DNA of 49,230 bases, taken from the NCBI GenBank assembly GCA_018221125.1, contig JAAOYC010000036.1, positions 1 through 49,230 on the forward strand. Direction: 5' to 3'. Origin of the DNA: Candidatus Woesearchaeota archaeon (GTDB taxonomy: Archaea > Nanobdellota > Nanobdellia > Woesearchaeales > WJKL01). The position numbers were made by a program, and so were the translations under genes. Below, one piece after another: positions 1 through 49,230 of this stretch (the first letter of the stretch is position 1; the number at the start of each line of letters is the position of its first letter). The notes under the pieces were generated by a model. The model did no database searches. It was not told the DNA's origin and saw nothing but the letters and a program-made list of their open reading frames with translations.

Positions 1-285
1 GATATTCCTACAGATTTCAGAATCAGAAAGCCGTATATTATGGAAGAATTAATCCATCCTTTTAATCTGTTTAATGAAGAATTCTTTGAAATAAGAAGTA
101 TGGCTATGAATGGAAAATATGTAGGAAGCATGCTTTTTGTTTCTCCAAAAAGACCAATGCACCTGGTTGCTGAAGGGAGAGTTGAGAAAACACCAAAAAA
201 ATTAGAAGGCAAGATAAAAAAAGCAACAGAGACTGTAGTAAAAGCTATTGAGAATGCTTCTTTAAAGGAAAAGAATATAAAGTAA
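1..285 (+). CDS. C-terminal part of a CDS entering from upstream of the window; hypothetical protein
   Basis: Frame 1 is open from base 1 (DIPTDFRIRKPYIMEELIHPF...) to the stop at 283-285; no family recognised. Confidence 0.45.
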   Translation, partial: DIPTDFRIRKPYIMEELIHPFNLFNEEFFEIRSMAMNGKYVGSMLFVSPKRPMHLVAEGRVEKTPKKLEGKIKKATETVVKAIENASLKEKNIK

Positions 286-303
286 AAGATATAGGAAAAT
301 AAT

Positions 304-648
304 ATGGAACTCAAACAGGTTATTTTAGTTCGTATGGATTTAAAGCTTCCTCCAGGTAAGCTTGCGGCGCAATGTGCTCATGCTTCTGTTCAAGCTGTAT
401 TTAATTCTGACAAGGCAAATGTTGCTGCTTGGAAAAGTCAAGGGCAGAAGAAGATTGTTTTAAAAGTTAAAGATGAGAAAGAATTGCTTGAGTTTGTTAA
501 TTTAGCAAAAGCAGCTGGATTGAAAACTGCTTTGATAACAGATGCCGGCAAAACAGTTATTGCTCCTGGTACTAAAACTTGCCTGGGAATTGGACCTGAT
601 GATGAAGAAAAGATTGATTCTGTTACTTCTAAGCTGAAGATGGTTTAG
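304..648 (+). CDS. pth2: peptidyl-tRNA hydrolase, archaeal/eukaryotic Pth2 type
   Basis: 114 aa; KQVILVRMDLKLPPGKLAAQCAHAS ... KIVLKV ... LITDAGKTVIAPGTKTCLGIGP matches the Pth2 family pattern and size. Confidence 0.9.
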   Translation: MELKQVILVRMDLKLPPGKLAAQCAHASVQAVFNSDKANVAAWKSQGQKKIVLKVKDEKELLEFVNLAKAAGLKTALITDAGKTVIAPGTKTCLGIGPDDEEKIDSVTSKLKMV

Positions 649-662
649 TTATTATTAACTAA

Positions 663-1718
663 TTGAGGAATAGAGCAACATTTAAAAATCCAAAAGACTT
701 AGATGATTATATGGCAGGAGAAGATTCTTATGGATATAGAAAAACGACTAAAAAGATATCTTATTTAGAAGACTTTCTTTCCAGACATAACGGAGATAAT
801 TATGCAAAGGATGTCAGAGAAGAATTGAATAGAATAATCAAAGATAATCCATATACTTCTGACAAATTAGACAGATTATATTCAGATGTGATGAAAAAGG
901 ATAAGAAATCTTCTTGGAATCATAGGGATTATGCACATGTCTCTTTAGACAGGCCATTGGCAGACGCTTTAAAGATACACCAGGATAAAAGAGCATCTAC
1001 TTTATACCTAGATGGAATTTCTATTGTTTGTTTTTCTGAGAAAATGGTATATCATGTTGGCAAAAAGATAGATATAACAGAAAAAGATATGCAGGGAAGC
1101 CTGTATTTCAACACAGATTTTTTCAAGAGTTTTGATGTTTCAAAAAGCAAAAAATCAGGCTCTGATATGAGGAATATTGCCAAAACATTCTTCAAGGTTG
1201 ATGGAAAAAACCATGTTGCTCTTGTGCAGTATATGCCTTCCGGCAAATCAAGCAGCGAGCATTATCACACTCTTGGCGAAGTGATTATGCAATTAGCAGG
1301 AAGAAGTTTTTTAGAACTGCGTCCTGTTGATAATGATACTGAAAAAGAGGTTTTTGAGTTAAACCCTGGGGATATCAAAACAATTAGCCCGAGATATTTG
1401 CATATTGTCAGGACTTATGATGAAGGAAGCTTGACAGTTCCTATCAAACAGACTATCAATGGGAAAAAAGACCACATATATCCTGAGAAGAGCACAGATA
1501 GATTAATCGGAGAGATTGAAGATATAATCAGTATACCTCATTACAACTCAGGGAATGAAACGATTGTTGCCTTAAAAAAGTATTGTGAACCCCTTACTAA
1601 TTCTGAGATGAATAAAGTCAGAAAGATTATAGAGAAAAGACTGGAAGAAGAGAAAAATCCAAATGTTAAAGATATCTTGGCTAGATTGATAAAGGACAGA
1701 TACTCTTTAACTCCCTGA
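663..1718 (+). CDS. hypothetical protein with C-terminal cupin-like segment
   Basis: 351-aa ORF (TTG at 663, first ATG at 711); SSEHYHTLGEVIMQLAGRSFLEL...NPGDIKTISPRYLHIV resembles a cupin two-motif barrel; remainder unrecognised. Confidence 0.55.
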   Translation: MRNRATFKNPKDLDDYMAGEDSYGYRKTTKKISYLEDFLSRHNGDNYAKDVREELNRIIKDNPYTSDKLDRLYSDVMKKDKKSSWNHRDYAHVSLDRPLADALKIHQDKRASTLYLDGISIVCFSEKMVYHVGKKIDITEKDMQGSLYFNTDFFKSFDVSKSKKSGSDMRNIAKTFFKVDGKNHVALVQYMPSGKSSSEHYHTLGEVIMQLAGRSFLELRPVDNDTEKEVFELNPGDIKTISPRYLHIVRTYDEGSLTVPIKQTINGKKDHIYPEKSTDRLIGEIEDIISIPHYNSGNETIVALKKYCEPLTNSEMNKVRKIIEKRLEEEKNPNVKDILARLIKDRYSLTP

Positions 1719-1842
1719 AGGCGTCCATCCTGTTTTCTTTTTCATTAATATGTTTATTGTTTAAGAATATATATAAATATTTCTAGTTAAAATAAAAAAA
1801 AATAAGAAATAAAAATTATTAACTTAATCTATATCTAAAGAA

Positions 1843-2010
1843 TTAAAAACTTGGTCTTCTTTTTCTATAGCATTCTTTGCAATAAACCGGCCTGTCTCCT
1901 GAAGGCTTGAACGGAACTTCGCATTCCTGCCCACATTCAGCGCAAACTGCTTTATGCATTTCCTTAGGTCCACCGAAATCTCTTCTTGGACCCCTATCGA
2001 ATTCTCCCAT
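1843..2010 (-). CDS. small zinc-ribbon protein (CxxC-x17-CxxC), 55 aa, absent from the ORF track
   Basis: Hand translation MGEFDRGPRRDFGGPKEMHKAVCAECGQECEVPFKPSGDRPVYCKECYRKRRPSF; AAGGTGA Shine-Dalgarno 8 nt upstream of the ATG at 2010; local G+C higher than flanks. Confidence 0.7.
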   Translation of the reverse strand: MGEFDRGPRRDFGGPKEMHKAVCAECGQECEVPFKPSGDRPVYCKECYRKRRPSF

Positions 2011-2110
2011 ATTTATTTCACCTTATATTTTACATCAAAGAACCTAGAATTCTTCTCTGTTATTCTGATTGGAACATGGGGATTGTTTATAAAGGTTGCT
2101 ATTCAGTTAA

Positions 2111-2120
2111 GTTTTTAAAC
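2111..2120 (+). promoter_or_regulatory. TATA box for the tRNA gene
   Basis: gtttttaaac lies about 25 nt upstream of the tRNA 5' end at 2145. Confidence 0.5.
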
Positions 2121-2144
2121 AAAATCAGAATTCTATTCTCTATT

Positions 2145-2239
2145 GGGTCCATGGCTTAGTCTGGTTATAGCACTCGACTGATTCAATCAGGGTGAAGCTC
2201 TTAACCGAGATGTCGCGAGTTCGAATCTCGCTGGACCCA
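2145..2239 (+). tRNA. intron-containing tRNA, most likely tRNA-Lys(CUU) with a 20-nt intron at 2177-2196
   Basis: Acceptor GGGTCCA/TGGACCC plus discriminator A; D loop with GG; T arm GCGAG-TTCGAAT-CTCGC; removing 2177-2196 gives anticodon arm CTCGG-CTCTTAA-CCGAG (perfect 5-bp stem, U33, CUU, A37). Confidence 0.8.
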
Positions 2240-2308
2240 TATTTTCTAAAATTCACGAAGTAAAGTTAGCTTTGCTAACATACTTTGTAAATTCTCTCTA
2301 ACTCTCGA

Positions 2309-2327
2309 ATTCACGAAGGTTTTTAAA
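2309..2327 (+). promoter_or_regulatory. BRE+TATA promoter (ATTCACGAAGGTTTTTAAA)
   Basis: CGAAGG BRE-like element followed by TTTTTAAA, about 25 nt upstream of the ATG at 2351 (leaderless geometry). Confidence 0.65.
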
Positions 2328-2350
2328 TAATTTGCATTGCTTTCCTTATT

Positions 2351-3172
2351 ATGTGGAATCCATTATCATTATTTAGAAAGCCAAAACCTTTAGAGTTGTC
2401 AGTAGAAGAACTTTGGGAAATGGCTTTGGATAAACCCTCTGGGCAGGATGGAGGCAGAAAAGTTCTTTTAGTCGTTGAAAACCAGGAATTTAGATTTGTG
2501 CCCTGTGCAGTTTCAGAAACTGCTCAAACATACTTGGATGAAACAGGGGATGTTGAAAAGGTATTAAGGTATGTTGCGAATGCATTCTATATTTACAGAG
2601 ATACTGCCTGTCATGGTTTTTTGGCACCTCATTATAAGGTAGATGGTGCTTATGAATGGCCTAAACCAGTAAAATTCTCATGGGAAAGCATTGATGCAGT
2701 GATTATTGGAGGGGAATATGTGAATGGACCAATACCTGAGGATGGAAAAGCAAGGGTGATGAAGGAAGTAGGGGATAAGATTGAAGAAACTGAAATAAAA
2801 TTTAATAATCTAAAAAATGCAGAAGGAGAGGTTTTTGAACAGATTATTACAAGGGAGGAGAGTGTGAGAGATATTATTCCTGGAAAAGACCAGTTACAAA
2901 AAGAGCTCAAATACAAAATTGATAATTTAAAAGATGTTGGCTTTATAGGAATGCAGGACTGGCAGACCCGTTCATTAAGAGTTTATGCAAATCCTTTCTA
3001 TCATATGATCTGCGATTTGCTGGAAGGCAAAGTCTCTAGAGGGGAAATTAGAGGGTATGTTGAAGATTACTTAGCATGCATGACTAAATCATACAAAACG
3101 ATTGTTGGAAGATACAGGAAACATAGATTTGAGAAAATAAATCCAGATGCTCTTATGTGGAATTTATTCTAG
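2351..3172 (+). CDS. hypothetical protein
   Basis: 273-aa ORF directly behind a consensus promoter; no family recognised. Confidence 0.65.
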   Translation: MWNPLSLFRKPKPLELSVEELWEMALDKPSGQDGGRKVLLVVENQEFRFVPCAVSETAQTYLDETGDVEKVLRYVANAFYIYRDTACHGFLAPHYKVDGAYEWPKPVKFSWESIDAVIIGGEYVNGPIPEDGKARVMKEVGDKIEETEIKFNNLKNAEGEVFEQIITREESVRDIIPGKDQLQKELKYKIDNLKDVGFIGMQDWQTRSLRVYANPFYHMICDLLEGKVSRGEIRGYVEDYLACMTKSYKTIVGRYRKHRFEKINPDALMWNLF

Positions 3173-3326
3173 AAATTAACAAAGGTTTGTCAACAGCCTT
3201 TTCCTCTTCGCTTCGCTCGAGCAAAACCCTGGGGAAAATCGCCCAGTACTATTTCGCAGCGTAGAGTCAAACTCACTTCGTTCGTTTGGGTACCTGCTCA
3301 ATAGTACGAAAAATTAACAAAGGTTT
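3173..3326. repeat. 16-nt direct repeat (AAATTAACAAAGGTTT at 3173-3188 and 3311-3326) bracketing a G+C-rich structured insert
   Basis: Exact 16-mer twice, 138 bp apart; the intervening ~120 nt is about 50 percent G+C by hand count and contains nested helices (see findings). Confidence 0.6.
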
Positions 3327-3425
3327 ATAAAGGGGAAGATAATCATATGATGTATTGGAAAACTTTAATTCATTTTAGATTATATTTTTGGCGTGATTAT
3401 TAATGATTTTTCTGATAACAAATAA

Positions 3426-3545
3426 ATGATTGATTATAAAATAGTTAAATACTGCAAATTATGTAAAAAGAGATTCGTCAAGATGAAAGGCGAGTCAAAT
3501 AATTATTATTGCGACAAGTGTATGTCCAAGATTAGAAAAAAATGA
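3426..3545 (+). CDS. possible 39-aa zinc-ribbon protein, absent from the ORF track
   Basis: MIDYKIVKYCKLCKKRFVKMKGESNNYYCDKCMSKIRKK; CxxC-x15-CxxC; ends 15 nt before csp. Confidence 0.35.
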   Translation: MIDYKIVKYCKLCKKRFVKMKGESNNYYCDKCMSKIRKK

Positions 3546-3560
3546 TATGGGGGTGAAAAA

Positions 3561-3761
3561 ATGAAGGGAACAGTAAAATTCTTTAACGAAGGAAAAGGAT
3601 TTGGCTTTATTGCTGGCGAAGATGGAAAAGAGTATTTTGTCCATATGTCAGGATTAAAGGAAGGCGTTACTATTAATGATAATGACGAAGTAACTTTTGA
3701 CGTTGTAGAAGGCGACAGAGGACCAAAAGCTGAAAATGTTGAGCTAGCAAGTTCTGAGTAA
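3561..3761 (+). CDS. csp: cold-shock domain protein (CspA family)
   Basis: MKGTVKFFNEGKGFGFI (RNP1-like KGFGFI) and YFVHMSGL (RNP2-like); 66 aa; GGGGGTGA Shine-Dalgarno upstream. Confidence 0.9.
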   Translation: MKGTVKFFNEGKGFGFIAGEDGKEYFVHMSGLKEGVTINDNDEVTFDVVEGDRGPKAENVELASSE

Positions 3762-3787
3762 GAATTTCTAATTGATATAATTAAAAC

Positions 3788-3807
3788 TCTTTTTCTTTGT
3801 TTTTTTT
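3788..3807 (+). terminator. oligo-T tract, candidate archaeal terminator downstream of csp
   Basis: tctttttctttgttttttt follows the csp stop. Confidence 0.4.
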
Positions 3808-3831
3808 AATTATGATAGTGGTAGCTATAAA

Positions 3832-3850
3832 TTGACGAAGGTTTATAAAA
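3832..3850 (+). promoter_or_regulatory. BRE+TATA promoter (TTGACGAAGGTTTATAAAA)
   Basis: Consensus motif about 25 nt upstream of the ATG at 3871. Confidence 0.65.
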
Positions 3851-3870
3851 TAAATAATATTAAAATTAAT

Positions 3871-4365
3871 ATGATAGACAAATATCAGTTAGATAAACTT
3901 CCGGAGAGATTTAGAAGCTATAATCTGGGTATTTTTGACATTGATGTTTCTTCTCATTATTTTAATGAATTAATGTGTGGTGCTATTAGTGATAATGATA
4001 TAATTGTAAATCCTGGGTTCTCAGAAGAACGAAAAGAAGAAGCAAGGAAAAGTTTGCCTGAAAATCTGCAAGCATTAGTAACTTATAGAGAATTTTTAGC
4101 AGAAGAAGTAGAGAGATATAATGAAAATGCGTCTGAGTATGGAAATCTTACTATTAGACTAGAAGATGTTATAGGGATTCTAATGACTTCTGGAAGTAAT
4201 GGTGAAAGACTTAATAAGATAACTCAAGAATTAAAAGCTATGGGTATTGAAGGAGAAAAATTAGATTATGACAGATTAAGGAATTTGTGTCTTGAAGCTA
4301 CATGTTTGATTTATGGGGAAGAGGATAGAGATAAATACAAACTAAGATTAGGAATTTCTGATTAG
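3871..4365 (+). CDS. hypothetical protein
   Basis: The ORF track starts at TTG 3832, which lies inside the promoter motif; the first ATG (MIDKYQLDKL) at 3871 fits a leaderless start. Confidence 0.6.
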   Translation: MIDKYQLDKLPERFRSYNLGIFDIDVSSHYFNELMCGAISDNDIIVNPGFSEERKEEARKSLPENLQALVTYREFLAEEVERYNENASEYGNLTIRLEDVIGILMTSGSNGERLNKITQELKAMGIEGEKLDYDRLRNLCLEATCLIYGEEDRDKYKLRLGISD

Positions 4366-4370
4366 TAAAA

Positions 4371-4390
4371 TTGACGAAGTTTTATATAAT
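4371..4390 (+). promoter_or_regulatory. BRE+TATA promoter (TTGACGAAGTTTTATATAAT)
   Basis: About 25 nt upstream of the ATG at 4411. Confidence 0.6.
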
Positions 4391-4410
4391 ATCTAAAGTA
4401 CTTTCTTGAT

Positions 4411-4851
4411 ATGGATAAACATTTACTAAAAAATCCTTTAATCTTAGCAATATTAACTATTGTAATGAGTTATTTAGTAGGATGGGTAGAATATGCAATC
4501 TTCTTTTCTTTTAGGGATTTTTATCTTGATACAGCATTAATGGTAATTGGAGGAATATTAACTGCTACTATTGTAGGTTGTATTTATGCAGGGCTTTTCA
4601 AAGAGATTATGCTTAAGAAAACCAGGATTATTGTTGCAGTTATTTATGTAATCTTTCAAATGTTTGCTATTTTAGTCGTGTCTGCTTTTTTTGTGTTTAT
4701 ACCAGCATTAGTCTCAGGATTAAGCGGAGCATTATCAGGACTTGGCATGGCTGTTTTAATTCTAATTCCTGAGTTGGTTTATGCGTTGCTCATCTATTGG
4801 GTATTGGGATTAAGTGGAAAGATTTATCTTAAATTGAAGAAGATACATTAG
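4411..4851 (+). CDS. integral membrane protein, hypothetical
   Basis: 146 aa with about four long hydrophobic stretches (ILAILTIVMSYLVGW, ALMVIGGILTATIVGCIYAGL, IIVAVIYVIFQMFAILVVSAFFVFIPALV, GMAVLILIPELVYALLIYWVLGL). Confidence 0.7.
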   Translation: MDKHLLKNPLILAILTIVMSYLVGWVEYAIFFSFRDFYLDTALMVIGGILTATIVGCIYAGLFKEIMLKKTRIIVAVIYVIFQMFAILVVSAFFVFIPALVSGLSGALSGLGMAVLILIPELVYALLIYWVLGLSGKIYLKLKKIH

Positions 4852-4867
4852 GCTCTTTTTCTTTAAT

Positions 4868-4886
4868 ATTCACGAAGGTTTTTAAC
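4868..4886 (+). promoter_or_regulatory. BRE+TATA promoter (ATTCACGAAGGTTTTTAAC), second TATA at 4891-4900
   Basis: Same 18-mer family as 2309 and 5964; upstream of the ATG at 4922. Confidence 0.6.
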
Positions 4887-4921
4887 AAATATTTATATAT
4901 CTTTTAATTCTATTTATTGAT

Positions 4922-5539
4922 ATGCCAGAAGACTACGAGATGGAAGAGTTTGCAGATATGGCTATTGGGGAATTAAGAGAATTTATTGATACAGAATTGC
5001 AGTTAGTTAATGAAGAGCATGAGCTTAGTTCTAAATTGATGTCATGGGATTATGTGATCGGGCATCTTGATGAAAGGATTCCAGCAAACATGACTCATTT
5101 GCATGCATTGAATGGGAAAATTACTGAAAAGCTTGTTGAAATCAGGGCTTTGGTTGAGTCTGACAGGATGAGGGATTTGAGCATAGTGAAGGAGGAAGAG
5201 GAAACACTGCTGAAACTGAGAGCAGATGTAAAGCACAGGGATTGGAGAGCAGTAAAGAAAGATGTAAAGGCAGAAGAGAAAGAAGAAAAAAGGGCTTTGA
5301 GATTGGAAAAAAGAGAGTTAAGGCAGCTGCATTCCCTGTTCATTGATTTGATGAAGCTGATGAAAAGAAGCAAGCTGATAGAAGCAATTGAGGAAGATTT
5401 GGCTTCTGAAAAAGGGAAGGAAGAGTATGAGAAATTGGAAGAATACTATTTCTTGCAGATTTACAAGTTTGCAAAGGCTTATGAAAGAATCTTCAGGCAC
5501 TTATGGGAGAAAGAGTTAGTGTTGGCTAGGAAGATTTAA
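4922..5539 (+). CDS. hypothetical coiled-coil-rich protein
   Basis: 205 aa, Glu/Lys/Leu-rich heptad-like sequence; antisense ORFs in the track look like mirror artefacts. Confidence 0.6.
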   Translation: MPEDYEMEEFADMAIGELREFIDTELQLVNEEHELSSKLMSWDYVIGHLDERIPANMTHLHALNGKITEKLVEIRALVESDRMRDLSIVKEEEETLLKLRADVKHRDWRAVKKDVKAEEKEEKRALRLEKRELRQLHSLFIDLMKLMKRSKLIEAIEEDLASEKGKEEYEKLEEYYFLQIYKFAKAYERIFRHLWEKELVLARKI

Positions 5540-5548
5540 CGAAGGTTT

Positions 5549-5914
5549 TTATTGGTTTACTATACGATACCAAGGACCACTTTTTTGACCAATTAATACA
5601 ACACCTTCTTCTGCTTCATCATATCGTTCAACAATGCCTTTTTCTTTCCATTCTTCTAGTTTGGCAGGCATGGCTTCATGAGCATCAGGATAATAAGTGC
5701 TACAAAGCACACCAGCACCAACAACACTATCTTCATAAAGACGTCTGCCTGTTATAGCAACAAGGCTTACATTACGTGGTGCTTTATATTTTTGACCTTT
5801 TAGTTTTGAATATGACTTCTCATGTTCTTCTTGTTCTTTTCTCCATGAATCTAATAGTTCCTCTTCAGTAAATTGGTATGATTTACAAAATTCCTCAAAT
5901 GTTATGTTTGGCAT
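5549..5914 (-). CDS. hypothetical protein
   Basis: 121-aa ORF with its own BRE+TATA at 5937-5952 on the minus strand. Confidence 0.65.
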   Translation of the reverse strand: MPNITFEEFCKSYQFTEEELLDSWRKEQEEHEKSYSKLKGQKYKAPRNVSLVAITGRRLYEDSVVGAGVLCSTYYPDAHEAMPAKLEEWKEKGIVERYDEAEEGVVLIGQKSGPWYRIVNQ

Positions 5915-5936
5915 TTTATTATTTAAGTGTTAATAG

Positions 5937-5952
5937 TTTTTAAACCTTCGTT
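5937..5952 (-). promoter_or_regulatory. BRE+TATA promoter (minus strand AACGAAGGTTTAAAA)
   Basis: About 25 nt upstream of the minus-strand ATG at 5914; divergent with the promoter at 5964. Confidence 0.6.
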
Positions 5953-5963
5953 CTTTTTCTAAT

Positions 5964-5983
5964 ATTCACGAAGGTTTTTAAAC
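5964..5983 (+). promoter_or_regulatory. BRE+TATA promoter (ATTCACGAAGGTTTTTAAAC)
   Basis: About 25 nt upstream of the ATG at 6004. Confidence 0.65.
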
Positions 5984-6003
5984 AGATTAATCTAATATTT
6001 TCT

Positions 6004-6429
6004 ATGATTGAATACCCAGCAGTTGTTTTTTGGACTGATGAATCTAATTTTGAGGGAATCAAAGCTGTTTTAAGAGATGAATTTGGATTGGTTGCTCCAA
6101 CAATAGCTGATGAAGAAAGACTAAGAAGGCAATTAGTCTGGGAAGATGATTCTAATGTTGGAAGGTACAGAGTTAATTTTGCACCTGAGCACAAACAGAT
6201 GAGAATGGATGACCCAAAAACAGGCAAAGTAAGATATATCACAATAGATAATTTTACATCTGGAGCAAAAGTAGCGTTCAGATATTGGTCTCAAAGACTA
6301 GATGAAGAAACAGAAAAAAAAGATCCTATGAAGACTGCTTATCTAAAGATATATGAATCACTAAAACCTGTCAAAGTTACAGATTTTGTATGTGAAGATA
6401 TTGATTTAGAAGTTCTCTTGGATTCTTAA
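6004..6429 (+). CDS. hypothetical protein
   Basis: 141-aa ORF behind a consensus promoter; the overlapping 5940-6242 minus ORF is rejected. Confidence 0.65.
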   Translation: MIEYPAVVFWTDESNFEGIKAVLRDEFGLVAPTIADEERLRRQLVWEDDSNVGRYRVNFAPEHKQMRMDDPKTGKVRYITIDNFTSGAKVAFRYWSQRLDEETEKKDPMKTAYLKIYESLKPVKVTDFVCEDIDLEVLLDS

Positions 6430-6731
6430 AAACCTTTAGGCAAATCTCTCAATCTTTCATAGGATTCTATTGATTCATAAGGGATAGATACATGCCTCTC
6501 ATGAACATATTCCAGATCAAAATATTCATCAGTTAATTGTCTAGCATGTCTAAATGTTCCTGACATCATTCTTTCATCCCAAGGTTCATTTTCTCCTTCA
6601 AACACCATAATCCCTAGATCTCTGTTTTGTAAGAACTTATAATCTGGTTTAAGCATTACAAAGAAGATTCCATGATCCTCTTCTTCAAGAGATTTTTTGA
6701 TGTCTTTTTCTAATGATGTCCCCATGTTCAT
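6426..6731 (-). CDS. hypothetical protein
   Basis: The ORF track starts at 6800, which would cover the lysS promoter; the internal MNMGTSLEKD start at 6731 lies about 25 nt downstream of a minus-strand TATA (6745-6757). Confidence 0.55.
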   Translation of the reverse strand: MNMGTSLEKDIKKSLEEEDHGIFFVMLKPDYKFLQNRDLGIMVFEGENEPWDERMMSGTFRHARQLTDEYFDLEYVHERHVSIPYESIESYERLRDLPKGF

Positions 6732-6773
6732 TGTTAAATAGAGAATTATATAAAAAGATGGTGCTTTTTTTCT

Positions 6774-6790
6774 AAAAACCTTTATATATA
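6774..6790 (+). promoter_or_regulatory. TATA promoter of lysS
   Basis: aaaaacctttatatata about 25 nt upstream of the ATG at 6812. Confidence 0.55.
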
Positions 6791-6811
6791 ACCAATACAA
6801 CTTGAATTCTT

Positions 6812-8278
6812 ATGGGTGAAGCAGAGCTTATTAACGAGAGATTAAGAAAACTAGAAGAGATTAAACAATTAGGTATAAATCCATATCCTTATTCTTTTGA
6901 TGTAAAGAATACTGCAAAGGAGCTGAAAGAGAAGTATGCTAAGCTTAAGGAAGAAGAGCAGACAAAAGATACTGCAGTTGTTGCTGGAAGAATAATGGCA
7001 TTGAGGAGGATGGGAAAAGCTAGTTTTGTTTCTTTGCAGGATATGACTGAGAGAATACAGCTTTATTTTAAGCAGGATGATGTTGGAGAAAAGCTGTACA
7101 AGCTGTTGAAGCTTTCTGATATTGGAGATATAATTGGAGTAGAAGGAGATATATTCAAGACAAGAACAGGAGAAGTTACTATCTATGTTAAGAAGTTTGA
7201 GATGCTTTGCAAGAGCATCAGACCCTTGCCTGAGAAATTCCATGGATTAAAGGATGCAGAATTAAGATACAGGCAGAGATATGTTGATTTGATCATGAAT
7301 ACAGATGTAAAGAAGACATTTATTTTAAGGACAAAAATAATTGATGCAATGCGGGAATTCCTGAATTCAAAAGGTTTTATTGAAGTTGAAGTCCCAACTT
7401 TACAATCTATTTACGGCGGAGCAAATGCAAAGCCATTCATGACATTCCATAATGAATTAAAGCAGAATATGTTCTTGAGCATATCTCCTGAGCTGTTTTT
7501 GAAAAGATGCGTTGTTGGAGGAATAGATAAAGTATATACTATCTGCAAGAACTTCAGGAATGAAGGGATTGATACAACCCATAATCCTGAATTCACAACA
7601 ATGGAGTCTTATGAAGCTTATGCTGATTACAATGATACAATGAAGTTAACAGAAGAAATGGTTGAGTTTATCTGCAAAAAAGTTCTTGGAAAAACAAAAG
7701 TAAAGTATGGAGATAAGGAGATTGATTTCAAAGTTCCCTGGCAAAGGATGAGCATGAAGGATGCAATAAAGAAGCATTATCTGCTTGATGTTGACAAACT
7801 AGATGATTCTGAATTAAGAGATAAGATAAGAGATTTGAATATTGATGCAGGAGAAGGAACAAGAGATGAGATGATTAATGCAATATTTGAAGACCAGGTT
7901 GAAAAACATTTAGAACAGCCTACTTTTATCACTGATTATCCTAAGCAGATATGCCCTTTGACAAAAATCCACAGAAAAGATAAAGATCTAGTTGAAAGAT
8001 TTGAAGCTTTTGTAAATGGAAGTGAGTTAGCAAATGCTTATTCTGAATTAAATGATCCAAAAGACCAGGAAGAAAGATTAAAGAAACAGGAAGAAGCCAG
8101 GAAAAAAGGAGATGAAGAAGCTAATCCAATGGATGCTGATTTTGTAAGAGCATTGGAGTATGGAATGCCTCCAACAGGCGGCTTAGGAATAGGAGTAGAC
8201 AGGTTAATCATGTTTTTGACTAATTCTCAAAGCATAAGAGATGTTATCTTGTTTCCAATGATGAGAAGTGAGAAATAA
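6812..8278 (+). CDS. lysS: lysyl-tRNA synthetase, class II
   Basis: 488 aa; N-terminal OB/anticodon-binding region and class II core (FRNEGIDTTHNPEFT motif 2 region, GGLGIGVDRLIMFLT motif 3 region). Confidence 0.95.
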   Translation: MGEAELINERLRKLEEIKQLGINPYPYSFDVKNTAKELKEKYAKLKEEEQTKDTAVVAGRIMALRRMGKASFVSLQDMTERIQLYFKQDDVGEKLYKLLKLSDIGDIIGVEGDIFKTRTGEVTIYVKKFEMLCKSIRPLPEKFHGLKDAELRYRQRYVDLIMNTDVKKTFILRTKIIDAMREFLNSKGFIEVEVPTLQSIYGGANAKPFMTFHNELKQNMFLSISPELFLKRCVVGGIDKVYTICKNFRNEGIDTTHNPEFTTMESYEAYADYNDTMKLTEEMVEFICKKVLGKTKVKYGDKEIDFKVPWQRMSMKDAIKKHYLLDVDKLDDSELRDKIRDLNIDAGEGTRDEMINAIFEDQVEKHLEQPTFITDYPKQICPLTKIHRKDKDLVERFEAFVNGSELANAYSELNDPKDQEERLKKQEEARKKGDEEANPMDADFVRALEYGMPPTGGLGIGVDRLIMFLTNSQSIRDVILFPMMRSEK

Positions 8279-8279
8279 T

Positions 8280-8795
8280 TTATCCAGAATTCTCTATCTT
8301 TTCAATAAAAGATTCTAGTCTTGATTTGAATACAGACATTTCTGCATCATCAACTTTTGCTTCAAGAATATCCTGCAGGAATCTCTTTACAGGCTCAAAA
8401 TTATAATCAATGCCAAATTCATCCTTAATATGTTCTTTTTGAGGCGGGCACATATAAGCAATACAGATAGGAGGTTTAAGATCTTTTAATCTGCAGCCTT
8501 GTTCTCTAGTGTGATAGCCGCATCCATCTTTCTTATTTTCAGGACTTCCATACTTTTCAATCCTTATATCTTTAATGACGAATTCTGCAGCATGTAATCC
8601 TCCTTCAAGAATGCCTGAAATGCAGCAGCCCAGATATCCAGGAAAACCGCGAAGAAATAAACTTTCTTTTTGAGACAAGCAGTTATCATAACAGAAATCT
8701 GCTGCATCAAAGAATCTTCTTAGCAAAGTTTCGCATTCAAGATATTGATGAACCTGCCTTTCAATCTCTGTGTCTATTAAACCTAATTCAACCAT
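8280..8795 (-). CDS. hypothetical cysteine-rich protein
   Basis: 171 aa with clustered Cys (CYDNC, GCCISG, GCGYH, CRLKDLKPPICIAYMCP); own TATA upstream at about 8820-8830. Confidence 0.6.
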   Translation of the reverse strand: MVELGLIDTEIERQVHQYLECETLLRRFFDAADFCYDNCLSQKESLFLRGFPGYLGCCISGILEGGLHAAEFVIKDIRIEKYGSPENKKDGCGYHTREQGCRLKDLKPPICIAYMCPPQKEHIKDEFGIDYNFEPVKRFLQDILEAKVDDAEMSVFKSRLESFIEKIENSG

Positions 8796-8877
8796 GCTGT
8801 TTTTGAATTAGGTCTTGTTTTTAAAGCTTGGTAAATTCAGGAAGTTTTATAAAATTTGATAACATATTAAAATCAAG

Positions 8878-9099
8878 ATGAGAGAATATATTCTAGGAGC
8901 AATTGCTGTTGCACTGGCTAGCCAGATTGGTATTTCGTTTATAAAATATAATCCGGTAGAAGAAATAGATTTAGACGGAGATGGTGTGGCTGATGTTGTA
9001 ATATTAAAACATCCAGATAAAGGAGGATTAATGTATGGAGATTTGAATGGGGATGGTACTCTTGATATCATGATAAAGGAAAAAGGAAAAAACCAATAG
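8878..9099 (+). CDS. small membrane-anchored protein with DxDGDG repeats; possibly extended to 9218 by a -1 frameshift
   Basis: N-terminal hydrophobic helix then DLDGDGVADV and DLNGDGTLDI; A_AAA_AAC heptamer at 9087-9093 and a 41-codon open -1 frame downstream. Confidence 0.55.
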   Translation: MREYILGAIAVALASQIGISFIKYNPVEEIDLDGDGVADVVILKHPDKGGLMYGDLNGDGTLDIMIKEKGKNQ

Positions 9100-9280
9100 T
9101 ACTTTTCCAGACACATGATGGGCGTTATGAGAAAAAGGAAGGTTATGAAGAAAAAGAAAAAAGCCATCTTGAAAATTATTTAGACGAATTCTTGAAAGGA
9201 TATATTAAAGAGACATAAGCTAAGAAAGAATAACCTTTAAAAAACAGAACTATTTCTAATGTTAATTGAGGGAGGATATT

Positions 9281-9910
9281 ATGTCTTTACGTAAAAAATA
9301 TGATCTAAACAGAAAGGTTGACAAATTTATTGAAAATTATGGAACAAAACTGAGAGACAGCAAGAATATAGATATGGTAGAATTAAATGATCTAGTTGAG
9401 TGGAATAAAAAAAATTTAAGAAATTATATTGAAACAGAAGCAGTATATGCTGAATTAAGGCATCCGTTGGTTTATGGTACTGATTTGGTGAATTTTGGGG
9501 TTGATAAAAGGTTTGTTGGAGAATGCAAGAAAAAATTCTCCTGGGATTTTTTTACGAATTTAAATCATCCAAAATTTGAAGATTCTGGTTTGGCTGATAA
9601 GGATGTAGAAAACTGTGTGATTTATAGAATCATTGAAAGAAGCGGACATAGGGATGGTTCCAGAAGAGGCCTTCTTTATGCAAGAGAAATGGAGTTAAGT
9701 ATTGATGTTCCTGTGCAATATTCTGTTGACTGGAGCGACCCTTATCTAGCAGAATTCTTAGCACCTTTAATGCCTGAATTAGATTTGGATATGCTGTGTC
9801 CAGCAGGTTATTTTATGGGGAACCTTAAAGAAGTAAAACTAGAGGATGTTATTGCAAGATTAGGGGCAAAGGAAGCTGTTATAAAAGCAAGGAATAGAGT
9901 TGGTGTTTAA
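9281..9910 (+). CDS. hypothetical protein
   Basis: GGAGG Shine-Dalgarno at 9270-9274 precedes the ATG at 9281 (the ORF track starts at TTG 9266). Confidence 0.6.
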   Translation: MSLRKKYDLNRKVDKFIENYGTKLRDSKNIDMVELNDLVEWNKKNLRNYIETEAVYAELRHPLVYGTDLVNFGVDKRFVGECKKKFSWDFFTNLNHPKFEDSGLADKDVENCVIYRIIERSGHRDGSRRGLLYAREMELSIDVPVQYSVDWSDPYLAEFLAPLMPELDLDMLCPAGYFMGNLKEVKLEDVIARLGAKEAVIKARNRVGV

Positions 9911-9937
9911 ACCTTCGTGAATTTAACTAAATACTAA

Positions 9938-10018
9938 GTTTTTCGATATCTTTATACAGCGTAAGCAGAGCTTACTGGCATAAAGATTTCTTAAACTTCG
10001 TTTTTCGATATCTTTATA
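9938..10018 (+). repeat. 19-nt direct repeat GTTTTTCGATATCTTTATA (9938-9956 and 10000-10018)
   Basis: Exact duplication 62 bp apart; the second copy supplies the TATA for the gene at 10047; hairpin GTAAGC-aga-GCTTAC at 9961-9975 lies between them. Confidence 0.6.
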
Positions 10019-10046
10019 TAGGCATTATTTATTAATTCTAAGCACA

Positions 10047-10463
10047 ATGATTACTAGAAAAACAACTAAAAAGAGGATAAAGAAAATGACAGGAAAAAGC
10101 AGAAAACCAATGAAATTCAAGAATAGAAGTGTTATTGGGCTAGTTGAAAAAGTAATGATGATAGGGCCTGAAAAAGAAAGAAAAGTAACAGCCAGAATCG
10201 ATACAGGAGCAGATATCTGCTCAATGGATACAAAGCTGGCTAAAAGGCTTAATCTAGGGCCTGTTGAAAGATTAAAAAGAATAAAGTCTGCTCACGGGAT
10301 AAAGAAAAGGCCTGTTGTAAGAGGAAGAGTGGAGATAGCAAAAAGAAGATTCAAGAAAGTAAGATTTACTTTGGCAGACAGAAAACATTTGAGATACAAA
10401 GTACTGATTGGAAAAAATATATTGAAAAAAGGATTCTTGATTGATCCGAACAAGGAGATGTAA
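10047..10463 (+). CDS. RimK-associated retropepsin-like aspartic protease (the family named 'putative ATP-dependent zinc protease')
   Basis: VTARIDTGADICSMD matches the DTGA active-site signature of this family; lies immediately upstream of rimK as is usual. Confidence 0.7.
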   Translation: MITRKTTKKRIKKMTGKSRKPMKFKNRSVIGLVEKVMMIGPEKERKVTARIDTGADICSMDTKLAKRLNLGPVERLKRIKSAHGIKKRPVVRGRVEIAKRRFKKVRFTLADRKHLRYKVLIGKNILKKGFLIDPNKEM

Positions 10464-10466
10464 AAA

Positions 10467-11570
10467 ATGCCTGTAAGCGCTGCAATCATATCACTTGGAA
10501 GCAAAAGCTCAAAATGGACAGCTAAATCCCTGAGGAATTATTTCAGAGTAGTTGATGAACTGGATATCAGGGATATTGAGGTTACTTTAGGCCCAAAGGA
10601 AGCAAAGGTATTGTACCAGGGAAAGCCGATTGAACATTATGATTGTATCTTAGCAAAAGGAAGTTTTAGATATGCTCCATTATTGAGTGCAATAACAAGT
10701 ATTCTTTCAAAATATTCTTATATGCCTATTGAAGCAGATGCATTCACAATTGTCCATGACAAATTACTGACTCAGATTGAACTGCAGCAGAATGGCATTC
10801 CTATGCCTACAACATATCTTGCAGCAACACCTGCTGCTGCCAAGAAGATACTAGAAAAGATGAATTATCCTATCATCATGAAATTCCCCCAGGGAACACA
10901 GGGAAAAGGAGTGATGTTTTCAGACAGCTATGCAGCTGCAACAAGCATGATGGATGCTTTGACTGCATTAAGGCAGCCTTTTTTGATACAGGAATATATT
11001 GAGACAGAAGGAGCTGACTTAAGAGTCATTGTTGTTGGAGATAAAGTAGTTGCTGCTATGGAAAGACAAGCAGAAGTCGGAGAAAAAAGAGCAAACATAC
11101 ATGCAGGCGGGAAAGGAAAATCCATAAAGATTGATCCTGTAACTGCAAAGATTGCTGTAAAGACAGCTAAAGTATTGGGAGCAGATATCTGCGCTGTTGA
11201 TCTTCTTGAAGGCCATAAAGGGCCTTTGGTCATTGAAGCAAATATCTCTCCAGGACTTCAGGGAATCACAGAAGCAACTGGAGTCAATGTTGCTGATCAT
11301 ATTTCCAAGTTCCTGCATAAGAAAACAAAAGAAAGTGTTGATCTGAAGAAGAAAATATCAGCAGAGGATATAATGAAAGAGATTGAAACAGCTGGTGGTC
11401 CTGGAAAAGAGATCATAACTGGACTGGATTTCAGGGGCGAGAGAATTTTACTGCCTGCGCCAATTGTAAAAGAGACAGGATTCACAGAAAAAGACGAGAT
11501 TGTGATAAAAGTTGAGAAAGGAAAGCTGGTCATTGAGAAGTTCCATATTGAAGGGGAAAAGAAGAAATAA
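10467..11570 (+). CDS. rimK: RimK-family ATP-grasp alpha-L-glutamate ligase with C-terminal extension
   Basis: IIMKFPQGTQGKGV, LIQEYIETEGADLRVIVVGDKVVAAMER, ANIHAGGKG, AVDLLE...LVIEANISPGLQGI. Confidence 0.85.
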   Translation: MPVSAAIISLGSKSSKWTAKSLRNYFRVVDELDIRDIEVTLGPKEAKVLYQGKPIEHYDCILAKGSFRYAPLLSAITSILSKYSYMPIEADAFTIVHDKLLTQIELQQNGIPMPTTYLAATPAAAKKILEKMNYPIIMKFPQGTQGKGVMFSDSYAAATSMMDALTALRQPFLIQEYIETEGADLRVIVVGDKVVAAMERQAEVGEKRANIHAGGKGKSIKIDPVTAKIAVKTAKVLGADICAVDLLEGHKGPLVIEANISPGLQGITEATGVNVADHISKFLHKKTKESVDLKKKISAEDIMKEIETAGGPGKEIITGLDFRGERILLPAPIVKETGFTEKDEIVIKVEKGKLVIEKFHIEGEKKK

Positions 11571-11608
11571 GCTGTTTCTTAAAAGAACTACTTCTTAGTA
11601 GCACTAAA

Positions 11609-11626
11609 AACGTAAGGTTTATAAAT
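11609..11626 (+). promoter_or_regulatory. BRE+TATA promoter (AACGTAAGGTTTATAAAT)
   Basis: About 60 nt upstream of the ATG at 11687. Confidence 0.5.
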
Positions 11627-11686
11627 GCTTTTTGATAAATTCTACTAGAAGATTTGATTTTGTTAGGGAGAAGAATCTAGTTTAAA

Positions 11687-14260
11687 ATGGCAATCAAAGG
11701 CAAAAAATACAGGAAGAACGAAGATTTGATGGAGGACCTAGAAGCAAAAGTTCTGATTGTTGATGATGATAAAAATATGCGTGCCCTGCTAAAAGAAAGA
11801 CTTGAAGACTGCAGATCCAAAGTAGCTGCAAACGGAGAAAGCGCTTTGAAGCTGATGGATGAGTCTGAATTCTATGTTGCTGTTGTTGATATCAACATGC
11901 CCAAGATGGATGGCAAGAAACTTATCAGAAGATTTGAAAAGAAGAAAAAGAAAACAGATGTCATTGTTGTTTCTGGAGATGATTATTCAGACCTTTTAAA
12001 TGAACATGAATCTGTCATAGCTTTTTATGAGAAATCAGACATAGAGGGACTGGAAAAATTAGTCAGGAAAACTGTCAAGAAGAGATGGCAGAATGAGCAG
12101 ATAGTGCAGGAATCAAAAAGAATCTATAAAGAAAGGGTTGCAGGGCGGGAAAATAAGGAAAGCACTGATGATGAAACAAACCAAGACTGGCTGCAGGCTG
12201 AAAGCAATGTGCTGAAAAGAATTCTGGTCTATACTGAAGAAAAATCAGGGGAAAAGATTACAAAGGAGCTGGACAAGGTCTTAAGATATAATATAAAACA
12301 TGTTTCATCCAAAGGAGATGCTGAAGAAGAGATTGAAAAAGGAAATTATGACCTGATATTTGCCTCTCCTGATGAAGGGAGATACCTTATGGAGATCTTA
12401 GACGAGCTGGAGCTTGAAACCCCTATAATCTACAGGTCTCAGAGGCCTAATGCTGAAGTGATGAGAGATGCATTTACAAAACTTAGAGCAGCGCAGGTCA
12501 TAACAAGCAGGGATGATATCATTGAGGGGGTAAGCGAGTTTTTCTACAAGCAGAAGCCGATAATAGAGAGGGAGCAAGAGGAAAAAGAAAAAGCTGATAA
12601 AAGAGAAGAATGCTATAAAAAAATCACTCCTTATCTTACCTGGCCTGACAAGGAATTCACAAGCAGAGAAGAGCTGGACCTTATTGCATTTGCTGTCAAG
12701 GAAGGACTGCTAAAAAGTACTTTGCTGGAAAGCCCAGATGGGCCTGATAATTATGCTGTGGGGCTTGCAAGCGCAAGGGAGCTTGACAAGAAAAAACAGT
12801 ATGATGTTGACAAGATATTTATCGGAACATTAGAGCATGCTCAGGGAGAAGGATATCCTATAGAGGTAGCAGAACAACTGCAGTTAAATTATGAATTATT
12901 CCAGGACACTCCTGGATTTAATGTTCCAAAAGTTATGCCTTTGATTGTAGATAAAGAAAGAGGAGTTGGATATGTCCGAAGAGAATTTATAATCGGGCCT
13001 ACTGTTGCTGAAGTATTATTGAGTATAAGAGAAAGGTCTCCCTGGCTGTTTGACATGAATGACAGCCCTGAACAAAGGCAGCAAAAACTAAAGAATGTTA
13101 TGCAATTAAAGAAGGTTCTAATAAACAAGTCCTTGAGAAATCTGGTATTTTGGCAGAGAATGACTGAGCCTGAAAGACCTTCTAAAACACAATGCGAAGA
13201 ATTACGCGAGCATTATGCTGATAGCCTGGCAAAAGCTGTAGAGACTTTTGAAAAGTATGCAGACCTTAATATTTCCTCTTCTGAAGTTGCTGCTTTCAGG
13301 AAATGCGCCTCTGTTTTTGCAGACAGGTTTGCAATAGAAAAATCTACTTTCTCAGTAAAAATGGATTCAACTCCCTGGAACATGGTGCTAAAGACAGGCA
13401 AGATAGACATGAGCCTTGAAGAGATTGTCAATTATTTCAAAGGAGAGGATGGAAATATAGATGCAGAAAAAATTGAAGATACTTTTTATCATACTGACCT
13501 AGGAAGCGATTCCAGCCAGATATATTCCTGCATCCTGGAGGATTTTTGGCATTTTGTTGATTCATATGAAGCCAATATAAAAGGAGAAAAAATACAGAAG
13601 AATTACTACTTGTTTTTGCTTGAAAAGGCCAAAGAAAGAGAGAAAGAAGGCTCTATGAAAAGAGATATTCTGGAGAGGATTATCTCAGAAGTAAAACAAG
13701 ACAAGCTGCCTACTGATATCTATGAAGTAAGAGAGAAAGTATCTTCTTTTGACAAGAGCAATGAAGAAGGAAGGATATACAGGAATATAAGAAAAGCTGC
13801 CCTGGAATTAGAAGTCTATGGATTCAGGAACCACAAGAAGCATGAAGAAGGAAACAGGGATTATGATAAATTCATTGAAAGACAAAAGCAGCATAAAGAG
13901 TTTATAATGCATCATACAAAACTTGCTGCAAAATATGCCAGAGTCAGGGAGGAGTCTGAGTTCAGGGCATTGCAGGAGATATTTAAATTATACGATCCAG
14001 AAGAAGTGGGAATGATAAATGAGGGATTTAAGGAGTATACTGAACTAAGAGAAAACCTTTCCTCAAATAACACTGTGACTTTTGGAAAGTTTGTAAATTC
14101 TATAGAAGAAAAGATAGAACAAAGTGATAACTCGCAGTATAAAAATTTTGCAAAAGAGTTAATTAATCTGGCTAATCTGAAATATATCCACCTCATGCTT
14201 GAGAAAATTTCACATTTTAACCAGGATATTTCAATAGACTATACAATGAGGGAGCTGTAA
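11687..14260 (+). CDS. response-regulator receiver domain fused to a degenerate second receiver and a large kinase-like C-terminal region
   Basis: REC: VLIVDDD, VAVVDINMPKMDG, VIVVSG, FYEKS. Second REC-like segment lacks the acidic pocket. C-terminus has KMDSTPWNMVLK and YHTDLGSD, resembling the HxDxxxxN and Dxx loops of aminoglycoside/choline-kinase-like folds (weak). Confidence 0.7.
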   Translation: MAIKGKKYRKNEDLMEDLEAKVLIVDDDKNMRALLKERLEDCRSKVAANGESALKLMDESEFYVAVVDINMPKMDGKKLIRRFEKKKKKTDVIVVSGDDYSDLLNEHESVIAFYEKSDIEGLEKLVRKTVKKRWQNEQIVQESKRIYKERVAGRENKESTDDETNQDWLQAESNVLKRILVYTEEKSGEKITKELDKVLRYNIKHVSSKGDAEEEIEKGNYDLIFASPDEGRYLMEILDELELETPIIYRSQRPNAEVMRDAFTKLRAAQVITSRDDIIEGVSEFFYKQKPIIEREQEEKEKADKREECYKKITPYLTWPDKEFTSREELDLIAFAVKEGLLKSTLLESPDGPDNYAVGLASARELDKKKQYDVDKIFIGTLEHAQGEGYPIEVAEQLQLNYELFQDTPGFNVPKVMPLIVDKERGVGYVRREFIIGPTVAEVLLSIRERSPWLFDMNDSPEQRQQKLKNVMQLKKVLINKSLRNLVFWQRMTEPERPSKTQCEELREHYADSLAKAVETFEKYADLNISSSEVAAFRKCASVFADRFAIEKSTFSVKMDSTPWNMVLKTGKIDMSLEEIVNYFKGEDGNIDAEKIEDTFYHTDLGSDSSQIYSCILEDFWHFVDSYEANIKGEKIQKNYYLFLLEKAKEREKEGSMKRDILERIISEVKQDKLPTDIYEVREKVSSFDKSNEEGRIYRNIRKAALELEVYGFRNHKKHEEGNRDYDKFIERQKQHKEFIMHHTKLAAKYARVREESEFRALQEIFKLYDPEEVGMINEGFKEYTELRENLSSNNTVTFGKFVNSIEEKIEQSDNSQYKNFAKELINLANLKYIHLMLEKISHFNQDISIDYTMREL

Positions 14261-14261
14261 A

Positions 14262-15563
14262 ATGCCTGAATCTGATCATATGATAAGGAATAAGGTTAGC
14301 CTTGAAGCAGTAATTGGCATGGCAAAGAAAAGGCTATTTGAAGAACCAAGAAAATATCCAATCACTGTTGTGCACCATAATGATGCTGATGGGTTGAGTT
14401 CTGCCTATATCCTGAAAAATGTCTTTGAAAGAGAAGGATTTAAAACACAGTTCTGCTGCTCAGAAAGGACATACTTAAGGGTTTTTGACGAAGTATTTAG
14501 ACAGGCTTCAGGGCCTGTTGTGGTTGCTGATCTAGGGGCAACAAAAGAGCAACAGATCAAGAAGATAAGCCAGGGAAGGCTGACAATCATCATCGACCAT
14601 CATAAATCAGGAACGCCTGGAGGATTGATGGAGCTTGACCTTATTGATGATAATTTCTTTGTTATCAATTCCTGCAATCATGGAATCAGCGGGGATGATA
14701 TGGCTTCAGCTTCCACACTTTCCTATGCTTTTGCAAAAGAAATCAGTCTTGAAAACAAAGAACTGGCTCATATTGCTTTAGTGGGTGCAATTGGGGATAG
14801 AAACCATGATAATGAAGAGATAGGATACCAATTTAAACCAGATGGTTATGATATGCGGGCTTTTGCTGATACTGATAATACAAAATTTGAATTTGGAAAA
14901 TATCATATAATGCTAAACAGAGAATGGAATGATGCTGAGGAGCTGGCAAAGCAGGTAGTCACTCTTGGCTCAATAGGATATCTTAAAGGAGGTCCTGAAT
15001 TCTGCCTGAATAAATTTTTTGAAAAAGACCATGATGATTCTGAAGTTGAAAAAAGAGTAGGGGAATTGACAGCAAAACAATTGGAAGCATATGATAAAGC
15101 CAAAAAGAGGATAAGAGAGAACAAAGGAGTTATATCAGAAGATGATATAATGTATTTTGATGTGGGGGATGTTTTTGCAGGAATGGGAACAAAAACAATC
15201 GGAGATTTTTGCGAGGATCTTATGGGGAATGCAACAAAAGAAGGGCTTATCGATACGGCAAAATATCTGATGGGCGGGCAGACTATAGAAATAGCTTCTG
15301 TGTTTGGCAAACCTATCAATGTCCCAAAAGAAGGGGAATGGGTCAAGGTATCTATCAGGGCTTCTTATGAATTGATAAGCGATATCAATGAAGGAAGGAG
15401 TCTTCAAATAGATGAGCTTGTAAGCTTGGGAAATCCTAATTATTGCGACGGGTGTCATGAAAGAAAAGGCGCCACTGTAATACTAAAAAAAGCTGTTCCT
15501 TCTTGTTTAGAGCTTTTCCAGGAAAAAATAAAGGAATTTAAAAAATCAAAGGGCATTCACTAA
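14262..15563 (+). CDS. DHH-family phosphoesterase (RecJ-like/nanoRNase-like)
   Basis: VVHHNDADGLSSAYIL (motifs I-II), IIIDHHKSG (DHH), VGAIGDRNHD (motif IV); starts 1 nt after the upstream stop with GGGAG Shine-Dalgarno. Confidence 0.8.
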   Translation: MPESDHMIRNKVSLEAVIGMAKKRLFEEPRKYPITVVHHNDADGLSSAYILKNVFEREGFKTQFCCSERTYLRVFDEVFRQASGPVVVADLGATKEQQIKKISQGRLTIIIDHHKSGTPGGLMELDLIDDNFFVINSCNHGISGDDMASASTLSYAFAKEISLENKELAHIALVGAIGDRNHDNEEIGYQFKPDGYDMRAFADTDNTKFEFGKYHIMLNREWNDAEELAKQVVTLGSIGYLKGGPEFCLNKFFEKDHDDSEVEKRVGELTAKQLEAYDKAKKRIRENKGVISEDDIMYFDVGDVFAGMGTKTIGDFCEDLMGNATKEGLIDTAKYLMGGQTIEIASVFGKPINVPKEGEWVKVSIRASYELISDINEGRSLQIDELVSLGNPNYCDGCHERKGATVILKKAVPSCLELFQEKIKEFKKSKGIH

Positions 15564-16481
15564 GAAAGGCCCTGTCAAACAAAATATTTTCTGGGATATT
15601 ATCAGGAGATTGTGTGCAACAACTCTTTCTGTCTTGTTTGAGCTTGTCTCTATGATATTCATGAATTTGTTTACAAGCTTTTTCCTTGCATCTCCGATTT
15701 TTACAATCTTTGAACTGTCGAATTTGTAGAACAGCTCGTAGAATGCCCTTAGCATATCATTGACTTCTTTATAGCTGTCAAGCATGTCCTTGCTCAGCTT
15801 CAGGTTTTTGTCTTTCCTGTCATAGAAATAATTGCAGAGATATTTATACTGGTCTGCTATGTTTTCTGCATCCTCTATGATATAATAGAGAGGGCCTATC
15901 TTTCCTTTTTCATATCCTTTCTTGTTCAGTATTCTCCTGCAGGAAGTTGTGAATCTGTTGTTTGACTCCTCTAAAAGAGCAATATTTCGCATTCTTTCAA
16001 GCTCTTTTTTATTTAATGCGTCCAGACTTTCATCTGCCATTGAAATCAACATTAAAAACATCCTTCTTAGAATCTGGCCAAAGCCTTCCAATCCTCCAGT
16101 GATGTTCTTGATGATGCACTTGTTCTGCCTCTGGTCTATGATTTCATAGCCAACAACCTCTTTTCCCAGTGCATTCTGGACATGCTCAATCAGCTTTGGA
16201 TCATCAAAAGAGATATCTAATTCATCGATCCCTTTTTTGTATAAAGCGTGAAGATATCTTGAAGTCATAAGACCTAGCTTGCTTATGTTTAATTCAGCTC
16301 TTTCAAGCTGTTTTCCAGTAGGATCTGCCTCTGGATGCAGGACTAAATGTCCTTTATCTTCCTCTACTGCTATTAAATCGCCTTTTTTAAGCTTATTTTT
16401 TAAAACCCAGCTCTTTGGAAGCGATATTATAAAAGATGTCTTCCCAAAACTGATTAATTTTCTGAATTCCATATATTCCAC
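15546..16481 (-). CDS. phoU: AbrB/SpoVT-domain plus PhoU-domain regulator (archaeal PhoU-like phosphate uptake regulator)
   Basis: N-terminus RKLISFGKTSFIISLPKSWVLKNKLKKGDLIAVEE is an AbrB-type swapped hairpin; helical PhoU-like repeats follow. Confidence 0.75.
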   Translation of the reverse strand: MEYMEFRKLISFGKTSFIISLPKSWVLKNKLKKGDLIAVEEDKGHLVLHPEADPTGKQLERAELNISKLGLMTSRYLHALYKKGIDELDISFDDPKLIEHVQNALGKEVVGYEIIDQRQNKCIIKNITGGLEGFGQILRRMFLMLISMADESLDALNKKELERMRNIALLEESNNRFTTSCRRILNKKGYEKGKIGPLYYIIEDAENIADQYKYLCNYFYDRKDKNLKLSKDMLDSYKEVNDMLRAFYELFYKFDSSKIVKIGDARKKLVNKFMNIIETSSNKTERVVAHNLLIISQKIFCLTGPFLVNAL

Positions 16482-16633
16482 CCCGGAATGTTAATCTAAG
16501 CATATTTACATGTTCAATTGAATATTAAACATATGTTTTTCATCAGGTATATATGTTATATGGAAAAGGTATATATATTTAAAGGTTATTATTATAGTAG
16601 CATATAGCATAAAATTCCTGGAGGTGGGGGGAA

Positions 16634-16768
16634 ATGAAAATTAAAGATGAGCATTTTGAAGATGATGAAAACATCTACTCTGAAGAATCAAGAGAGCTGC
16701 TTCTTGAAGATGGAGAATTAAGTGCTGAAGAAGAAGCATTTATGAGAGGATATGACGAAGCTGCTTAA
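16634..16768 (+). CDS. possible 44-aa acidic protein, absent from the ORF track
   Basis: GGAGGTGGGGGG Shine-Dalgarno directly upstream; MKIKDEHFEDDENIYSEESRELLLEDGELSAEEEAFMRGYDEAA. Confidence 0.4.
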   Translation: MKIKDEHFEDDENIYSEESRELLLEDGELSAEEEAFMRGYDEAA

Positions 16769-16785
16769 ACAGCTTTTTTGTAAAA

Positions 16786-16920
16786 ATGGAGTTTTTTTTA
16801 GAAGAGGATATTGAATTAATCAAAAGTATGAGGCGTGATCCTAAGATTGATGTCAAAGGTATTCTTAGCAGAAAGAAATTAAGTAATTTTGAGCTTGATA
16901 TTATCATGAATAATTGTTAA
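16786..16920 (+). CDS. possible 44-aa protein, absent from the ORF track
   Basis: MEFFLEEDIELIKSMRRDPKIDVKGILSRKKLSNFELDIIMNNC; no clear ribosome-binding site. Confidence 0.25.
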   Translation: MEFFLEEDIELIKSMRRDPKIDVKGILSRKKLSNFELDIIMNNC

Positions 16921-16922
16921 AG

Positions 16923-17108
16923 ATGTCATTAAAAAAACTGCTTGGACTGAATGAAGCCGGGATTTCTGATTTTGAGATAATCAGCAGGCTAAAGAAAGCA
17001 CAAAAACAGGATTTGGATGAAGTTGATTTTATCAAAGCAGATGGTTCTGTTGTAAAGGTCAATCTTCCCCATATGGATTTTGATCCTATCTTATTTCAAG
17101 AACATTGA
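16923..17108 (+). CDS. hypothetical small protein
   Basis: First ATG of the 16914-17108 ORF (MSLKKLLGLNEAG...). Confidence 0.35.
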   Translation: MSLKKLLGLNEAGISDFEIISRLKKAQKQDLDEVDFIKADGSVVKVNLPHMDFDPILFQEH

Positions 17109-17155
17109 ATTCTGGTAGTACAGGGCTTCTAGTGGCCGAATTCTGGTATTTTAAA

Positions 17156-17172
17156 GCGAAAGGTTTTTAAAC
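17156..17172 (+). promoter_or_regulatory. BRE+TATA promoter (GCGAAAGGTTTTTAAAC) of gyrB
   Basis: Consensus motif about 70 nt upstream of the ATG at 17242. Confidence 0.55.
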
Positions 17173-17235
17173 TAATGGGCTTTATTTTTAGTAGAAATTG
17201 AGATAAATTCTGGCCAATTTTACGTCGGGAAGTAG

Positions 17236-19122
<1,887 letters not shown>

Positions 19123-19212
19123 AAGCAAAAGACTTATAAATCAATTTGGATTTTTTGAGAGAATGGTTAAACTTACGAGCAAGGCGAGTAAGGTTTGACA
19201 TTTTAGAAAAAA

Positions 19213-19923
19213 ATGGCAAAAGCAAAAAGAAAAACATCAAGAGCTAGCAGTGTTAAGAAAACATGGTATCCTATATTAGCTCCAAAATTGTTTAATTCAC
19301 AGGCTATAGGAGAGACCTATATAGCAGAGCCTTCCAAGTCAATTGGGAAAACAGTAGCTGCAAATCTTATGAACCTAACAAGAGATATGAGAAAGCAGAA
19401 TCTAAAGGTCATTTTTGAGATAACTAATGCTACCAGCGGCAAGTTCTACACTGATATCATCGGATATGAGATGATTTCTTCTTCAATCAAGAGAATGATA
19501 AGGAGAGGCAAGAGAAAGATTGATTATTCTTTTAAAACTGTTACAGCTGACGGATACAGGCTGCAGTTGAAAGTCATAATGATCACAATTGGACTGGCAA
19601 ACCTATCTTCATTAACAAGATTAAGAAAAATATGCAAGGAAGAGTTAACAGCTCTTTTGAGCAAAACCAATTACCTGAATTTTGTTGATGATCTGGTAAA
19701 CCATAAATTCCAGGGATTTATCAAGAAAAAGCTAAGCAAAGCATATCCATTAAGAACATTTGAACTAAGGTTTATGAAAGTGATGAAAAAGGGGAAGGCT
19801 CCTGAGAAAGAAGTGGAAAAAGAGATTAAGAAGGAAGTTCCTAAAGAAGAAGTAAAAAAAGAAGTTGAGAAAGAAGCTCCTAAAGAAGAAGCAAAACCAG
19901 AAGAAGAAGTAAAAAAAGAGTAA
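19213..19923 (+). CDS. rps3ae: 30S ribosomal protein S3Ae (eS1) with Lys/Glu-rich C-terminal tail
   Basis: KKTWYPILAPKLFNSQAIGETYIAEPSKSIGKTV... matches eS1; the last ~45 aa are KE/KEV repeats. Confidence 0.9.
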   Translation: MAKAKRKTSRASSVKKTWYPILAPKLFNSQAIGETYIAEPSKSIGKTVAANLMNLTRDMRKQNLKVIFEITNATSGKFYTDIIGYEMISSSIKRMIRRGKRKIDYSFKTVTADGYRLQLKVIMITIGLANLSSLTRLRKICKEELTALLSKTNYLNFVDDLVNHKFQGFIKKKLSKAYPLRTFELRFMKVMKKGKAPEKEVEKEIKKEVPKEEVKKEVEKEAPKEEAKPEEEVKKE

Positions 19924-19924
19924 A

Positions 19925-20104
19925 ATGCCAAAACCAATTATTTCTGATAAATGCACTAACTGCGGAACATGCATTGAAATATGTCCAGTAGATGTTTTTT
20001 CTAAAGAAGATGGAAAGGTTGTTGTTAAGAAAGCATCTGATTGTATTGGCTGCAGGGCTTGTGAAGTTCAGTGTCCTGAAGAAGCAATTAAGATTGAAGA
20101 TTAA
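19925..20104 (+). CDS. 2x[4Fe-4S] ferredoxin, 59 aa, absent from the ORF track
   Basis: MPKPIISDKCTNCGTCIEICP...CIGCRACEVQCPEEAIKIED; two CxxCxxCxxxCP motifs; ATG is 1 nt after the rps3ae stop. Confidence 0.75.
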   Translation: MPKPIISDKCTNCGTCIEICPVDVFSKEDGKVVVKKASDCIGCRACEVQCPEEAIKIED

Positions 20105-20163
20105 TTCTTTAGGAAAAAATATTTATAATAGACTATATTATTCTGATTCTGGGGGGATGAAAT

Positions 20164-20898
20164 ATGACAACTGGACCATTAATTAAAATGCTTTCTGGAG
20201 AGGATTTTCCTTATGAAGTTAGTTGGGTAGAAGTATTGTTTAAAGGATTAGCTGATTATTTGAAGATGGGGGGAGTTACAGAGACACCAATTGAAGTTCA
20301 TTTTGAGAATTCAAAACTTAAGGTTGAAAGAACGCTTGCTGCAAATGACCGTCATCTTAGCTTAGTTTATAAAAAATATCTTTCTCCTTTCTATGATCTT
20401 AAAGAAGAAGAAACAAGAGAAAGTGAAAATGCAATAAAATCATTGGCTGAGCTTCTTGTTTCAGATGAAGCAGCAGGAGTTCGACAGTTGATTAAGTATT
20501 TGAATGATGGGCCTTATTGTGAGACTACAACATTGAGAAATTATTCTTTAGATCCGCATTTTCAACAAGCACATGCGAAAGTTTATAGGCTCGCAGAGTT
20601 AAAGGATAACGAGATTAAATTTGATACGCGTTTGAGTCTTGGTATTGATTCTGAAAAAATCGATGAATATATGGGTTATTTAAGTGAGTTTGAACATAAA
20701 TTTGCTGGTTTTTTCCATGAAGGATTTAAACAATCAAAAGAAAATGATCGTGAACATGCAGAAGTTCTTAAAATACAGGATATAATGTTTGGTAAACAGA
20801 GAAGGATTGTTATTAGAGATATGCCTTTAGAAGATAATTTAGATGATTCAGCCAGAGAAGAAATAATTGAGTTTGCAACTTATGTTTCAAGGTTTTAG
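20164..20898 (+). CDS. hypothetical protein
   Basis: 244-aa ORF with GGGGGATGA Shine-Dalgarno-like sequence upstream. Confidence 0.6.
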   Translation: MTTGPLIKMLSGEDFPYEVSWVEVLFKGLADYLKMGGVTETPIEVHFENSKLKVERTLAANDRHLSLVYKKYLSPFYDLKEEETRESENAIKSLAELLVSDEAAGVRQLIKYLNDGPYCETTTLRNYSLDPHFQQAHAKVYRLAELKDNEIKFDTRLSLGIDSEKIDEYMGYLSEFEHKFAGFFHEGFKQSKENDREHAEVLKIQDIMFGKQRRIVIRDMPLEDNLDDSAREEIIEFATYVSRF

Positions 20899-20913
20899 TG
20901 AAGGTTTATAAAT
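20898..20913 (+). promoter_or_regulatory. BRE+TATA promoter (GTGAAGGTTTATAAAT)
   Basis: About 25 nt upstream of the ATG at 20937. Confidence 0.6.
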
Positions 20914-20936
20914 TTCAGATATTTCTTTAACTATAC

Positions 20937-21326
20937 ATGTTAGAATATATAGCTAATTTGAGAAAGTCCTTCAATGACAAAGTTAGAATTGATGGAAATA
21001 AATTATATGATGGATTAGGTGACACATTTACATCAGATATGCATGAAGGAGTGGTTTCATTTATAATAGTGGCTTCTGTAGGTTTACCATATATCTATCA
21101 TGCTTCTGTGCGAACTTTAGATGAGGGATTCCAACAGATAAGAATAGAACTAAAGGAAACTATGAAGCAGGATTCAGAAGAATTTAGAAAACAGATGGAA
21201 TATAAATTTCAAAAACTGCTGGAAGATGAAAAGAGAGGACAAGAAAAAATGTTAGAAAGAATGTTTGATAAATTTGACCTGCCTTTAATTAATGAAGACG
21301 AACATTTAAGTGATGATTATTTCTAG
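20937..21326 (+). CDS. hypothetical protein
   Basis: 129-aa ORF behind a consensus promoter. Confidence 0.55.
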   Translation: MLEYIANLRKSFNDKVRIDGNKLYDGLGDTFTSDMHEGVVSFIIVASVGLPYIYHASVRTLDEGFQQIRIELKETMKQDSEEFRKQMEYKFQKLLEDEKRGQEKMLERMFDKFDLPLINEDEHLSDDYF

Positions 21327-21362
21327 GACAAATCTTAACACCAGGATATTCTCTGCACATTT
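21325..21362 (-). pseudogene. 38-nt remnant copy of the 3' end of the Cys-cluster gene at 22719-22976
   Basis: aggacaaatcttaacaccaggatattctctgcacattt versus aggacaaatatcaacaccaggatattctctgcacattt at 22734-22771 (2 mismatches); encodes MCREYPGVKICP versus MCREYPGVDICP, with stops immediately upstream. Confidence 0.6.
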
Positions 21363-21520
21363 AGATTCACAAAAAGATATTCCAATAATTATTCAGTAAT
21401 TCAAAATCTTACCCTTTAAATTTCTGTATAGAAAAAAGAAGGGTAAGAATATTCCTTAAAGGTTCTGAAATAATTCATCTGGTTTTCAATTTACCACATG
21501 TCAACCTAAAAGTTTATGTA

Positions 21521-21568
21521 AGTTATACCTACACAAAACACAATATCTCAATATATGTAGGTATAACT
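21521..21568. repeat. perfect 13-bp inverted repeat (AGTTATACCTACA / TGTAGGTATAACT) with 22-nt spacer
   Basis: Read directly; lies 14 nt downstream of the HEPN-like gene stop. Confidence 0.7.
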
Positions 21569-21581
21569 GTTAAATTATCAT

Positions 21582-22049
21582 TTATTCCAGAATTCTTCTT
21601 ATTTCCTTTACTTTATCAAGAATAATTGTTTCATTTATACTTTTTATTTCCAGTATAAACTCAAGAATTTTGTTATAATCTACATGGACTTCTTTGTTCT
21701 TAAGATAATATTGATTATCAATTCTTAATTTCTTATCTTTCTCGAGAATATTGGAAAATCCCTTGGGTATAACCTTTCTATCTTCCAATAATCTGCAGAC
21801 AGATATTGTGCAATCGTGTATCTCACATTTTATACCAATTTTCATAAGCAAAGAGTATACTGCAAAATATTCGCAATAATATTTTGTTGTGGCGAGCCAT
21901 ATTTTTGATTTGCTCTTTATATTTCTAAGCACTTCCAATGTTTCTTCAGCAGTCTGCATATATTCCCTAGATAAATTGTCATTTGGTTCTACGAGCTTTA
22001 ATCCTTTCTTCTGATTCTTGCACCATTCAAGGGTTACCATATAAACCAC
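21582..22049 (-). CDS. HEPN-like domain protein (partner of the upstream nucleotidyltransferase)
   Basis: 155 aa, all-helical pattern (AEETLEVLRN...WLATTKYYCEYFAVYSLLMKIGIKCEIHDCT) typical of archaeal HEPN partners; overlaps the nucleotidyltransferase gene by 16 nt. Confidence 0.55.
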   Translation of the reverse strand: MVYMVTLEWCKNQKKGLKLVEPNDNLSREYMQTAEETLEVLRNIKSKSKIWLATTKYYCEYFAVYSLLMKIGIKCEIHDCTISVCRLLEDRKVIPKGFSNILEKDKKLRIDNQYYLKNKEVHVDYNKILEFILEIKSINETIILDKVKEIRRILE

Positions 22050-22600
22050 CTTATTATATCCTCACTTCCTTTTAAGATAAGATGTTTTTTAATTATTTCT
22101 TTCTTTAATGATTTTGATATTAAGTCTAGTCTCTTAACATTAATTATATGAATTTCCTTATTGATCTGTTTAGCAAAATTCTTTATGGCTTTCTCTTCAG
22201 CCTTTCCAATAATTAACAAGTCAATATCATTTGCAGTTTTAATGGAAACTGCAGCAGAGCCAAACACTAAACATTTAGCATTTTCATTAAGATTTGATTG
22301 AATAAAATGATTTAATTCCTTTAACAAAGGCTCTTTTTCACATTTTCTTATTAATGCGTGCTTTTCGGCAATAGTCAAATAATCTATGATATTCCTGTTC
22401 TCATGATTTAATAAATATAGAGTAAGCCTTCCTTTGTGCAGTTTTCTTAAAACACCTTTTTTTTCCAATAAATTAAGCCATTGTCTTACAGTAGGGTGGG
22501 GCTCTTTTATTTCTCTTGAAATCTCTGCAAGATGAAGCATTTCTTTTGGCTTTGATAGAAAAGGTTCTAAAACGTTTAATATTGTTAGTTTTTTAACCAT
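22034..22600 (-). CDS. winged-HTH plus minimal nucleotidyltransferase (MNT) protein
   Basis: LAEISREIKEPHPTVRQWLNLLEKKGVL (wHTH), then LVFGSAAVSIKTANDIDLLIIG (GS...DxD Pol-beta-type motif). Confidence 0.75.
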   Translation of the reverse strand: MVKKLTILNVLEPFLSKPKEMLHLAEISREIKEPHPTVRQWLNLLEKKGVLRKLHKGRLTLYLLNHENRNIIDYLTIAEKHALIRKCEKEPLLKELNHFIQSNLNENAKCLVFGSAAVSIKTANDIDLLIIGKAEEKAIKNFAKQINKEIHIINVKRLDLISKSLKKEIIKKHLILKGSEDIIRWFIW

Positions 22601-22620
22601 ATCGTTATAAATATAACGAT
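22601..22620. promoter_or_regulatory. 20-bp palindrome ATCGTTATA-AA-TATAACGAT, candidate autoregulatory operator
   Basis: Sits exactly between the TATA (22621-22631) and the start codon (22600) of the wHTH-MNT gene. Confidence 0.5.
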
Positions 22621-22639
22621 TAATATAAAAACCTTTCGG
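22621..22639 (-). promoter_or_regulatory. BRE+TATA promoter (minus strand CCGAAAGGTTTTTATATTA)
   Basis: About 25 nt upstream of the ATG at 22600. Confidence 0.6.
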
Positions 22640-22718
22640 TTTTCAAATGATGAATTTAGTTTATGATGCCAATGATAATTTAGAATTTAGATCGACAATA
22701 TTCATTAAATCAGTAACT

Positions 22719-22976
22719 TTATTTCTTTCCTTGAGGACAAATATCAACACCAGGATATTCTCTGCACATTTTTGGTCTTATTGAATATATTTTGCAATTA
22801 TTGTTTTCTAAGAAAAAGCATTTTTTGTCTGGAAGCTTGATGCACTTTCTTCCTTTTGTGTCTTTTTCTGTGAAATCTCTATATCCTTTTAGAAGTATTC
22901 TTAGGTATTCTAGCAGAGAAAGTCTTACTCTTAAAGTGCAGCAGTAAGCGCATCTGCTGCAGTTGGATGGCATCAT
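22719..22976 (-). CDS. YkgJ/UPF0153-type cysteine-cluster protein (CxxCxxCC)
   Basis: NCSRCAYCCT near the N-terminus and CFFLENNNCKIYSIRPKMCREYP. Confidence 0.65.
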   Translation of the reverse strand: MMPSNCSRCAYCCTLRVRLSLLEYLRILLKGYRDFTEKDTKGRKCIKLPDKKCFFLENNNCKIYSIRPKMCREYPGVDICPQGKK

Positions 22977-23009
22977 AGGAAGAAATTAAGAGTTTAATTA
23001 TTTAAATAT

Positions 23010-23846
23010 TTAGTAAGTAACCATATCTTTCAGAAATAACTTCAATAAATCCCTTGTTGTTACTATACCTTCTGGGAATTTGCCATCAACAACTACAATA
23101 GAAGAGATATCAAATCTTTCCATCTTGTCAATAACTCTTTCTAATGTGTCTTCTGGAGATGCAGTTATCATAATAGTGGTGGATATGTTCTTAACAGGAA
23201 AAGCATTGAGGTCTATTCTTTGCCTGAAGGCTCTTATTGTTCTTGTCCCTTTCATTGTAGGAGATCCTCTTCCTCTTGATTCTGATTTAGACTGTTGGTT
23301 TAAGATAAAGTTATTCAATAAGTCTGTCAATGATATTATATTGACTAATACTCCTTCCTTGTCAACAATAGGAAGCCTGCTGATGTTGTTCTCTTTCATC
23401 AGGTAGATTGCTTTTCCAATTCTTTCATGCTCATATATTGCTATAAAATTAGGAGTCATTACCTCTGTAATCTTCTTTTTTGCATGCTCTGTCTCTTTTA
23501 GTTTTGAGATTATATCTTTTGATTTCACAACACCAATGATCTGGCCTTTTTCTTTTACAGGAAGCATTCTTGTATCTGCTGCAAACATCAATCTTACTGT
23601 CTCTTTCAATGATTCTTTTCCATTCAGGACATGAACTCTTTTTACTATCTTTTTAACTTTCATCTGTGCAGGGTTTAGTTTTGTCTTTACAAGAAGATGC
23701 GTGTCAGCAACACCCAAGAATTTATTCTTGTCAAAGACCAAAGCTGCTTTTTCCTTGTGAAGTTTTAACTGCCCTATTAGTTTAGAAACAGATGCAGACT
23801 TATCTATCCTAAGATACTTCTTTTTTATCAGGTCATCCTCAACCAT
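23010..23846 (-). CDS. CBS-domain protein (two CBS pairs)
   Basis: Repeated CBS-like units (MLPVKEKGQIIGVVKSKDIISKL, RLPIVDKEGVLVNIISLTDLL, SIVVVDGKFPEGIVTTRDLLK). Confidence 0.8.
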   Translation of the reverse strand: MVEDDLIKKKYLRIDKSASVSKLIGQLKLHKEKAALVFDKNKFLGVADTHLLVKTKLNPAQMKVKKIVKRVHVLNGKESLKETVRLMFAADTRMLPVKEKGQIIGVVKSKDIISKLKETEHAKKKITEVMTPNFIAIYEHERIGKAIYLMKENNISRLPIVDKEGVLVNIISLTDLLNNFILNQQSKSESRGRGSPTMKGTRTIRAFRQRIDLNAFPVKNISTTIMITASPEDTLERVIDKMERFDISSIVVVDGKFPEGIVTTRDLLKLFLKDMVTY

Positions 23847-23956
23847 ATGCTGATTTTAGAGGAGAAAGTATTTAAGCTTTTTGATTCAGAGAATCAAAAC
23901 TTTTTGGACTTTCAAAATTTTCTGTGGATTATAATCATTATCTACTAGTAGTAACA

Positions 23957-23974
23957 AACCGAAAGGTTTATAAG
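23957..23974 (+). promoter_or_regulatory. BRE+TATA promoter (AACCGAAAGGTTTATAAG)
   Basis: About 25 nt upstream of the ATG at 24000. Confidence 0.65.
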
Positions 23975-23999
23975 CAATCTTTATCTCTTATTTTAAGAA

Positions 24000-25523
24000 A
24001 TGGCTAAGGCAATAATTTTCCCTGTAAATAATAAAGGAGGAGTTGGAAAAACTTCAATCTTAACAGATATTATTGCTGCACTTTCAAGAGGATACGCCAC
24101 AGGAGTTATTGATTTTGATCTTCAGGCAAGCATGGCAGGCACTTTGATCAGAGACCTTTCTATAGGAAATAGAAGATTAGAATTTTATGATGAATTAGAA
24201 GTGCAAAAAGTTCTATTGCAGGAAGGAACAACTCTTGTTTTTTCTGACCCAATGAGAAGATTAAGATTAGAAGTACAGCCATCAGAAACGAATCTTGCTG
24301 TTTTTCCAGTAGGAATGTTATATAATAATCCTGATTGCAGAAAAAAACTAGAGGGAATTATTCAGGATGACTTTGGTTCTGTAGATGTAATTGGTATGGA
24401 CCTTCCTCCTGTACCAGACCCTGCATTAATCTTTGATTATAGTTTGAAGCCGGTTGTTGAAATTTCTGGGGATGCAACTCTTTTCCCAATAGTTGTTGCA
24501 ACTACAGAGCACAACTCTCTTCAAATTGGCCTGGACCAGTTTACAGGAGTTTATGATTATCTTTTATCACTTGGTGTTGAAGAAGAAAAAATCAATCCAA
24601 TATTAATGATTAATAAAGTAAGGGCTGAGTGGAATAATGATATAAAAGCATTCAGCAGAATCGAAGAAAGGGATATAGAAAAATTAGAAGCCTTTGGATT
24701 AATGAATGAATATGGTTCTAAAATTGTTGAAGAATTAAAAAGAGAAGGAATTACCTATCATGTAGCATGGCTGCCTTATTTTCCTCATTTAGATTCAGAA
24801 AGAGCTGATGGGCGCTTTTCTTTTTATTTCGGAACTGCTCCAAAAATTTTCCACTTTCCAGAAATATATGATTTACTGGACAGAGAAGGTTACCTAAAAA
24901 ATGACCTTACTGATGTAGAGGAAAAATTATTTGTTGCGCAAATTCACTCCCTAAGTAATTTCTTATGTTCAAAATTCAAACCAGCTTCTACAACATTTTA
25001 TTCACAAAATCTTGAAAGAAAGAATGTAGCAGAAGTTCAATCAAGATTAATAGAAAGCATGAAAGAATCAAGAGAAAAAGTTTTTACTGAATGGGCGGAG
25101 AATCCTAATAGTAAGAATTACCAAGCCTGGGAAACTAATGAAATTACTGCAAAAAGTTGGGGATATAAGTATAAACATTATCAAATTGATATTCCTGGAA
25201 CCGCCATTCCAGTAGAAGTTATGATACAAGCCATATATAATACATCAGAAGAAATTTACACAATAAGCGGAAGGCAGCATGATCCTGATTACAAAGAAAG
25301 ATTAACAAAGATTTTGACAGAAGGAGATACTTCTTCTCTTAAATACGCAGGCCTTCATAATCTATCTGTTAAGTTTGATGGAGAAGGAGACAGCTCAACC
25401 TGGGAGATAGAAGTAAAATTAAAAAAAGAAAGCTCATATGAGCAGACGATAAATGAAAGGTTTCCTGTGGATAAAACAATGGATTTTTTCCTAAGAAATT
25501 TAAATGATGCATTATCTAAATAA
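24000..25523 (+). CDS. ParA/MinD-like P-loop ATPase with a ~250-aa uncharacterised C-terminal region
   Basis: Deviant Walker A NNKGGVGKTS with signature Lys; IDFDLQAS; the C-terminal half is not recognised. Confidence 0.7.
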   Translation: MAKAIIFPVNNKGGVGKTSILTDIIAALSRGYATGVIDFDLQASMAGTLIRDLSIGNRRLEFYDELEVQKVLLQEGTTLVFSDPMRRLRLEVQPSETNLAVFPVGMLYNNPDCRKKLEGIIQDDFGSVDVIGMDLPPVPDPALIFDYSLKPVVEISGDATLFPIVVATTEHNSLQIGLDQFTGVYDYLLSLGVEEEKINPILMINKVRAEWNNDIKAFSRIEERDIEKLEAFGLMNEYGSKIVEELKREGITYHVAWLPYFPHLDSERADGRFSFYFGTAPKIFHFPEIYDLLDREGYLKNDLTDVEEKLFVAQIHSLSNFLCSKFKPASTTFYSQNLERKNVAEVQSRLIESMKESREKVFTEWAENPNSKNYQAWETNEITAKSWGYKYKHYQIDIPGTAIPVEVMIQAIYNTSEEIYTISGRQHDPDYKERLTKILTEGDTSSLKYAGLHNLSVKFDGEGDSSTWEIEVKLKKESSYEQTINERFPVDKTMDFFLRNLNDALSK

Positions 25524-26328
25524 GTCTTTTCTCTTCTAAATTTCCGACAACTATTAATGGAATTCCTTTTCTAATGATTAAATTATCACCTAATCCAAGA
25601 TCATAAGTCAGATGAGGACCATCTATGTATAGTTTTCCTTGTCTTGTCAAAGATTTTAGTTCTAATTTATCTGCAAACTGTGGTTTTTCTCCTCTTTTTT
25701 CTTTTACTAGATATTGGATTTCTGCTGAATCAAGAGGCATCAATATTCCTTTATTTTGATACATCCTTGCAGATGAGCCGGCTGCTGTGCATGCCAGTAT
25801 TCCACAATCTAGATGTTTTTCACCATCTAATACATATAGAGTGGGGGCTCCTGGATTTGAATGAGCTATTAAAACATCATTAAGCACTGGCTCTGGAATT
25901 GTTTCTCTATTAAGCAAAAGTTCTAATCTATGCAATCTAGTTCTTGGAGCATCAAACATATCTATAAAATTATCAGTATTAGCGCAGCAATAAAATCCTT
26001 TGCTATCTTCTGGGTCTGAGTTTACTCCAAGTATTGGAGTGTCTTTAACATAATGAGAAACTTCTAAGAATGTTCCATCTCCACCAACAGAAATAACCAA
26101 ATCTTTATCAGTTATTTCAGTCAAATCTCCCCTGTAGATAATATTATAATTTAAGTCTAATTTATCTAATCCATCAACAACCTTTTCCAATGATTTTTTC
26201 TGTATTTCATGGCTTTTCTTTATTGCTTCTGCATCAGGGTCATTGCTTTGGATAAACTTAACAGTATCTTCATGACTTCCGTATAATTCAAATGTGCTTT
26301 TTTTATACACAACTAGTATGTTTTTCAT
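25516..26328 (-). CDS. nadK: NAD kinase
   Basis: DLVISVGGDGTFLEVSHYV and TPILGVNS motifs; 270 aa. Confidence 0.85.
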   Translation of the reverse strand: MKNILVVYKKSTFELYGSHEDTVKFIQSNDPDAEAIKKSHEIQKKSLEKVVDGLDKLDLNYNIIYRGDLTEITDKDLVISVGGDGTFLEVSHYVKDTPILGVNSDPEDSKGFYCCANTDNFIDMFDAPRTRLHRLELLLNRETIPEPVLNDVLIAHSNPGAPTLYVLDGEKHLDCGILACTAAGSSARMYQNKGILMPLDSAEIQYLVKEKRGEKPQFADKLELKSLTRQGKLYIDGPHLTYDLGLGDNLIIRKGIPLIVVGNLEEKRLI

Positions 26329-26903
26329 GTTCCCATAACATTGCGCTTTTCTGTTTCAATACATTCAGAGTATTTATATCCCTTAGCAATAGCTTCTAAT
26401 CCAAATTCTTTTATAAACCTTTTATCAAGATTGTTCTGTTTTATATAGTCTGCAACTGGCAGGGGAACTAAAGATTCCCAATCTTCATCATTTGCCATCT
26501 TGTATCTTACTTCTGTTGCAGTTATTCTTGTCTGCCTTCCAGGAAGTATTAATGAGTTTGGGCGGATAATATCATAGCTGCCTTTAAGCAGGTGATTAAC
26601 ATATTCATTTCCTGAAACAAAGCAGTCCAAAGTGCCATAATGTTCTATAATATAATCAGTCCATTTTTCTTCATCGCAAAAATCAGGGATATAGATTATT
26701 TTGTAATTATCATATTTCGGAGCTAAAATAGCGTCAATCATATCTTTTGTTTCTTCTGCTGTGAATGAATTCCTGGCATTGTATTCATTGCAGCTGCCTA
26801 TTCCTATTGTGACATGCTCTGCCTGCTCGCAGATTGATTCAAGCAGTGCTGCTCCTCCTTTATGCAATGGCTTGAATCTTCCTATGATTCCTGCTTTTTT
26901 CAT
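26325..26903 (-). CDS. nadM: archaeal-type nicotinamide-nucleotide adenylyltransferase-like protein (NadM-like) with variant HKGG motif
   Basis: GIIGRFKPLHKGGAALLE...HVTIGIGSCNEYNARNSFTAEETKDMI; ATG at 26903 overlaps the upstream stop as ATGA with GGAGGT Shine-Dalgarno. Confidence 0.7.
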   Translation of the reverse strand: MKKAGIIGRFKPLHKGGAALLESICEQAEHVTIGIGSCNEYNARNSFTAEETKDMIDAILAPKYDNYKIIYIPDFCDEEKWTDYIIEHYGTLDCFVSGNEYVNHLLKGSYDIIRPNSLILPGRQTRITATEVRYKMANDEDWESLVPLPVADYIKQNNLDKRFIKEFGLEAIAKGYKYSECIETEKRNVMGT

Positions 26904-27904
26904 CCTAACCTCCATATTTTTTCAGCTATGTCTTGTATTTTTTTCTTATCTTCAATAACTTCAACCCAGTCTTTTGGAAATATCAATCCATTTTTTGCTC
27001 CGCATAATGCTCCATAGATTGCCCCTGTTGTATCGCAATCTCCTCCATAGTTTACTGTTTCTAACAGGCCTTCTATTGGATTATCCCAATATTTTTGAAA
27101 CATAAACAAGGTAAATGGAGGTGATTCAAATGCTAAAGATGTAGTTTTAAGATGATTATATGCTAATTCACATTCAGCTTCGGCATTATCTTTAATCCAT
27201 TTTAAGCGAGATTGGAGATTACCTTTTTCATATAATGTAGCATCTTTATCTAATGGTTCTTCCTGTTTTATACACACTTCTATGATTGAATCAAGGAACT
27301 CTCTTTTTGATGGATTTTGAAGTAAAGTATAGATGGCATGTGCTTGTACTATCCCGCTAGCTATTGCTCTTTTATCTAGGTGTGTTGCCCTTGCTATTAA
27401 TCCTGCAAATTCCAAGCCTTTTTCGTAATCCTTTGCATCCATATAAAGTCCTATTGGAGACATTTTCATGGCAGGACCATTGCCTAATCCTGGCTTGACT
27501 CCTGATTCTAAAGGAGAAATTCCTTTTTCTAGGTTATTAAATGCCATTTTGGTTGATCCACCAAATCCACCTGTGGGCCTATCTTTGTAGGCTTTTAGCT
27601 GTCTTTGGCATATGTCTTCTAGATTTAGATAACCCAAGTCAGCAATAGATTCTGCTATTGCTATTGTTAAAATCGTATCATCAGTATAACTTCCTTTTTT
27701 CATATTTTTCCAGTACCTTAGCTTTCCGAACTCATCTTTTTTAACAATCTTCCCTTGACCATCTTTAATAACAAAGGGTTCTATCGGCTCTGTTATTCTC
27801 CCTAAATATTTCTTAATTCGTTCTCTTTTCCAGCCTTCAACAGGCATGCCTATTGTATCTCCTATTGCACATCCTACTAATGTTGCTATATATTTGTCTT
27901 TCAT
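26900..27904 (-). CDS. ADP-ribosylglycohydrolase family protein (DraG/ARH-like)
   Basis: LVGCAIGDTIGMPVEG at the N-terminus and NYGGDCDTTGAIYGALCGA near the C-terminus. Confidence 0.85.
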   Translation of the reverse strand: MKDKYIATLVGCAIGDTIGMPVEGWKRERIKKYLGRITEPIEPFVIKDGQGKIVKKDEFGKLRYWKNMKKGSYTDDTILTIAIAESIADLGYLNLEDICQRQLKAYKDRPTGGFGGSTKMAFNNLEKGISPLESGVKPGLGNGPAMKMSPIGLYMDAKDYEKGLEFAGLIARATHLDKRAIASGIVQAHAIYTLLQNPSKREFLDSIIEVCIKQEEPLDKDATLYEKGNLQSRLKWIKDNAEAECELAYNHLKTTSLAFESPPFTLFMFQKYWDNPIEGLLETVNYGGDCDTTGAIYGALCGAKNGLIFPKDWVEVIEDKKKIQDIAEKIWRLG

Positions 27905-28347
27905 TTTTCATATCCTCTGAATTTTAGGTATTTTCTTAAGATATCAGCATGGTCAAATGCAAGCTGATTATTTTCAACTAATCTTATTATTTCATTGATG
28001 GTATAGACTTTTGCATCTTTTGCATCATCTCCTGCTTTTAGTTCACCATAACCTTTTGCAATATAAGTTACACTTATCATATGGTCTCTTGAGTCTCTAT
28101 CAGGGTCTGAAAATACAAATGGGGTGTCTGGATTTTCAAGGATAACTTCCAGATTTGTTTCTTCTTTTGCTTCTTTTCTTGCATTATCTTCCAGGCTTAT
28201 TCCCCATTCTGCAAATCCTCCTGGAATTGCTAATCCATATGGAGGGTTTTTTCTTTCAATCAGGACAACTCCTTTTTGGTATTCTATTATGATATCTGTT
28301 GTTGGAATTGGATTCCTGTATGTTTGTACTTCTTCTTGTTTTGGCAT
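27901..28347 (-). CDS. Nudix hydrolase (ADP-ribose pyrophosphatase-like)
   Basis: PGGFAEWGISLEDNARKEAKEETNL aligns to the Nudix box (R of REUxEE is K here). Confidence 0.75.
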   Translation of the reverse strand: MPKQEEVQTYRNPIPTTDIIIEYQKGVVLIERKNPPYGLAIPGGFAEWGISLEDNARKEAKEETNLEVILENPDTPFVFSDPDRDSRDHMISVTYIAKGYGELKAGDDAKDAKVYTINEIIRLVENNQLAFDHADILRKYLKFRGYEK

Positions 28348-28353
28348 TTTTTA

Positions 28354-29202
28354 TCACCTATATTCTAGTGTTATTTTTCCAACTGGAGGCAGCTGCCTTT
28401 TATGTTCAGTTGTTTTGTGTCTAAAATCAACATCCTGGATTATTTTTAGGTTGTATCCTGTTGCTTTTTGAATTTCTTCTTTAGTCAATCCTTGATCATA
28501 TCCATTTTGGATTATTTCTGCTTGATTGTAATTATAGCCAAGTTCTCCTTCATCTGTTTGCCCAGCCCATAAGCCTGCTGCGGGTGTTCTTTTTACTAAA
28601 TCATCTGGAACACCTAAATAAGTTGCTAGTTCTCTGACTAATCTTTTTGGAAGATTTCCTAAGATGTTATTGTCAACAGCTCCGTCCCCTCTTTTAGTGA
28701 AATATCCAAGAACATAATCCTCATCCCTGTTTCCTGTTCCCATTATTCTGAGATTATTGGCAGCGCTATACCTGCTTATGACAGTTGCCCTTATTTCTGA
28801 GTACAGGTTTCCAATATCAAAGTCTCTTTGCAGTGCTTCTGGCAATTCTTTTATGTAAGCTTCTGCCATTGGCTGGATTGGAATTACTTTTGCTTCAATA
28901 CCTAATAATTTAGCAACTCTTAACCCTTCTTTTTCATCTTTTGGATTGTTTGCTTTGGATGGCAGGATCAATCCAAGGAGTTTTAGCTGTGTTTTTCCTG
29001 GATTTTCTTTATTATATTTATCAAATGCAGATTTTGTTAGATAAGCAACTGTTGTTGAGTCAATTCCTCCTGATAATCCAATAACTCCTCCATTAGCTCC
29101 TGTTCCTGCTGTCCAATTCAGTATTTGGTCTGCTAGTTCTGCTGCTGCTTGAGCAGGACCATATTTGAATTCAGCTTTTTTTATGGTTTTTTCCAGGTTC
29201 AT
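28354..29202 (-). CDS. nadE: NAD+ synthetase (ammonia-dependent type)
   Basis: PP-loop GLSGGIDSTTVAYL; 282 aa. Confidence 0.85.
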   Translation of the reverse strand: MNLEKTIKKAEFKYGPAQAAAELADQILNWTAGTGANGGVIGLSGGIDSTTVAYLTKSAFDKYNKENPGKTQLKLLGLILPSKANNPKDEKEGLRVAKLLGIEAKVIPIQPMAEAYIKELPEALQRDFDIGNLYSEIRATVISRYSAANNLRIMGTGNRDEDYVLGYFTKRGDGAVDNNILGNLPKRLVRELATYLGVPDDLVKRTPAAGLWAGQTDEGELGYNYNQAEIIQNGYDQGLTKEEIQKATGYNLKIIQDVDFRHKTTEHKRQLPPVGKITLEYR

Positions 29203-30212
29203 TTTATCAGGCCTCCTAAATTGTCATATTTCTCAAATTTTGATAATATGCTTTTTACTTTTGCAACCCTTTGTTCTAAACTTCCTTTTAAAACTACGAA
29301 TGGAACTTTATGCTCTATCAAGTAAGCAATTGTTCTTTTTTGCATAACTTCCCTGTTAGCATCTCCTGATCTGTCCCAAGTGTCATCATAAGGAATATCA
29401 TTATCGCAGAGGAAAAATAGGTCATATCTTTGGATGCATTTTTCAGCAATCGCCTCTAATTCAGGGGCTGCTTTTCCATGATAGTATAATGAGAAGAGAT
29501 AAGTTGTTATTGCATTTGTATCTGTAAAAAGATACTTGTTTGCATTTAACAAAAGTTTATCTTCTCTTTCTATGTGGCCTTTTGCAATCTCAGTAAGCTG
29601 ATCTAAGGTCAATCGTCTTTCAATTTGATGTGTTGCCCAGTATTCTCTTCCATATTCTGGCATAAACACTGTGTTGAATTCTTTTGCCATCCTTTCTGTG
29701 ATAGTTGATTTGCCGCTTGAAGGAGCTCCCATGAAAACTATATTTGCAATCAGGTCTTTGTATACAACTGGATGCAGAAATTCCCTGTATTTGAATGGGT
29801 CTTGTCTTATCTTTGTTGCTGAGACAGGAACTTTTTGCCTGGCCATGTCAATTGTCCTGTTTTCTGCGCCCAGTGCAATTCCCATATGTTCTCCATAAGG
29901 CTCGCTTGAGTAAAATCTTGTTATATCTTTTCCTTCAAGCAGGTCAAGGATGTAATTCTCTTGTTTTTTCATTATCTCCATTGTATATCCTACTTCTTTA
30001 GGACCATCCCATGCTTCAATTATATTAACAGGAGGGTAGATTGTCTTTATCCAGCTGCATCTGACAGTTAATGGAACACTGATTATTTCAGGACAATCAT
30101 AGACAATAGCAGTTAACTCATCAACTTCTTTTAATGCAGTATCAACTACGTATTCATGTCCTTTATGAAAAGGTGCAAACTTTCCTAAAAACAACCCTTT
30201 AGCTTTGGGCAT
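29199..30212 (-). CDS. nadR: NadR-type bifunctional NMN adenylyltransferase / ribosylnicotinamide kinase (no HTH)
   Basis: GLFLGKFAPFHKGHEYVV (HxGH) plus P-loop FMGAPSSGKST; GGAGG Shine-Dalgarno precedes the ATG at 30212 (the ORF track starts at 30251). Confidence 0.8.
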   Translation of the reverse strand: MPKAKGLFLGKFAPFHKGHEYVVDTALKEVDELTAIVYDCPEIISVPLTVRCSWIKTIYPPVNIIEAWDGPKEVGYTMEIMKKQENYILDLLEGKDITRFYSSEPYGEHMGIALGAENRTIDMARQKVPVSATKIRQDPFKYREFLHPVVYKDLIANIVFMGAPSSGKSTITERMAKEFNTVFMPEYGREYWATHQIERRLTLDQLTEIAKGHIEREDKLLLNANKYLFTDTNAITTYLFSLYYHGKAAPELEAIAEKCIQRYDLFFLCDNDIPYDDTWDRSGDANREVMQKRTIAYLIEHKVPFVVLKGSLEQRVAKVKSILSKFEKYDNLGGLIK

Positions 30213-30909
30213 TTTCCAATTTCCTCCAGTTATAGTAACCATATATTGCATTTACCAGATATGCTGACCACATGACCAACATGCTGATGTCATTGCCTCC
30301 TTTCAATAGGATGTAAAACCACATGTAAACAGATACAACATCAATTGCTATCCACAATAGCCATTGCTCTGTAACTCTCTTGACCATAAGTATCATGGCA
30401 ATTACAGAGAGTACTGTTGATGCTGAGTCAACAAAAGGAAGTGTTCCTCTCAAGTACAGCAAAAACAACCCGTATCCAAAGATTCCTGCAACAGAGATGA
30501 CTGCCCAGTATATTCTTTGTTTTACATTTAGGTGCTTGATTACAACATCATCTTTTCCTTTGATTGCATTGGAATGTTTTTTCCAGTAATACAATCCAAC
30601 AAACTGCATTGGAAGGAAATATAATGCATTTAGCATAACTTCTCCAAAATACCTGCTTTGAAATGCAATGTATGCATACAATACAACATTTACAACACCA
30701 AAGTAATAGTTGCTGATCTTTCCTTTTGCAACCAACACAACACACAGCATACCTGTCAAGGATGTGACTAATCCTATGATGCTGTCTTTCCATGCAAAAA
30801 ACAGATAAATGTTGATTAGAGTGAAAGATATTAGCCAGATTCTTTCGAATAATGTCCAGTCTTTTGCATAATTCCTTACACTGTCTCCCCATCTTTTTGT
30901 TGGAATCAT
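30199..30909 (-). CDS. pnuC: nicotinamide riboside transporter PnuC
   Basis: 236 aa, about 7 hydrophobic helices, Trp-rich (WLISF, YYWKKH, WLLWIAIDVVSVYMW), adjacent to nadR as is classic. Confidence 0.8.
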   Translation of the reverse strand: MIPTKRWGDSVRNYAKDWTLFERIWLISFTLINIYLFFAWKDSIIGLVTSLTGMLCVVLVAKGKISNYYFGVVNVVLYAYIAFQSRYFGEVMLNALYFLPMQFVGLYYWKKHSNAIKGKDDVVIKHLNVKQRIYWAVISVAGIFGYGLFLLYLRGTLPFVDSASTVLSVIAMILMVKRVTEQWLLWIAIDVVSVYMWFYILLKGGNDISMLVMWSAYLVNAIYGYYNWRKLENAQS

Positions 30910-31580
30910 TTTAGGATATCCTCCAAAGTTGTGAAGATAGCTCCTGCTTGTTTCATCTCTTTTATTGCTAGTTCTGCATCTTCTGGATCTAGATTAACTG
31001 CTGCAATTGCATCTTCTAGAACATAACATTGGATTCCTCTTTCCTGCATTCCAACAACAGCTGCCTTAACACAATAATCTGTTGCAACTCCATAGACAAT
31101 TGCTTCTTTTACTCCCATTTGTTTTAACAAAGGTTCAACTGCAGGATTTGTAAAGACATCATAATGTTGTTTTTCAAATACAATATCTCCTTCACCATCT
31201 GCAATCTCTGCTAACTCTGCTGTTGTATATCTTCTGAAGTTATCTCCTTCAGCTATTTTATTTTCAACAACATATGCTTCATTATTTCTTATTTCTGGGA
31301 TAAAATCAATTCCAAATGTTCCATCTGCATTTTTTTGTCCATATTGCTTATCCATGCAGTGTTCTGGAAATGGTCCTCCATTTGCTAAGAGTTCTGTATC
31401 ATCTTTGAAATGTCTATCTCTACTTGCAGCTTTTCTGATGCCTGCTTTTTCTACTTTTTCTTCAGTTTTGTCAATTTCTGCTTTAATTTCTTCTGCACCA
31501 GGTACATACAGTCTTCCATCTTTTTCCCTCATAAAGTCCCCTTCTGGGTCAACTCTATAAGCAATAAGTTCGTTTGTCAT
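30906..31580 (-). CDS. pncA: nicotinamidase / isochorismatase-family cysteine hydrolase
   Basis: VYGVATDYCVKAAVVG catalytic-Cys motif; NAD-operon context. Confidence 0.8.
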   Translation of the reverse strand: MTNELIAYRVDPEGDFMREKDGRLYVPGAEEIKAEIDKTEEKVEKAGIRKAASRDRHFKDDTELLANGGPFPEHCMDKQYGQKNADGTFGIDFIPEIRNNEAYVVENKIAEGDNFRRYTTAELAEIADGEGDIVFEKQHYDVFTNPAVEPLLKQMGVKEAIVYGVATDYCVKAAVVGMQERGIQCYVLEDAIAAVNLDPEDAELAIKEMKQAGAIFTTLEDILK

Positions 31581-31581
31581 T

Positions 31582-32583
31582 TTATTTACCTCCTAAGTAT
31601 TTTTCAAATCTTTGTTCAGCTCTTGCTTGATCCCATTTGCCATCCCACAATGGATTCCAGCTGACATAATCATAAAGATCATAGACCTTGCTGAAATCCT
31701 GCCCCATATCTTTATAATCAATGATTATGTTGGTTGCAATATAGACTCCACTCTCTTTGAGCTGCCTTGCGATTGCGATTGTTTCTAATGTATCTCCAAC
31801 ATTCCTATTCATGTTTCTCAATACTTCTGGAGTATCGCTCTGTATTGGTGAATGATAAACTTTGATCAGTCCTTGTTCAGCAGTTTCTATCAATTCATCT
31901 TTACATCTTACTGTGATAGACGGCTCAACATTCCTTATAGAGAATGGTTTGCCATGTTTTTGTGCAATTGCACACCATTCCTTAACTTGTTTTTCTGTTG
32001 GGCTGTCTGCAATTAACAGGATATCATCAAAAGCCAGGAATTCTTCTTCTAACCTTGCTGCATCATAAGCTTCAAAATCTCCTCTTGTAACTCTAATTGT
32101 ACAATATGTGCATTTGTTTGGACAACCTTTTCCAATTCTAAGAGGGTACATATTTCTAAACAAATGACCTTGTTCAAATTCATCTCCTCCTTCAGCAAAA
32201 TCATCAATCCAAAATGGTTTTTCAAAATGAACTAATGTCAAATCTTCAAGGAATTGATAATTTTCTCTTGGAGTATCTAATCTTTGCACTAATTCTGGCA
32301 TTGGAATGTCTTCTCTTTTTGAAAGACAACCACTTATGAAATATTCCTTACCCGGATTTTCTTGCTGAAGCGCCTCCATAGTCTTAAAATCATTAAGGAT
32401 AGCAAGATCTGTAACCTGGCATGAAAGTACAACGAGATTATCTGCCTCTACAGGATCAAGGGTTGTCTTTTCTTTGTGCTTGTTTGCCCAACTCAATGCA
32501 TCTGCCCAGACAGACATACAGGCTGCGCTTGTCATATACACTTTTCCTTCCAGTGAATCTGCATCTTTCATTTTAACCTCCAT
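31582..32583 (-). CDS. radical SAM protein, methylthiotransferase-like but without a TRAM domain
   Basis: GKGCPNKCTYCTIRVTRG (CxxxCxxC); three spaced N-terminal Cys (AACMS, LSCQV, SGCL) like the UPF0004 domain; start overlaps the pncB stop (TAATG). Confidence 0.75.
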   Translation of the reverse strand: MEVKMKDADSLEGKVYMTSAACMSVWADALSWANKHKEKTTLDPVEADNLVVLSCQVTDLAILNDFKTMEALQQENPGKEYFISGCLSKREDIPMPELVQRLDTPRENYQFLEDLTLVHFEKPFWIDDFAEGGDEFEQGHLFRNMYPLRIGKGCPNKCTYCTIRVTRGDFEAYDAARLEEEFLAFDDILLIADSPTEKQVKEWCAIAQKHGKPFSIRNVEPSITVRCKDELIETAEQGLIKVYHSPIQSDTPEVLRNMNRNVGDTLETIAIARQLKESGVYIATNIIIDYKDMGQDFSKVYDLYDYVSWNPLWDGKWDQARAEQRFEKYLGGK

Positions 32584-33716
32584 TATAGTATTCTTTCCAA
32601 GTCTTGATTAACTCTTGGCGGTCTTCCAACTTTGTGGATTATGTTTTTCATCTGATAGCTATTTGGCATATTGAAATCAACAGTGTTAGCAGTTTCTCCA
32701 ACTCCGATGATGTCTGCGGTTGCAGTTCTTACATTGTCAAGGAATCCTGCTCCGATGCTGTCATAAAGCTGTTTTCTGAAATATTCCTCTCCTTTATTGA
32801 ATGCCTTGACTTTCTCTGGATTGCTGAAGCCTGAGCTTAGGACAATGCCAACTCTTTCTTCTGGGTTAAATGCGTCCATTGCTGTTCTTAAGGCATTTAC
32901 AGCATAGACATTAACTCCTGTTCCTTTCCAGTATTTTCTCTTTCCTTCAATGCCTCCTTCTGCAATGTTCTCTCCGCAGGTGTCAACTCTGACTGCGTTT
33001 AGTGCTGGCAGTTCTTTCATCAATCTTAGAGTATCTGTGATTTCTTTGTTTGCATAATCAACTAATGCTATTCTTGGGATTTTTTTGTCCATGTATTTGT
33101 CAAAAGCTTTTGTTGATTCTAAAACTCCGTTTTCTATTCCATGATAATATGCATAGATGTTTTCTAATGCATGAGGAATTGTTCCTAGTCCTTTTTTTCC
33201 AAATGGTTCTGCACCATTATCAGTTGAGCAATCTTTTGCTCCTCCTTCAAATGCTGCTTTTGTGATTGCCTGATCCATATTATAATGCCAGTGCCTTGCT
33301 CCGAAATAGAAAATTGGGCGATCTCCTGCTAATTCAACTACTTGCTCAACTTGTCTTTGGATTGCTTCAAGATCTGGCTCTTTCTTGTCATTCTCTCTTG
33401 TTATTGCAGCTGCAATCACACCTAAGTAAACTGTTTCTAATTCCATGATTTCCTGAACAGGGGCAATTATGTTCATCAAAGTATCTTTTGGCTGATAGAT
33501 TTCTCCATCTTTTTTTGCATAGATTCTGCCTCCTGCTTTGACAATATCAGAATTTTGAGTTATGATTTCAACTGCTTCATCTATTCCAGCGACTTTGCCA
33601 GGCCCTTGCCTGACAAAGACCTGCATGTTAACCCATGGATTCAGTTTGTCTGCTTTCAGTATTTCATTTGCCCTTAGGAAATATTTGTCTGCATATTTTT
33701 TCATTTTGTTTTTCAT
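32583..33716 (-). CDS. pncB: nicotinate phosphoribosyltransferase family (archaeal short type)
   Basis: KYADKYFLRANEIL...VFVRQGPGKVAGIDEAVEII and VRVDTCGE; start moved to the ATG at 33716 (AAAGGTGA Shine-Dalgarno) because the track's first 27 codons cover the operators. Confidence 0.8.
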   Translation of the reverse strand: MKNKMKKYADKYFLRANEILKADKLNPWVNMQVFVRQGPGKVAGIDEAVEIITQNSDIVKAGGRIYAKKDGEIYQPKDTLMNIIAPVQEIMELETVYLGVIAAAITRENDKKEPDLEAIQRQVEQVVELAGDRPIFYFGARHWHYNMDQAITKAAFEGGAKDCSTDNGAEPFGKKGLGTIPHALENIYAYYHGIENGVLESTKAFDKYMDKKIPRIALVDYANKEITDTLRLMKELPALNAVRVDTCGENIAEGGIEGKRKYWKGTGVNVYAVNALRTAMDAFNPEERVGIVLSSGFSNPEKVKAFNKGEEYFRKQLYDSIGAGFLDNVRTATADIIGVGETANTVDFNMPNSYQMKNIIHKVGRPPRVNQDLERIL

Positions 33717-33729
33717 CTGTTTCACCTTT

Positions 33730-33744
33730 GTGTATTTTATACAC
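33730..33744. promoter_or_regulatory. candidate NrtR operator GTGTAT-TTT-ATACAC
   Basis: 15-bp palindrome just upstream of the pncB Shine-Dalgarno; core TGTA-N5-TACA. Confidence 0.55.
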
Positions 33745-33782
33745 TTACTATAATCAAAGGAAATAAAACATTTATCTCCTTC

Positions 33783-33797
33783 GTGTATTGTATACAC
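33783..33797. promoter_or_regulatory. candidate NrtR operator GTGTAT-TGT-ATACAC
   Basis: 15-bp palindrome immediately downstream of the operon TATA; core TGTA-N5-TACA. Confidence 0.55.
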
Positions 33798-33803
33798 TTA
33801 GTA

Positions 33804-33819
33804 CTTTATAAAGATTTCG
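33804..33819 (-). promoter_or_regulatory. BRE+TATA promoter of the NAD operon (minus strand CGAAATCTTTATAAAG)
   Basis: Consensus BRE+TATA between the nrtR stop and pncB. Confidence 0.6.
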
Positions 33820-33840
33820 ATAGTGTAGTATATACATTAA
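33819..33840. promoter_or_regulatory. 22-nt box GATAGTGTAGTATATACATTAA (contains TGTA-N5-TACA)
   Basis: Near-repeat of the box at 34489-34510. Confidence 0.5.
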
Positions 33841-34488
33841 CTATTTAGCCTTTTTGAAAGAATACAGCTGAGCAGGCCTGTGTGCGCCTTCCATCTTAGT
33901 GCCTGGCATTTTTTTGAGGATATTAAGCTCTTTTAGCTTTTTCCTGAAGTTTCTTTTGTCTAGTTTCTTGTCAAGAATGATCTCATATGCATTCTGCAGC
34001 TCTGTTAATGTGAATTCTGCAGGCATTATCTGGAAAGCAATGTTGGTATTTTGTATTTCAAATCTTAAGTGAGATAAAGCATTATCTAAGATTTTTTTGT
34101 GGTCAAATGCCAGTTCTGGAAGCCTGTAAAAAGACTGCCATTTTGCCAGTTCTGCGTCTGTTGATGCATGAAGTTTTACTTTTTCTCCAGCAATTAATGC
34201 AAGGAATGGAATTGTAACAACTCTGCCTCTTGGATCTCTGCCAACATTGCCAAATGCATGAAGTTTTTTTAAGAGAATATTTTTAACACCTGTTTCTTCT
34301 TCTAATTCTCTTTTTGCTCCATGTTCCAGGTTTTCATTGATGTGAACAAAACCTCCTGGCAAAGCAAACTTTCCCTTGAAAGGAGGAATTTTTCTCTTGA
34401 TCAGAAGTATTTTTAGCTCTTTGTTTAGGATTGTAAAGACAACTGCATCTGCTGTAACATAGAACCTATCTTTCCTGAATTCTGCCAT
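33841..34488 (-). CDS. nrtR: NrtR-family regulator (Nudix domain plus C-terminal winged helix)
   Basis: PGGFVHINENLEHGAKRELEEETGV (Nudix box) and C-terminal FTLTELQNAYEIILDKKLDKRNFRKKL typical of NrtR. Confidence 0.8.
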   Translation of the reverse strand: MAEFRKDRFYVTADAVVFTILNKELKILLIKRKIPPFKGKFALPGGFVHINENLEHGAKRELEEETGVKNILLKKLHAFGNVGRDPRGRVVTIPFLALIAGEKVKLHASTDAELAKWQSFYRLPELAFDHKKILDNALSHLRFEIQNTNIAFQIMPAEFTLTELQNAYEIILDKKLDKRNFRKKLKELNILKKMPGTKMEGAHRPAQLYSFKKAK

Positions 34489-34510
34489 GATAGTGTAGAA
34501 GTTACATTAA
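34489..34510. promoter_or_regulatory. 22-nt box GATAGTGTAGAAGTTACATTAA (contains TGTA-N5-TACA) at the nrtR start
   Basis: Lies between the nrtR TATA (about 34511-34520, minus strand) and its ATG; in the divergent region shared with the gene at 34574. Confidence 0.5.
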
Positions 34511-34573
34511 TATTTAAACTTAACTGAAAAATCCATCAGGTTTAAAAACAGCCTTGATTATAATTTATTGAGA

Positions 34574-35632
34574 ATGACTAAAATATTCAAACCAAAAGAT
34601 GTAATAAAGTATGCTGAAACAAGGCTTTTTGGCAGTAATGTTGCTGCTAATGATGTTAGAAGCATTGAATTACATACTGCAGTATTGCCTTCTCAGCTTC
34701 TTGAAAATGTATTAAAAGAAGGTTTTGAGGAAGTTGAGCAGGAGAATGGTCGTGAACCAATTTTTTTCAAAGAAGGAACTTTGTATATCCCTCAATACAG
34801 TGGATTTGGAAGGGGAACAAGATATGAAGAGATGATTAAGGCATATATTGAGGCAAGCGGAAAGAATATTAAATTTACAGAACGTTTTCCTGAAGATGAT
34901 ACAAGAAAAACATATCTTTATAGTTATTTTGCATATGATCTGGTAAAAAGATTGTTTCTTAAAGAGGGGATGGATACTATTAATACAATAATATTTGGAC
35001 CTGTTGATGCTATAGCTAAACAAGCCAATGTTGTTAAGAAAGCAAATAATGAATATCTTCCTTTCCAATATCTGTATATTAATGATGGGTTTGTTTTGAA
35101 TCTAAGTTATGTTTATGCTGACCAGGCTGGAACTCTGATTGAAAAAATAATGCATGAATACAATGCAATGTATAAAAAAGATGGAAAAGACAGAGAAATA
35201 AATTTCCTGATGTTTGGAAGAGTTGGCGGACTGGCAGATGGATTAAAAAGACATGATCTAGTTTATCCAACAGGAGTAATCAGTGAGGTTGATTTGAAAA
35301 AAGCATCAGGATTGGTCCTTCCTTTTGAAAATGTTCTTGCGCAAGGAGAAAACCAGGGGCTTAATTTCAATCCAGTCAGTATTGTAAATGAAGAGTATGA
35401 GACTCTTGAAGAAGCTAAGAACAAAGGATCTATTTGCGTTGAAAAGGAATTAAAGAAATCTGTCTCTGCTATAAGCGAAGCTAATGAAAACTATGCAGGG
35501 CATGTTATTGGAAGATTTGGCTTTGTAGGTTATGTTTCTGATTTGCCTTTGAAAGGAGATAATCTGGCAACAGAATTAGATTCTGACAAAGGAGAGCAGG
35601 ATGCTGTAAAGAAGATTATTGAGAATATCTAA
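34574..35632 (+). CDS. hypothetical protein, C-terminal half weakly nucleoside-phosphorylase-like (PNP/UDP superfamily)
   Basis: FLMFGRVGGLADGLKRHDLVYPTG and CVEKE...VGYVSDLP resemble the RxGxxGG and E(M)E...SD motifs; weak, by eye only. Confidence 0.4.
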   Translation: MTKIFKPKDVIKYAETRLFGSNVAANDVRSIELHTAVLPSQLLENVLKEGFEEVEQENGREPIFFKEGTLYIPQYSGFGRGTRYEEMIKAYIEASGKNIKFTERFPEDDTRKTYLYSYFAYDLVKRLFLKEGMDTINTIIFGPVDAIAKQANVVKKANNEYLPFQYLYINDGFVLNLSYVYADQAGTLIEKIMHEYNAMYKKDGKDREINFLMFGRVGGLADGLKRHDLVYPTGVISEVDLKKASGLVLPFENVLAQGENQGLNFNPVSIVNEEYETLEEAKNKGSICVEKELKKSVSAISEANENYAGHVIGRFGFVGYVSDLPLKGDNLATELDSDKGEQDAVKKIIENI

Positions 35633-35693
35633 GGTTTAATTAATTCTGGGTATTTCACCAACATTTAAAAAGCCTCTTACTTTTTGTTTTCTT

Positions 35694-36257
35694 ATGGAGT
35701 GCCAACATTGTGGGATGTGCTGCGGGGATAATAGAATCAATATTAACCTGACAGTTGGAGACATATGGAGGATCTGCAGCCACTTGAAAATTTCTGTTGA
35801 TAAGTTTTTTGAAAACTATTCAGGGTTTAAGAAGTTTGGAGACCCAAGAAATCCTGATGTTTTTGATGTTGACTTAGGACTGAATATGCCCTGCAAATTC
35901 TGGGTTGATAACAGATGCTCTATCTATTCAGCAAGGCCTGTCAACTGCAGGATATTTCCTTACTGGCTTCTTGCATCTGTTCCTGATGAACAAGTAAAAG
36001 ATATTCTGCATTATAAGTGCAAGTATGACTTAAGCAAAAAAAAGATGTACAAGAAATACCAGGATGCAATTGGCAAGGTTTTAATGGAAGAGTCCAAATG
36101 GTTTGATGTTGACAAGCAGATTGGAAATGAAGAGATTAAGGATAAAGTTCCTATTGAAGAGATTAGAGAGATAATTGCAAAAAAGTTAAACAAGATAGGC
36201 AGGCATAGCAAAGATATAGAAGATGCTGAAAGAATTCTAAAAAAGAAAGATTTATAA
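35694..36257 (+). CDS. YkgJ/UPF0153-type cysteine-cluster protein
   Basis: CQHCGMCCG at the N-terminus and CKFWVDNRCSIYSARPVNCRIFPY. Confidence 0.65.
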   Translation: MECQHCGMCCGDNRININLTVGDIWRICSHLKISVDKFFENYSGFKKFGDPRNPDVFDVDLGLNMPCKFWVDNRCSIYSARPVNCRIFPYWLLASVPDEQVKDILHYKCKYDLSKKKMYKKYQDAIGKVLMEESKWFDVDKQIGNEEIKDKVPIEEIREIIAKKLNKIGRHSKDIEDAERILKKKDL

Positions 36258-36296
36258 ATGTTAATATCATATTAATACCATATATAGGTGATGTTA

Positions 36297-36539
36297 ATGG
36301 TACAAGCTATAATAAATATAAATGAACGGGCAAATAGGATCTTGAATATTGTGAAAGCTAAATTTGGACTTAGAGACAAAAGCGAAGCTATTGAGATGAT
36401 GGCTAATCAGTATGAAGAGGAAGTTCTTGAACCTGAATTGAGACCTGAATATATTGAAAAGATTCAGAAGATAAAGAAACAGAAGAAGATTAAAATCGGA
36501 ACTATTAAAGATTTCGAAAAGCGTTTTGGATTAAACTAA
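36297..36539 (+). CDS. putative antitoxin of a RelE-type module
   Basis: Paralog of 43596-43853 (NERANRILNIVKAKFGLRDKSEAIEMM versus SDYANRVLGVIKEKYGLKDKSEAIDKF); GGTGA Shine-Dalgarno; 1-nt gap to the toxin gene. Confidence 0.6.
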   Translation: MVQAIININERANRILNIVKAKFGLRDKSEAIEMMANQYEEEVLEPELRPEYIEKIQKIKKQKKIKIGTIKDFEKRFGLN

Positions 36540-36540
36540 G

Positions 36541-36804
36541 ATGTATAAATTAGAAACAGATGAAGTTTTGTATAAAAAATTCTCTAAATTATCAAAGAAG
36601 AATAAGAAACAACTTAAAATAATCCGTGATAAGGTTATAGAAATTCTTAAAAATCCTCATAGATACAAAAATCTAAGGCATGATATGAAAGATTATAAAA
36701 GAGTTCATATCGATAAACATTTTGTTCTAGTCTTTTCAATTGATGAAACTTCTAAAACAGTAACTTTAGAAGATTATGACCATCATGATAAAATATATAA
36801 GTGA
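36541..36804 (+). CDS. relE: RelE/ParE-superfamily toxin (archaeal RelE-like)
   Basis: 87 aa; NLRHDMKDYKRVHIDKHFVLVFSIDETSKTVTLEDYDHHDKIY fits the RelE C-terminal pattern. Confidence 0.7.
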   Translation: MYKLETDEVLYKKFSKLSKKNKKQLKIIRDKVIEILKNPHRYKNLRHDMKDYKRVHIDKHFVLVFSIDETSKTVTLEDYDHHDKIYK

Positions 36805-36810
36805 TATCTT

Positions 36811-37176
36811 ATGAAATCAGTAATGGTGTTTGGAACATTTGATATCCTGCATAAAGGGCATCTGAGTCTTTTTTCTCAAGCTAAAAGATATGGAGATTAT
36901 CTGATTGCAGTTGTTGCCAGGGATAAGACAGTTGAAAAAGTTAAAGGCCGGAAGCCAAGAAATAATGAAAAGAAACGTTTGAAAGAGGTTTCTAAATATG
37001 CTGACAAAGCTATCTTGGGATATATCTATGATAAACAAAAGATTGTTAAGAAGTATAAACCAAATGTCATCTGCTTAGGATATGACCAAAAGGATTTCAT
37101 TGATGGATTGAAATTCAAGAGATTGAAAGCATATAAGCCGCATAAGTATAAAAGTTCTAAATTACATCTCTTCTAG
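36811..37176 (+). CDS. ribL: cytidylyltransferase-fold FMN adenylyltransferase (RibL-like)
   Basis: VMVFGTFDILHKGHLSLF...LIAVVARDKTVEKVKGRKPRNNEKKRL...ADKAILG. Confidence 0.75.
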   Translation: MKSVMVFGTFDILHKGHLSLFSQAKRYGDYLIAVVARDKTVEKVKGRKPRNNEKKRLKEVSKYADKAILGYIYDKQKIVKKYKPNVICLGYDQKDFIDGLKFKRLKAYKPHKYKSSKLHLF

Positions 37177-37719
37177 AATATTTTTTTTAGAATAATCTGC
37201 ATTATTTGTCTTTAATATCTCTTCAAATACAGCTGAATTTTCTATTGGGATCTTGACAGCACCATTTACTAATCTTATCCCGTTTAATTCATCTAGCACT
37301 CCTCTTGTCCCTCTTCCTGCAAGTATATAATTAAATTTGACTTTTTGAGCATGGCTTAGTCTTTTTAGATTATACCAAAATAATGTAAATGCTCTAAAAC
37401 CAAGTGTTTCGCTGAATCTCTTTCTATTGAATGCACTTATTCCCTCTAATAAAACACCTGTTCTTGCGAGAAAAGAAGATGAAAAAAAATCTTTAAGCAG
37501 CATCTGCTTTATATCTATATTTCCTATCTTCTTTAATTTTGATTTTATTCTTTGTATCTTATCAAGCCTTTCTTTTAGAGAACCTTCTAAGAAAATAACC
37601 ATTATATCTATATCTCTTGCTTCTGATTTTCCTTTTACAGCAGAGCCGTAAATGACAATATCAAATATTGTTTTGTCTTTTTTCTCAGATTCCAAGTGTT
37701 TTTTTAATCTTTTCAGCAT
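37162..37719 (-). CDS. minimal nucleotidyltransferase (MNT) domain protein
   Basis: IFDIVIYGSAVKGKSEARDIDIMVIF (GS...DxD). Confidence 0.75.
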   Translation of the reverse strand: MLKRLKKHLESEKKDKTIFDIVIYGSAVKGKSEARDIDIMVIFLEGSLKERLDKIQRIKSKLKKIGNIDIKQMLLKDFFSSSFLARTGVLLEGISAFNRKRFSETLGFRAFTLFWYNLKRLSHAQKVKFNYILAGRGTRGVLDELNGIRLVNGAVKIPIENSAVFEEILKTNNADYSKKNILEEM

Positions 37720-38023
37720 CTTCTTTTAATAATTCAGCAGTTTCTTTGTCCATCCTTTGAGTGTAGCTGTCTTGATAGAAAGGAAAATCCCTGTCTGCAA
37801 TATTGTAAATCTCTTTATGTTTTTCTTCCAGTACTCTAAATCTGTTTGAGTGTGAAGATGGAATAAAACCTTCTTTTCTTAATATCAGAAGATCACATAA
37901 AGCAGCTATTGCTTTGAAGAATAATGTTGTTGCTGTGTTGTATTTTTCTTTATTGAACGCTTCTTTTCCAAGATCATAATATTCTTCGAAGTTTTCTATC
38001 AAAATCTGCTCTTTTTCATCCAT
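37685..38023 (-). CDS. HEPN-like domain protein
   Basis: YYDLGKEAFNKEKYNTATTLFFKAIAALCDLLILRKEGFIPSSHSNRF helical pattern; overlaps the downstream MNT gene by 35 nt. Confidence 0.6.
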   Translation of the reverse strand: MDEKEQILIENFEEYYDLGKEAFNKEKYNTATTLFFKAIAALCDLLILRKEGFIPSSHSNRFRVLEEKHKEIYNIADRDFPFYQDSYTQRMDKETAELLKEDAEKIKKTLGI

Positions 38024-38025
38024 GA

Positions 38026-38118
38026 TGTAATATACAACGTAGAACTACTATTTAAATGTTTTGGTTGTATTGTACAACAATATAGGTTGAGATGAGTTGA
38101 TTTGATGTATTGTACAAC
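38026..38118. promoter_or_regulatory. three TGTAWTRTACAAC boxes phased exactly 40 bp apart (38026, 38066, 38106)
   Basis: tgtaatatacaac, tgtattgtacaac, tgtattgtacaac; they flank the minus-strand TATA at 38048-58 of the HEPN-MNT operon. Confidence 0.55.
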
Positions 38119-38174
38119 AGATATTATAATCCAGAGACATAAACTTTTTAAAGAATTCTGCAAGATTATTTTAT

Positions 38175-38498
38175 ATGGCGCAAATAAATCTTGAGACTAT
38201 TATGAAAGAAAAGTTTTCTGATGAAGAGAAAGCACAAAGAGACATATTAATAGGAGATCAGAAAGAAGTATGTGAAAAATTATTCAAGGATTGTGCTTTT
38301 TATGATGTGTGGATTCAAGAGCTTGAAGAGTGTAAGAAATTAAATACACTTGAAGAATATAACGAAAGACTTCAAAGCCTGAGTTTTGAACGCTGCAAAA
38401 AGCGGGCTTTCGGAGAAGATTCTGCTGAGATAAGTGAAAGGATTATACAAATAGATGCGGTTTATAGAAAGCTATTAGACCTCAAGAGTGCTTATTAA
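38175..38498 (+). CDS. hypothetical protein
   Basis: 107-aa ORF; TATA-like ctttttaaag about 25 nt upstream. Confidence 0.55.
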   Translation: MAQINLETIMKEKFSDEEKAQRDILIGDQKEVCEKLFKDCAFYDVWIQELEECKKLNTLEEYNERLQSLSFERCKKRAFGEDSAEISERIIQIDAVYRKLLDLKSAY

Positions 38499-38772
38499 TT
38501 ACTTCTTCTAAAGGTTCTATTCTTTCATTTGGAGGCGCTTTTCTGTCTGTATAAGAACAAGTGTTATTTTCATCTCTTGTACAAGGATAGTAAGGAGCAG
38601 AGCATTTATCTTTATTTCCCCTGTATCTGCAGCCTAATCCATATTCCCTCTCTGACTGCCTTAGACTTCTTTGCCAATCTGCAAATTTTTCAAATGTAGG
38701 GTATTGATCTAGAAATTCCTGTTTTCTGCGTTGTTCTTCTTCAAAACCAGGTTTTTTAAATATGAATCCCAT
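38482..38772 (-). CDS. hypothetical protein
   Basis: 96-aa ORF, several Cys (GCRYRGNKDKCSAPYYPCTRDENNTC). Confidence 0.5.
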   Translation of the reverse strand: MGFIFKKPGFEEEQRRKQEFLDQYPTFEKFADWQRSLRQSEREYGLGCRYRGNKDKCSAPYYPCTRDENNTCSYTDRKAPPNERIEPLEEVINKHS

Positions 38773-38840
38773 TATTTCCTCTGATTTGAGTATAATCTCA
38801 ATATATTTAAGTTATTTGAATACTACTCAAAAGTAGTCAA

Positions 38841-38860
38841 AAACCGAAAGGTTTATAAAG
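38841..38860 (+). promoter_or_regulatory. BRE+TATA promoter (AAACCGAAAGGTTTATAAAG) of tfb
   Basis: About 30 nt upstream of the ATG at 38890. Confidence 0.65.
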
Positions 38861-38889
38861 AAGTTGTTTCTTATATATATAAAAAGGTT

Positions 38890-39855
38890 ATGGGTTTTTT
38901 CTGTAGTTGTTTTGAGTACTATAAAGCTTACTCGAGGTTATGCAAAATGGTTGTTGAAACAATAAAAAAATGTCCGGAATGCGGAGATGCTAAATTCTTT
39001 GCAAATAAGAAGAAAGGAGAAGTTATCTGCAAAAGCTGCGGTTTTGTTGTAGAAGATTTTCTAGTTGATTTTGGAAAAGAGAGGATGATAGGTGAAGAAG
39101 ATTTTGCTAAGAAGAGCAGAACAGGAGCTCCTTATGATCCGAGAGTTGCAAATGGATTGATGACAGAAGTTGGAAATTATGCTGATCTGAAGAATCTTCC
39201 TAAGAAAACAAGGATGCTTATGAACAGGATAAGGCAGAAAAACAGATGGACAAGCTCTGCATTAGAGCATAATCTGAATACTAATCTGTCTAATCTGAAA
39301 TTAATTGCTTCTCAGCTTAAATTGCCTGACAGCATTGAGAAAGAAGCAGCTAGAATATACAGAGAATGCGCTGAAAAAGGCTTAACAAGAGCAAGAGCTA
39401 ATGATAGCATTATAGCAGCTGTTGTTTTCTTGTCTTCAAAGCTTCATGCAATGCCAAAAACTTTGAATGAAGTAGCTAATGCTTCTAAATTGAACAAGTT
39501 TGACATTGCAAGAACCTATAAGATGGTTATAAGGAGATTAGGGATTAAAGTAATGCAAAGTAATCCAATTGATTTCATAGCAAGATTTGCCTCTGAACTA
39601 AACTTAGGAGCAAAAACACAGACTCAGGCAGTTAAATTGCTTGAAAAGATACAGAAAATAGGAATTGATTCTGGTAAAAGCCCAACATCTTTGGCAGCTA
39701 CAACTTTGTATATCTCTGCTTTGATGAACAAAGTAAAGGTTACACAGAAATCAATAGCTGAAACAGCTGGAATTACTGAAACAACTTTAAGACAGAGAAC
39801 AAAGGAAATGCTTAATAAGTTAGGAATCAACAAGAAAGATATAAAGAAGAAATAA
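38890..39855 (+). CDS. tfb: transcription initiation factor IIB (TFB)
   Basis: Zinc ribbon CPECGDAKF...CKSCGFV, B-linker, two cyclin-fold repeats; alternative start MVVETIKKCPECG at 38947. Confidence 0.9.
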   Translation: MGFFCSCFEYYKAYSRLCKMVVETIKKCPECGDAKFFANKKKGEVICKSCGFVVEDFLVDFGKERMIGEEDFAKKSRTGAPYDPRVANGLMTEVGNYADLKNLPKKTRMLMNRIRQKNRWTSSALEHNLNTNLSNLKLIASQLKLPDSIEKEAARIYRECAEKGLTRARANDSIIAAVVFLSSKLHAMPKTLNEVANASKLNKFDIARTYKMVIRRLGIKVMQSNPIDFIARFASELNLGAKTQTQAVKLLEKIQKIGIDSGKSPTSLAATTLYISALMNKVKVTQKSIAETAGITETTLRQRTKEMLNKLGINKKDIKKK

Positions 39856-39869
39856 AAGGTGAATAGAAA

Positions 39870-40310
39870 ATGATGCATTTAGACGATCACGAAAAATTAA
39901 GAACACAGGATGTTCCTTATACTGAATTAGTTATGGATTATGTAAGGAGCAAAGGACTGGCTGTAAGATTAGGCGGTTCAGCAGCAGAAGGTAATATTGA
40001 TTATAATGATGTTGATATCTTAGCAATAGGATTAAATAAAGACGTCTTAAAGGCAGTAAGAGGGCTTGAAAGATTAGTAAAAACTAAGCCTTTGCCAAAA
40101 AAAACTAATGATGGAGTGTCAATAAGAGTAGATCGTGTTGGCCAAAATGAGAAATACTTAAATGATAATGTAGACCATAGGTACAATATTAAGATTGGAA
40201 GTACTGATATTGACTTATGTCTAAAATGTGTTACACTAGATAATGCACTTGAGGTTTATGCAAGTAAGATGTTAGAACAAAAAATGACAAGGGCGGGTGG
40301 AAATGAGTGA
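39870..40310 (+). CDS. minimal nucleotidyltransferase-fold protein (operon gene A)
   Basis: VRLGGSAAEGNIDYNDVDILAIG (GS...DxD) and a later TDIDLCL acidic position. Confidence 0.6.
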   Translation: MMHLDDHEKLRTQDVPYTELVMDYVRSKGLAVRLGGSAAEGNIDYNDVDILAIGLNKDVLKAVRGLERLVKTKPLPKKTNDGVSIRVDRVGQNEKYLNDNVDHRYNIKIGSTDIDLCLKCVTLDNALEVYASKMLEQKMTRAGGNE

Positions 40311-40632
40311 AGATACTAAAAGCATGCTGGAACATTATTTTGTCAAATATGTAGTTGGATTGAAAACAATAGAAGAGATGTCTGGTCCTGATGTATGGAA
40401 TTCTGAAATTTCTAGAAATCAGGTAAAAAAAAGTAAGAAAGAATTTACAGGAGCAGTGAAAGCTATATTAAAAGGATTAGAAGAGGGTGTTGTTGAAGTT
40501 GGAGGCGGAGTTGAAAAGCTGCAGCTTGAAGATGTATTAAGATTTTCTGAAGATAATGATTGGTTTAAAACAGAAACACTAACAGGATTGTATAAAGTAT
40601 ATAATTGTGCTACTGGAGAGAATTATAAATAA
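40303..40632 (+). CDS. hypothetical protein (operon gene B)
   Basis: ATG at 40303 overlaps the end of gene A by 8 nt. Confidence 0.55.
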   Translation: MSEDTKSMLEHYFVKYVVGLKTIEEMSGPDVWNSEISRNQVKKSKKEFTGAVKAILKGLEEGVVEVGGGVEKLQLEDVLRFSEDNDWFKTETLTGLYKVYNCATGENYK

Positions 40633-40644
40633 AGGTGATAGAAA

Positions 40645-41160
40645 ATGACAGATGAAAAATCAAAACAAGAACCATCAGGAGAGAGGCTTCCAGAAAGAGG
40701 TCTGGCTTTATGCATGCATGATGGAGAAATATATGAAACAGGAAGAAGTGTAGAACCAGGAAGAGTTCTGGCTTTATGTTTTCATGAAGGGGTATGGTGT
40801 GGAAAAGAATATAAGCTAAATGAAGATTTCTATGCTGTAGCTGAAAAACCAAGAGATGATCTTAAAGACTTAGTTAATAAAAAAGAAGAACCAACTCCAA
40901 GACAAAAACAAATTGAAATGATAGTAACAAATGGGTTAGGTTATGATTCCAGAACAACATATCAAGAAAAAAATCCAGATTTGTTTTTTAGCCCTGGTTT
41001 GTTAGGTGATTCTGATATCAAGAATACTCATGAAGGATTACACGCCCATCTGGCAGAAATGGAACATAGAGTTGATCCTAATAAAGTTTCAGAAAAAGTT
41101 GTTGATTTATACAGGGAATTGGCAGTTATGACCTATTTTTATGGAGAAGGACTCTTATAA
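40645..41160 (+). CDS. hypothetical protein carrying two ALCxHxGE-type units (operon gene C)
   Basis: GLALCMHDGEIYETG and VLALCFHEGVWCG resemble the repeat core of the five paralogs at 44258-48463. Confidence 0.6.
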   Translation: MTDEKSKQEPSGERLPERGLALCMHDGEIYETGRSVEPGRVLALCFHEGVWCGKEYKLNEDFYAVAEKPRDDLKDLVNKKEEPTPRQKQIEMIVTNGLGYDSRTTYQEKNPDLFFSPGLLGDSDIKNTHEGLHAHLAEMEHRVDPNKVSEKVVDLYRELAVMTYFYGEGLL

Positions 41161-41177
41161 ATAAAGGTGAATGAAGA

Positions 41178-41597
41178 ATGACAGAATATGAGGGATTTGA
41201 TGTAGGAGATATAACAAAATTAAAAGAACAAGATAGACTTTATGTTGATGATTTACTTTGCGCTTTAATTGGTGCAAGTTTACATGTAGGGCTTGTTGAA
41301 CAAACAGCTAAAAGAGAACCTCGTGATTATGTTAGCATATTAGCAGTAGGGTATGGAAAAGCTATTATGGAAGCATTATATGGTGCACTTAGACTTGATG
41401 AGACTGCTGGTAAAGTGGCTTTTGATGGATCAGAATATAATATAGAAGAAATTAACCCAGTATCTGAAGATTTAGCAATGGATTTAAATTTAGGATATAA
41501 AATCCAAATTAATGACACTAAAATAAAGCTATATATAAAAGAAGTTACTTCGGATGAATTATATAAAACCTATTTAGAGAGTATTTTAGACGAATAA
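41178..41597 (+). CDS. degenerate (predicted inactive) paralog of the gene A nucleotidyltransferase (operon gene D)
   Basis: ALIGASLHVG...RDYVSILAVGYGKAIMEA aligns with RLGGSAAEG...NDVDILAIGLNKDVLKA; the acidic residues are replaced (DVD to YVS, DID to KIK). Confidence 0.55.
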   Translation: MTEYEGFDVGDITKLKEQDRLYVDDLLCALIGASLHVGLVEQTAKREPRDYVSILAVGYGKAIMEALYGALRLDETAGKVAFDGSEYNIEEINPVSEDLAMDLNLGYKIQINDTKIKLYIKEVTSDELYKTYLESILDE

Positions 41598-41610
41598 AGG
41601 TGAATAAAAA

Positions 41611-41760
41611 ATGGTAGAAGATAAAATAAAACAAGAACCTGTGCCTAAAGATCCAAGGCTAGAAGATATTATGAAAAGAATATTAATGAGACCTGATAAA
41701 GGCCTGTTAACTGATTCAGAAAGGCCTTATGGACAGCATAAAAAAGAGTATAATAAATAG
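41611..41760 (+). CDS. possible 49-aa protein (operon gene E), absent from the ORF track
   Basis: AAGGTGAATAAAAAATG junction identical in style to its neighbours; MVEDKIKQEPVPKDPRLEDIMKRILMRPDKGLLTDSERPYGQHKKEYNK. Confidence 0.5.
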   Translation: MVEDKIKQEPVPKDPRLEDIMKRILMRPDKGLLTDSERPYGQHKKEYNK

Positions 41761-41774
41761 TAGTGAACAATAAA

Positions 41775-42035
41775 ATGGAAATAAAAAGAACAGAAATAAC
41801 AACAGAAGGATTAAGCCCTGTTGAAAAGGCTGCAACTAGTATGGATAGTATTCAATACGACTTTACTCCAGCTCCAGAAAGTTCAGCTGACCAAGCGTTC
41901 CTAAAAACACTTGATGCATTGTTATTAAATATACCTTATAGCGTTGCAAGGTCTGAGAAAACTACTGTTCAGAATAATCAAGGGGGATATAAACATTATA
42001 TTGTAACAATCAAATTTACTGGAGAAGGTGAATAA
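41775..42035 (+). CDS. hypothetical protein (operon gene F)
   Basis: First ATG of the 41763 ORF; ends ...TGEGE with its stop inside GGTGAATAA. Confidence 0.55.
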   Translation: MEIKRTEITTEGLSPVEKAATSMDSIQYDFTPAPESSADQAFLKTLDALLLNIPYSVARSEKTTVQNNQGGYKHYIVTIKFTGEGE

Positions 42036-42039
42036 GAAA

Positions 42040-42396
42040 ATGAATGCAAAAGAAATGTATGATGCAGCAACTGGATTTGTTAGAGATACAGTAGCTGAAG
42101 CTGCTCTTAGAATTATGTTATTCAGACCTGGTGGATTAGATGTTGCAGTTGTTGATGCACAATTACCATTAAGACCAGAAACTGAAAAACATCCATTGCA
42201 TGATATAGACTATCCTGATTCTTTTCTAGGAGATTTGGTAATGATTGGTGATTTTGATGATAAAATTGACTATTATGATTCATACTCTTCAGACCACATA
42301 AACTTTCTTCCTCTTCCAGGATTTGAAAATTATACCTTTAATAAGGAAAGATTCTCAAGCCTATTAGATGGTTATTTAGGAGAAGAAGGTGAATAA
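42040..42396 (+). CDS. hypothetical protein (operon gene G)
   Basis: ATG 8 nt after GGTGA; ends ...GEEGE with its stop inside GGTGAATAA. Confidence 0.55.
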   Translation: MNAKEMYDAATGFVRDTVAEAALRIMLFRPGGLDVAVVDAQLPLRPETEKHPLHDIDYPDSFLGDLVMIGDFDDKIDYYDSYSSDHINFLPLPGFENYTFNKERFSSLLDGYLGEEGE

Positions 42397-42401
42397 AGAA
42401 A

Positions 42402-43172
42402 ATGACAGAACAGATTCAAGAACAATATATAGAAAGATTAAGAGAAAGGACAGTTCTTGGAAATGTACTACGAGAAGTTGCTGAGTATATGGGCAGAAAA
42501 CCTCGTGAAGGAAAGATTTCTAGTCCTGCTAATGGGTATGATTCTGTTAGTCCAAGTGAGTTTTTTATGGGATATCCTAAAGCAAACCCTAGATTGTATA
42601 TAGTAAGGCAAGAACACCTTCCATTTGACCCAAATATTAAAGCAATATCTTCTACTGGAAGCAGACTGCTTCTAGAGACTTCTAAAGTAGATCATGAAAA
42701 ATGGGGAGATTGTCTAGAAGAATCAGTTATGCAGGCATATATCAAAGAAGGACAGAAAACAGTCCAACTTGATGAAACTCCTATAATCAAGACAAGAACA
42801 CAAAATGTAGCAGAAGAGGGAATAAATATGCGTACTCTTTTAACAATCCTCCCAAGATATAGAACTGCTGATTTTGAAGAAGCAATAGGTGCAATTGATG
42901 AGATGTATGCAAAAGGATGTTTTTTAGAAGACTTGACACAGAAAGAAGGATGGGGTGGCAGCCAAACTCCAGATGGAGAGAGAGTTCAAGAACTAAAAAT
43001 GGAATTACGACAAGTACAGACAATGGCACTATCAAGAGAACAATTACCTATTCTAACTCTAAAACAGATACCAACTACTTATATGATTCGTAAAAGAATT
43101 TTTAATGCTAAAATCTTACGAATGAATACACCAGAATTAGAAGCTTACTTAAAAAAAATTATAGGTGAATAA
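42402..43172 (+). CDS. hypothetical protein (operon gene H, 256 aa)
   Basis: Largest gene of the operon; no family recognised; ends ...KIIGE with its stop inside GGTGAATAA. Confidence 0.6.
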   Translation: MTEQIQEQYIERLRERTVLGNVLREVAEYMGRKPREGKISSPANGYDSVSPSEFFMGYPKANPRLYIVRQEHLPFDPNIKAISSTGSRLLLETSKVDHEKWGDCLEESVMQAYIKEGQKTVQLDETPIIKTRTQNVAEEGINMRTLLTILPRYRTADFEEAIGAIDEMYAKGCFLEDLTQKEGWGGSQTPDGERVQELKMELRQVQTMALSREQLPILTLKQIPTTYMIRKRIFNAKILRMNTPELEAYLKKIIGE

Positions 43173-43176
43173 AAAA

Positions 43177-43482
43177 ATGTCAGAAGAAATTCGTAATAAA
43201 GTAAAAGAACTGAACAATGCTGAATTAAATGCATTTCTTTATGAGTTGAGCTGTGAAAGCAGAGATGTTGAAGACAAAGAAACAATAGAAATCATGAAAG
43301 ACCTTGGACGGATTGCAAGAGATATCATGATTAGTAAAGGTCTTGTTAATCATCTTAGTAATGAAACTATGCAGCATGCATCAACTGATAGAACTGTCCC
43401 TAGTTATCTGGGCATGGAAGACTGGGATGAGTTAAAAATCCTCTATAAGATAATTGATGATCCTTATTCTCCGTCAGAATAG
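43177..43482 (+). CDS. hypothetical protein (operon gene I)
   Basis: ATG 8 nt after GGTGA; followed by an oligo-T tract at 43486-43500. Confidence 0.55.
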   Translation: MSEEIRNKVKELNNAELNAFLYELSCESRDVEDKETIEIMKDLGRIARDIMISKGLVNHLSNETMQHASTDRTVPSYLGMEDWDELKILYKIIDDPYSPSE

Positions 43483-43595
43483 AAATCTTTTTTTTCTTCA
43501 GCAACTGGATTTCTTCAAATATTAATTTTATAAAAACAAAAACTTTATAAATAAGAGTGACTTATACTCACATAAAATCACTTGAGGTGAGAATA

Positions 43596-43853
43596 ATGAC
43601 TATAAATCTAAGAGCTCAGATATCTGATTATGCCAATAGGGTATTAGGAGTAATAAAAGAAAAATACGGGCTAAAAGATAAATCAGAAGCAATAGATAAA
43701 TTTACTGAAATGTTTGGAGAAGAATTTGTAGAAAGTGAGGTAAAGGAAGATATTGTCAAGGATATGATCAAAGAATGTGAAGGGTGGGAGAGAAAACATA
43801 AATTTAAAAGAAAAATGTCTATAAAAGAATTAGATAAGCTATGCGGTATGTAA
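43596..43853 (+). CDS. putative antitoxin of a RelE-type module (paralog of 36297-36539)
   Basis: GAGGTGA Shine-Dalgarno 5 nt before the ATG at 43596; MTINLRAQISDYANRVLGVIKEKYGLKDKSEAIDKF. Confidence 0.6.
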   Translation: MTINLRAQISDYANRVLGVIKEKYGLKDKSEAIDKFTEMFGEEFVESEVKEDIVKDMIKECEGWERKHKFKRKMSIKELDKLCGM

Positions 43854-43854
43854 G

Positions 43855-44133
43855 ATGTTTGAGTTTGATATATCCTGCGAAATTAAGATATTAATAAGAA
43901 AACTTTTAAAAAAAGATAAAAAAAGAGTTGAAATTTTAAATAAAAAAATAAAAGAAATAATCAATAATAATGCAGAAACAATTGACAGATATCATAACTG
44001 CAGTTATGATTTAAAAGAATATAAACATGTTCATATTGATAAAAGTTTTGTGTTATTATTCAAAGTATATAAGGGGAAAAATATGATTTATTTTTGGAAA
44101 TTAAAACATCACGACAATCTCTTTAAGAAATGA
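43855..44133 (+). CDS. relE: RelE/ParE-superfamily toxin (paralog of 36541-36804)
   Basis: YDLKEYKHVHIDKSFVLLFKVYKGKNMIYFWKLKHHDNLF; 1-nt gap from the antitoxin gene. Confidence 0.65.
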   Translation: MFEFDISCEIKILIRKLLKKDKKRVEILNKKIKEIINNNAETIDRYHNCSYDLKEYKHVHIDKSFVLLFKVYKGKNMIYFWKLKHHDNLFKK

Positions 44134-44257
44134 GCTGTCCCTTTTTCTGGACTTAAGTCCATGAATGTGGACGAGTAATTTTATTTCTTTAACAACTGAA
44201 TCTGTTCAATAACTAATTTACCTGTGTTTTCTGCTTTTTTTCTTTTTAATTTCTTAA

Positions 44258-45142
44258 TTATTTTTTTGGAATGTTATAGTCATCATCCTCTCCTGTAAAC
44301 ATACCATCATTTGGGTTAATCAATTGTGTTTGTTGTGATCTTTCTTCTAATATTTTTTTAACTAGTTCTGGAGGGATTGAGCACATTGCCCCTATATCTT
44401 TTGAAGGGATTATAGGAACATCACTATGAGTAGTAAATAATCCATATTTCCCACTATCATATAATACTTCATTGTGAGAGCATAAAGCAAGAACATTGTC
44501 AGGTCTTTCTGTTATTTCTGATTCTGTGTTTTCAGGACCAAACATAGAGGGACGGAAGCTTACTTTGCAGACTTTTCTACCTGGTGCATAGTATAAGTCT
44601 CCATCGTGAGAACATAAAGAGTAGATAACTTCATCTAATTTTCTTTCTTCTTTATTTGTAAGTGTGTGATATACTGTTCTCCCTGCTGCATCTAATAAGT
44701 TTCCGTCATGGGAGCATAAAGCAAGAACTATGTCTTGTCTTTCTGCTATTTTTTCATCTGTTGATATTTTATATATCCCTTTTAAAGGTGCAGAATATAG
44801 TTCTCCATTGTGAGAGCATAAAGTATTATAGTCAATTAAAAAATACTTTGTTATTGTTGCATCTGATAATGTGTTACGTGCAGAGTATCTCCCTCCATCA
44901 TATAATTCTCCTTTATGTGGGCATAAAGCTTTAACTATTCCTGGTCTTTTTTTTATCAAGAGATCTTCATTTCCATTTACGTATAAGAATATTTTATTTT
45001 CAACAGCATAGACTAAACCATTCTCTCCTCCTTGTGTAAGTCTTTTTTCCAAAGGCTCTACTGGCTTTTCTTTTCTAGCCTTTAATCTAGCTTTATATCT
45101 GTTTACCAGTTCTTCATTTGTTTTTCCTTTGTTTATTGTCAT
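44258..45142 (-). CDS. repeat-protein paralog 5 (conserved basic N-terminus plus ~36-aa LCSHxGxLY repeats)
   Basis: MTINKGKTNEELVNRYKARLKARKEKPVE; units ALCPHKGELYDGG, TLCSHNGELYSAP, ALCSHDGNLLDAA, SLCSHDGDLYYAP, ALCSHNEVLYDSG; C-terminal AMCSIPPELVKKIL. Confidence 0.75.
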   Translation of the reverse strand: MTINKGKTNEELVNRYKARLKARKEKPVEPLEKRLTQGGENGLVYAVENKIFLYVNGNEDLLIKKRPGIVKALCPHKGELYDGGRYSARNTLSDATITKYFLIDYNTLCSHNGELYSAPLKGIYKISTDEKIAERQDIVLALCSHDGNLLDAAGRTVYHTLTNKEERKLDEVIYSLCSHDGDLYYAPGRKVCKVSFRPSMFGPENTESEITERPDNVLALCSHNEVLYDSGKYGLFTTHSDVPIIPSKDIGAMCSIPPELVKKILEERSQQTQLINPNDGMFTGEDDDYNIPKK

Positions 45143-45945
45143 TTTAAGACTCCTTTATTTTTTAAGATTCTTTCAACTAGGTCTGGAGGGACTGAGCACA
45201 TTGCTGCTGTATGTCCATCTGTCGGGGCAAGAAAAGGCATGTCATGTATAGTAGCGTAGATGCCGCCATATCTTCCTCCATCTAATAAATTGGTATTGTG
45301 AGAACATAAAGCTTCAACAAGGTCTGATCTTGATGCTACTCGATTTACCCCTTTTTTTGTGAAACAGAAAACGGAAAGTTTGTGTGCGTAATATAAGTTT
45401 CCGTCATGGGAGCATAAAGCATTGACTTGTGTTGCAATTGATATTTCTTCATTAGCTTGGGTTTTGAATATTCCAAGCCCTGCATCGTATAATTCTCCAT
45501 TATGGGCGCATAAAGCTTTAATTTCGCCGCGTCTTGCAGCTATTTTAATATTTGAGAAGATTTCTTGTATATATCTTGCATTTGCATCGTATAATATTTC
45601 ATTATGGGAGCATAAAGCGTTAACAGTTCTTTCTCTTGTTTTTACAATTCTGTCAGATGCTTCACTTACAGTACTTATACTATTTCCTGATGCTGCATAT
45701 AATTCTCCATTATGCACACACAAAGCATTAATAGTATCTATCCTAGATGTTAGAAAGATGCTATCTTTGAAATCTTGAGTTAAATATATTTTGTTGTTTA
45801 AAGCATAAACCAAACCATCCTTCGATGTTTTTTGTTCTACTGGTTCTTCTACTGGTTCTTCTACTGGCTTTTCTTTTCTAGCTTTTAATCTAGCTTTATA
45901 TCTGTTTACTAATTCTTCATTTGTTTTTCCTTTGTTGATTTTCAT
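45139..45945 (-). CDS. repeat-protein paralog 4
   Basis: Start at the ATG at 45945 (MKINKGKTNEELVNRYKARLKARKEKPVEEPVEEPVE), overlapping the upstream stop as ATGA; five LC[SVA]H units; AMCSVPPDLVERIL. Confidence 0.75.
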   Translation of the reverse strand: MKINKGKTNEELVNRYKARLKARKEKPVEEPVEEPVEQKTSKDGLVYALNNKIYLTQDFKDSIFLTSRIDTINALCVHNGELYAASGNSISTVSEASDRIVKTRERTVNALCSHNEILYDANARYIQEIFSNIKIAARRGEIKALCAHNGELYDAGLGIFKTQANEEISIATQVNALCSHDGNLYYAHKLSVFCFTKKGVNRVASRSDLVEALCSHNTNLLDGGRYGGIYATIHDMPFLAPTDGHTAAMCSVPPDLVERILKNKGVLK

Positions 45946-46760
45946 TTTTTTAATATTCTTTTGACCATTTCTGGCGGGACTGAGCACATTGTTGTTACCT
46001 TTTTTACATCTGGGATTATTACTTTTTTATCGAAGGTATCATATATGCCATCATAACTTCCTGCGTCAAGTAATCTTCCGTTATGAGAACATAGTGCAAA
46101 AATACCTTTCTCACTAATTCCTTTCATAATTGATGATTCATGGTATACTGAACGAGATTCTGTGTAATATAATTCATTTTTATGGAAACAGAAATCCTTG
46201 ATATCAAAATCTACAAGTAATCTTCTTTCGTTAGTTAATGTTTTAATTATAGTATTATCTATTGCAGCATATAACTCTCCTTTATGAGAACGTAGACGAT
46301 AAATTATACCATCTGGTCTTGCTAATTCTTCGTTTGTCTCTGTATTATATATGATAGTAAAAGGTTTTGGTTCAAGAGGCAATTCAGCAAACATTGCATC
46401 AACTAGTTTTCCGTTATGGGAACACATTGCTATGATAGATTTATCCCTTTCTCTGACTATTTCATTTGTGAGTGTGTTGCTTATCTTGCCTTTTGTGCTA
46501 TGTATGTGATATAATTCCCCATCATGATAACACAACTGATGACATGATTCACCTGTGTTTATTACATAGACAGGATTTTGTCTTGATTTTGTAGATAAGA
46601 ATACCTGGTTTAAAATTGCATAAACCAAACCGTTTTCTTCTTCTTCCAAAGGTTCTTCCAAAGGTTCTTCTACAGGTTCTGGTTTTTCTTTTCTAGCCTT
46701 TTTTCTAGCTAAATACTGTTTTACTAGTTCTTCATTTGTTTTTCCTTTGTTTATTGTCAT
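45942..46760 (-). CDS. repeat-protein paralog 3
   Basis: MTINKGKTNEELVKQYLARKKARKEKPEPVEEPLEEPLEEE; more diverged repeats (QLCYHDGELYH, AMCSHNGKLVD, RLRSHKGELYA, DFCFHKNELYY, ALCSHNGRLLD); TMCSVPPEMVKRIL. Confidence 0.75.
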   Translation of the reverse strand: MTINKGKTNEELVKQYLARKKARKEKPEPVEEPLEEPLEEEENGLVYAILNQVFLSTKSRQNPVYVINTGESCHQLCYHDGELYHIHSTKGKISNTLTNEIVRERDKSIIAMCSHNGKLVDAMFAELPLEPKPFTIIYNTETNEELARPDGIIYRLRSHKGELYAAIDNTIIKTLTNERRLLVDFDIKDFCFHKNELYYTESRSVYHESSIMKGISEKGIFALCSHNGRLLDAGSYDGIYDTFDKKVIIPDVKKVTTMCSVPPEMVKRILKK

Positions 46761-46763
46761 TTT

Positions 46764-47597
46764 TTACTTGTGTCTTCTTAAAGGCATGGTCATTGTGTCT
46801 CTAAGATAACCTTTTATTTTCCTTACAATATCTGGTCCAACTGAACACATTGCTGTTATAGCTCCTGTAGAAGGACTTATAACTCTGTTGTCTAGAGTGT
46901 CGTATATGCCTTCATACGCTCCAGCATCTAGTAATCTTCCGTTGTGAGAGCATAAAGTGTAAACCCTCTCATCTCTTTCTACCATAGTTTCATCTTTTAA
47001 TGAGCAGATTATCTGACGCTCTGCTGCTTCATATAACTCTCCGTTGTGGGAGCATAAAGAATAAATAATGGCTTGTCTTCTTCTAAAGAGGTCACTTTCA
47101 ATTTCTAATGTCTTACGAATATTTCCTCCTTCTGTACTATACAGTTCTCCGTTGTGGGAGCACAAAGCAGTGATATCACCCACAGGCCATCTGTCTGCTA
47201 CTTTTATGTTTATTAGTGTTTCATATATTTTGGTTCCTGATGCATCGTACAATTTGCCATCATGAGAACATAAAGCCTCAACATCTTTTTTTCTTATTTT
47301 TGTTATTCCATCAATAAATTTTAATGTTTTACAAATAGTTTTTCCATATGCATCATATAAGTCTCCGTCATGTACGCATAAATCATTAACTGTATGGTCT
47401 CTTGCTGCTATCCAGGTGTTATTTTCAAAATCTTGGGTAAGGTATATCTGCTTATCAAAAGCAATAACTAATCCACTTTCTCCTTCTTGAACCTTTTGTT
47501 CTAAAGGTTCTTCTACTGGTTTTTCTTTTCTAGCTTTTAATCTAGCATGATACTGCTCTATTATTTCTTCGTTTGTTTTTCCTTTATTGATTTTCAT
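46764..47597 (-). CDS. repeat-protein paralog 2
   Basis: MKINKGKTNEEIIEQYHARLKARKEKPVEEPLE; DLCVHDGDLYDA, ALCSHDGKLYDA, ALCSHNGELYST, SLCSHNGELYEA, TLCSHNGRLLDA; AMCSVGPDIVRKI. Confidence 0.75.
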   Translation of the reverse strand: MKINKGKTNEEIIEQYHARLKARKEKPVEEPLEQKVQEGESGLVIAFDKQIYLTQDFENNTWIAARDHTVNDLCVHDGDLYDAYGKTICKTLKFIDGITKIRKKDVEALCSHDGKLYDASGTKIYETLINIKVADRWPVGDITALCSHNGELYSTEGGNIRKTLEIESDLFRRRQAIIYSLCSHNGELYEAAERQIICSLKDETMVERDERVYTLCSHNGRLLDAGAYEGIYDTLDNRVISPSTGAITAMCSVGPDIVRKIKGYLRDTMTMPLRRHK

Positions 47598-48463
47598 TTT
47601 GGTTGTATATCTGTCTGGAGTTTATCCATAGTTTTTCTATCTATACTGAGCATTGCAAAGATTTGTGCATTTTTATCCATAAATTTCTTGCCAGATTCTG
47701 CATCGTATATTCCTCCTCCATCGATTGGAGAATAGAGCAGTCTTCCATTATAAGAGCATAAAGCTGAGATTGGGGGTGTTTGGGAAAATTCCACATTCTG
47801 ATGTGTAAGGTATATCCCTTCATAAACTCCTGCATCGTATAATTCTCCATCATGAGAACATAAGTCTCTAACAGCGCCATCTCTTTTTGCGATTATTGTC
47901 TCATAGGGTTGGTAATTATAAACACTGTGTATTCTTCCATTAGATAATGCTTTATGCAATTCTTCATCATAAGAGCATAAAGCAAAAACACCTGTCTCTT
48001 CTGTTGCTATATGTTTGCCTCTTACAATGAATCCTACTATTCCTGTGTTAATTGTGAAAATATCTTTTTCACTGGCTGCATATATCCTGCCGTCATGAGA
48101 GCATAAATCATTGATGTTTGGTTCAAACGTTGCTATTTGTTTATCTTTATTGACATTCCTCACCTTTCCTTTACCATACCCTTCATATAATTCTCCTTTG
48201 TGAATACATAAAGCAGTGATTATCTCGCCTCTGCTACTTATCACTCCTTCAGTACCTTGCGACTCATCATATAACCATATATTTCCTCCAGAGGCATAAA
48301 TCAGACAATCTTCTCCACTTGTATGGAGTCTTTCTTCCAGGGGTTTTTCTACTTTTTCTTCTAAAGGTTCTGGTTCTTCTACTGGCTTTTCTTCTCTAGC
48401 TTTTAATCTAGCTTTATACCTGTTTACTAATTCTTCGTTTGATTTTCCTTTATTGATTTTCAT
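47594..48463 (-). CDS. repeat-protein paralog 1
   Basis: MKINKGKSNEELVNRYKARLKAREEKPVEEPEPLEE; ALCIHKGELYEG, DLCSHDGRIYAA, ALCSYDEELHKA, DLCSHDGELYDA, ALCSYNGRLLYS; start overlaps the VWA stop as ATGA. Confidence 0.75.
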   Translation of the reverse strand: MKINKGKSNEELVNRYKARLKAREEKPVEEPEPLEEKVEKPLEERLHTSGEDCLIYASGGNIWLYDESQGTEGVISSRGEIITALCIHKGELYEGYGKGKVRNVNKDKQIATFEPNINDLCSHDGRIYAASEKDIFTINTGIVGFIVRGKHIATEETGVFALCSYDEELHKALSNGRIHSVYNYQPYETIIAKRDGAVRDLCSHDGELYDAGVYEGIYLTHQNVEFSQTPPISALCSYNGRLLYSPIDGGGIYDAESGKKFMDKNAQIFAMLSIDRKTMDKLQTDIQPK

Positions 48464-49230
48464 TTTTCTCTTAGTAAACTTATTGGCAATTTTTTGTAAT
48501 AACTGGAAACAAAATTAACCATTATCTTGCTTAAGTCATCATCTCCTTTTACATTGAAGACAGGAACTCCTATCTGTTCAAGATAACTAGAATACCCGGT
48601 ATCTGAGCCTATCTGGATGTGGGCATAATCTGATTCTGCAACTTTTTCTTTTAATCTTTGTTTTTGAGCATCACTTAGACTGAATTCTCCATCTGATATT
48701 GACAAAACAAATGAATCTGGAGCTATTTCTTCTTCTAGTGCATCTATATCAAAGCTTGTGTTTCCAGAAGGCATGACTAAGAGAGCTTCTGCAACTTCTC
48801 TTGCATTTCCCTTGATGACCTGCTCTCCTGAAAATCCTAATACGCAGTTGTCAATATAATTGGATACTCCCTGCCCTTCCAGGAAATTGTCTATTCCAAA
48901 ATATCCTTTTAATGCAAAGTGGTATTTGCTTTTGACTCCCCATGGAATAAAGCTTTTGTCTCCTGTATCAATATTCATACCATCTGGATGCCAAGCCATG
49001 CTTCCAGAACGGTCCATTAAAGCAATCTTTAGCTTAGGGAATCTTCTAGGATGTGTCTTGAATGAAACAGGGAATTTTATACTGTGTCTTGATGTTTTTA
49101 TTGCTAATTCTCCATTTTCATTGATTCCTATGCCTCTGTATCTTATTTTTCTTTCATCTTCTTCAACAAATTTTCTTCCATAATGCACTATAGGCATTGA
49201 AGCAGCATCTGTATAATGAGATGTTTCTAC
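48460..49230 (-). CDS. von Willebrand factor A (VWA) domain protein, 5' end probably outside the window
   Basis: MIDAS residues IALMDRSGSM (DxSxS), PSGNTSFD (T), LSISDGEF (D); the frame stays open from the ATG at 49197 up to the window edge (VETSHYTDAAS). Confidence 0.7.
   Translation of the reverse strand, partial: VETSHYTDAASMPIVHYGRKFVEEDERKIRYRGIGINENGELAIKTSRHSIKFPVSFKTHPRRFPKLKIALMDRSGSMAWHPDGMNIDTGDKSFIPWGVKSKYHFALKGYFGIDNFLEGQGVSNYIDNCVLGFSGEQVIKGNAREVAEALLVMPSGNTSFDIDALEEEIAPDSFVLSISDGEFSLSDAQKQRLKEKVAESDYAHIQIGSDTGYSSYLEQIGVPVFNVKGDDDLSKIMVNFVSSYYKKLPISLLREK

Follow-up and report, generated by a model that had tools for sequence, protein, structure and literature searches.

MiaB and MtaB are methylthiotransferases (MTTases) that act at C2 of A37 in tRNA, and RimO is the MTTase of Asp88 in uS12. 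RlmN and Cfr methylate C2/C8 of adenine in rRNA and tRNA. The routes of NAD salvage are considered to be completely charted, and to our knowledge none employs radical chemistry. Rodionov et al. 2008 (Nucleic Acids Res) reportedly described NrtR-controlled NAD salvage regulons with palindromic boxes before pncB, pncA, nadE, pnuC and nadR. The phage NAD reconstitution pathways NARP1-3 are formed by Adps/Namat, Nampt/NMNAT and PnuC/NadR and contain no radical SAM component (bioRxiv 10.1101/2024.02.11.579819; PMC13464706). Here, we analyzed a radical SAM gene that lies among NAD salvage genes of a Candidatus Woesearchaeota archaeon (contig JAAOYC010000036.1, positions 1-49,230, assembly GCA_018221125.1; this whole stretch of 49,230 nucleotides is referred to as the window).

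The gene is encoded on the minus strand (Table 1), and the plus-strand reading of the same interval contains stops throughout. Its product harbors a Radical_SAM domain (Pfam, E = 1.9e-10) and, N-terminal to it, the cysteines C22, C55 and C86 in MTTase-like spacing; the UPF0004 match of the protein stays below the Pfam threshold (23.9 bits vs a cut-off of 27). In NCBIfam, we obtained 73.7 bits for TIGR00089 (cut-off 251) and 35-51 bits for the equivalog models of MiaB, MtaB and RimO (cut-offs >300). Pfam detects no TRAM domain in the protein, in which ~30 residues remain after the radical SAM core. Structure-based alignments place the model from residue 12 on over the N-terminal residues of MiaB, MtaB and RimO and end at target residues ~350-375 of 421-451. 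Judging from sequence and alignments, the gene product is a two-cluster radical SAM protein of MiaB/MtaB/RimO architecture that lacks TRAM. This agrees with the sequence-only reading, which had pointed to a CPNKCTYC motif, three N-terminal cysteines, a missing TRAM domain and a methylthiotransferase-like type: the cysteines are real, lie in a minus-strand ORF and are kept throughout the family (see below), and the absence of TRAM and the enzyme type are borne out by Pfam, NCBIfam and the structural alignments.

The first ATG shares one A with the stop codon of the pncB-like gene (TAATG), and a second ATG, four codons further down, carries GGAGG 5 nt ahead. Because of this GGAGG and a database gene call of 329 aa, translation probably starts at Met5, which leaves a gap of 9 nt to the pncB-like gene, and the TAATG overlap may not be real. 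At the other end, a gap of 1 nt separates the gene from pncA, whose ATG is preceded by GGAGG. Of the two junctions proposed earlier, the one to pncA thus holds, while the TAATG overlap is present in the sequence but translational coupling to pncB is doubtful. The assignment of the flanking genes as pncB and pncA stands, with the upstream gene matching nicotinate PRTase models below cut-off and the downstream gene encoding a nicotinamidase of the isochorismatase family.

The radical SAM gene is part of an 11-gene NAD operon, with a gene for NrtR ahead of it. All four TGTA-N5-TACA boxes of the window are located at the nrtR/operon promoter; 0.43 such boxes are expected, and none of 100 shuffles reached four. 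On this arrangement, the gene is predicted to be co-transcribed with NAD salvage genes behind candidate NrtR boxes.

Table 1. Features of the NAD operon and its radical SAM gene (window coordinates).
Feature	Position	Strand	Remarks
TRAM-less methylthiotransferase-like radical SAM gene	31582..32583	minus	ORF of 333 aa; start likely at Met5 (32571), giving 329 aa
N-terminal MTTase (UPF0004-like) domain, residues ~14-100	32284..32544	minus	C22, C55 (CQVTD) and C86 (GCL), auxiliary-cluster cysteines; Pfam UPF0004 23.9 bits
Radical SAM core, residues ~146-305	31669..32148	minus	C154-x3-C158-x2-C161; Pfam Radical_SAM 150-302
Family-specific C-terminal strand and helix	31591..31668	minus	Y-x-S-W-N-P-x-W-D-G-x-W-D-x(4)-A-E-x-R-F; protein ends where canonical MTTases run on into further C-terminal sequence
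pncB-like type II phosphoribosyltransferase	32583..33797	minus	QRPTase_N; nicotinate PRTase models matched below cut-off
pncA-like nicotinamidase, isochorismatase family	30906..31580	minus	Pfam/NCBIfam
NrtR-type Nudix/winged-helix regulator	33841..34488	minus	Pfam NrtR_WHD 1.6e-25 and NUDIX
Remaining operon genes, as block	25516..30909	minus	
PnuC	30199-30909	minus	
NadR	29199-30251	minus	
NadE	28354-29202	minus	
Nudix	27901-28347	minus	
ADP-ribosylglycohydrolase	26900-27904	minus	
NMNAT-like	26325-26915	minus	
NAD kinase-like	25516-26328	minus	
Candidate NrtR operators, four TGTA-N5-TACA boxes	33731..34506 (33731-43, 33784-96, 33824-36, 34494-506)	.	Sole such boxes in the window

The protein belongs to a family of ~60 clusters at 50% identity. 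Among 109 dereplicated members, phage members included, 76 positions are conserved at ≥90%; the six cluster cysteines are kept in 108-109 of the 109, and C154, C158 and C161 in every one. This invariance lies far beyond chance and rules out a chance cysteine pattern. A split with 100% branch support sets the family apart from the canonical MTTases, as does a gap in E-values. Thus, the family forms a branch of its own and was not found within a characterized tRNA- or S12-modifying subfamily. Domain content, score cut-offs, tree position and co-existing canonical copies together rule out an ordinary MiaB, MtaB or RimO. The two NAD-embedded clades are apart on the tree (SH-aLRT 96 and 100), and within the Bacilli clade the gene is stable over many species. 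Phage-like sequences form the deepest branches, and both cellular clades have phage members within or next to them; in the ESM Atlas, 74% of the nearest cluster is viral. Among cultured phages in GenBank, no homolog was found at E ≤1e-10, the weaker matches being canonical miaB-like genes, and no PHROG corresponds to the family. Longer members contain no TRAM domain and a search for fused forms of 584-2000 aa found none, so a split or fused TRAM and a fusion to an NAD enzyme were both discarded. One member carries a fused Pfam WDGH domain, for which no neighborhood offers a counterpart, and the gene contexts of two distant relatives (P0183 and P0189) were uninformative. Taken together, these sequence comparisons define the family as discrete, strongly constrained, predicted two-[4Fe-4S]-cluster radical SAM enzymes. 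We know of no radical SAM enzyme that belongs to an NrtR regulon and found none in the literature either: a keyword search for radical SAM enzymes or methylthiotransferases in NAD salvage or NrtR contexts returned nothing relevant, and no paper describing the family was found. The proteins near nadV in a Vibrio phage (PMC3468402) are of the MoaA/NifB/PqqE family and are not members.

The genomic neighborhood was surveyed at 63 dereplicated loci with flanks, taking at least two core NAD gene families within 8 kb as an NAD salvage cluster. Such clusters hold 37 of the 63 loci. They occur in DPANN archaea and in gut Bacilli, with different gene orders and with PncB and NadE types that differ between archaeal and bacterial clusters. 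The core partners counted are NadE (33), PncB (30), NrtR (29) and PncA (27), and NadE is the commonest direct neighbor (15 times upstream, 4 times downstream). Seven loci have an ADP-ribosylglycohydrolase gene in the same cluster. In 2 loci, an RlmN/Cfr-like radical SAM core adjoins the family gene, and in 2 more it shares the NAD cluster with it; this core begins at position 73 of the 355-position RlmN model, i.e., without the first ~70 positions. For the bacterial palindrome GTTA[AT]TAAC, 60 sites were counted vs ~15 expected. Forty-seven of the 60 are situated ≤130 nt upstream of genes (42 before pncA, unk8, prs, pncB or the family gene, 5 before others), and in L007 and L032 the palindrome precedes the family gene by 37-42 nt. 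A linkage unique to the present contig is thus ruled out. The sequence-only reading had named such uniqueness, and clustering with a characterized tRNA- or ribosomal-protein-modifying subfamily, as findings that would speak against it; neither was observed, because the family is separate from the characterized subfamilies and the NAD linkage is conserved elsewhere, in archaea and bacteria. We conclude from these gene orders and predicted operators that two separate clades, DPANN archaea and small-genome gut Bacilli, have the family integrated into NAD salvage operons associated with NrtR; there, it appears to share transcription or regulation with pncA, pncB, nadE, Nudix, prs and nadD.

Within these operons, the family gene seems to be an accessory, not a core, member. 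In one genome (G156), PncB (70% identical) and NadE are ~800 nt apart on one contig, by match coordinates only, and no family member was detected in it at E ≤1e-30. Moreover, among 200 genomes sampled from the phylum, a single one yielded the family, as compared to ~40 with strong NadE matches. Given these coordinates and frequencies, a core step of the salvage pathway is unlikely, and the gene is probably dispensable for it.

The explanation that we favor, with a probability of roughly 40%, is that a phage-diverse, TRAM-less radical SAM family serves as an accessory in NAD operons and modifies a free nucleotide of the NAD pool. One SAM would give rise to a 5'-deoxyadenosyl radical, and the auxiliary cluster could deliver sulfur or a methylthio group, by analogy to the relatives, or bind the substrate. 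The C-H bond attacked would belong to a free nucleotide (NAD, NaAD, ADP-ribose or a mononucleotide) and not to RNA. Adenine C2 might be the most natural guess for the position, since MiaB and MtaB act there; RlmN acts at adenine C2 as well, which parallels the proposed chemistry. This would yield a modified nucleotide related to NAD, of use to auxotrophic cells and phages alike. In favor of this reading are the invariant cluster cysteines, the NAD linkage at 37 of the 63 loci, the predicted operators and the arguments against an RNA substrate (see below). Phage links to NAD genes speak for it as well: a NadD-like gene 151 nt downstream of the family gene (L080), a nearby Nudix gene (L100), PncA-Prs-NadE-rSAM (L116) and, in a 276-kb phage (L056), NAPRTase-family and NMNAT genes. 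More tentatively, and with more doubt than belief, we propose an unrecognized radical modification of NAD, a precursor or a breakdown product, in its simplest form a (methyl)thiolation, which would create a new metabolite or a salvage or repair step common to phages, DPANN archaea and small-genome gut Bacilli under the ADP-ribose-sensing NrtR. We know of no natural methylthiolated NAD-type nucleotide. The substrate class named in the sequence-only reading, i.e., a pyridine nucleotide, a precursor or an NAD-pathway protein, we can only infer.

The nucleotide reading is challenged by the other 26 of the 63 loci, which are outside NAD salvage clusters and mostly phage-like, by 4 of 5 large phage records in which no NAPRTase, NMNAT or NadE family gene was found, and by phage copies that are often in or beside tRNA genes. 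Among the phage-like loci, tRNA arrays surround the gene in L088/L095, L100 and L080, and in L056 and L112 it lies ≤160 nt from a tRNA; its phage neighbors also encode Thg1, a poly(A)/CCA-type nucleotidyltransferase and, in 3 loci, RNA ligase. Because ~40% of the loci are phage loci without nearby NAD genes, several of them inside tRNA arrays, an RNA substrate remains the main rival. The enzyme would then be a TRAM-independent RNA methylthiotransferase, acting at tRNA A37, another site or another RNA and maybe relying on a partner protein, with the NAD operon reflecting co-regulation or hitch-hiking. We consider this unlikely, even though MiaB and MtaB are the closest relatives in sequence and fold. 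TRAM is missing, and neither a fused nor a neighboring TRAM was seen. The family is acidic (median pI 5.7-6.0; window protein pI 4.8, net charge -19), unlike the canonical MTTases (median pI 8.4; pI 9.0 for the window genome's own copy), which is a weak argument against RNA. Full-length canonical MTTases are already present in all five bacterial hosts checked and in the window's own genome. Recruitment to NAD operons in two separate clades and the shared operator would be left unexplained, and tRNA regions of large phages gather unrelated accessory genes too; L088 and L095 are, moreover, close relatives on the tree and not independent cases.

A role in virus-host conflict would account for the phage-like deep branches, the phage members in or beside both cellular clades, the largely viral ESM Atlas cluster and the sporadic occurrence in cells. 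Here, a phage-derived accessory gene would alter or destroy an NAD-derived immune signal or nucleotide and enter NAD operons via mobile NAD modules. NAD is a phage battlefield, as illustrated by the NAD reconstitution pathways (bioRxiv 10.1101/2024.02.11.579819; PMC13464706), and locus L116 combines PncA-Prs-NadE-rSAM with genes common to viral contigs. We nevertheless judge this reading improbable. Cellular copies reside inside housekeeping-type operons with a shared operator, the gene persists across the species of the Bacilli clade, and NARP1-3 lack a radical SAM enzyme. No conserved phage neighbor emerged among 150 neighbor proteins (≤3 Pfam matches to any family), and in the same survey no known type of defense or anti-defense domain was consistently beside the phage copies. 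A RimO-like protein modifier, which would methylthiolate or otherwise modify a residue of, e.g., NadE, PncB or an ADP-ribosylation-related protein, is suggested by the frequent direct adjacency of NadE, the ADP-ribosylglycohydrolases in seven clusters and a PARP-domain gene 2 kb from the family gene in phage locus L002. This appears very unlikely to us: the phage copies mostly lack an NAD enzyme partner anywhere in their genome, yet have the 76 near-invariant positions in common with the cellular copies, which argues for one universal substrate. Moreover, archaeal and bacterial clusters have NadE and PncB of different types, and no gene for a small conserved partner or a substrate was found to recur in all contexts.

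A strongly conserved two-cluster enzyme in the NAD operons of two separate clades, sharing its operators with pncA, pncB and prs, suggests that the NAD pool undergoes an unrecognized reaction; phages, for which NAD is a focal point of the conflict with their hosts, carry the family too. Should a free nucleotide be the substrate, the enzyme would be the first of methylthiotransferase type to act on a small molecule, and its gene a candidate in the search for new metabolites derived from NAD, both in the gut microbiome and in DPANN symbionts. If RNA is modified without TRAM, substrate recognition of the enzyme class would need revision, and NAD status would be tied to RNA modification by regulation. 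As a single soluble protein of 330 aa, the family lends itself readily to testing.

In comparison with known systems, RlmN/Cfr is a separate radical SAM family with another mechanism and is absent from the window; its truncated core in 4 family loci parallels the loss of TRAM in the family. RimO possesses TRAM and a defined ribosomal target, whereas no link to uS12 was seen for the family. MiaB and MtaB, the best NCBIfam matches, have the N-terminal three-cysteine domain and the CxxxCxxC core in common with it, but identity amounts to only 18-19% in structure-based alignments. In place of TRAM, the family has a specific ~30-residue C-terminal WNPxWDGxWD helix unit; its members, acidic rather than basic, come from NAD operons or phages, and the genomes that encode them have canonical MiaB/MtaB as well. 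The family protein is none of the component enzymes of NARP1-3; some family-carrying phages also have NadD-like, NMNAT, NAPRTase-family or PncA-Prs-NadE genes, while most phage copies stand alone. With respect to NrtR regulons, both the window operon and the bacterial clusters match the pattern of a Nudix-type NrtR with palindromic boxes.

The sequence-only reading had described the window gene as a methylthiotransferase (MTTase)-like radical SAM gene with a CxxxCxxC motif (CPNKCTYC), three N-terminal cysteines and no C-terminal TRAM domain. All of these features were recovered. The minus strand is the only one with an open frame in this interval, and its 333-aa product carries C154, C158 and C161 in the motif and C22, C55 and C86 in the N-terminal trio. 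Pfam assigns Radical_SAM to residues 150-302 (E 1.9e-10), places UPF0004 just below threshold at residues 33-92 (23.9 bits; cut-off 27) and reports no TRAM. The nearest NCBIfam model is TIGR00089 of the MiaB/RimO superfamily (73.7 bits; cut-off 251), and the equivalog models for MiaB, MtaB and RimO yield just 35-51 bits. The description thus holds except for the strand and the probable start. Judging from the junction with the pncB-like gene (...CTA TAA TGG AGG TTA AAA TGA AAG), the proposed TAATG overlap of its stop codon with the first ATG does exist; however, four codons further on there is another ATG with a GGAGG 5 nt ahead, and the database gene call for the contig is 329 aa, so that Met5 is more probably the start. 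The gap of 1 nt before pncA was confirmed, with GGAGG preceding the pncA ATG.

The AlphaFold model made with a 36-sequence alignment has high confidence (pLDDT 95.1, pTM 0.92). MiaB, MtaB and RimO occupy the top Foldseek ranks (E about 1e-13), with structural alignments that span model residues 12-330 and end at approximately position 350-375 of the 421-451-residue targets. The C-terminal part of these targets, which we take to be TRAM, has no counterpart in the model, whose final 30 residues fold into a strand and a helix specific to the family. TRAM was absent from every family member examined, and a search for long fusion proteins with the family domain found none. By its architecture, the window protein is a methylthiotransferase-like enzyme that lacks the substrate-docking domain. 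As TRAM is missing and the family cut-offs are not reached, an identity as MiaB, MtaB or RimO was rejected. The WDGH domain attached to one phage-like member (P0131) has no homologues in the family neighbourhoods and is unmentioned in the literature found.

Within its operon, the window gene is the second among eleven tightly packed co-directional genes. It is preceded by a pncB-like type II phosphoribosyltransferase and followed by a pncA-type isochorismatase-family amidase, then PnuC, NadR and an NH3-type NadE, a Nudix hydrolase and an ADP-ribosylglycohydrolase, and lastly an archaeal-type NMNAT-like and an NAD-kinase-like protein. Directly upstream of the operon lies the gene for an NrtR-type regulator, which combines NUDIX with the NrtR winged helix (E 1.6e-25). 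The 49-kb window contains four matches to the motif TGTA-N5-TACA against 0.43 expected, a count that none of the shuffles reached, and all four lie at the nrtR and operon promoters. Thus, the window gene belongs to an NrtR-type NAD salvage operon. Since this operon carries NadR besides the NMNAT-like gene, it has two adenylyltransferases.

Coordinates of features in the window, in one genome of the same phylum (G) and in family loci collected with their flanks (L)
Feature	Location	Strand	Remarks
Window gene	31582-32583	-	Radical SAM family member
TGTA-N5-TACA boxes	33731 to 34506		All four matches
354-aa protein gene	34568-35632	+	Divergent from nrtR, same control region as fourth box; no Pfam/NCBIfam match
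NMNAT-like gene	26325-26915	-	End of operon; 81-87 bits, well under archaeal NMNAT cut-offs of 127-181
tRNA-Asn (ARAGORN)	2144-2240	+	97 nt, anticodon ATT at position 38; given this unusual length and anticodon, may hold an intron or be a miscall
PncB-like gene	G156:C5:37447-38613		Closest relative in phylum sample, 70% identity; one in-frame TAG
MoaA/viperin-like genes (examples)	L009:6157-6960, L059:14980-15885, L109:7132-8004		Only phage relatives in uncultured 630-735-kb megaphage records
RlmN/Cfr-like cores	L016:12822-13724, L066:9226-10041, L073:763-1680, L125:994-1536		About 270-305 aa
unk8	L009:12692-13054, L014:11720-12124		120-137-aa soluble protein, no Pfam/NCBIfam match; in 12 more bacterial loci
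P0131	L144:98-1525		C-terminal fusion to Pfam WDGH domain (PF25311, E 3e-36), function unknown
CUA-anticodon tRNAs	L100:5836-5910, L112:9026-9098		Called tRNA-Pyl by ARAGORN; amber-suppressor-type
tmRNA gene	L088:2830-3166		Tag AKPQRLAA; within array of 17 tRNA genes around family gene

A word-indexed search returned 509 relatives of the window protein, nearly all of 325-360 aa; those bearing names belong to Pacearchaeota/Woesearchaeota or were automatically labelled MiaB. When 1.84 billion cluster representatives were searched exhaustively with HMMER, 60 matched at E<=1e-30 and 88 at E<=1e-10, beyond which scores drop to ordinary 420-440-aa methylthiotransferases with 22-31% identity. Among 109 full-length members from fetched loci, dereplicated at 90% identity, the six cluster cysteines are kept in 108-109 and 76 positions show at least 90% identity; conserved motifs are CQVTD, PFW, FRxxYP, RNxEP, HxPxQ, ATNxIxDY and a C-terminal YxSWNP...A...R. 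CxxxCxxC is gone in a few very distant relatives (proteins P0165, P0167, P0172, P0174 and P0182 of alignment A1, 28-35% identity), several of which retain the auxiliary-cluster cysteine trio and a C-terminal WxPxWxGxW motif. Judging from their sequences, these may be non-radical derivatives.

The family is monophyletic with respect to canonical MTTases (100% SH-aLRT) and does not cluster with a characterised tRNA- or ribosomal-protein-modifying subfamily. Its deep branches, mostly phage-like or short contigs, are poorly resolved. NAD-embedded genes fall in two derived clades, an archaeal one that includes the window gene (29 rows, 96%) and a bacterial one (46 rows, 100%), with phage-like members nested in, or basal to, each of them. 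The label "NAD context" changes at least eight times on well-supported branches, so recruitment into, or loss from, NAD clusters was repeated and involved both domains. Viral sequences make up 74% of the nearest ESM Atlas cluster (score 0.99).

Linkage to NAD genes extends beyond this contig, in archaea as well as bacteria. We collected 44 loci from GTDB species representatives (3 archaeal; about 40 from uncultured Bacilli, Erysipelotrichaceae, Tenericutes and similarly binned gut/rumen MAGs, 45-52% identity), 12 viral loci from IMG/VR and 154 metagenome loci, 80 of which were kept; neighbour genes were called and clustered, and the clusters labelled via Pfam/NCBIfam. The dereplicated set includes 63 loci flanked by 3 kb or more on each side. 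Of these, 37 contain at least two families of core NAD genes within 8 kb and the other 26 contain none; with no locus having exactly one, the distribution is bimodal. The 37 NAD loci contain NadE (33), PncB (30), NrtR (29), PncA (27), Nudix (27), CinA/PncC (20) and Prs (19), and NadE is the most frequent direct neighbour. The usual order, with rSAM denoting the family gene, is PncA-PncB-Nudix-NadE-(small protein)-rSAM-Prs-NadD-CinA-NrtR-NAD kinase in bacteria and PncB-PncA-NadE-Nudix-rSAM-PnuC-NadR-NADK-...-NrtR in archaea. The PncB and NadE types differ as well: archaeal clusters have a QRPTase_N-only PRTase and NH3-NadE, bacterial ones a three-domain NAPRTase and glutaminase-fused NadE. On two long DPANN contigs, the family gene lies in operons with PncB, PncA, NadE, Nudix, PnuC, NadR, NAD kinase, a nucleoside deoxyribosyltransferase-like protein and NrtR.

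In bacterial family genes with their own upstream gap, the start codon is preceded at about 35-43 nt by an AT-rich palindrome (TGTTATTAACA or GATATTAAT). Its strict form, GTTA[AT]TAAC, was counted 60 times across 29 bacterial loci totalling 506 kb (about 15 expected from shuffles); for 47 of the 60, a gene starts within the next 130 nt, namely unk8 (18), pncA (14), prs (7), the family gene (2), pncB (1) and others (5). In several loci, the small protein and the family gene form one unit behind such a box. From its sequence and placement, the palindrome is a putative shared operator, presumably NrtR's. The small protein gene unk8, most often found behind this motif, immediately precedes the family gene in four loci.

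Most of the 26 loci lacking NAD genes lie on IMG/VR or metagenome contigs and consist of small genes in long same-strand runs, with terminase and integrase seen near the family gene. Pfam revealed no conserved neighbour family across 150 neighbour proteins of phage-like loci; RNA_ligase ranked top with 3, and Thg1, T4 Rnl2_C and poly(A)/CCA-type head domains were single. NAD-type genes do recur in phages. In L080, Rnl2 and the family gene are followed 151 nt downstream by a NadD-type adenylyltransferase (TIGR00482, 107 bits; cut-off 112), a Nudix gene follows about 600 nt downstream in L100, and L116 reads PncA-Prs-...-NadE-rSAM with adjoining genes in common with viral contigs. The complete 276-kb phage behind L056 encodes a NAPRTase-family gene and two NMNAT-family genes, one 10 kb upstream, and L002 has a PARP-domain gene 2 kb upstream. 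NAPRTase, NMNAT and NadE families were absent from four of five large phage records, and the family was not found in GenBank phages (E<=1e-10) or in PHROGs. The CUA-anticodon tRNAs of L100 and L112 may indicate stop-codon reassignment in these phages.

In the window's phylum, the family occurs in one of 200 other sampled genomes, there too beside NadE; strong NadE matches occur in about 40 of the 200. In genome G156, PncB (70% identical) and NadE matches lie about 800 nt apart on one contig, which, as inferred from match coordinates only, leaves no room for the family gene, and no member was found in this genome at E<=1e-30. Together with repeated gain and loss, this rarity marks the gene as an accessory, horizontally mobile member of NAD clusters, and a step needed by the NAD salvage pathway was judged unlikely on the grounds of rarity and G156. 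A replacement for canonical MTTases was rejected: the window genome encodes a further protein of the MTTase family (ORF of 449 aa, or 422 aa counted from the first Met; UPF0004 90 bits, pI 9.0), and five of five bacterial genomes tested carry two canonical MTTases each besides the family member (410-508 bits, above cut-off).

What the enzyme acts on can be approached from its conservation and company. That copies from phages, archaea and bacteria share such very high sequence conservation speaks for a single universal substrate. Two more radical SAM types occur in some of the NAD clusters. One, MoaA/viperin-like (about 10 loci, 267-301 aa, all NCBIfam matches far under cut-off), is found in bacterial and one archaeal NAD cluster. 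The other, an RlmN/Cfr-like core, adjoins the family gene in L073 and L125 and shares its cluster in L066 and L016; it matches RlmN positions 73-342 of 355, so that the model's first ~70 positions are absent, making it another scaffold of RNA enzymes that occurs in NAD operons with one end missing. Adenine C2 in RNA is the site attacked by RlmN and MiaB/MtaB alike. That NAD clusters harbour the two scaffolds, both truncated at one end, suggests that the target is a free nucleotide containing adenine. We tentatively propose that the family would carry out a radical (methyl)thiolation-type reaction on a free NAD-pool nucleotide (probability about 0.4).

The tRNA-array setting is the best evidence for an RNA-related role. 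A tRNA scan placed the family gene inside tRNA arrays in L088, L095, L100 and L080 (18 tRNA/tmRNA genes each in L088 and L095, two closely related phages) and within 160 nt of a tRNA in L056 and L112; at least one tRNA is present in 10 of 24 loci. Even so, we regard an RNA substrate as unlikely, and the charge of the family is weak evidence against RNA binding: its members are acidic, with a median pI of 5.7-6.0 and a net charge of -5 to -7 (window protein pI 4.8, net charge -19), whereas canonical MTTases recovered in the same search have a median pI of 8.4. A protein substrate appears improbable, as does a conflict-related role unconnected to routine salvage.

A keyword search of the published literature found no description of the family. 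MiaB/MtaB and RimO are the closest families and have the two-cluster scaffold in common with it, but they differ in domain content, charge, context and score. The genomic context fits NrtR regulons, which were reportedly described by Rodionov and colleagues; to our knowledge, those regulons hold no radical SAM member. The phage NAD reconstitution pathways NARP1-3 are also without a radical SAM enzyme (bioRxiv 10.1101/2024.02.11.579819; PMC13464706). Set beside these systems, the family represents a variant within a known kind of enzyme in an unexplained, reproducible NAD context, directly testable with one soluble protein.

Follow-up and report, generated by a model that had tools for sequence, protein, structure and literature searches.

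Promoterless gene cassettes form a genome-specific array in a hypervariable slot downstream of tfb in a Woesearchaeota archaeon

Hyperplastic regions of T4-type phages undergo shuffling by means of mobile regulatory cassettes called PeSL (PMC2839356, PMC4122927). These regions are clusters of small ORFans that lie between conserved core genes and differ among close relatives, and the short conserved regulatory motif before each gene has been proposed as the homology source for modular shuffling (PMC2839356, PMC4122927). Integron cassette arrays, which have been reported in Archaea too (PMC9668308), consist of co-directional, mostly promoterless, and mostly orphan single-gene cassettes behind a resident promoter, with content that differs from genome to genome and comes from a common cassette pool (PMC9668308). 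Flexible genomic islands, or insertion hotspots between conserved convergent genes, combine fixed conserved flanks with variable accessory content, toxin-antitoxin (TA) modules, and many ORFans. These traits are shared by a segment from a Woesearchaeota archaeon in which nine co-directional open reading frames (A to I) tile positions 39870 to 43482 of the window (the whole stretch of 49,230 nucleotides that was analyzed). It constitutes an array of gene cassettes that lack promoters of their own and is specific to this genome; the array occupies a hypervariable slot between the 3' ends of the conserved gene tfb and a convergent conserved gene.

An earlier, sequence-only reading had described a tightly packed operon of nine co-directional genes, and all nine frames were found at the coordinates and sizes it claimed, with intergenic spacing of -14 to +17 nt. 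Coordinates and sizes are those of frames starting at SD-led ATGs.

38846 to 38860, forward strand: BRE/TATA-like promoter GAAAGGTTTATAAAG, upstream of tfb, within a block conserved in relatives (homology with L006 begins at 38832)
38947 to 39855, forward strand: tfb, archaeal transcription factor B, a conserved core gene (Pfam TFIIB, 8e-34; TFIIB zinc ribbon, 6e-11; 78 to 86% identity in relatives, with upstream synteny retained)
39856 to 39872, forward strand: canonical junction AAGGTGAATAGAAAATG (stop, SD, purine spacer, start) between tfb and A
39870 to 40310, forward strand: A, minimal pol-beta-type nucleotidyltransferase (NTase), 146 aa (AF2 pLDDT 91.1; Foldseek; family alignment)
40303 to 40632, forward strand: B, acidic protein of a small cassette family, 109 aa, overlapping the end of A
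40645 to 41160, forward strand: C, fusion protein with N-terminal repeats and a separate C-terminal family domain, 171 aa
41178 to 41597, forward strand: D, paralog of A, 139 aa (Smith-Waterman, alignment)
41611 to 41760, forward strand: E, basic ORFan, 49 aa
41775 to 42035, forward strand: F, acidic ORFan, 86 aa
42040 to 42396, forward strand: G, very acidic ORFan (pI 4.25), 118 aa
42402 to 43172, forward strand: H, N-terminal alpha/beta domain and C-terminal helices (residues ~194 to 255) that resemble sigma-54 region I, 256 aa
43177 to 43482, forward strand: I, acidic ORFan, last cistron, 101 aa
43488 to 43495, forward strand: T8 run, 5 nt past the stop of I, the longest T run in 38700 to 43700

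By our own arithmetic, 34% GC gives ~0.073 stops per codon and a probability of ~0.0015 for an open frame of at least 86 codons, so that nine abutting frames on a single strand are not due to chance. The tfb gene, whose start (MVVETI) is the same as in relatives, precedes A at a distance of 14 nt, and the two are joined by the same type of junction. We infer that tfb is the first cistron of the transcription unit that includes A to I, a point missed in the sequence-only reading, which had a smaller unit. Co-transcription is suggested by promoter and terminator motifs: the only two BRE/TATA consensus matches in 38700 to 43700 are at 38846, before tfb, and at 43538, after I, and the T8 run at 43488 is likely an archaeal oligo-T terminator. 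Internal T5-T6 runs at 40984, 41136, 42561, 42920, and 43099 could attenuate transcription and count against this arrangement.

Relatives with this tfb were four MAGs and four metagenome contigs, plus L004, which carries a 3' fragment of the gene (nine contigs); the comparison comprised ten loci in total, several of them short. Identity of tfb to the relatives was 53 to 86% where it was full length, and synteny of the upstream backbone was kept. In blastn comparisons with the window, which covered seven relatives (all but L008 and L017), DNA homology reached as far as the ATG of A (39872/39873) in five; in L015 and L007 it stopped 14 to 16 nt before that ATG (39856/39858). Each relative examined has other small, mostly acidic orphan genes in the slot after tfb, and all cassette frames listed for the ten tfb tails (no fewer than 27) are co-directional with tfb. 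The tfb proteins of L007 and L008 are 97% identical, yet four genes (1452 bp) in the former correspond to one gene (384 bp) in the latter between the same breakpoints; L005 and L006 differ similarly in content between shared breakpoints. Except for B, no homologs of A to I were found in the tails of the relatives. Two cassette families recur at differing positions. The B family (homologs P0046, P0081, and P0084) comes second in the window and first in L004, where it lies directly behind tfb without A; in L021 it lies inside another packed array, with an identical junction before it. L007_9943, at position 4, resembles L015_8954, at position 1 (z = 11). Two further features lie at the right end of the slot.

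43557 to 44133, forward strand: two-gene module inside the variable segment, with its own BRE/TATA (43538), encoding a putative antitoxin (98 aa) and a YafQ/ParE-like toxin (92 aa)
44182 to 44236, no strand assigned: relic of the 3' end of the convergent conserved gene, 55 nt, 82% identity (blastn versus L006 11792 to 11846, E 2e-8)

The variable segment has its right border at this relic, whose parent gene closes the slot in relatives.

The overall reading that we favor, and consider probable with its mechanism, origin, and function included, is that of a flexible cassette hotspot driven by tfb. Transcription from the tfb promoter (38846) would extend over tfb and A to I as far as the T8 run at 43488, where it would end, and each cassette would be translated from its own strong SD junction (stop, AGGTGAAT, purine spacer, ATG), which would couple it to the cistron upstream. 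The pool that supplies the cassettes would consist of proteins, mainly of DPANN-type archaea, that are small, soluble, and for the most part acidic. The cassette set would differ between lineages because cassettes are gained, lost, and reordered by recombination, for which homology would come from the conserved flanks and probably also from the repeated junctions. On the cassette-array reading, the nine products would therefore be independent accessory proteins rather than subunits of one machine. If judged by nothing more than their size and charge, their turnover, and the TA modules next to them, they most likely serve fast-turnover functions in conflict or in a niche, for example, in immunity, anti-defence, or interaction with a host. 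Homologs of H and of the C domain sit among housekeeping genes elsewhere, so that a role in conflict is not obvious for all cassettes.

The properties of the products and the neighborhood are consistent with an accessory island, the setting that had been suggested for the nine genes. Isoelectric points below 6 were found for 16 of 19 cassette proteins versus 22 of 52 other contig genes (Fisher p = 0.0026); the cassette proteins have no membrane-like segments, and 18 of 19 cassette proteins from relatives had no Pfam match. As anticipated, most products in the window are orphans, with D, E, F, G, and I matching only themselves in an exhaustive phmmer search of 1.84 billion representative proteins, and a PADLOC scan gave no matches among A to I, in agreement with their proposed absence from known defence systems. 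The proposed bracketing by TA modules was upheld in part: a canonical MNT gene 2 kb upstream of A (37162 to 37719) is a Pfam match, but HEPN was assigned from an Rx5H motif read by eye, and the YafQ/ParE-like gene is below the Pfam cut-off (YafQ_toxin, 0.0016; ParE_toxin, 0.0095). Of the VWA array said to face the operon, there remains a DxSxS-like motif in 48460 to 49197; none of the six convergent genes had a Pfam VWA match at E ≤ 0.01.

The junction that the sequence-only reading noticed before nearly every start is present, in the form GGTGA(A)T-purines-ATG, at seven of the nine starts of A to I.

40634, 41166, 41599, 42027, 42388, and 43164, forward strand: junction variants

With up to three mismatches, AAGGTGAATARAAAATG had seven matches in the window, six of them in the operon, compared to 1.27 expected, and none of 100 shuffles reached seven. 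GGTGA was found at -20 to -5 of 7/9 operon genes and 2/42 other contig genes. The junction motif is almost restricted to cassette arrays, which hold 15 of its 16 regular-expression matches in the window and 154 kb of related loci. It is possible, though rather unlikely, that the junction is itself a recombination site, so that the locus would be an integron-like gene-capture platform or a T4 PeSL analogue in which frames are inserted, excised, and reordered precisely at the stop-SD-start element behind a resident promoter. Beyond this near exclusivity, such a site would fit the breakpoints with five relatives on the ATG after the junction and the changing positions of cassette families. It would also fit the identity of GGTGAATAGAAAATG before cassettes in the window, L004, L006, and L021, and the 15 to 21 nt of junction that are identical before B homologs sharing only ~31% amino acid identity. 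F, G, and H all terminate in -GE encoded by the junction GGTGAATAA, H thereby stopping short of the NPxLE motif of its family, and repeats run from the junction into the first codons in the C/E and D/E pairs; through the junction and the first 10 codons, E is similar to C (direct repeat D4, 81% identity over 36 nt). However, the motif is absent from the tfb tails of L007, L008, and L015, which exchange cassettes without it, and from the A/B boundary. No recombinase was seen among the ~40 Pfam-scanned proteins of the contig, no inverted repeats were found between cassettes, and gaps of ≤17 nt are too short for attC. Translational selection on the SD accounts for most of the conservation, and the junction may be merely an optimal SD that evolved in place.

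Tight packing, translational coupling, and the nearby TA modules in an accessory neighborhood could also indicate one dedicated system, for example, a new NTase-based defence or signaling system with A as the enzyme, D as a regulatory pseudoenzyme, and H as an effector or adaptor, all evolving too fast for visible homologs. The active/inactive NTase pair is in keeping with this proposal. The top Foldseek matches of the A model were all pol-beta NTases (TdT, CCA-adding enzyme, cGAS, PAP, and ANT(2''); E 1e-3 to 2e-2, probability 0.9 to 1.0, TMq 0.35 to 0.51). The A family keeps G36-S37, D47, D49, and a TDID(112-115) motif, 9 of its 26 members matched NTP_transf_2 weakly, and hhalign aligned the GS..DID motif of A with that of the window's MNT (E 4e-4). 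A is apparently an active mini-NTase. D scored 111 against A by Smith-Waterman (shuffles, 32.8 ± 6.1; z = 12.8), a relationship not detected by BLASTP, and matched the A homolog in L002 at ~3e-6 by phmmer; it is presumed inactive because the GS and DxD residues are missing. The earlier assignment of A as a minimal NTase and D as its degenerate paralog is thus well founded. A resembles the MNT of MNT-HEPN toxin-antitoxin pairs in its pol-beta fold, hG[GS]x9-13DhD signature, and small size. In contrast to such pairs, A matches no Pfam NTase model, its family has a distinct core of ~115 aa, its neighbor B lacks the Rx4-6H HEPN motif, and A homologs occur without B.

Gene C carries, as had been noted, the repeat motif of the neighboring paralog family: A/L-L-C-x-H-D/E-G, common to paralogs p1 to p5, is present in two copies at its N terminus as ALCxH(D/E)G repeats (DNA 40690 to 40741 and 40756 to 40807; repeat D1). 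Its C-terminal domain, 'QKQIE-VTNGLGYD-EGLxxHLAELD' (residues ~80 to 160), is a separate conserved family with homologs located next to genes for ribosomal proteins in L012 and next to a Bro-N gene in L020. The AF2 model of H was confident (pLDDT 89.6), which corrects the earlier picture of its fold, and Foldseek searches of PDB and BFVD gave no structural neighbor at E ≤ 1e-3. H belongs to a small family (~35 homologous representatives), mostly of Nanoarchaeota-type archaea. Pfam Sigma54_AID was matched by 17 of 33 family members (best E, 2.5e-10), and by H itself only at E 0.12. The family shares with sigma-54 region I the Q/L-rich motif ...Q.P.L...ILRMs..EL.......NP.LE., but the motif is C-terminal rather than N-terminal as in sigma-54, the core-binding and DNA-binding domains of sigma-54 are lacking, and a profile of the family matched no sigma-54 chain in PDB. 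To our knowledge, archaea, which are mostly the hosts of this family, lack sigma-54.

In the 13 contexts recovered, homologs of A, B, C, and H were never found together but each alone, in unrelated surroundings, and this lack of co-occurrence weakens the single-system proposal. The B homolog behind tfb without A in L004, the unrelated genes in the slot of relatives, and the lack of PADLOC matches also argue against it, and we consider it improbable. The conserved order implied by a nine-component system was kept in no relative, a result that the sequence-only reading had itself named as one that would speak against it.

A remnant of an integrated virus or plasmid is a very improbable source of the segment. 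In favor of such a remnant are the match of the tfb protein to phrog_20431 (3e-57), an ORFan density and TA modules of the kind that mobile elements typically show, and the position of the best A homolog, in L002, beside a tyrosine recombinase (Pfam Phage_integrase, 5e-20). However, this recombinase could be a housekeeping XerA, and tfb is a syntenic core gene outside the insert. Furthermore, A to I had no PHROGs, NCBIfam, phage, or plasmid matches, the C domain had no relatives in IMG/VR, and three single matches of the junction 18-mer in viral contigs were read as chance-level. The GC content of the segment (0.32 to 0.35) is similar to that of the remaining contig, and no integrase or att repeats flank it. 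It is scarcely credible that several of the ORFans (E, F, G, and I) are spurious frames: they lack homologs and E has only 49 aa, but open frames of 86 to 118 codons are improbable at 34% GC, each frame has a properly spaced SD and abuts its neighbor, and there are no competing long frames.

The proposed tfb-driven cassette hotspot differs from each of the described systems that it resembles. Unlike the T4 regions, it resides in a cellular DPANN archaeon; its motif is a translational junction (stop, SD, start) rather than the promoter and stem-loop of PeSL; its cassettes seem to have no promoters of their own and to depend on that of tfb; and recombination at the motif is only proposed. Unlike integrons, with their intI/attI, the array is attached to a housekeeping gene, no IntI was found, and attC is impossible in gaps of ≤17 nt. 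Unlike flexible islands, the locus combines strict co-orientation and a coupling of 11 to 23 nt to an upstream essential gene with a junction motif specific to the locus and with cassette products that are acidic and very small.

The nine open reading frames (A to I) that the sequence-only reading had described at 39870-43482 are real, and their sizes (146, 109, 171, 139, 49, 86, 118, 256, and 101 aa) were reproduced; where an ORF call opens at GTG, the ATG 2 to 4 codons further on, at the proper distance from GGTGA, was taken as the start. The spacing between the ORFs is -14 to +17 nt. The packed unit extends upstream to tfb, the gene for archaeal transcription factor B, whose start at 38947 matches that of its relatives and whose end lies 14 nt ahead of A, with a canonical junction between the two genes. 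The structural part of the earlier reading was therefore confirmed and extended, but the implied interpretation of the genes as a single system was unsupported. The best explanation of A to I is a lineage-variable array of cassettes (small ORFs in a variable slot) driven by tfb.

38947-39855, + strand: tfb, transcription factor B
39870-40310, + strand: A, predicted nucleotidyltransferase (NTase)
40303-40632, + strand: B, member of a small family
40645-41160, + strand: C, fusion of a repeat and a separate domain
41178-41597, + strand: D, degenerate paralog of A
41611-41760, + strand: E, orphan
41775-42035, + strand: F, orphan
42040-42396, + strand: G, orphan
42402-43172, + strand: H, member of a family with a sigma-54 region I-like tail
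43177-43482, + strand: I, orphan

Within 38700-43700, the BRE/TATA consensus was found only at 38846, before tfb, and at 43538, between I and the module that follows it. A T8 run, the longest in this interval, begins 5 nt past the stop codon of I, and T5 to T6 runs are also present inside the A-I unit. From the single promoter motif ahead of tfb and T8 after I, we infer that tfb and A to I form one ten-cistron transcript. All of the A-I cassettes lie on the + strand behind one upstream promoter, a co-directional promoterless arrangement in which expression is predicted from motifs. New genes parked immediately 3' of tfb would be expressed by read-through and a standard SD junction. The operon is not foreign by composition (GC, 0.32 to 0.35; whole contig, 0.29 to 0.40), and the TFIIB-type factor and a 97-nt tRNA give the window, which is an entire 49,230-bp contig from a Candidatus Woesearchaeota MAG (locus tags GOV06_*), an archaeal character. 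The tRNA (2144-2240) was called as tRNA-Asn with anticodon ATT by ARAGORN and scored 53.5 bits with the Rfam tRNA model; it is probably an intron-containing archaeal tRNA with an unreliable anticodon call.

The region behind tfb was seen in ten contigs: seven in which the tfb product is 78 to 86% identical across most or all of the protein, one in which it is 53% identical, one with a fragment, and the window. The tfb protein is 80 to 86% identical in four MAGs (L005 to L008) and 53 to 84% identical in four metagenome contigs (L014 to L017), and L004 has a tfb 3' fragment. Upstream, the backbone keeps its synteny with the window at window positions (W) W17236-23855 and W36805-37173. In blastn of the window against seven contigs (L004 to L007 and L014 to L016), DNA homology stopped at the ATG of A (W39872/39873) in L004, L005, L006, L014, and L016 and immediately after the tfb stop (W39856-39858) in L007 and L015. 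The left breakpoint, the one that can be mapped when cassettes are unrelated, thus falls at the junction ATG in 5/7 comparisons. The content after tfb is different in each contig.

Content immediately after tfb in related contigs
L005: one gene, 140 aa
L006: four tightly packed genes, 99 to 121 aa, then two co-directional ORFs, 91 and 387 aa
L007: four genes
L008: one gene
L015: two genes, one encoding a receiver domain
L004, L014, L016, and L017: other genes

In L007 and L008, whose tfb proteins are 97% identical, the sequences cease to match at the tfb stop and match again from the 3' end of a convergent conserved gene; the stretch between these breakpoints measures 1452 bp in L007 and 384 bp in L008. 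Because a 55-nt relic of the 3' end of that convergent gene lies at 44182-44236, the variable segment of the window would, from sequence comparison, run from 39873 to ~44181 and comprise A to I plus a two-gene YafQ/ParE-like module. All of the listed cassette ORFs (at least 27) are co-directional with tfb. Their products are small and mostly acidic (pI below 6 in 16 of 19 cassette proteins versus 22 of 52 other genes; p = 0.0026) and have no membrane-like segments, and 18 of 19 cassette proteins scanned from relatives had no Pfam match. From size, charge, turnover, and neighborhood, we infer that the A-I products have fast-turnover accessory or conflict functions. A literature search on hypervariable regions in Woesearchaeota or DPANN archaea found nothing directly relevant.

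The upstream flank of tfb (37162-38772) is also variable. It holds a minimal nucleotidyltransferase (MNT; 37162-37719) paired with a putative HEPN protein, recognized solely by an Rx5H motif, as well as two small Cys-rich ORFs (107 and 96 aa); by sequence reading, L005 and L006 have an asparagine-synthase-like gene in place of the pair and these ORFs. A block of ~13 kb (24000-36800) is missing from the corresponding position in L005 to L007, in which the equivalents of W23855 and W36805 are only ~0.4 to 0.7 kb apart. Among the genes of this block, on the minus strand, is an NAD-salvage-like cluster that encodes an NrtR-type Nudix regulator, a QRPTase-like phosphoribosyltransferase, an isochorismatase-type amidase, and a protein with AAA_28 plus cytidylyltransferase parts. 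Downstream, on the minus strand at 44258-48463, are five tandem paralogs (p1 to p5; 272 to 294 aa) with the common N terminus MxINKGKTNEEL..KARKEKP and one to five regex-detected ALCSH(D/N)GxLYD repeats per protein, mostly ~35 aa apart; their only family match was a weak one to WD40_like. In relatives, the tfb slot is closed by a convergent conserved gene, whose place these paralogs appear to have taken. A sixth convergent gene (48460-49197), unrelated to p1 to p5, has a DRSGSM MIDAS-like motif and no match to Pfam VWA at E ≤ 0.01.

The proposal that A to I constitute one novel nine-gene system was not upheld. The gene set is not conserved, and homologs of A, B, C, and H were found in 13 genomic contexts, never together; homologs of the C domain adjoin ribosomal protein genes or a Bro-N gene. 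As a caution for annotation, tight operon structure should not by itself be taken to indicate a multisubunit system. In a recurrence screen of 34 cassette proteins (Smith-Waterman shuffle test), the B family occupied position 2 in the window and position 1 in L004, and in L021 it lay within a further packed array; L007_9943 resembled L015_8954 (z = 11), at position 4 versus position 1. Because families recur at different positions, these similarities point to reshuffling of a common cassette pool and not to in-place divergence alone.

The junction said to precede nearly every operon gene was found to consist of a stop codon, (A)AGGTGAAT, a purine spacer, and ATG. With ≤3 mismatches, AAGGTGAATARAAAATG had seven matches in the window versus 1.27 expected, a number reached in 0 of 100 shuffles, and six of the seven are inside the operon. 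GGTGA is present at -20 to -5 in 7/9 operon genes versus 2/42 other genes on the contig. F, G, and H all end in -GE, the junction being read as the last two codons and the stop (GGT GAA TAA). With a relaxed pattern, 15 of 16 matches in the window and 154 kb of related loci were in cassette arrays. An identical GGTGAATAGAAAATG precedes A in the window, the B homologs of L004 and L021, and the fourth L006 cassette; this L004 homolog shares ~31% amino acid identity with B. A 36-nt stretch common to C and E (81% identity; 40638-40673 and 41604-41639) covers the junction together with the opening nine codons (N termini, MTDEKSKQEP versus MVEDKIKQEP), and several cassettes in the window and L006 open with ATGACAGA(A/T).

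Most simply, the junction can be read as a strong SD followed by an unstructured purine spacer, a combination favored by selection because it would allow re-initiation along a long polycistronic mRNA. Its locus specificity, the breakpoint at the ATG, and the clipped C terminus of H leave room for an additional role in supplying homology for cassette exchange. Such a role seems unlikely. Against it, L007, L008, and L015, from which the motif is absent, swap cassettes without it.

Single A-I genes are dark matter of the ordinary kind. Scans of A to I with Pfam, PADLOC, PHROGs, and NCBIfam gave nothing at useful E values, and the view that most of the products are orphans was borne out, with D, E, F, G, and I matching only themselves among 1.84 billion representatives. 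B has three representative homologs (exhaustive phmmer). C is a fusion and, as anticipated, carries the repeat of the neighboring paralogs: two ALCxH(D/E)G copies at residues 21 to 51, the motif repeated in p1 to p5 and also seen as DNA repeat D1. Residues ~80 to 160 form a separate conserved domain with ~20 representatives, in which it is usually N-terminal.

The assignment of A as an NTase was corroborated by motif, family alignment, and structure prediction. No Pfam model reaches A, and phmmer against the PDB found nothing meaningful. Exhaustive phmmer found ~25 representative homologs; across 26 members of the family, G36-S37, D47, and D49 hardly vary, and the T112-D-I-D115 strand is conserved, so that A has the signature hG[GS]-x9-13-DhD/E plus a third acidic residue. 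hhalign aligned this motif with that of the window MNT, 2 kb upstream (E = 4e-4). The AF2 model (pLDDT, 91.1) has the alpha-beta-alpha-beta-alpha-beta NTase fold, and nearly all of its top 50 Foldseek PDB matches were pol-beta-type NTases (TdT, CCA-adding enzyme, cGAS, PAP, pol beta/mu/lambda, and ANT(2'')) or RelA/SpoT; the highest probability was 1.0 and the highest TMq 0.51, at E values of only 1e-3 to 2e-2. A represents a small, new branch within the pol-beta NTase superfamily and probably has catalytic activity. D, previously described as a degenerate paralog of A, proved to be a full-length one in the Smith-Waterman shuffle test (z = 12.8), which overturned a negative BLASTP result; it has lost GS and DxD and is thus presumably inactive. 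A and B do not look like an MNT-HEPN pair: B lacks Rx4-6H on direct reading and has no Pfam, NCBIfam, or PADLOC match, and homologs of A and B are found apart. The closest A homolog (43% identity; L002, 867-1808) has a tyrosine recombinase gene 170 nt downstream (Pfam Phage_integrase, 5e-20) that could encode a mobile-element integrase or housekeeping XerA; no tRNA that might indicate tRNA-linked integration was found on the L002 contig.

H has ~35 representative homologs (exhaustive phmmer; P0009 to P0090), the named ones from Nanoarchaeota, Nanoarchaeia, and Woesearchaeota MAGs and one distant branch from a Bdellovibrionota MAG. The Pfam model Sigma54_AID (sigma-54 region I) matches the C terminus of 17 of 33 family members (best E, 2.5e-10); H itself, which stops at the junction ahead of the family NPxLE motif, reaches only E = 0.12. 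hhalign against an approximate E. coli region I sequence gave E = 1e-4 and a probability of 56%, and hmmsearch of the PDB, sigma-54 chains included, with the family profile found no match. The family differs from sigma-54 (RpoN) in that the core-binding and RpoN-box DNA-binding domains are missing (Sigma54_CBD and Sigma54_DBD, 0/33), and its proteins (~250 aa) have an unrelated N-terminal alpha/beta domain. To our knowledge, archaea lack sigma-54 and its AAA+ activators. The AF2 model of H is confident (pLDDT, 89.6) and had no Foldseek match at E ≤ 1e-3 in the PDB or BFVD; similarities to BirA (E = 0.02; TMq, 0.22) and scattered ones to viral TBP/VETF (probability < 0.5) are too weak to rely on. 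There is no conserved partner, as the neighbors of H homologs change in every context (archease, a 452-aa protein with a SWIM-like motif, GAPDH/PGK, or a preceding CDC48 gene). P0013 directly follows a CDC48-type AAA+ gene. The 452-aa gene (L009, 8211-9569), 9 nt downstream of an H homolog, encodes a CxC...CxH pattern like that of SWIM zinc fingers and has no Pfam match at E ≤ 0.01. The exact H sequence was not found on other contigs, a word-indexed homolog search returned only H itself with H as the query and only three proteins with the family alignment, and a literature search on sigma-54 AID in archaea found nothing directly relevant.

The genomes of DPANN archaea are tiny, and a large part of their gene content is dark matter; how these archaea acquire and express new genes is poorly understood. 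The 3' flank of tfb is a reproducible parking place for new genes, seen in ten contigs, and provides a defined set of small acidic proteins as candidate immunity, anti-defense, or host-interaction factors. Two families deserve attention on their own, the ~115-aa mini-NTase and the mostly Nanoarchaeota-type family with a sigma-54 region I-like tail; this archaeal family, the hotspot, and the standardized junction merit a systematic survey. A more speculative proposal, to which we give a low probability, is a gene-capture platform of Woesearchaeota and related DPANN archaea that works without integrase or attC: promoterless single-ORF cassettes, headed by junctions of ~15 to 20 nt, would be stacked directly behind the essential tfb and driven by the tfb promoter, and recombination at the junction would exchange or reorder them. 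If so, the host would have a constantly renewed repertoire of small acidic proteins, and a junction that mediates exchange as well would amount to a new mechanism of cassette capture distinct from integrons.

A viral or plasmid origin was rejected, with no match of A to I to PHROGs (E ≤ 0.01), of A and H to phages (tblastn), or of the operon to plasmids (blastn). The expectation that A to I belong to no known defense system held (PADLOC-DB v2, 0 families at E ≤ 1). The array resembles an integron in its co-directional promoterless cassettes behind one upstream promoter, but it is not one. An attC is an imperfect inverted repeat of roughly 55 to 140 nt, which cannot fit in gaps of ≤17 nt, and no inverted repeats were found between cassettes. 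No IntI was found: a Pfam scan of ~40 window proteins had no Phage_integrase match, and phmmer with the L002 tyrosine recombinase against all window ORFs gave nothing below E = 0.4, a search of limited sensitivity on a contig that ends 5.7 kb downstream. Archaeal integrons, some of them in Nanoarchaeota, are defined by IntI plus attC (PMC9668308). The conserved flanks, TA modules, and ORFans of an ordinary flexible island are also present in the tfb array. In the hyperplastic regions of T4-type phages, conserved promoter/stem-loop motifs (PeSLs) flank ORFan cassettes that undergo shuffling (PMC2839356, PMC4122927). A short conserved regulatory motif flanking variable ORFan cassettes between core genes is likewise present here, and these regions are the closest analogy to how the tfb array may work.

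Follow-up and report, generated by a model that had tools for sequence, protein, structure and literature searches.

Gene content and organization of the contig end

The window, meaning the whole 49,230-nt stretch of DNA that was analyzed, is an entire contig of a Woesearchaeota MAG. Six translationally coupled minus-strand genes with a single direction occupy its end, joined by ATGA stop/start overlaps at 48460-63, 47594-97, 45942-45, and 45139-42, and by a 3-nt gap at the 46760/46764 junction (TAA-AAA-ATG); the ORF coordinates and junction sequences agree with the packing described in an earlier sequence-only reading. The first gene encodes a predicted vWA protein, and the other five encode paralogs that carry a common N-terminal peptide (the tag):

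48460..49230 (-): vWA gene, C-terminal 256 codons (open frame, homologs, AF2 and Foldseek)
49000..49014 (-): MIDAS DxSxS motif (DRSGS), conserved in homologs; R or N can occupy the x positions
48754..48768 (-): SGNTS with the MIDAS threonine (T158, invariant in homolog alignment A3)
48685..48702 (-): SISDGE with the MIDAS aspartate (S177, S179, D180, and G181 invariant in alignment A3)
47594..48463 (-): paralog 1, 289 aa, with predicted tag, Pro/Glu linker, six-bladed propeller, and C-terminal helix (AF2, Foldseek)
48380..48463 (-): tag of paralog 1 (MKINKGKSNEELVNRYKARLKAREEKPV), with a helix at residues 9-25 in the AF2 model
46764..47597 (-): paralog 2, 277 aa (ORF list, paralog alignment)
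47514..47597 (-): tag of paralog 2 (5' repeat, identity comparison)
45942..46760 (-): paralog 3, 272 aa (ORF list, paralog alignment)
46677..46760 (-): tag of paralog 3 (5' repeat, identity comparison)
45139..45945 (-): paralog 4, 268 aa from ATG 45945 (ORF list, paralog alignment)
45862..45945 (-): tag of paralog 4 (5' repeat, identity comparison)
44258..45142 (-): paralog 5, 294 aa, final gene of the operon (ORF list, paralog alignment)
45059..45142 (-): tag of paralog 5 (5' repeat, identity comparison)

For paralog 4, the GTG at 45987 given by the mechanical ORF call was rejected as the start, the conserved ATG at 45945 being the evident one. A convergent TA pair sits downstream of paralog 5. 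None of the six proteins has a TM helix or signal peptide (maximum 19-residue Kyte-Doolittle mean 1.08), as had been claimed. No MoxR gene is present in the window before the contig ends, and none was retrieved from the source MAG; the window also contains no RT or DGR. No classical toxic or effector domain was identified, and PADLOC and PHROGs gave no matches.

The truncated vWA protein

The vWA reading frame is stop-free from 48463 to 49230, and the gene therefore runs off the contig, as the sequence-only reading had it. Full-length vWA proteins in related DPANN loci are ~570-640 aa with an N-terminal HExxH domain, and two of them (L072, 576 aa; L038, 640 aa) align with the window protein from 'VETS.Y' onward; by this comparison, ~320 N-terminal residues, HExxH domain included, are lost past the contig end. 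The window protein is 39-60% identical to its homologs. The MIDAS was held to be intact, and its residues prove to be conserved or invariant across 11 homologs. Sequence searches of Pfam, NCBIfam, and PDB did not recognize the window protein, so that the assignment draws on the motif, on an AF2 model of modest quality (pLDDT 62) whose best Foldseek matches are mostly vWA domains (ANTXR2, TFIIH p44, Rpn10, and NorD), and on positional homologs that reach Pfam VWA. On this combined basis, the truncated first gene is predicted to encode a vWA protein.

Tagged propeller paralogs

The AF2 model of paralog 1 (pLDDT 83, pTM 0.77) consists of the tag helix, a disordered Pro/Glu linker, a velcro-closed six-bladed propeller, and a C-terminal helix, with Foldseek matches to Kelch, YWTD, and designed six-blade propellers. 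Structure prediction thus confirms the paralogs as six-bladed β-propellers, a fold previously suspected from their repeats. The ~35-aa repeat unit itself stands (21 DNA copies in the paralog array, at a spacing of 102-108 nt), but the separate 'degenerate' N-terminal unit and C-terminal AMCS unit do not: in the model they jointly form one velcro blade, for a total of six. The five paralogs are 35-42% identical to one another overall. Every Pfam match of the paralogs is below threshold, in keeping with the earlier failure to place the repeat in a named family, yet the family is real and large (1370 representatives). Another contig of the source MAG encodes eight further paralogs with the same tag, giving 13 in one small genome.

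In the tag, a short basic motif precedes an amphipathic helix whose core reads [DE][DE]L...RY..R, and the disordered acidic Pro/Glu linker comes next. The first 25 residues of the five paralogs are 82% identical, vs 36% from residue 51 to the end. The same pattern holds across related operons: within an operon, the first 25 aa have a mean identity of 0.39-0.97 and the protein bodies one of 0.24-0.62, and between operons the value is 0.11-0.35. The window tag motif reappears on the cargo of sister operons, and a single tag can be borne by unrelated folds in the same operon: propeller and alpha-repeat proteins in L001, and propellers and other proteins in L015 and L068. The finding of such operon-specific peptides on unrelated folds beside the same vWA family strongly supports the proposal of an adaptor-like N-terminus.

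Related operons in DPANN archaea

In related DPANN archaea, the gene order is a small RHH/AbrB-like gene, a MoxR AAA+ gene, tagged cargo, the HExxH-vWA gene, and further tagged cargo. This order is common to L072-L079 (vWA 53-60% identical; Woese-, Pace-, and Nanoarchaeota MAGs), and is also found in the more distant L008-L010, L038/L050, and L069-L071. The MoxR partner that the sequence-only reading had suggested looking for beyond the contig end occurs in every sister locus with enough sequence, with intact Walker A and B motifs. A vWA gene is adjacent in 16 of 27 propeller-bearing loci with GC ≤ 0.42 (most of the others being truncated contigs) vs none of 18 with GC ≥ 0.55, although the sister loci include near-duplicate contigs (L001-4, L027/29, L038/50), so locus counts are not independent.

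The cargo of these operons comprises propellers, alpha-repeat proteins, and AvpA-like C-type-lectin (CLec) proteins. A DGR RT and TR/VR pairs are present in four sister loci (L071, L075, L076, and L077), and in L075-L077 the TR/VR mismatches fall at template adenines (15/15, 15/15, 11/11, and 12/13). Judged by sequence, the cargo in these four loci are bona fide DGR targets, and the slot for cargo is a hot spot of diversification. AvpA (PDB 5IOO, E 9e-10) is a homolog of the L072 cargo, which shares its RFxGV motif and has ~80 extra N-terminal residues beyond the AvpA fold.

Comparison with known systems

MoxR-vWA 'ternary' conflict systems, including a β-propeller subtype, have been described (Kaur, Burroughs, Iyer, and Aravind, 2020; eLife e52696, PMC7159879). 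The DPANN loci share with them the coupling of a MoxR AAA+ gene to a vWA gene that bears a MIDAS, variable 'effector-position' modules that are mostly repeat scaffolds (propellers, TPR/HEAT), the use of short adaptor domains to join components, and an occasional link to DGRs; as in the propeller subtype, a classical toxin is absent. They differ in encoding the propellers as arrays of separate genes, each with an N-terminal tag, in the HExxH domain at the N-terminus of the vWA protein, in the P-loop (GGTGEGKT rather than GXXXTAKS), and in their DPANN archaeal hosts; a third component of the VMAP, iSTAND, or FtsH type is not evident. The ingredients of L071 and L075-L077 are also those of the MoxR/vWA loci that DGRs diversify in multicellular bacteria (Dore et al., 2024, PNAS; PMC10907252), but the bacterial vWA and CLec domains usually belong to one polypeptide; the DPANN targets are encoded as separate proteins with a tag, and the window carries no DGR. 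Hypermutation of equivalent cargo in the four sister loci reinforces the likeness to vWA conflict or sensor systems that had been noted for the window.

AvpA and AvpA-like DGR variable proteins are known from Nanoarchaeota (PDB 5IOO; Paul et al., 2015, PMC4372165; Handa et al., 2016, PMC5006420), where AvpA is described as a protein of unknown function. Text term searches of these two papers found no mention of an ATPase neighbor, a vWA neighbor, or an N-terminal tag. The closest sister operon, L072, encodes an AvpA homolog in the same phyla, whereas the window cargo are propellers rather than CLec proteins.

CbbQO and NorQD follow a similar two-gene MoxR/vWA logic, and the NorD vWA is among the structural matches; unlike the DPANN operons, they have single conserved metabolic clients and lack a tag, client arrays, an HExxH domain, and diversification. 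Rea1/Midasin, which acts in eukaryotic ribosome biogenesis, is a MoxR-clade AAA+ motor whose MIDAS grips the N-terminal module of the β-propeller proteins Ytm1 and Rsa4 via an acidic residue in order to pull. The combination of a MoxR-clade motor, a MIDAS, and a propeller with a conserved N-terminal module is analogous to that of the DPANN operons, but Rea1/Midasin combines its motor and MIDAS in a single giant polypeptide, the module is a ubiquitin-like domain instead of a 25-aa helix, and evidence for homology is limited to the AAA+ and vWA folds.

Inferred function

With moderate confidence, we interpret the region as the distal part of a DPANN MoxR-vWA operon, in which the tagged propellers would be alternative binders that dock in trans, likely as part of a recognition or conflict device. 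The contig end would cut off the genes for a small RHH/AbrB-like regulator and a MoxR AAA+ ATPase, perhaps further cargo genes, and the N-terminal half of the vWA protein with its HExxH domain. The five paralogs would be cytoplasmic propellers, each with the operon-specific tag as a handle for docking on the vWA/MoxR machine; by analogy with other vWA-ligand pairs, the contact would most likely be made by a conserved acidic residue, in either the tag or the linker, that completes the MIDAS metal site. Once docked, a propeller could be remodeled, assembled, or released by the ATPase and processed by the HExxH domain.

MoxR-vWA pairs also have housekeeping maturation roles (CbbQO, NorQD). It is conceivable, if unlikely, that the same applies here, with a MoxR-vWA chaperone that folds, assembles, or metal-loads Cys/His-rich propellers with ordinary paralog roles, and a tag that acts as a substrate-recognition signal. 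The characterized pairs (NorQD, CbbQO, Mg-chelatase) are maturation or remodeling factors, NorD is among the fold matches, and a C-x-H motif occurs in almost every blade (4-5 C-x-H/Y motifs per paralog), with the Cys and His nearly invariant across the propeller family. However, the same operon type bears other folds without C-x-H (AvpA-like CLec and alpha-repeat proteins), some of them DGR-hypermutated, and bacterial members of the propeller family retain the Cys/His motif with no MoxR or vWA gene nearby.

A regulated proteolytic cascade, in which the HExxH domain, controlled by MoxR, cleaves off a leader made up of tag and linker and so activates or releases the propellers, seems rather improbable. 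The HExxH and a downstream N-A-x-[EQ]-D motif are kept in most full-length vWA relatives, the modeled linker is disordered directly after the tag helix, and there is precedent in the peptidase-release logic proposed for VMAP systems (PMC7159879; PMC10907252). Against this, neither Pfam nor PDB gave a match to the HExxH domain, and the window vWA protein is cut off before its N-terminal half. Moreover, proteolysis cannot be a universal feature, because the L020/L027 vWA subfamily, whose cargo is still tagged, has HGxxH in place of HExxH and therefore no catalytic Glu.

We give little credence to a tag that is independent of vWA and MoxR, whether as a hetero-oligomerization helix that bundles the paralogs or, given how basic it is here (RYKARLKARKEK), as a nucleic-acid-binding arm, with vWA adjacency merely operonic. 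The helix at residues 9-25 is predicted to be amphipathic and highly basic, and it is common to all 13 paralogs, but the tags of other operons, shared just as widely within each, have a neutral or acidic character (DPDLAREINEK, MKLP..F.P.K.L), tag type follows the vWA subfamily, and propellers without a vWA neighbor have no tag (as in the high-GC loci for which gene maps were inspected). Synonymous differences are fewer in the tag (identical codons among identical residues, 83% vs 57% elsewhere), so gene conversion may contribute part of the tag identity. It is scarcely credible that gene conversion or an ATGA re-initiation constraint keeps the first ~90 nt alike with no protein-level function, despite the 98-nt 5' repeat being 80-95% identical: synonymous and some non-synonymous differences are present, the eight paralogs on the other contig retain the peptide, a related motif, encoded by different DNA, occurs in other genomes on cargo that is not homologous, and re-initiation needs no 25-30 conserved codons.

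The best reading is thus a new DPANN variant of MoxR-vWA systems, with tagged propellers as alternative binding modules. The slot that they fill holds DGR-hypermutated AvpA-like C-type-lectin proteins in the closest sister operons, while in the source genome variety would come from 13 germline paralogs and not from a DGR; this makes a recognition or conflict device (virus-, host-, or neighbor-directed) the most likely role, ahead of housekeeping. That closely related operons carry retroelement-hypermutated lectin-fold proteins in the propeller position suggests that a single ATPase machine serves a set of diversified binding proteins that can take one another's place.

Organization of the operon in the window

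The window is one complete contig of 49,230 bp from a Candidatus Woesearchaeota MAG (locus tags GOV06_033xx; G+C ~34%). Two of its genes fit an archaeal source, one for TFIIB and one for a tRNA of intron-containing length. Six ORFs run in the same direction on the minus strand from 49230 down to 44258, followed by a small convergent module:

48460-49230, minus strand, vWA protein, truncated
47594-48463, minus strand, paralog 1
46764-47597, minus strand, paralog 2
45942-46760, minus strand, paralog 3
45139-45945, minus strand, paralog 4
44258-45142, minus strand, paralog 5
43557-44133, plus strand, two-gene module, probably a type II toxin-antitoxin pair

ATGA junctions link the genes at 48460-63, 47594-97, 45942-45 and 45139-42, and the fifth junction reads TAA-AAA-ATG (46766-46758); in both ORFs and junction sequences, this matches exactly the packing described in the sequence-only reading. 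The vWA ORF has no upstream stop, and the gene is therefore truncated by the contig end. Past the last paralog the strand changes to the probable convergent RelE/YafQ-like toxin-antitoxin pair (its second gene weakly matches YafQ/ParE-toxin), which places the end of the operon at 44258. The coupled translation suggests that the vWA protein and its five putative binders are made in concert. Genes for reverse transcriptase (RT), MoxR and RHH proteins were sought in the window and none was found, nor was a MoxR gene found in the MAG of the window.

Elsewhere on the contig, eight or nine small, closely spaced ORFs come after a TFIIB gene (38890-43482, plus strand); those scanned gave no Pfam match, and the group may be a lineage-specific cluster or an integrated element. 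A tight minus-strand cluster (25516-33797) encoding an ADP-ribosylglycohydrolase, a NadR-like AAA_28 and cytidylyltransferase protein, a QRPTase N-terminal-domain protein and a radical SAM/UPF0004 enzyme has the appearance of an operon related to NAD or ADP-ribose. The tRNA gene at 2144-2240 (plus strand) is ~97 nt, well above standard length, which suggests an archaeal intron that has probably distorted the ARAGORN anticodon call (Asn, att). This DPANN contig also carries a gene for DNA gyrase B of bacterial type (17242-19122, plus strand).

The vWA protein

The 256-aa vWA fragment was unmatched in Pfam, NCBIfam and a PDB profile search. Its complete MIDAS motif (DxSxS...T...D), noted from the sequence beforehand, was borne out: the window protein has DRSGS, T158 (SGNTS) and D180 (SISDGE), T158 and D180 are invariant among 10 homologs (39-60% identity), and DxSxS is kept wherever the homologs cover it. 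The AF2 model of the fragment (pLDDT 62, pTM 0.62) has alternating beta and alpha elements, and vWA domains make up most of the best Foldseek matches (ANTXR2, TFIIH p44, Rpn10 and NorD, the last being the vWA member of the NorQD MoxR-vWA complex; E 1e-4 to 1e-3, TM 0.38-0.47). Because AF2 confidence is modest, these matches lend moderate support to a Rossmann-like alpha/beta vWA fold. Among related loci from other genomes and metagenomes (L001-L079), the positional homolog in L027 matches PF00092 at 24.9 bits, above the cutoff of 23.8, and that in L002 matches VWA_2 at 19.2, under the cutoff. BLASTP between the window vWA and the 551-aa L002 vWA was not significant; their kinship is visible through motifs, profiles and position only.

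Full-length relatives (551-707 aa) carry an N-terminal domain that is absent from the window fragment, which is short of ~320 residues. In this domain H..H is invariant, with HExxH in 6 of 8 sequences and HGxxH in two (L020 and L027), and an NA.[EQ]D motif is conserved downstream of HExxH. Since the domain matched nothing in Pfam or in a PDB profile search, the motif is the basis on which we provisionally call it "zincin-like". The HGxxH vWA subfamily (L020:3422-5293 and L027:9211-11100) lacks the catalytic Glu and keeps MoxR and tagged cargo, which suggests that the domain can act without catalysis.

The propeller paralogs

The five paralogs are 35-42% identical to each other. Modeled by AF2 on a 19-sequence alignment (pLDDT 83, pTM 0.77; 182 of 289 residues >=90), a paralog consists of a helix (residues 9-25), a disordered stretch (~29-50), 25 strands arranged as six four-stranded blades, and a C-terminal helix, with velcro closure of the final strand (AM[CL]S) onto the initial three (GLVYA...). 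Foldseek retrieved generic six-bladed propellers (Kelch, YWTD and the designed SAKe6; E ~1e-10, TM 0.5-0.64, 9-16% identity). The sequence-only reading had proposed a propeller-like fold for a repeat that it could not place in a named family, in proteins without a TM helix; model and structural matches bear out the fold and set the blades at six, and the other two claims also stand. None of the named repeat families (WD40, Kelch, PQQ, etc.) reached the Pfam gathering score (best, WD40_like at 18.3 bits vs a cutoff of 40), NCBIfam gave no match, and no TM-like segment occurs in any of the six window proteins.

Searched by profile, 1.84 billion representatives yielded 1370 proteins at E <1e-3 (121 at <1e-30), mostly of 250-300 aa, with a few giants holding up to 18 copies. 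These proteins form a predicted propeller family that is distinct, sizeable and unnamed, with the core ALCSHxGxLYD and ~35 aa per blade. Three giant members (P0036, P0038 and P0041; 4800-5700 aa) contain 13-18 matched stretches. In nearly every blade of the paralogs (44258-48463) a Cys and a His (or Tyr) lie two residues apart (LCSH), a pairing that is almost invariant across the family, bacterial members included, and that could be a metal site or a ladder of structural contacts.

Sister operons

Eight GTDB species-representative MAGs (Woese-, Pace- and Nanoarchaeota, and one labelled Methanosarcinales) encode a vWA protein 53-60% identical to that of the window (sister loci L072-L079). Their gene order is a small AbrB-/RHH-like gene, MoxR (428-440 aa), one to three cargo genes (the tagged genes beside vWA), vWA (576-605 aa), sometimes an RHH gene, and further cargo; the more distant L008-L010, L038/L050, L069-L071, L001-L004, L020/L027 and L044/L053 share this order. 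A MoxR-clade AAA+ gene (AAA_5/AAA_lid_2) adjoins vWA in L001, L008, L027, L038, L053, L069-L074 and L076. This MoxR family has ~95 close homologs, and every one with a named source is from DPANN or unclassified archaea.

The RHH-like gene (47-52 aa) is kept with the operon, before MoxR or after vWA:

L008:7985-8128, RHH-like small gene
L009:3444-3599, RHH-like small gene
L010:1100-1258, RHH-like small gene
L038:4176-4388, RHH-like small gene
L069-L071, ~9865-10011, RHH-like small gene
L072:5567-5719, small gene in the corresponding place

An AbrB/SpoVT-like small gene takes its place in L072 and L073. With its fold assigned by sequence pattern alone, the RHH-/AbrB-like gene is probably the operon regulator. 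A phage-type integrase gene (L069:18363-19601) lies ~3 kb downstream of the MoxR-vWA-cargo operon of that locus, and hints at mobility.

Propellers were also pulled from metagenomes with a degenerate ALCSHxGxLYD DNA pattern. An HExxH-vWA gene adjoins the propeller in 16 of 27 loci with GC <=0.42 (the remainder are mostly short or truncated contigs) vs 0 of 18 loci with GC >=0.55, counts that are indicative only because several loci are near-duplicates; in the latter group the propeller is single and untagged where gene maps were inspected.

An operon-specific N-terminal tag

Across the five paralogs, identity is 82% in the first 25 residues vs 36% in the bodies, and this N-terminal peptide (the tag) is restricted within the window to the five paralog genes. 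Eight more paralogs, on a 16.5-kb contig of the same MAG (GOV06_04130-04170), bear the peptide MTINKGKTNEELV..Y.AR.KAR, and across the 13 paralogs of the MAG column entropy is 0.48 bits in the tag vs 1.98 bits elsewhere. Synonymous sites of the paralogs are saturated at ~36% protein identity; the contrasts computed were those of entropy and codon identity. Identical residues are encoded by identical codons in 83% of cases in the tag vs 57% in the bodies; synonymous differences are present in the tag but are fewer, so that some homogenization by gene conversion is possible. A scan of genome contigs with the tag peptide found no relatives.

Tags within the vWA subfamily of the window share [DE][DE]L...RY..R.

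N-terminal tags of the window and of related loci
Window: NEELVNRYKARLKAR
L072: RDELSEYEKAILRRYLKRK
L009: NKELIEQWAHRYRAR
L076: NSDLYQSWLMRYAERK

In every operon with at least two cargo genes, the cargo have a common N-terminal peptide that differs from those of other operons (identity 0.39-0.97 inside operons vs 0.11-0.35 across operons). The peptide can span unrelated folds: in L001 the carriers are a propeller and two alpha-repeat proteins, in L015 one propeller and two other proteins, and in L068 two propellers that alternate with two other proteins.

Diversity-generating retroelements in related operons

In L071, L075, L076 and L077 an RT gene (RVT_1) comes after the cargo array, with an intergenic template repeat (TR) and matching variable repeats (VRs) close to the cargo 3' ends. 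TR/VR mismatches in L075-L077 fall at template adenines (15/15, 15/15, 11/11 and 12/13), and in L071 the aligned columns vary only where the template has adenine. By these features the elements are canonical diversity-generating retroelements (DGRs), each a complete cassette in a DPANN MoxR-vWA operon:

L071:11465-18818, complete DGR cassette, one TR and five target genes
L075:1947-4207, complete DGR cassette
L076:8080-13229, complete DGR cassette
L077:1984-4249, complete DGR cassette

The cargo L072:6997-7932, from the closest sister operon, is homologous to AvpA (PDB 5IOO, E 9e-10), a C-type-lectin-fold DGR variable protein of Nanoarchaeota. Its N-terminus is longer by ~80 residues, in which the tag and linker lie. 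For the window itself a DGR was rejected: tblastn detected no RT there (best E >1), and its only repeats are the paralog units. Viral origin was likewise rejected, given that neither the six proteins nor their relatives had a significant profile match in PHROGs (or in PADLOC), and that no relatives were found in IMG/VR.

Relation to known systems

Among described systems, the nearest are the MoxR-vWA ternary conflict systems (Kaur 2020; PMC7159879) and the DGR-linked forms of multicellular bacteria (Dore et al. 2024; PMC10907252). In the beta-propeller subtype of Kaur 2020 the propeller is fused to vWA, whereas the vWA ORF of the window stops at 48460, right past the vWA domain, and the six-bladed propellers are separate genes. 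That subtype also has a third component with a variable N-terminus, TM segment, TPR and propeller, unlike the six TM-free proteins of the window, and a MoxR P-loop of the form GXXXTAKS, in contrast to GGTGEGKT or GDTGTGKT in the sister MoxR proteins, in which Walker A and B are intact. The classical VMAP ternary system has the VMAP-C protein as its third conserved component (Kaur 2020); the sister operons show no extra conserved large gene and no evident VMAP-like component. CPR/DPANN clade 5F DGRs have been described as lacking conflict-system domains (PMC10907252), and a term search of the AvpA papers (PMC5006420, PMC4372165) returned no mention of an ATPase or vWA neighbor. Literature searches on DUF2201, and on DPANN with MoxR, returned nothing relevant; an earlier mention of the operon is possible in Paul et al. 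2017 (Nat Microbiol). Given the unmatched propeller-subtype features, the lack of an evident VMAP-like component and the silence of the literature searched, we class the system as an archaeal MoxR-vWA form, new as such, with an HExxH-vWA fusion and trans-encoded, putatively tag-addressed, interchangeable binder cargo.

Proposed mechanism and alternatives

In MoxR-vWA pairs, the MIDAS of vWA binds an acidic residue of a client or extended peptide, and the AAA+ ring provides the remodeling force (PMC7159879). The tag is conserved, operon-specific and independent of fold, and is followed by an acidic disordered linker; we therefore propose that tag and linker are a candidate MIDAS ligand through which tagged binders would dock in trans on the vWA/MoxR machine, with the HExxH domain possibly processing cargo or targets. 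Rea1/Midasin offers an analogy to such docking, in that it pulls on the propeller proteins Ytm1 and Rsa4 by their N-terminal modules. Sister operons fill the cargo slot with lectin-fold proteins hypermutated by a DGR, and the genome of the window fills it with a paralog family of 13 members; the best reading is therefore that cargo serve as ligand-recognition modules under pressure to diversify and that the whole system is a device for recognition or conflict in the cytoplasm. The sequence-only reading had likened the vWA gene and its array of diversified repeat scaffolds with a common adaptor-like N-terminus to vWA-based conflict or sensor systems; its observation is confirmed, and that interpretation is supported overall.

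A housekeeping role is possible, in which the machine would be a maturation chaperone for Cys/His-rich propellers, but this leaves unexplained both the interchangeable, hypermutated cargo and the untagged propellers of bacteria. A variant of the docking model in which the tag is a cleavable propeptide is weakened by the HGxxH subfamily. We disfavor a tag that serves as a vWA-independent oligomerization or nucleic-acid-binding helix, because tags of very different charge behave alike and track the vWA subfamily. Tag conservation purely at the DNA level is disfavored by its persistence at the protein level across genomes.

Extending the recognition-device reading, we tentatively propose, as a possibility rather than an expectation, that DPANN archaea have a modular, immune-like platform: one MoxR-vWA(-HExxH) motor into which interchangeable binders would be plugged by a short co-evolving tag, with a repertoire either somatic (DGR, AvpA-like) or germline (propeller arrays, 13 members here). 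The window would represent the germline form, and the platform would give archaeal DGR variable proteins their first functional context.

MoxR-vWA pairs are widespread, and their choice of clients is understood in few cases only; here the client-selection element appears to be a short peptide, portable across folds, that co-varies with the vWA subfamily. Predicted MoxR-vWA conflict systems have been described mainly from multicellular bacteria, and the operons join that literature to the one on DPANN DGR variable proteins such as AvpA, whose function is acknowledged in that field to be unknown. Should one machine take both DGR targets and paralogous propeller arrays as alternative cargo, DPANN symbionts of ~1-Mb genome size would be spending >1% of their genes on cytoplasmic diversified recognition, which, if true, would bear on how DPANN episymbionts cope with viruses or hosts.
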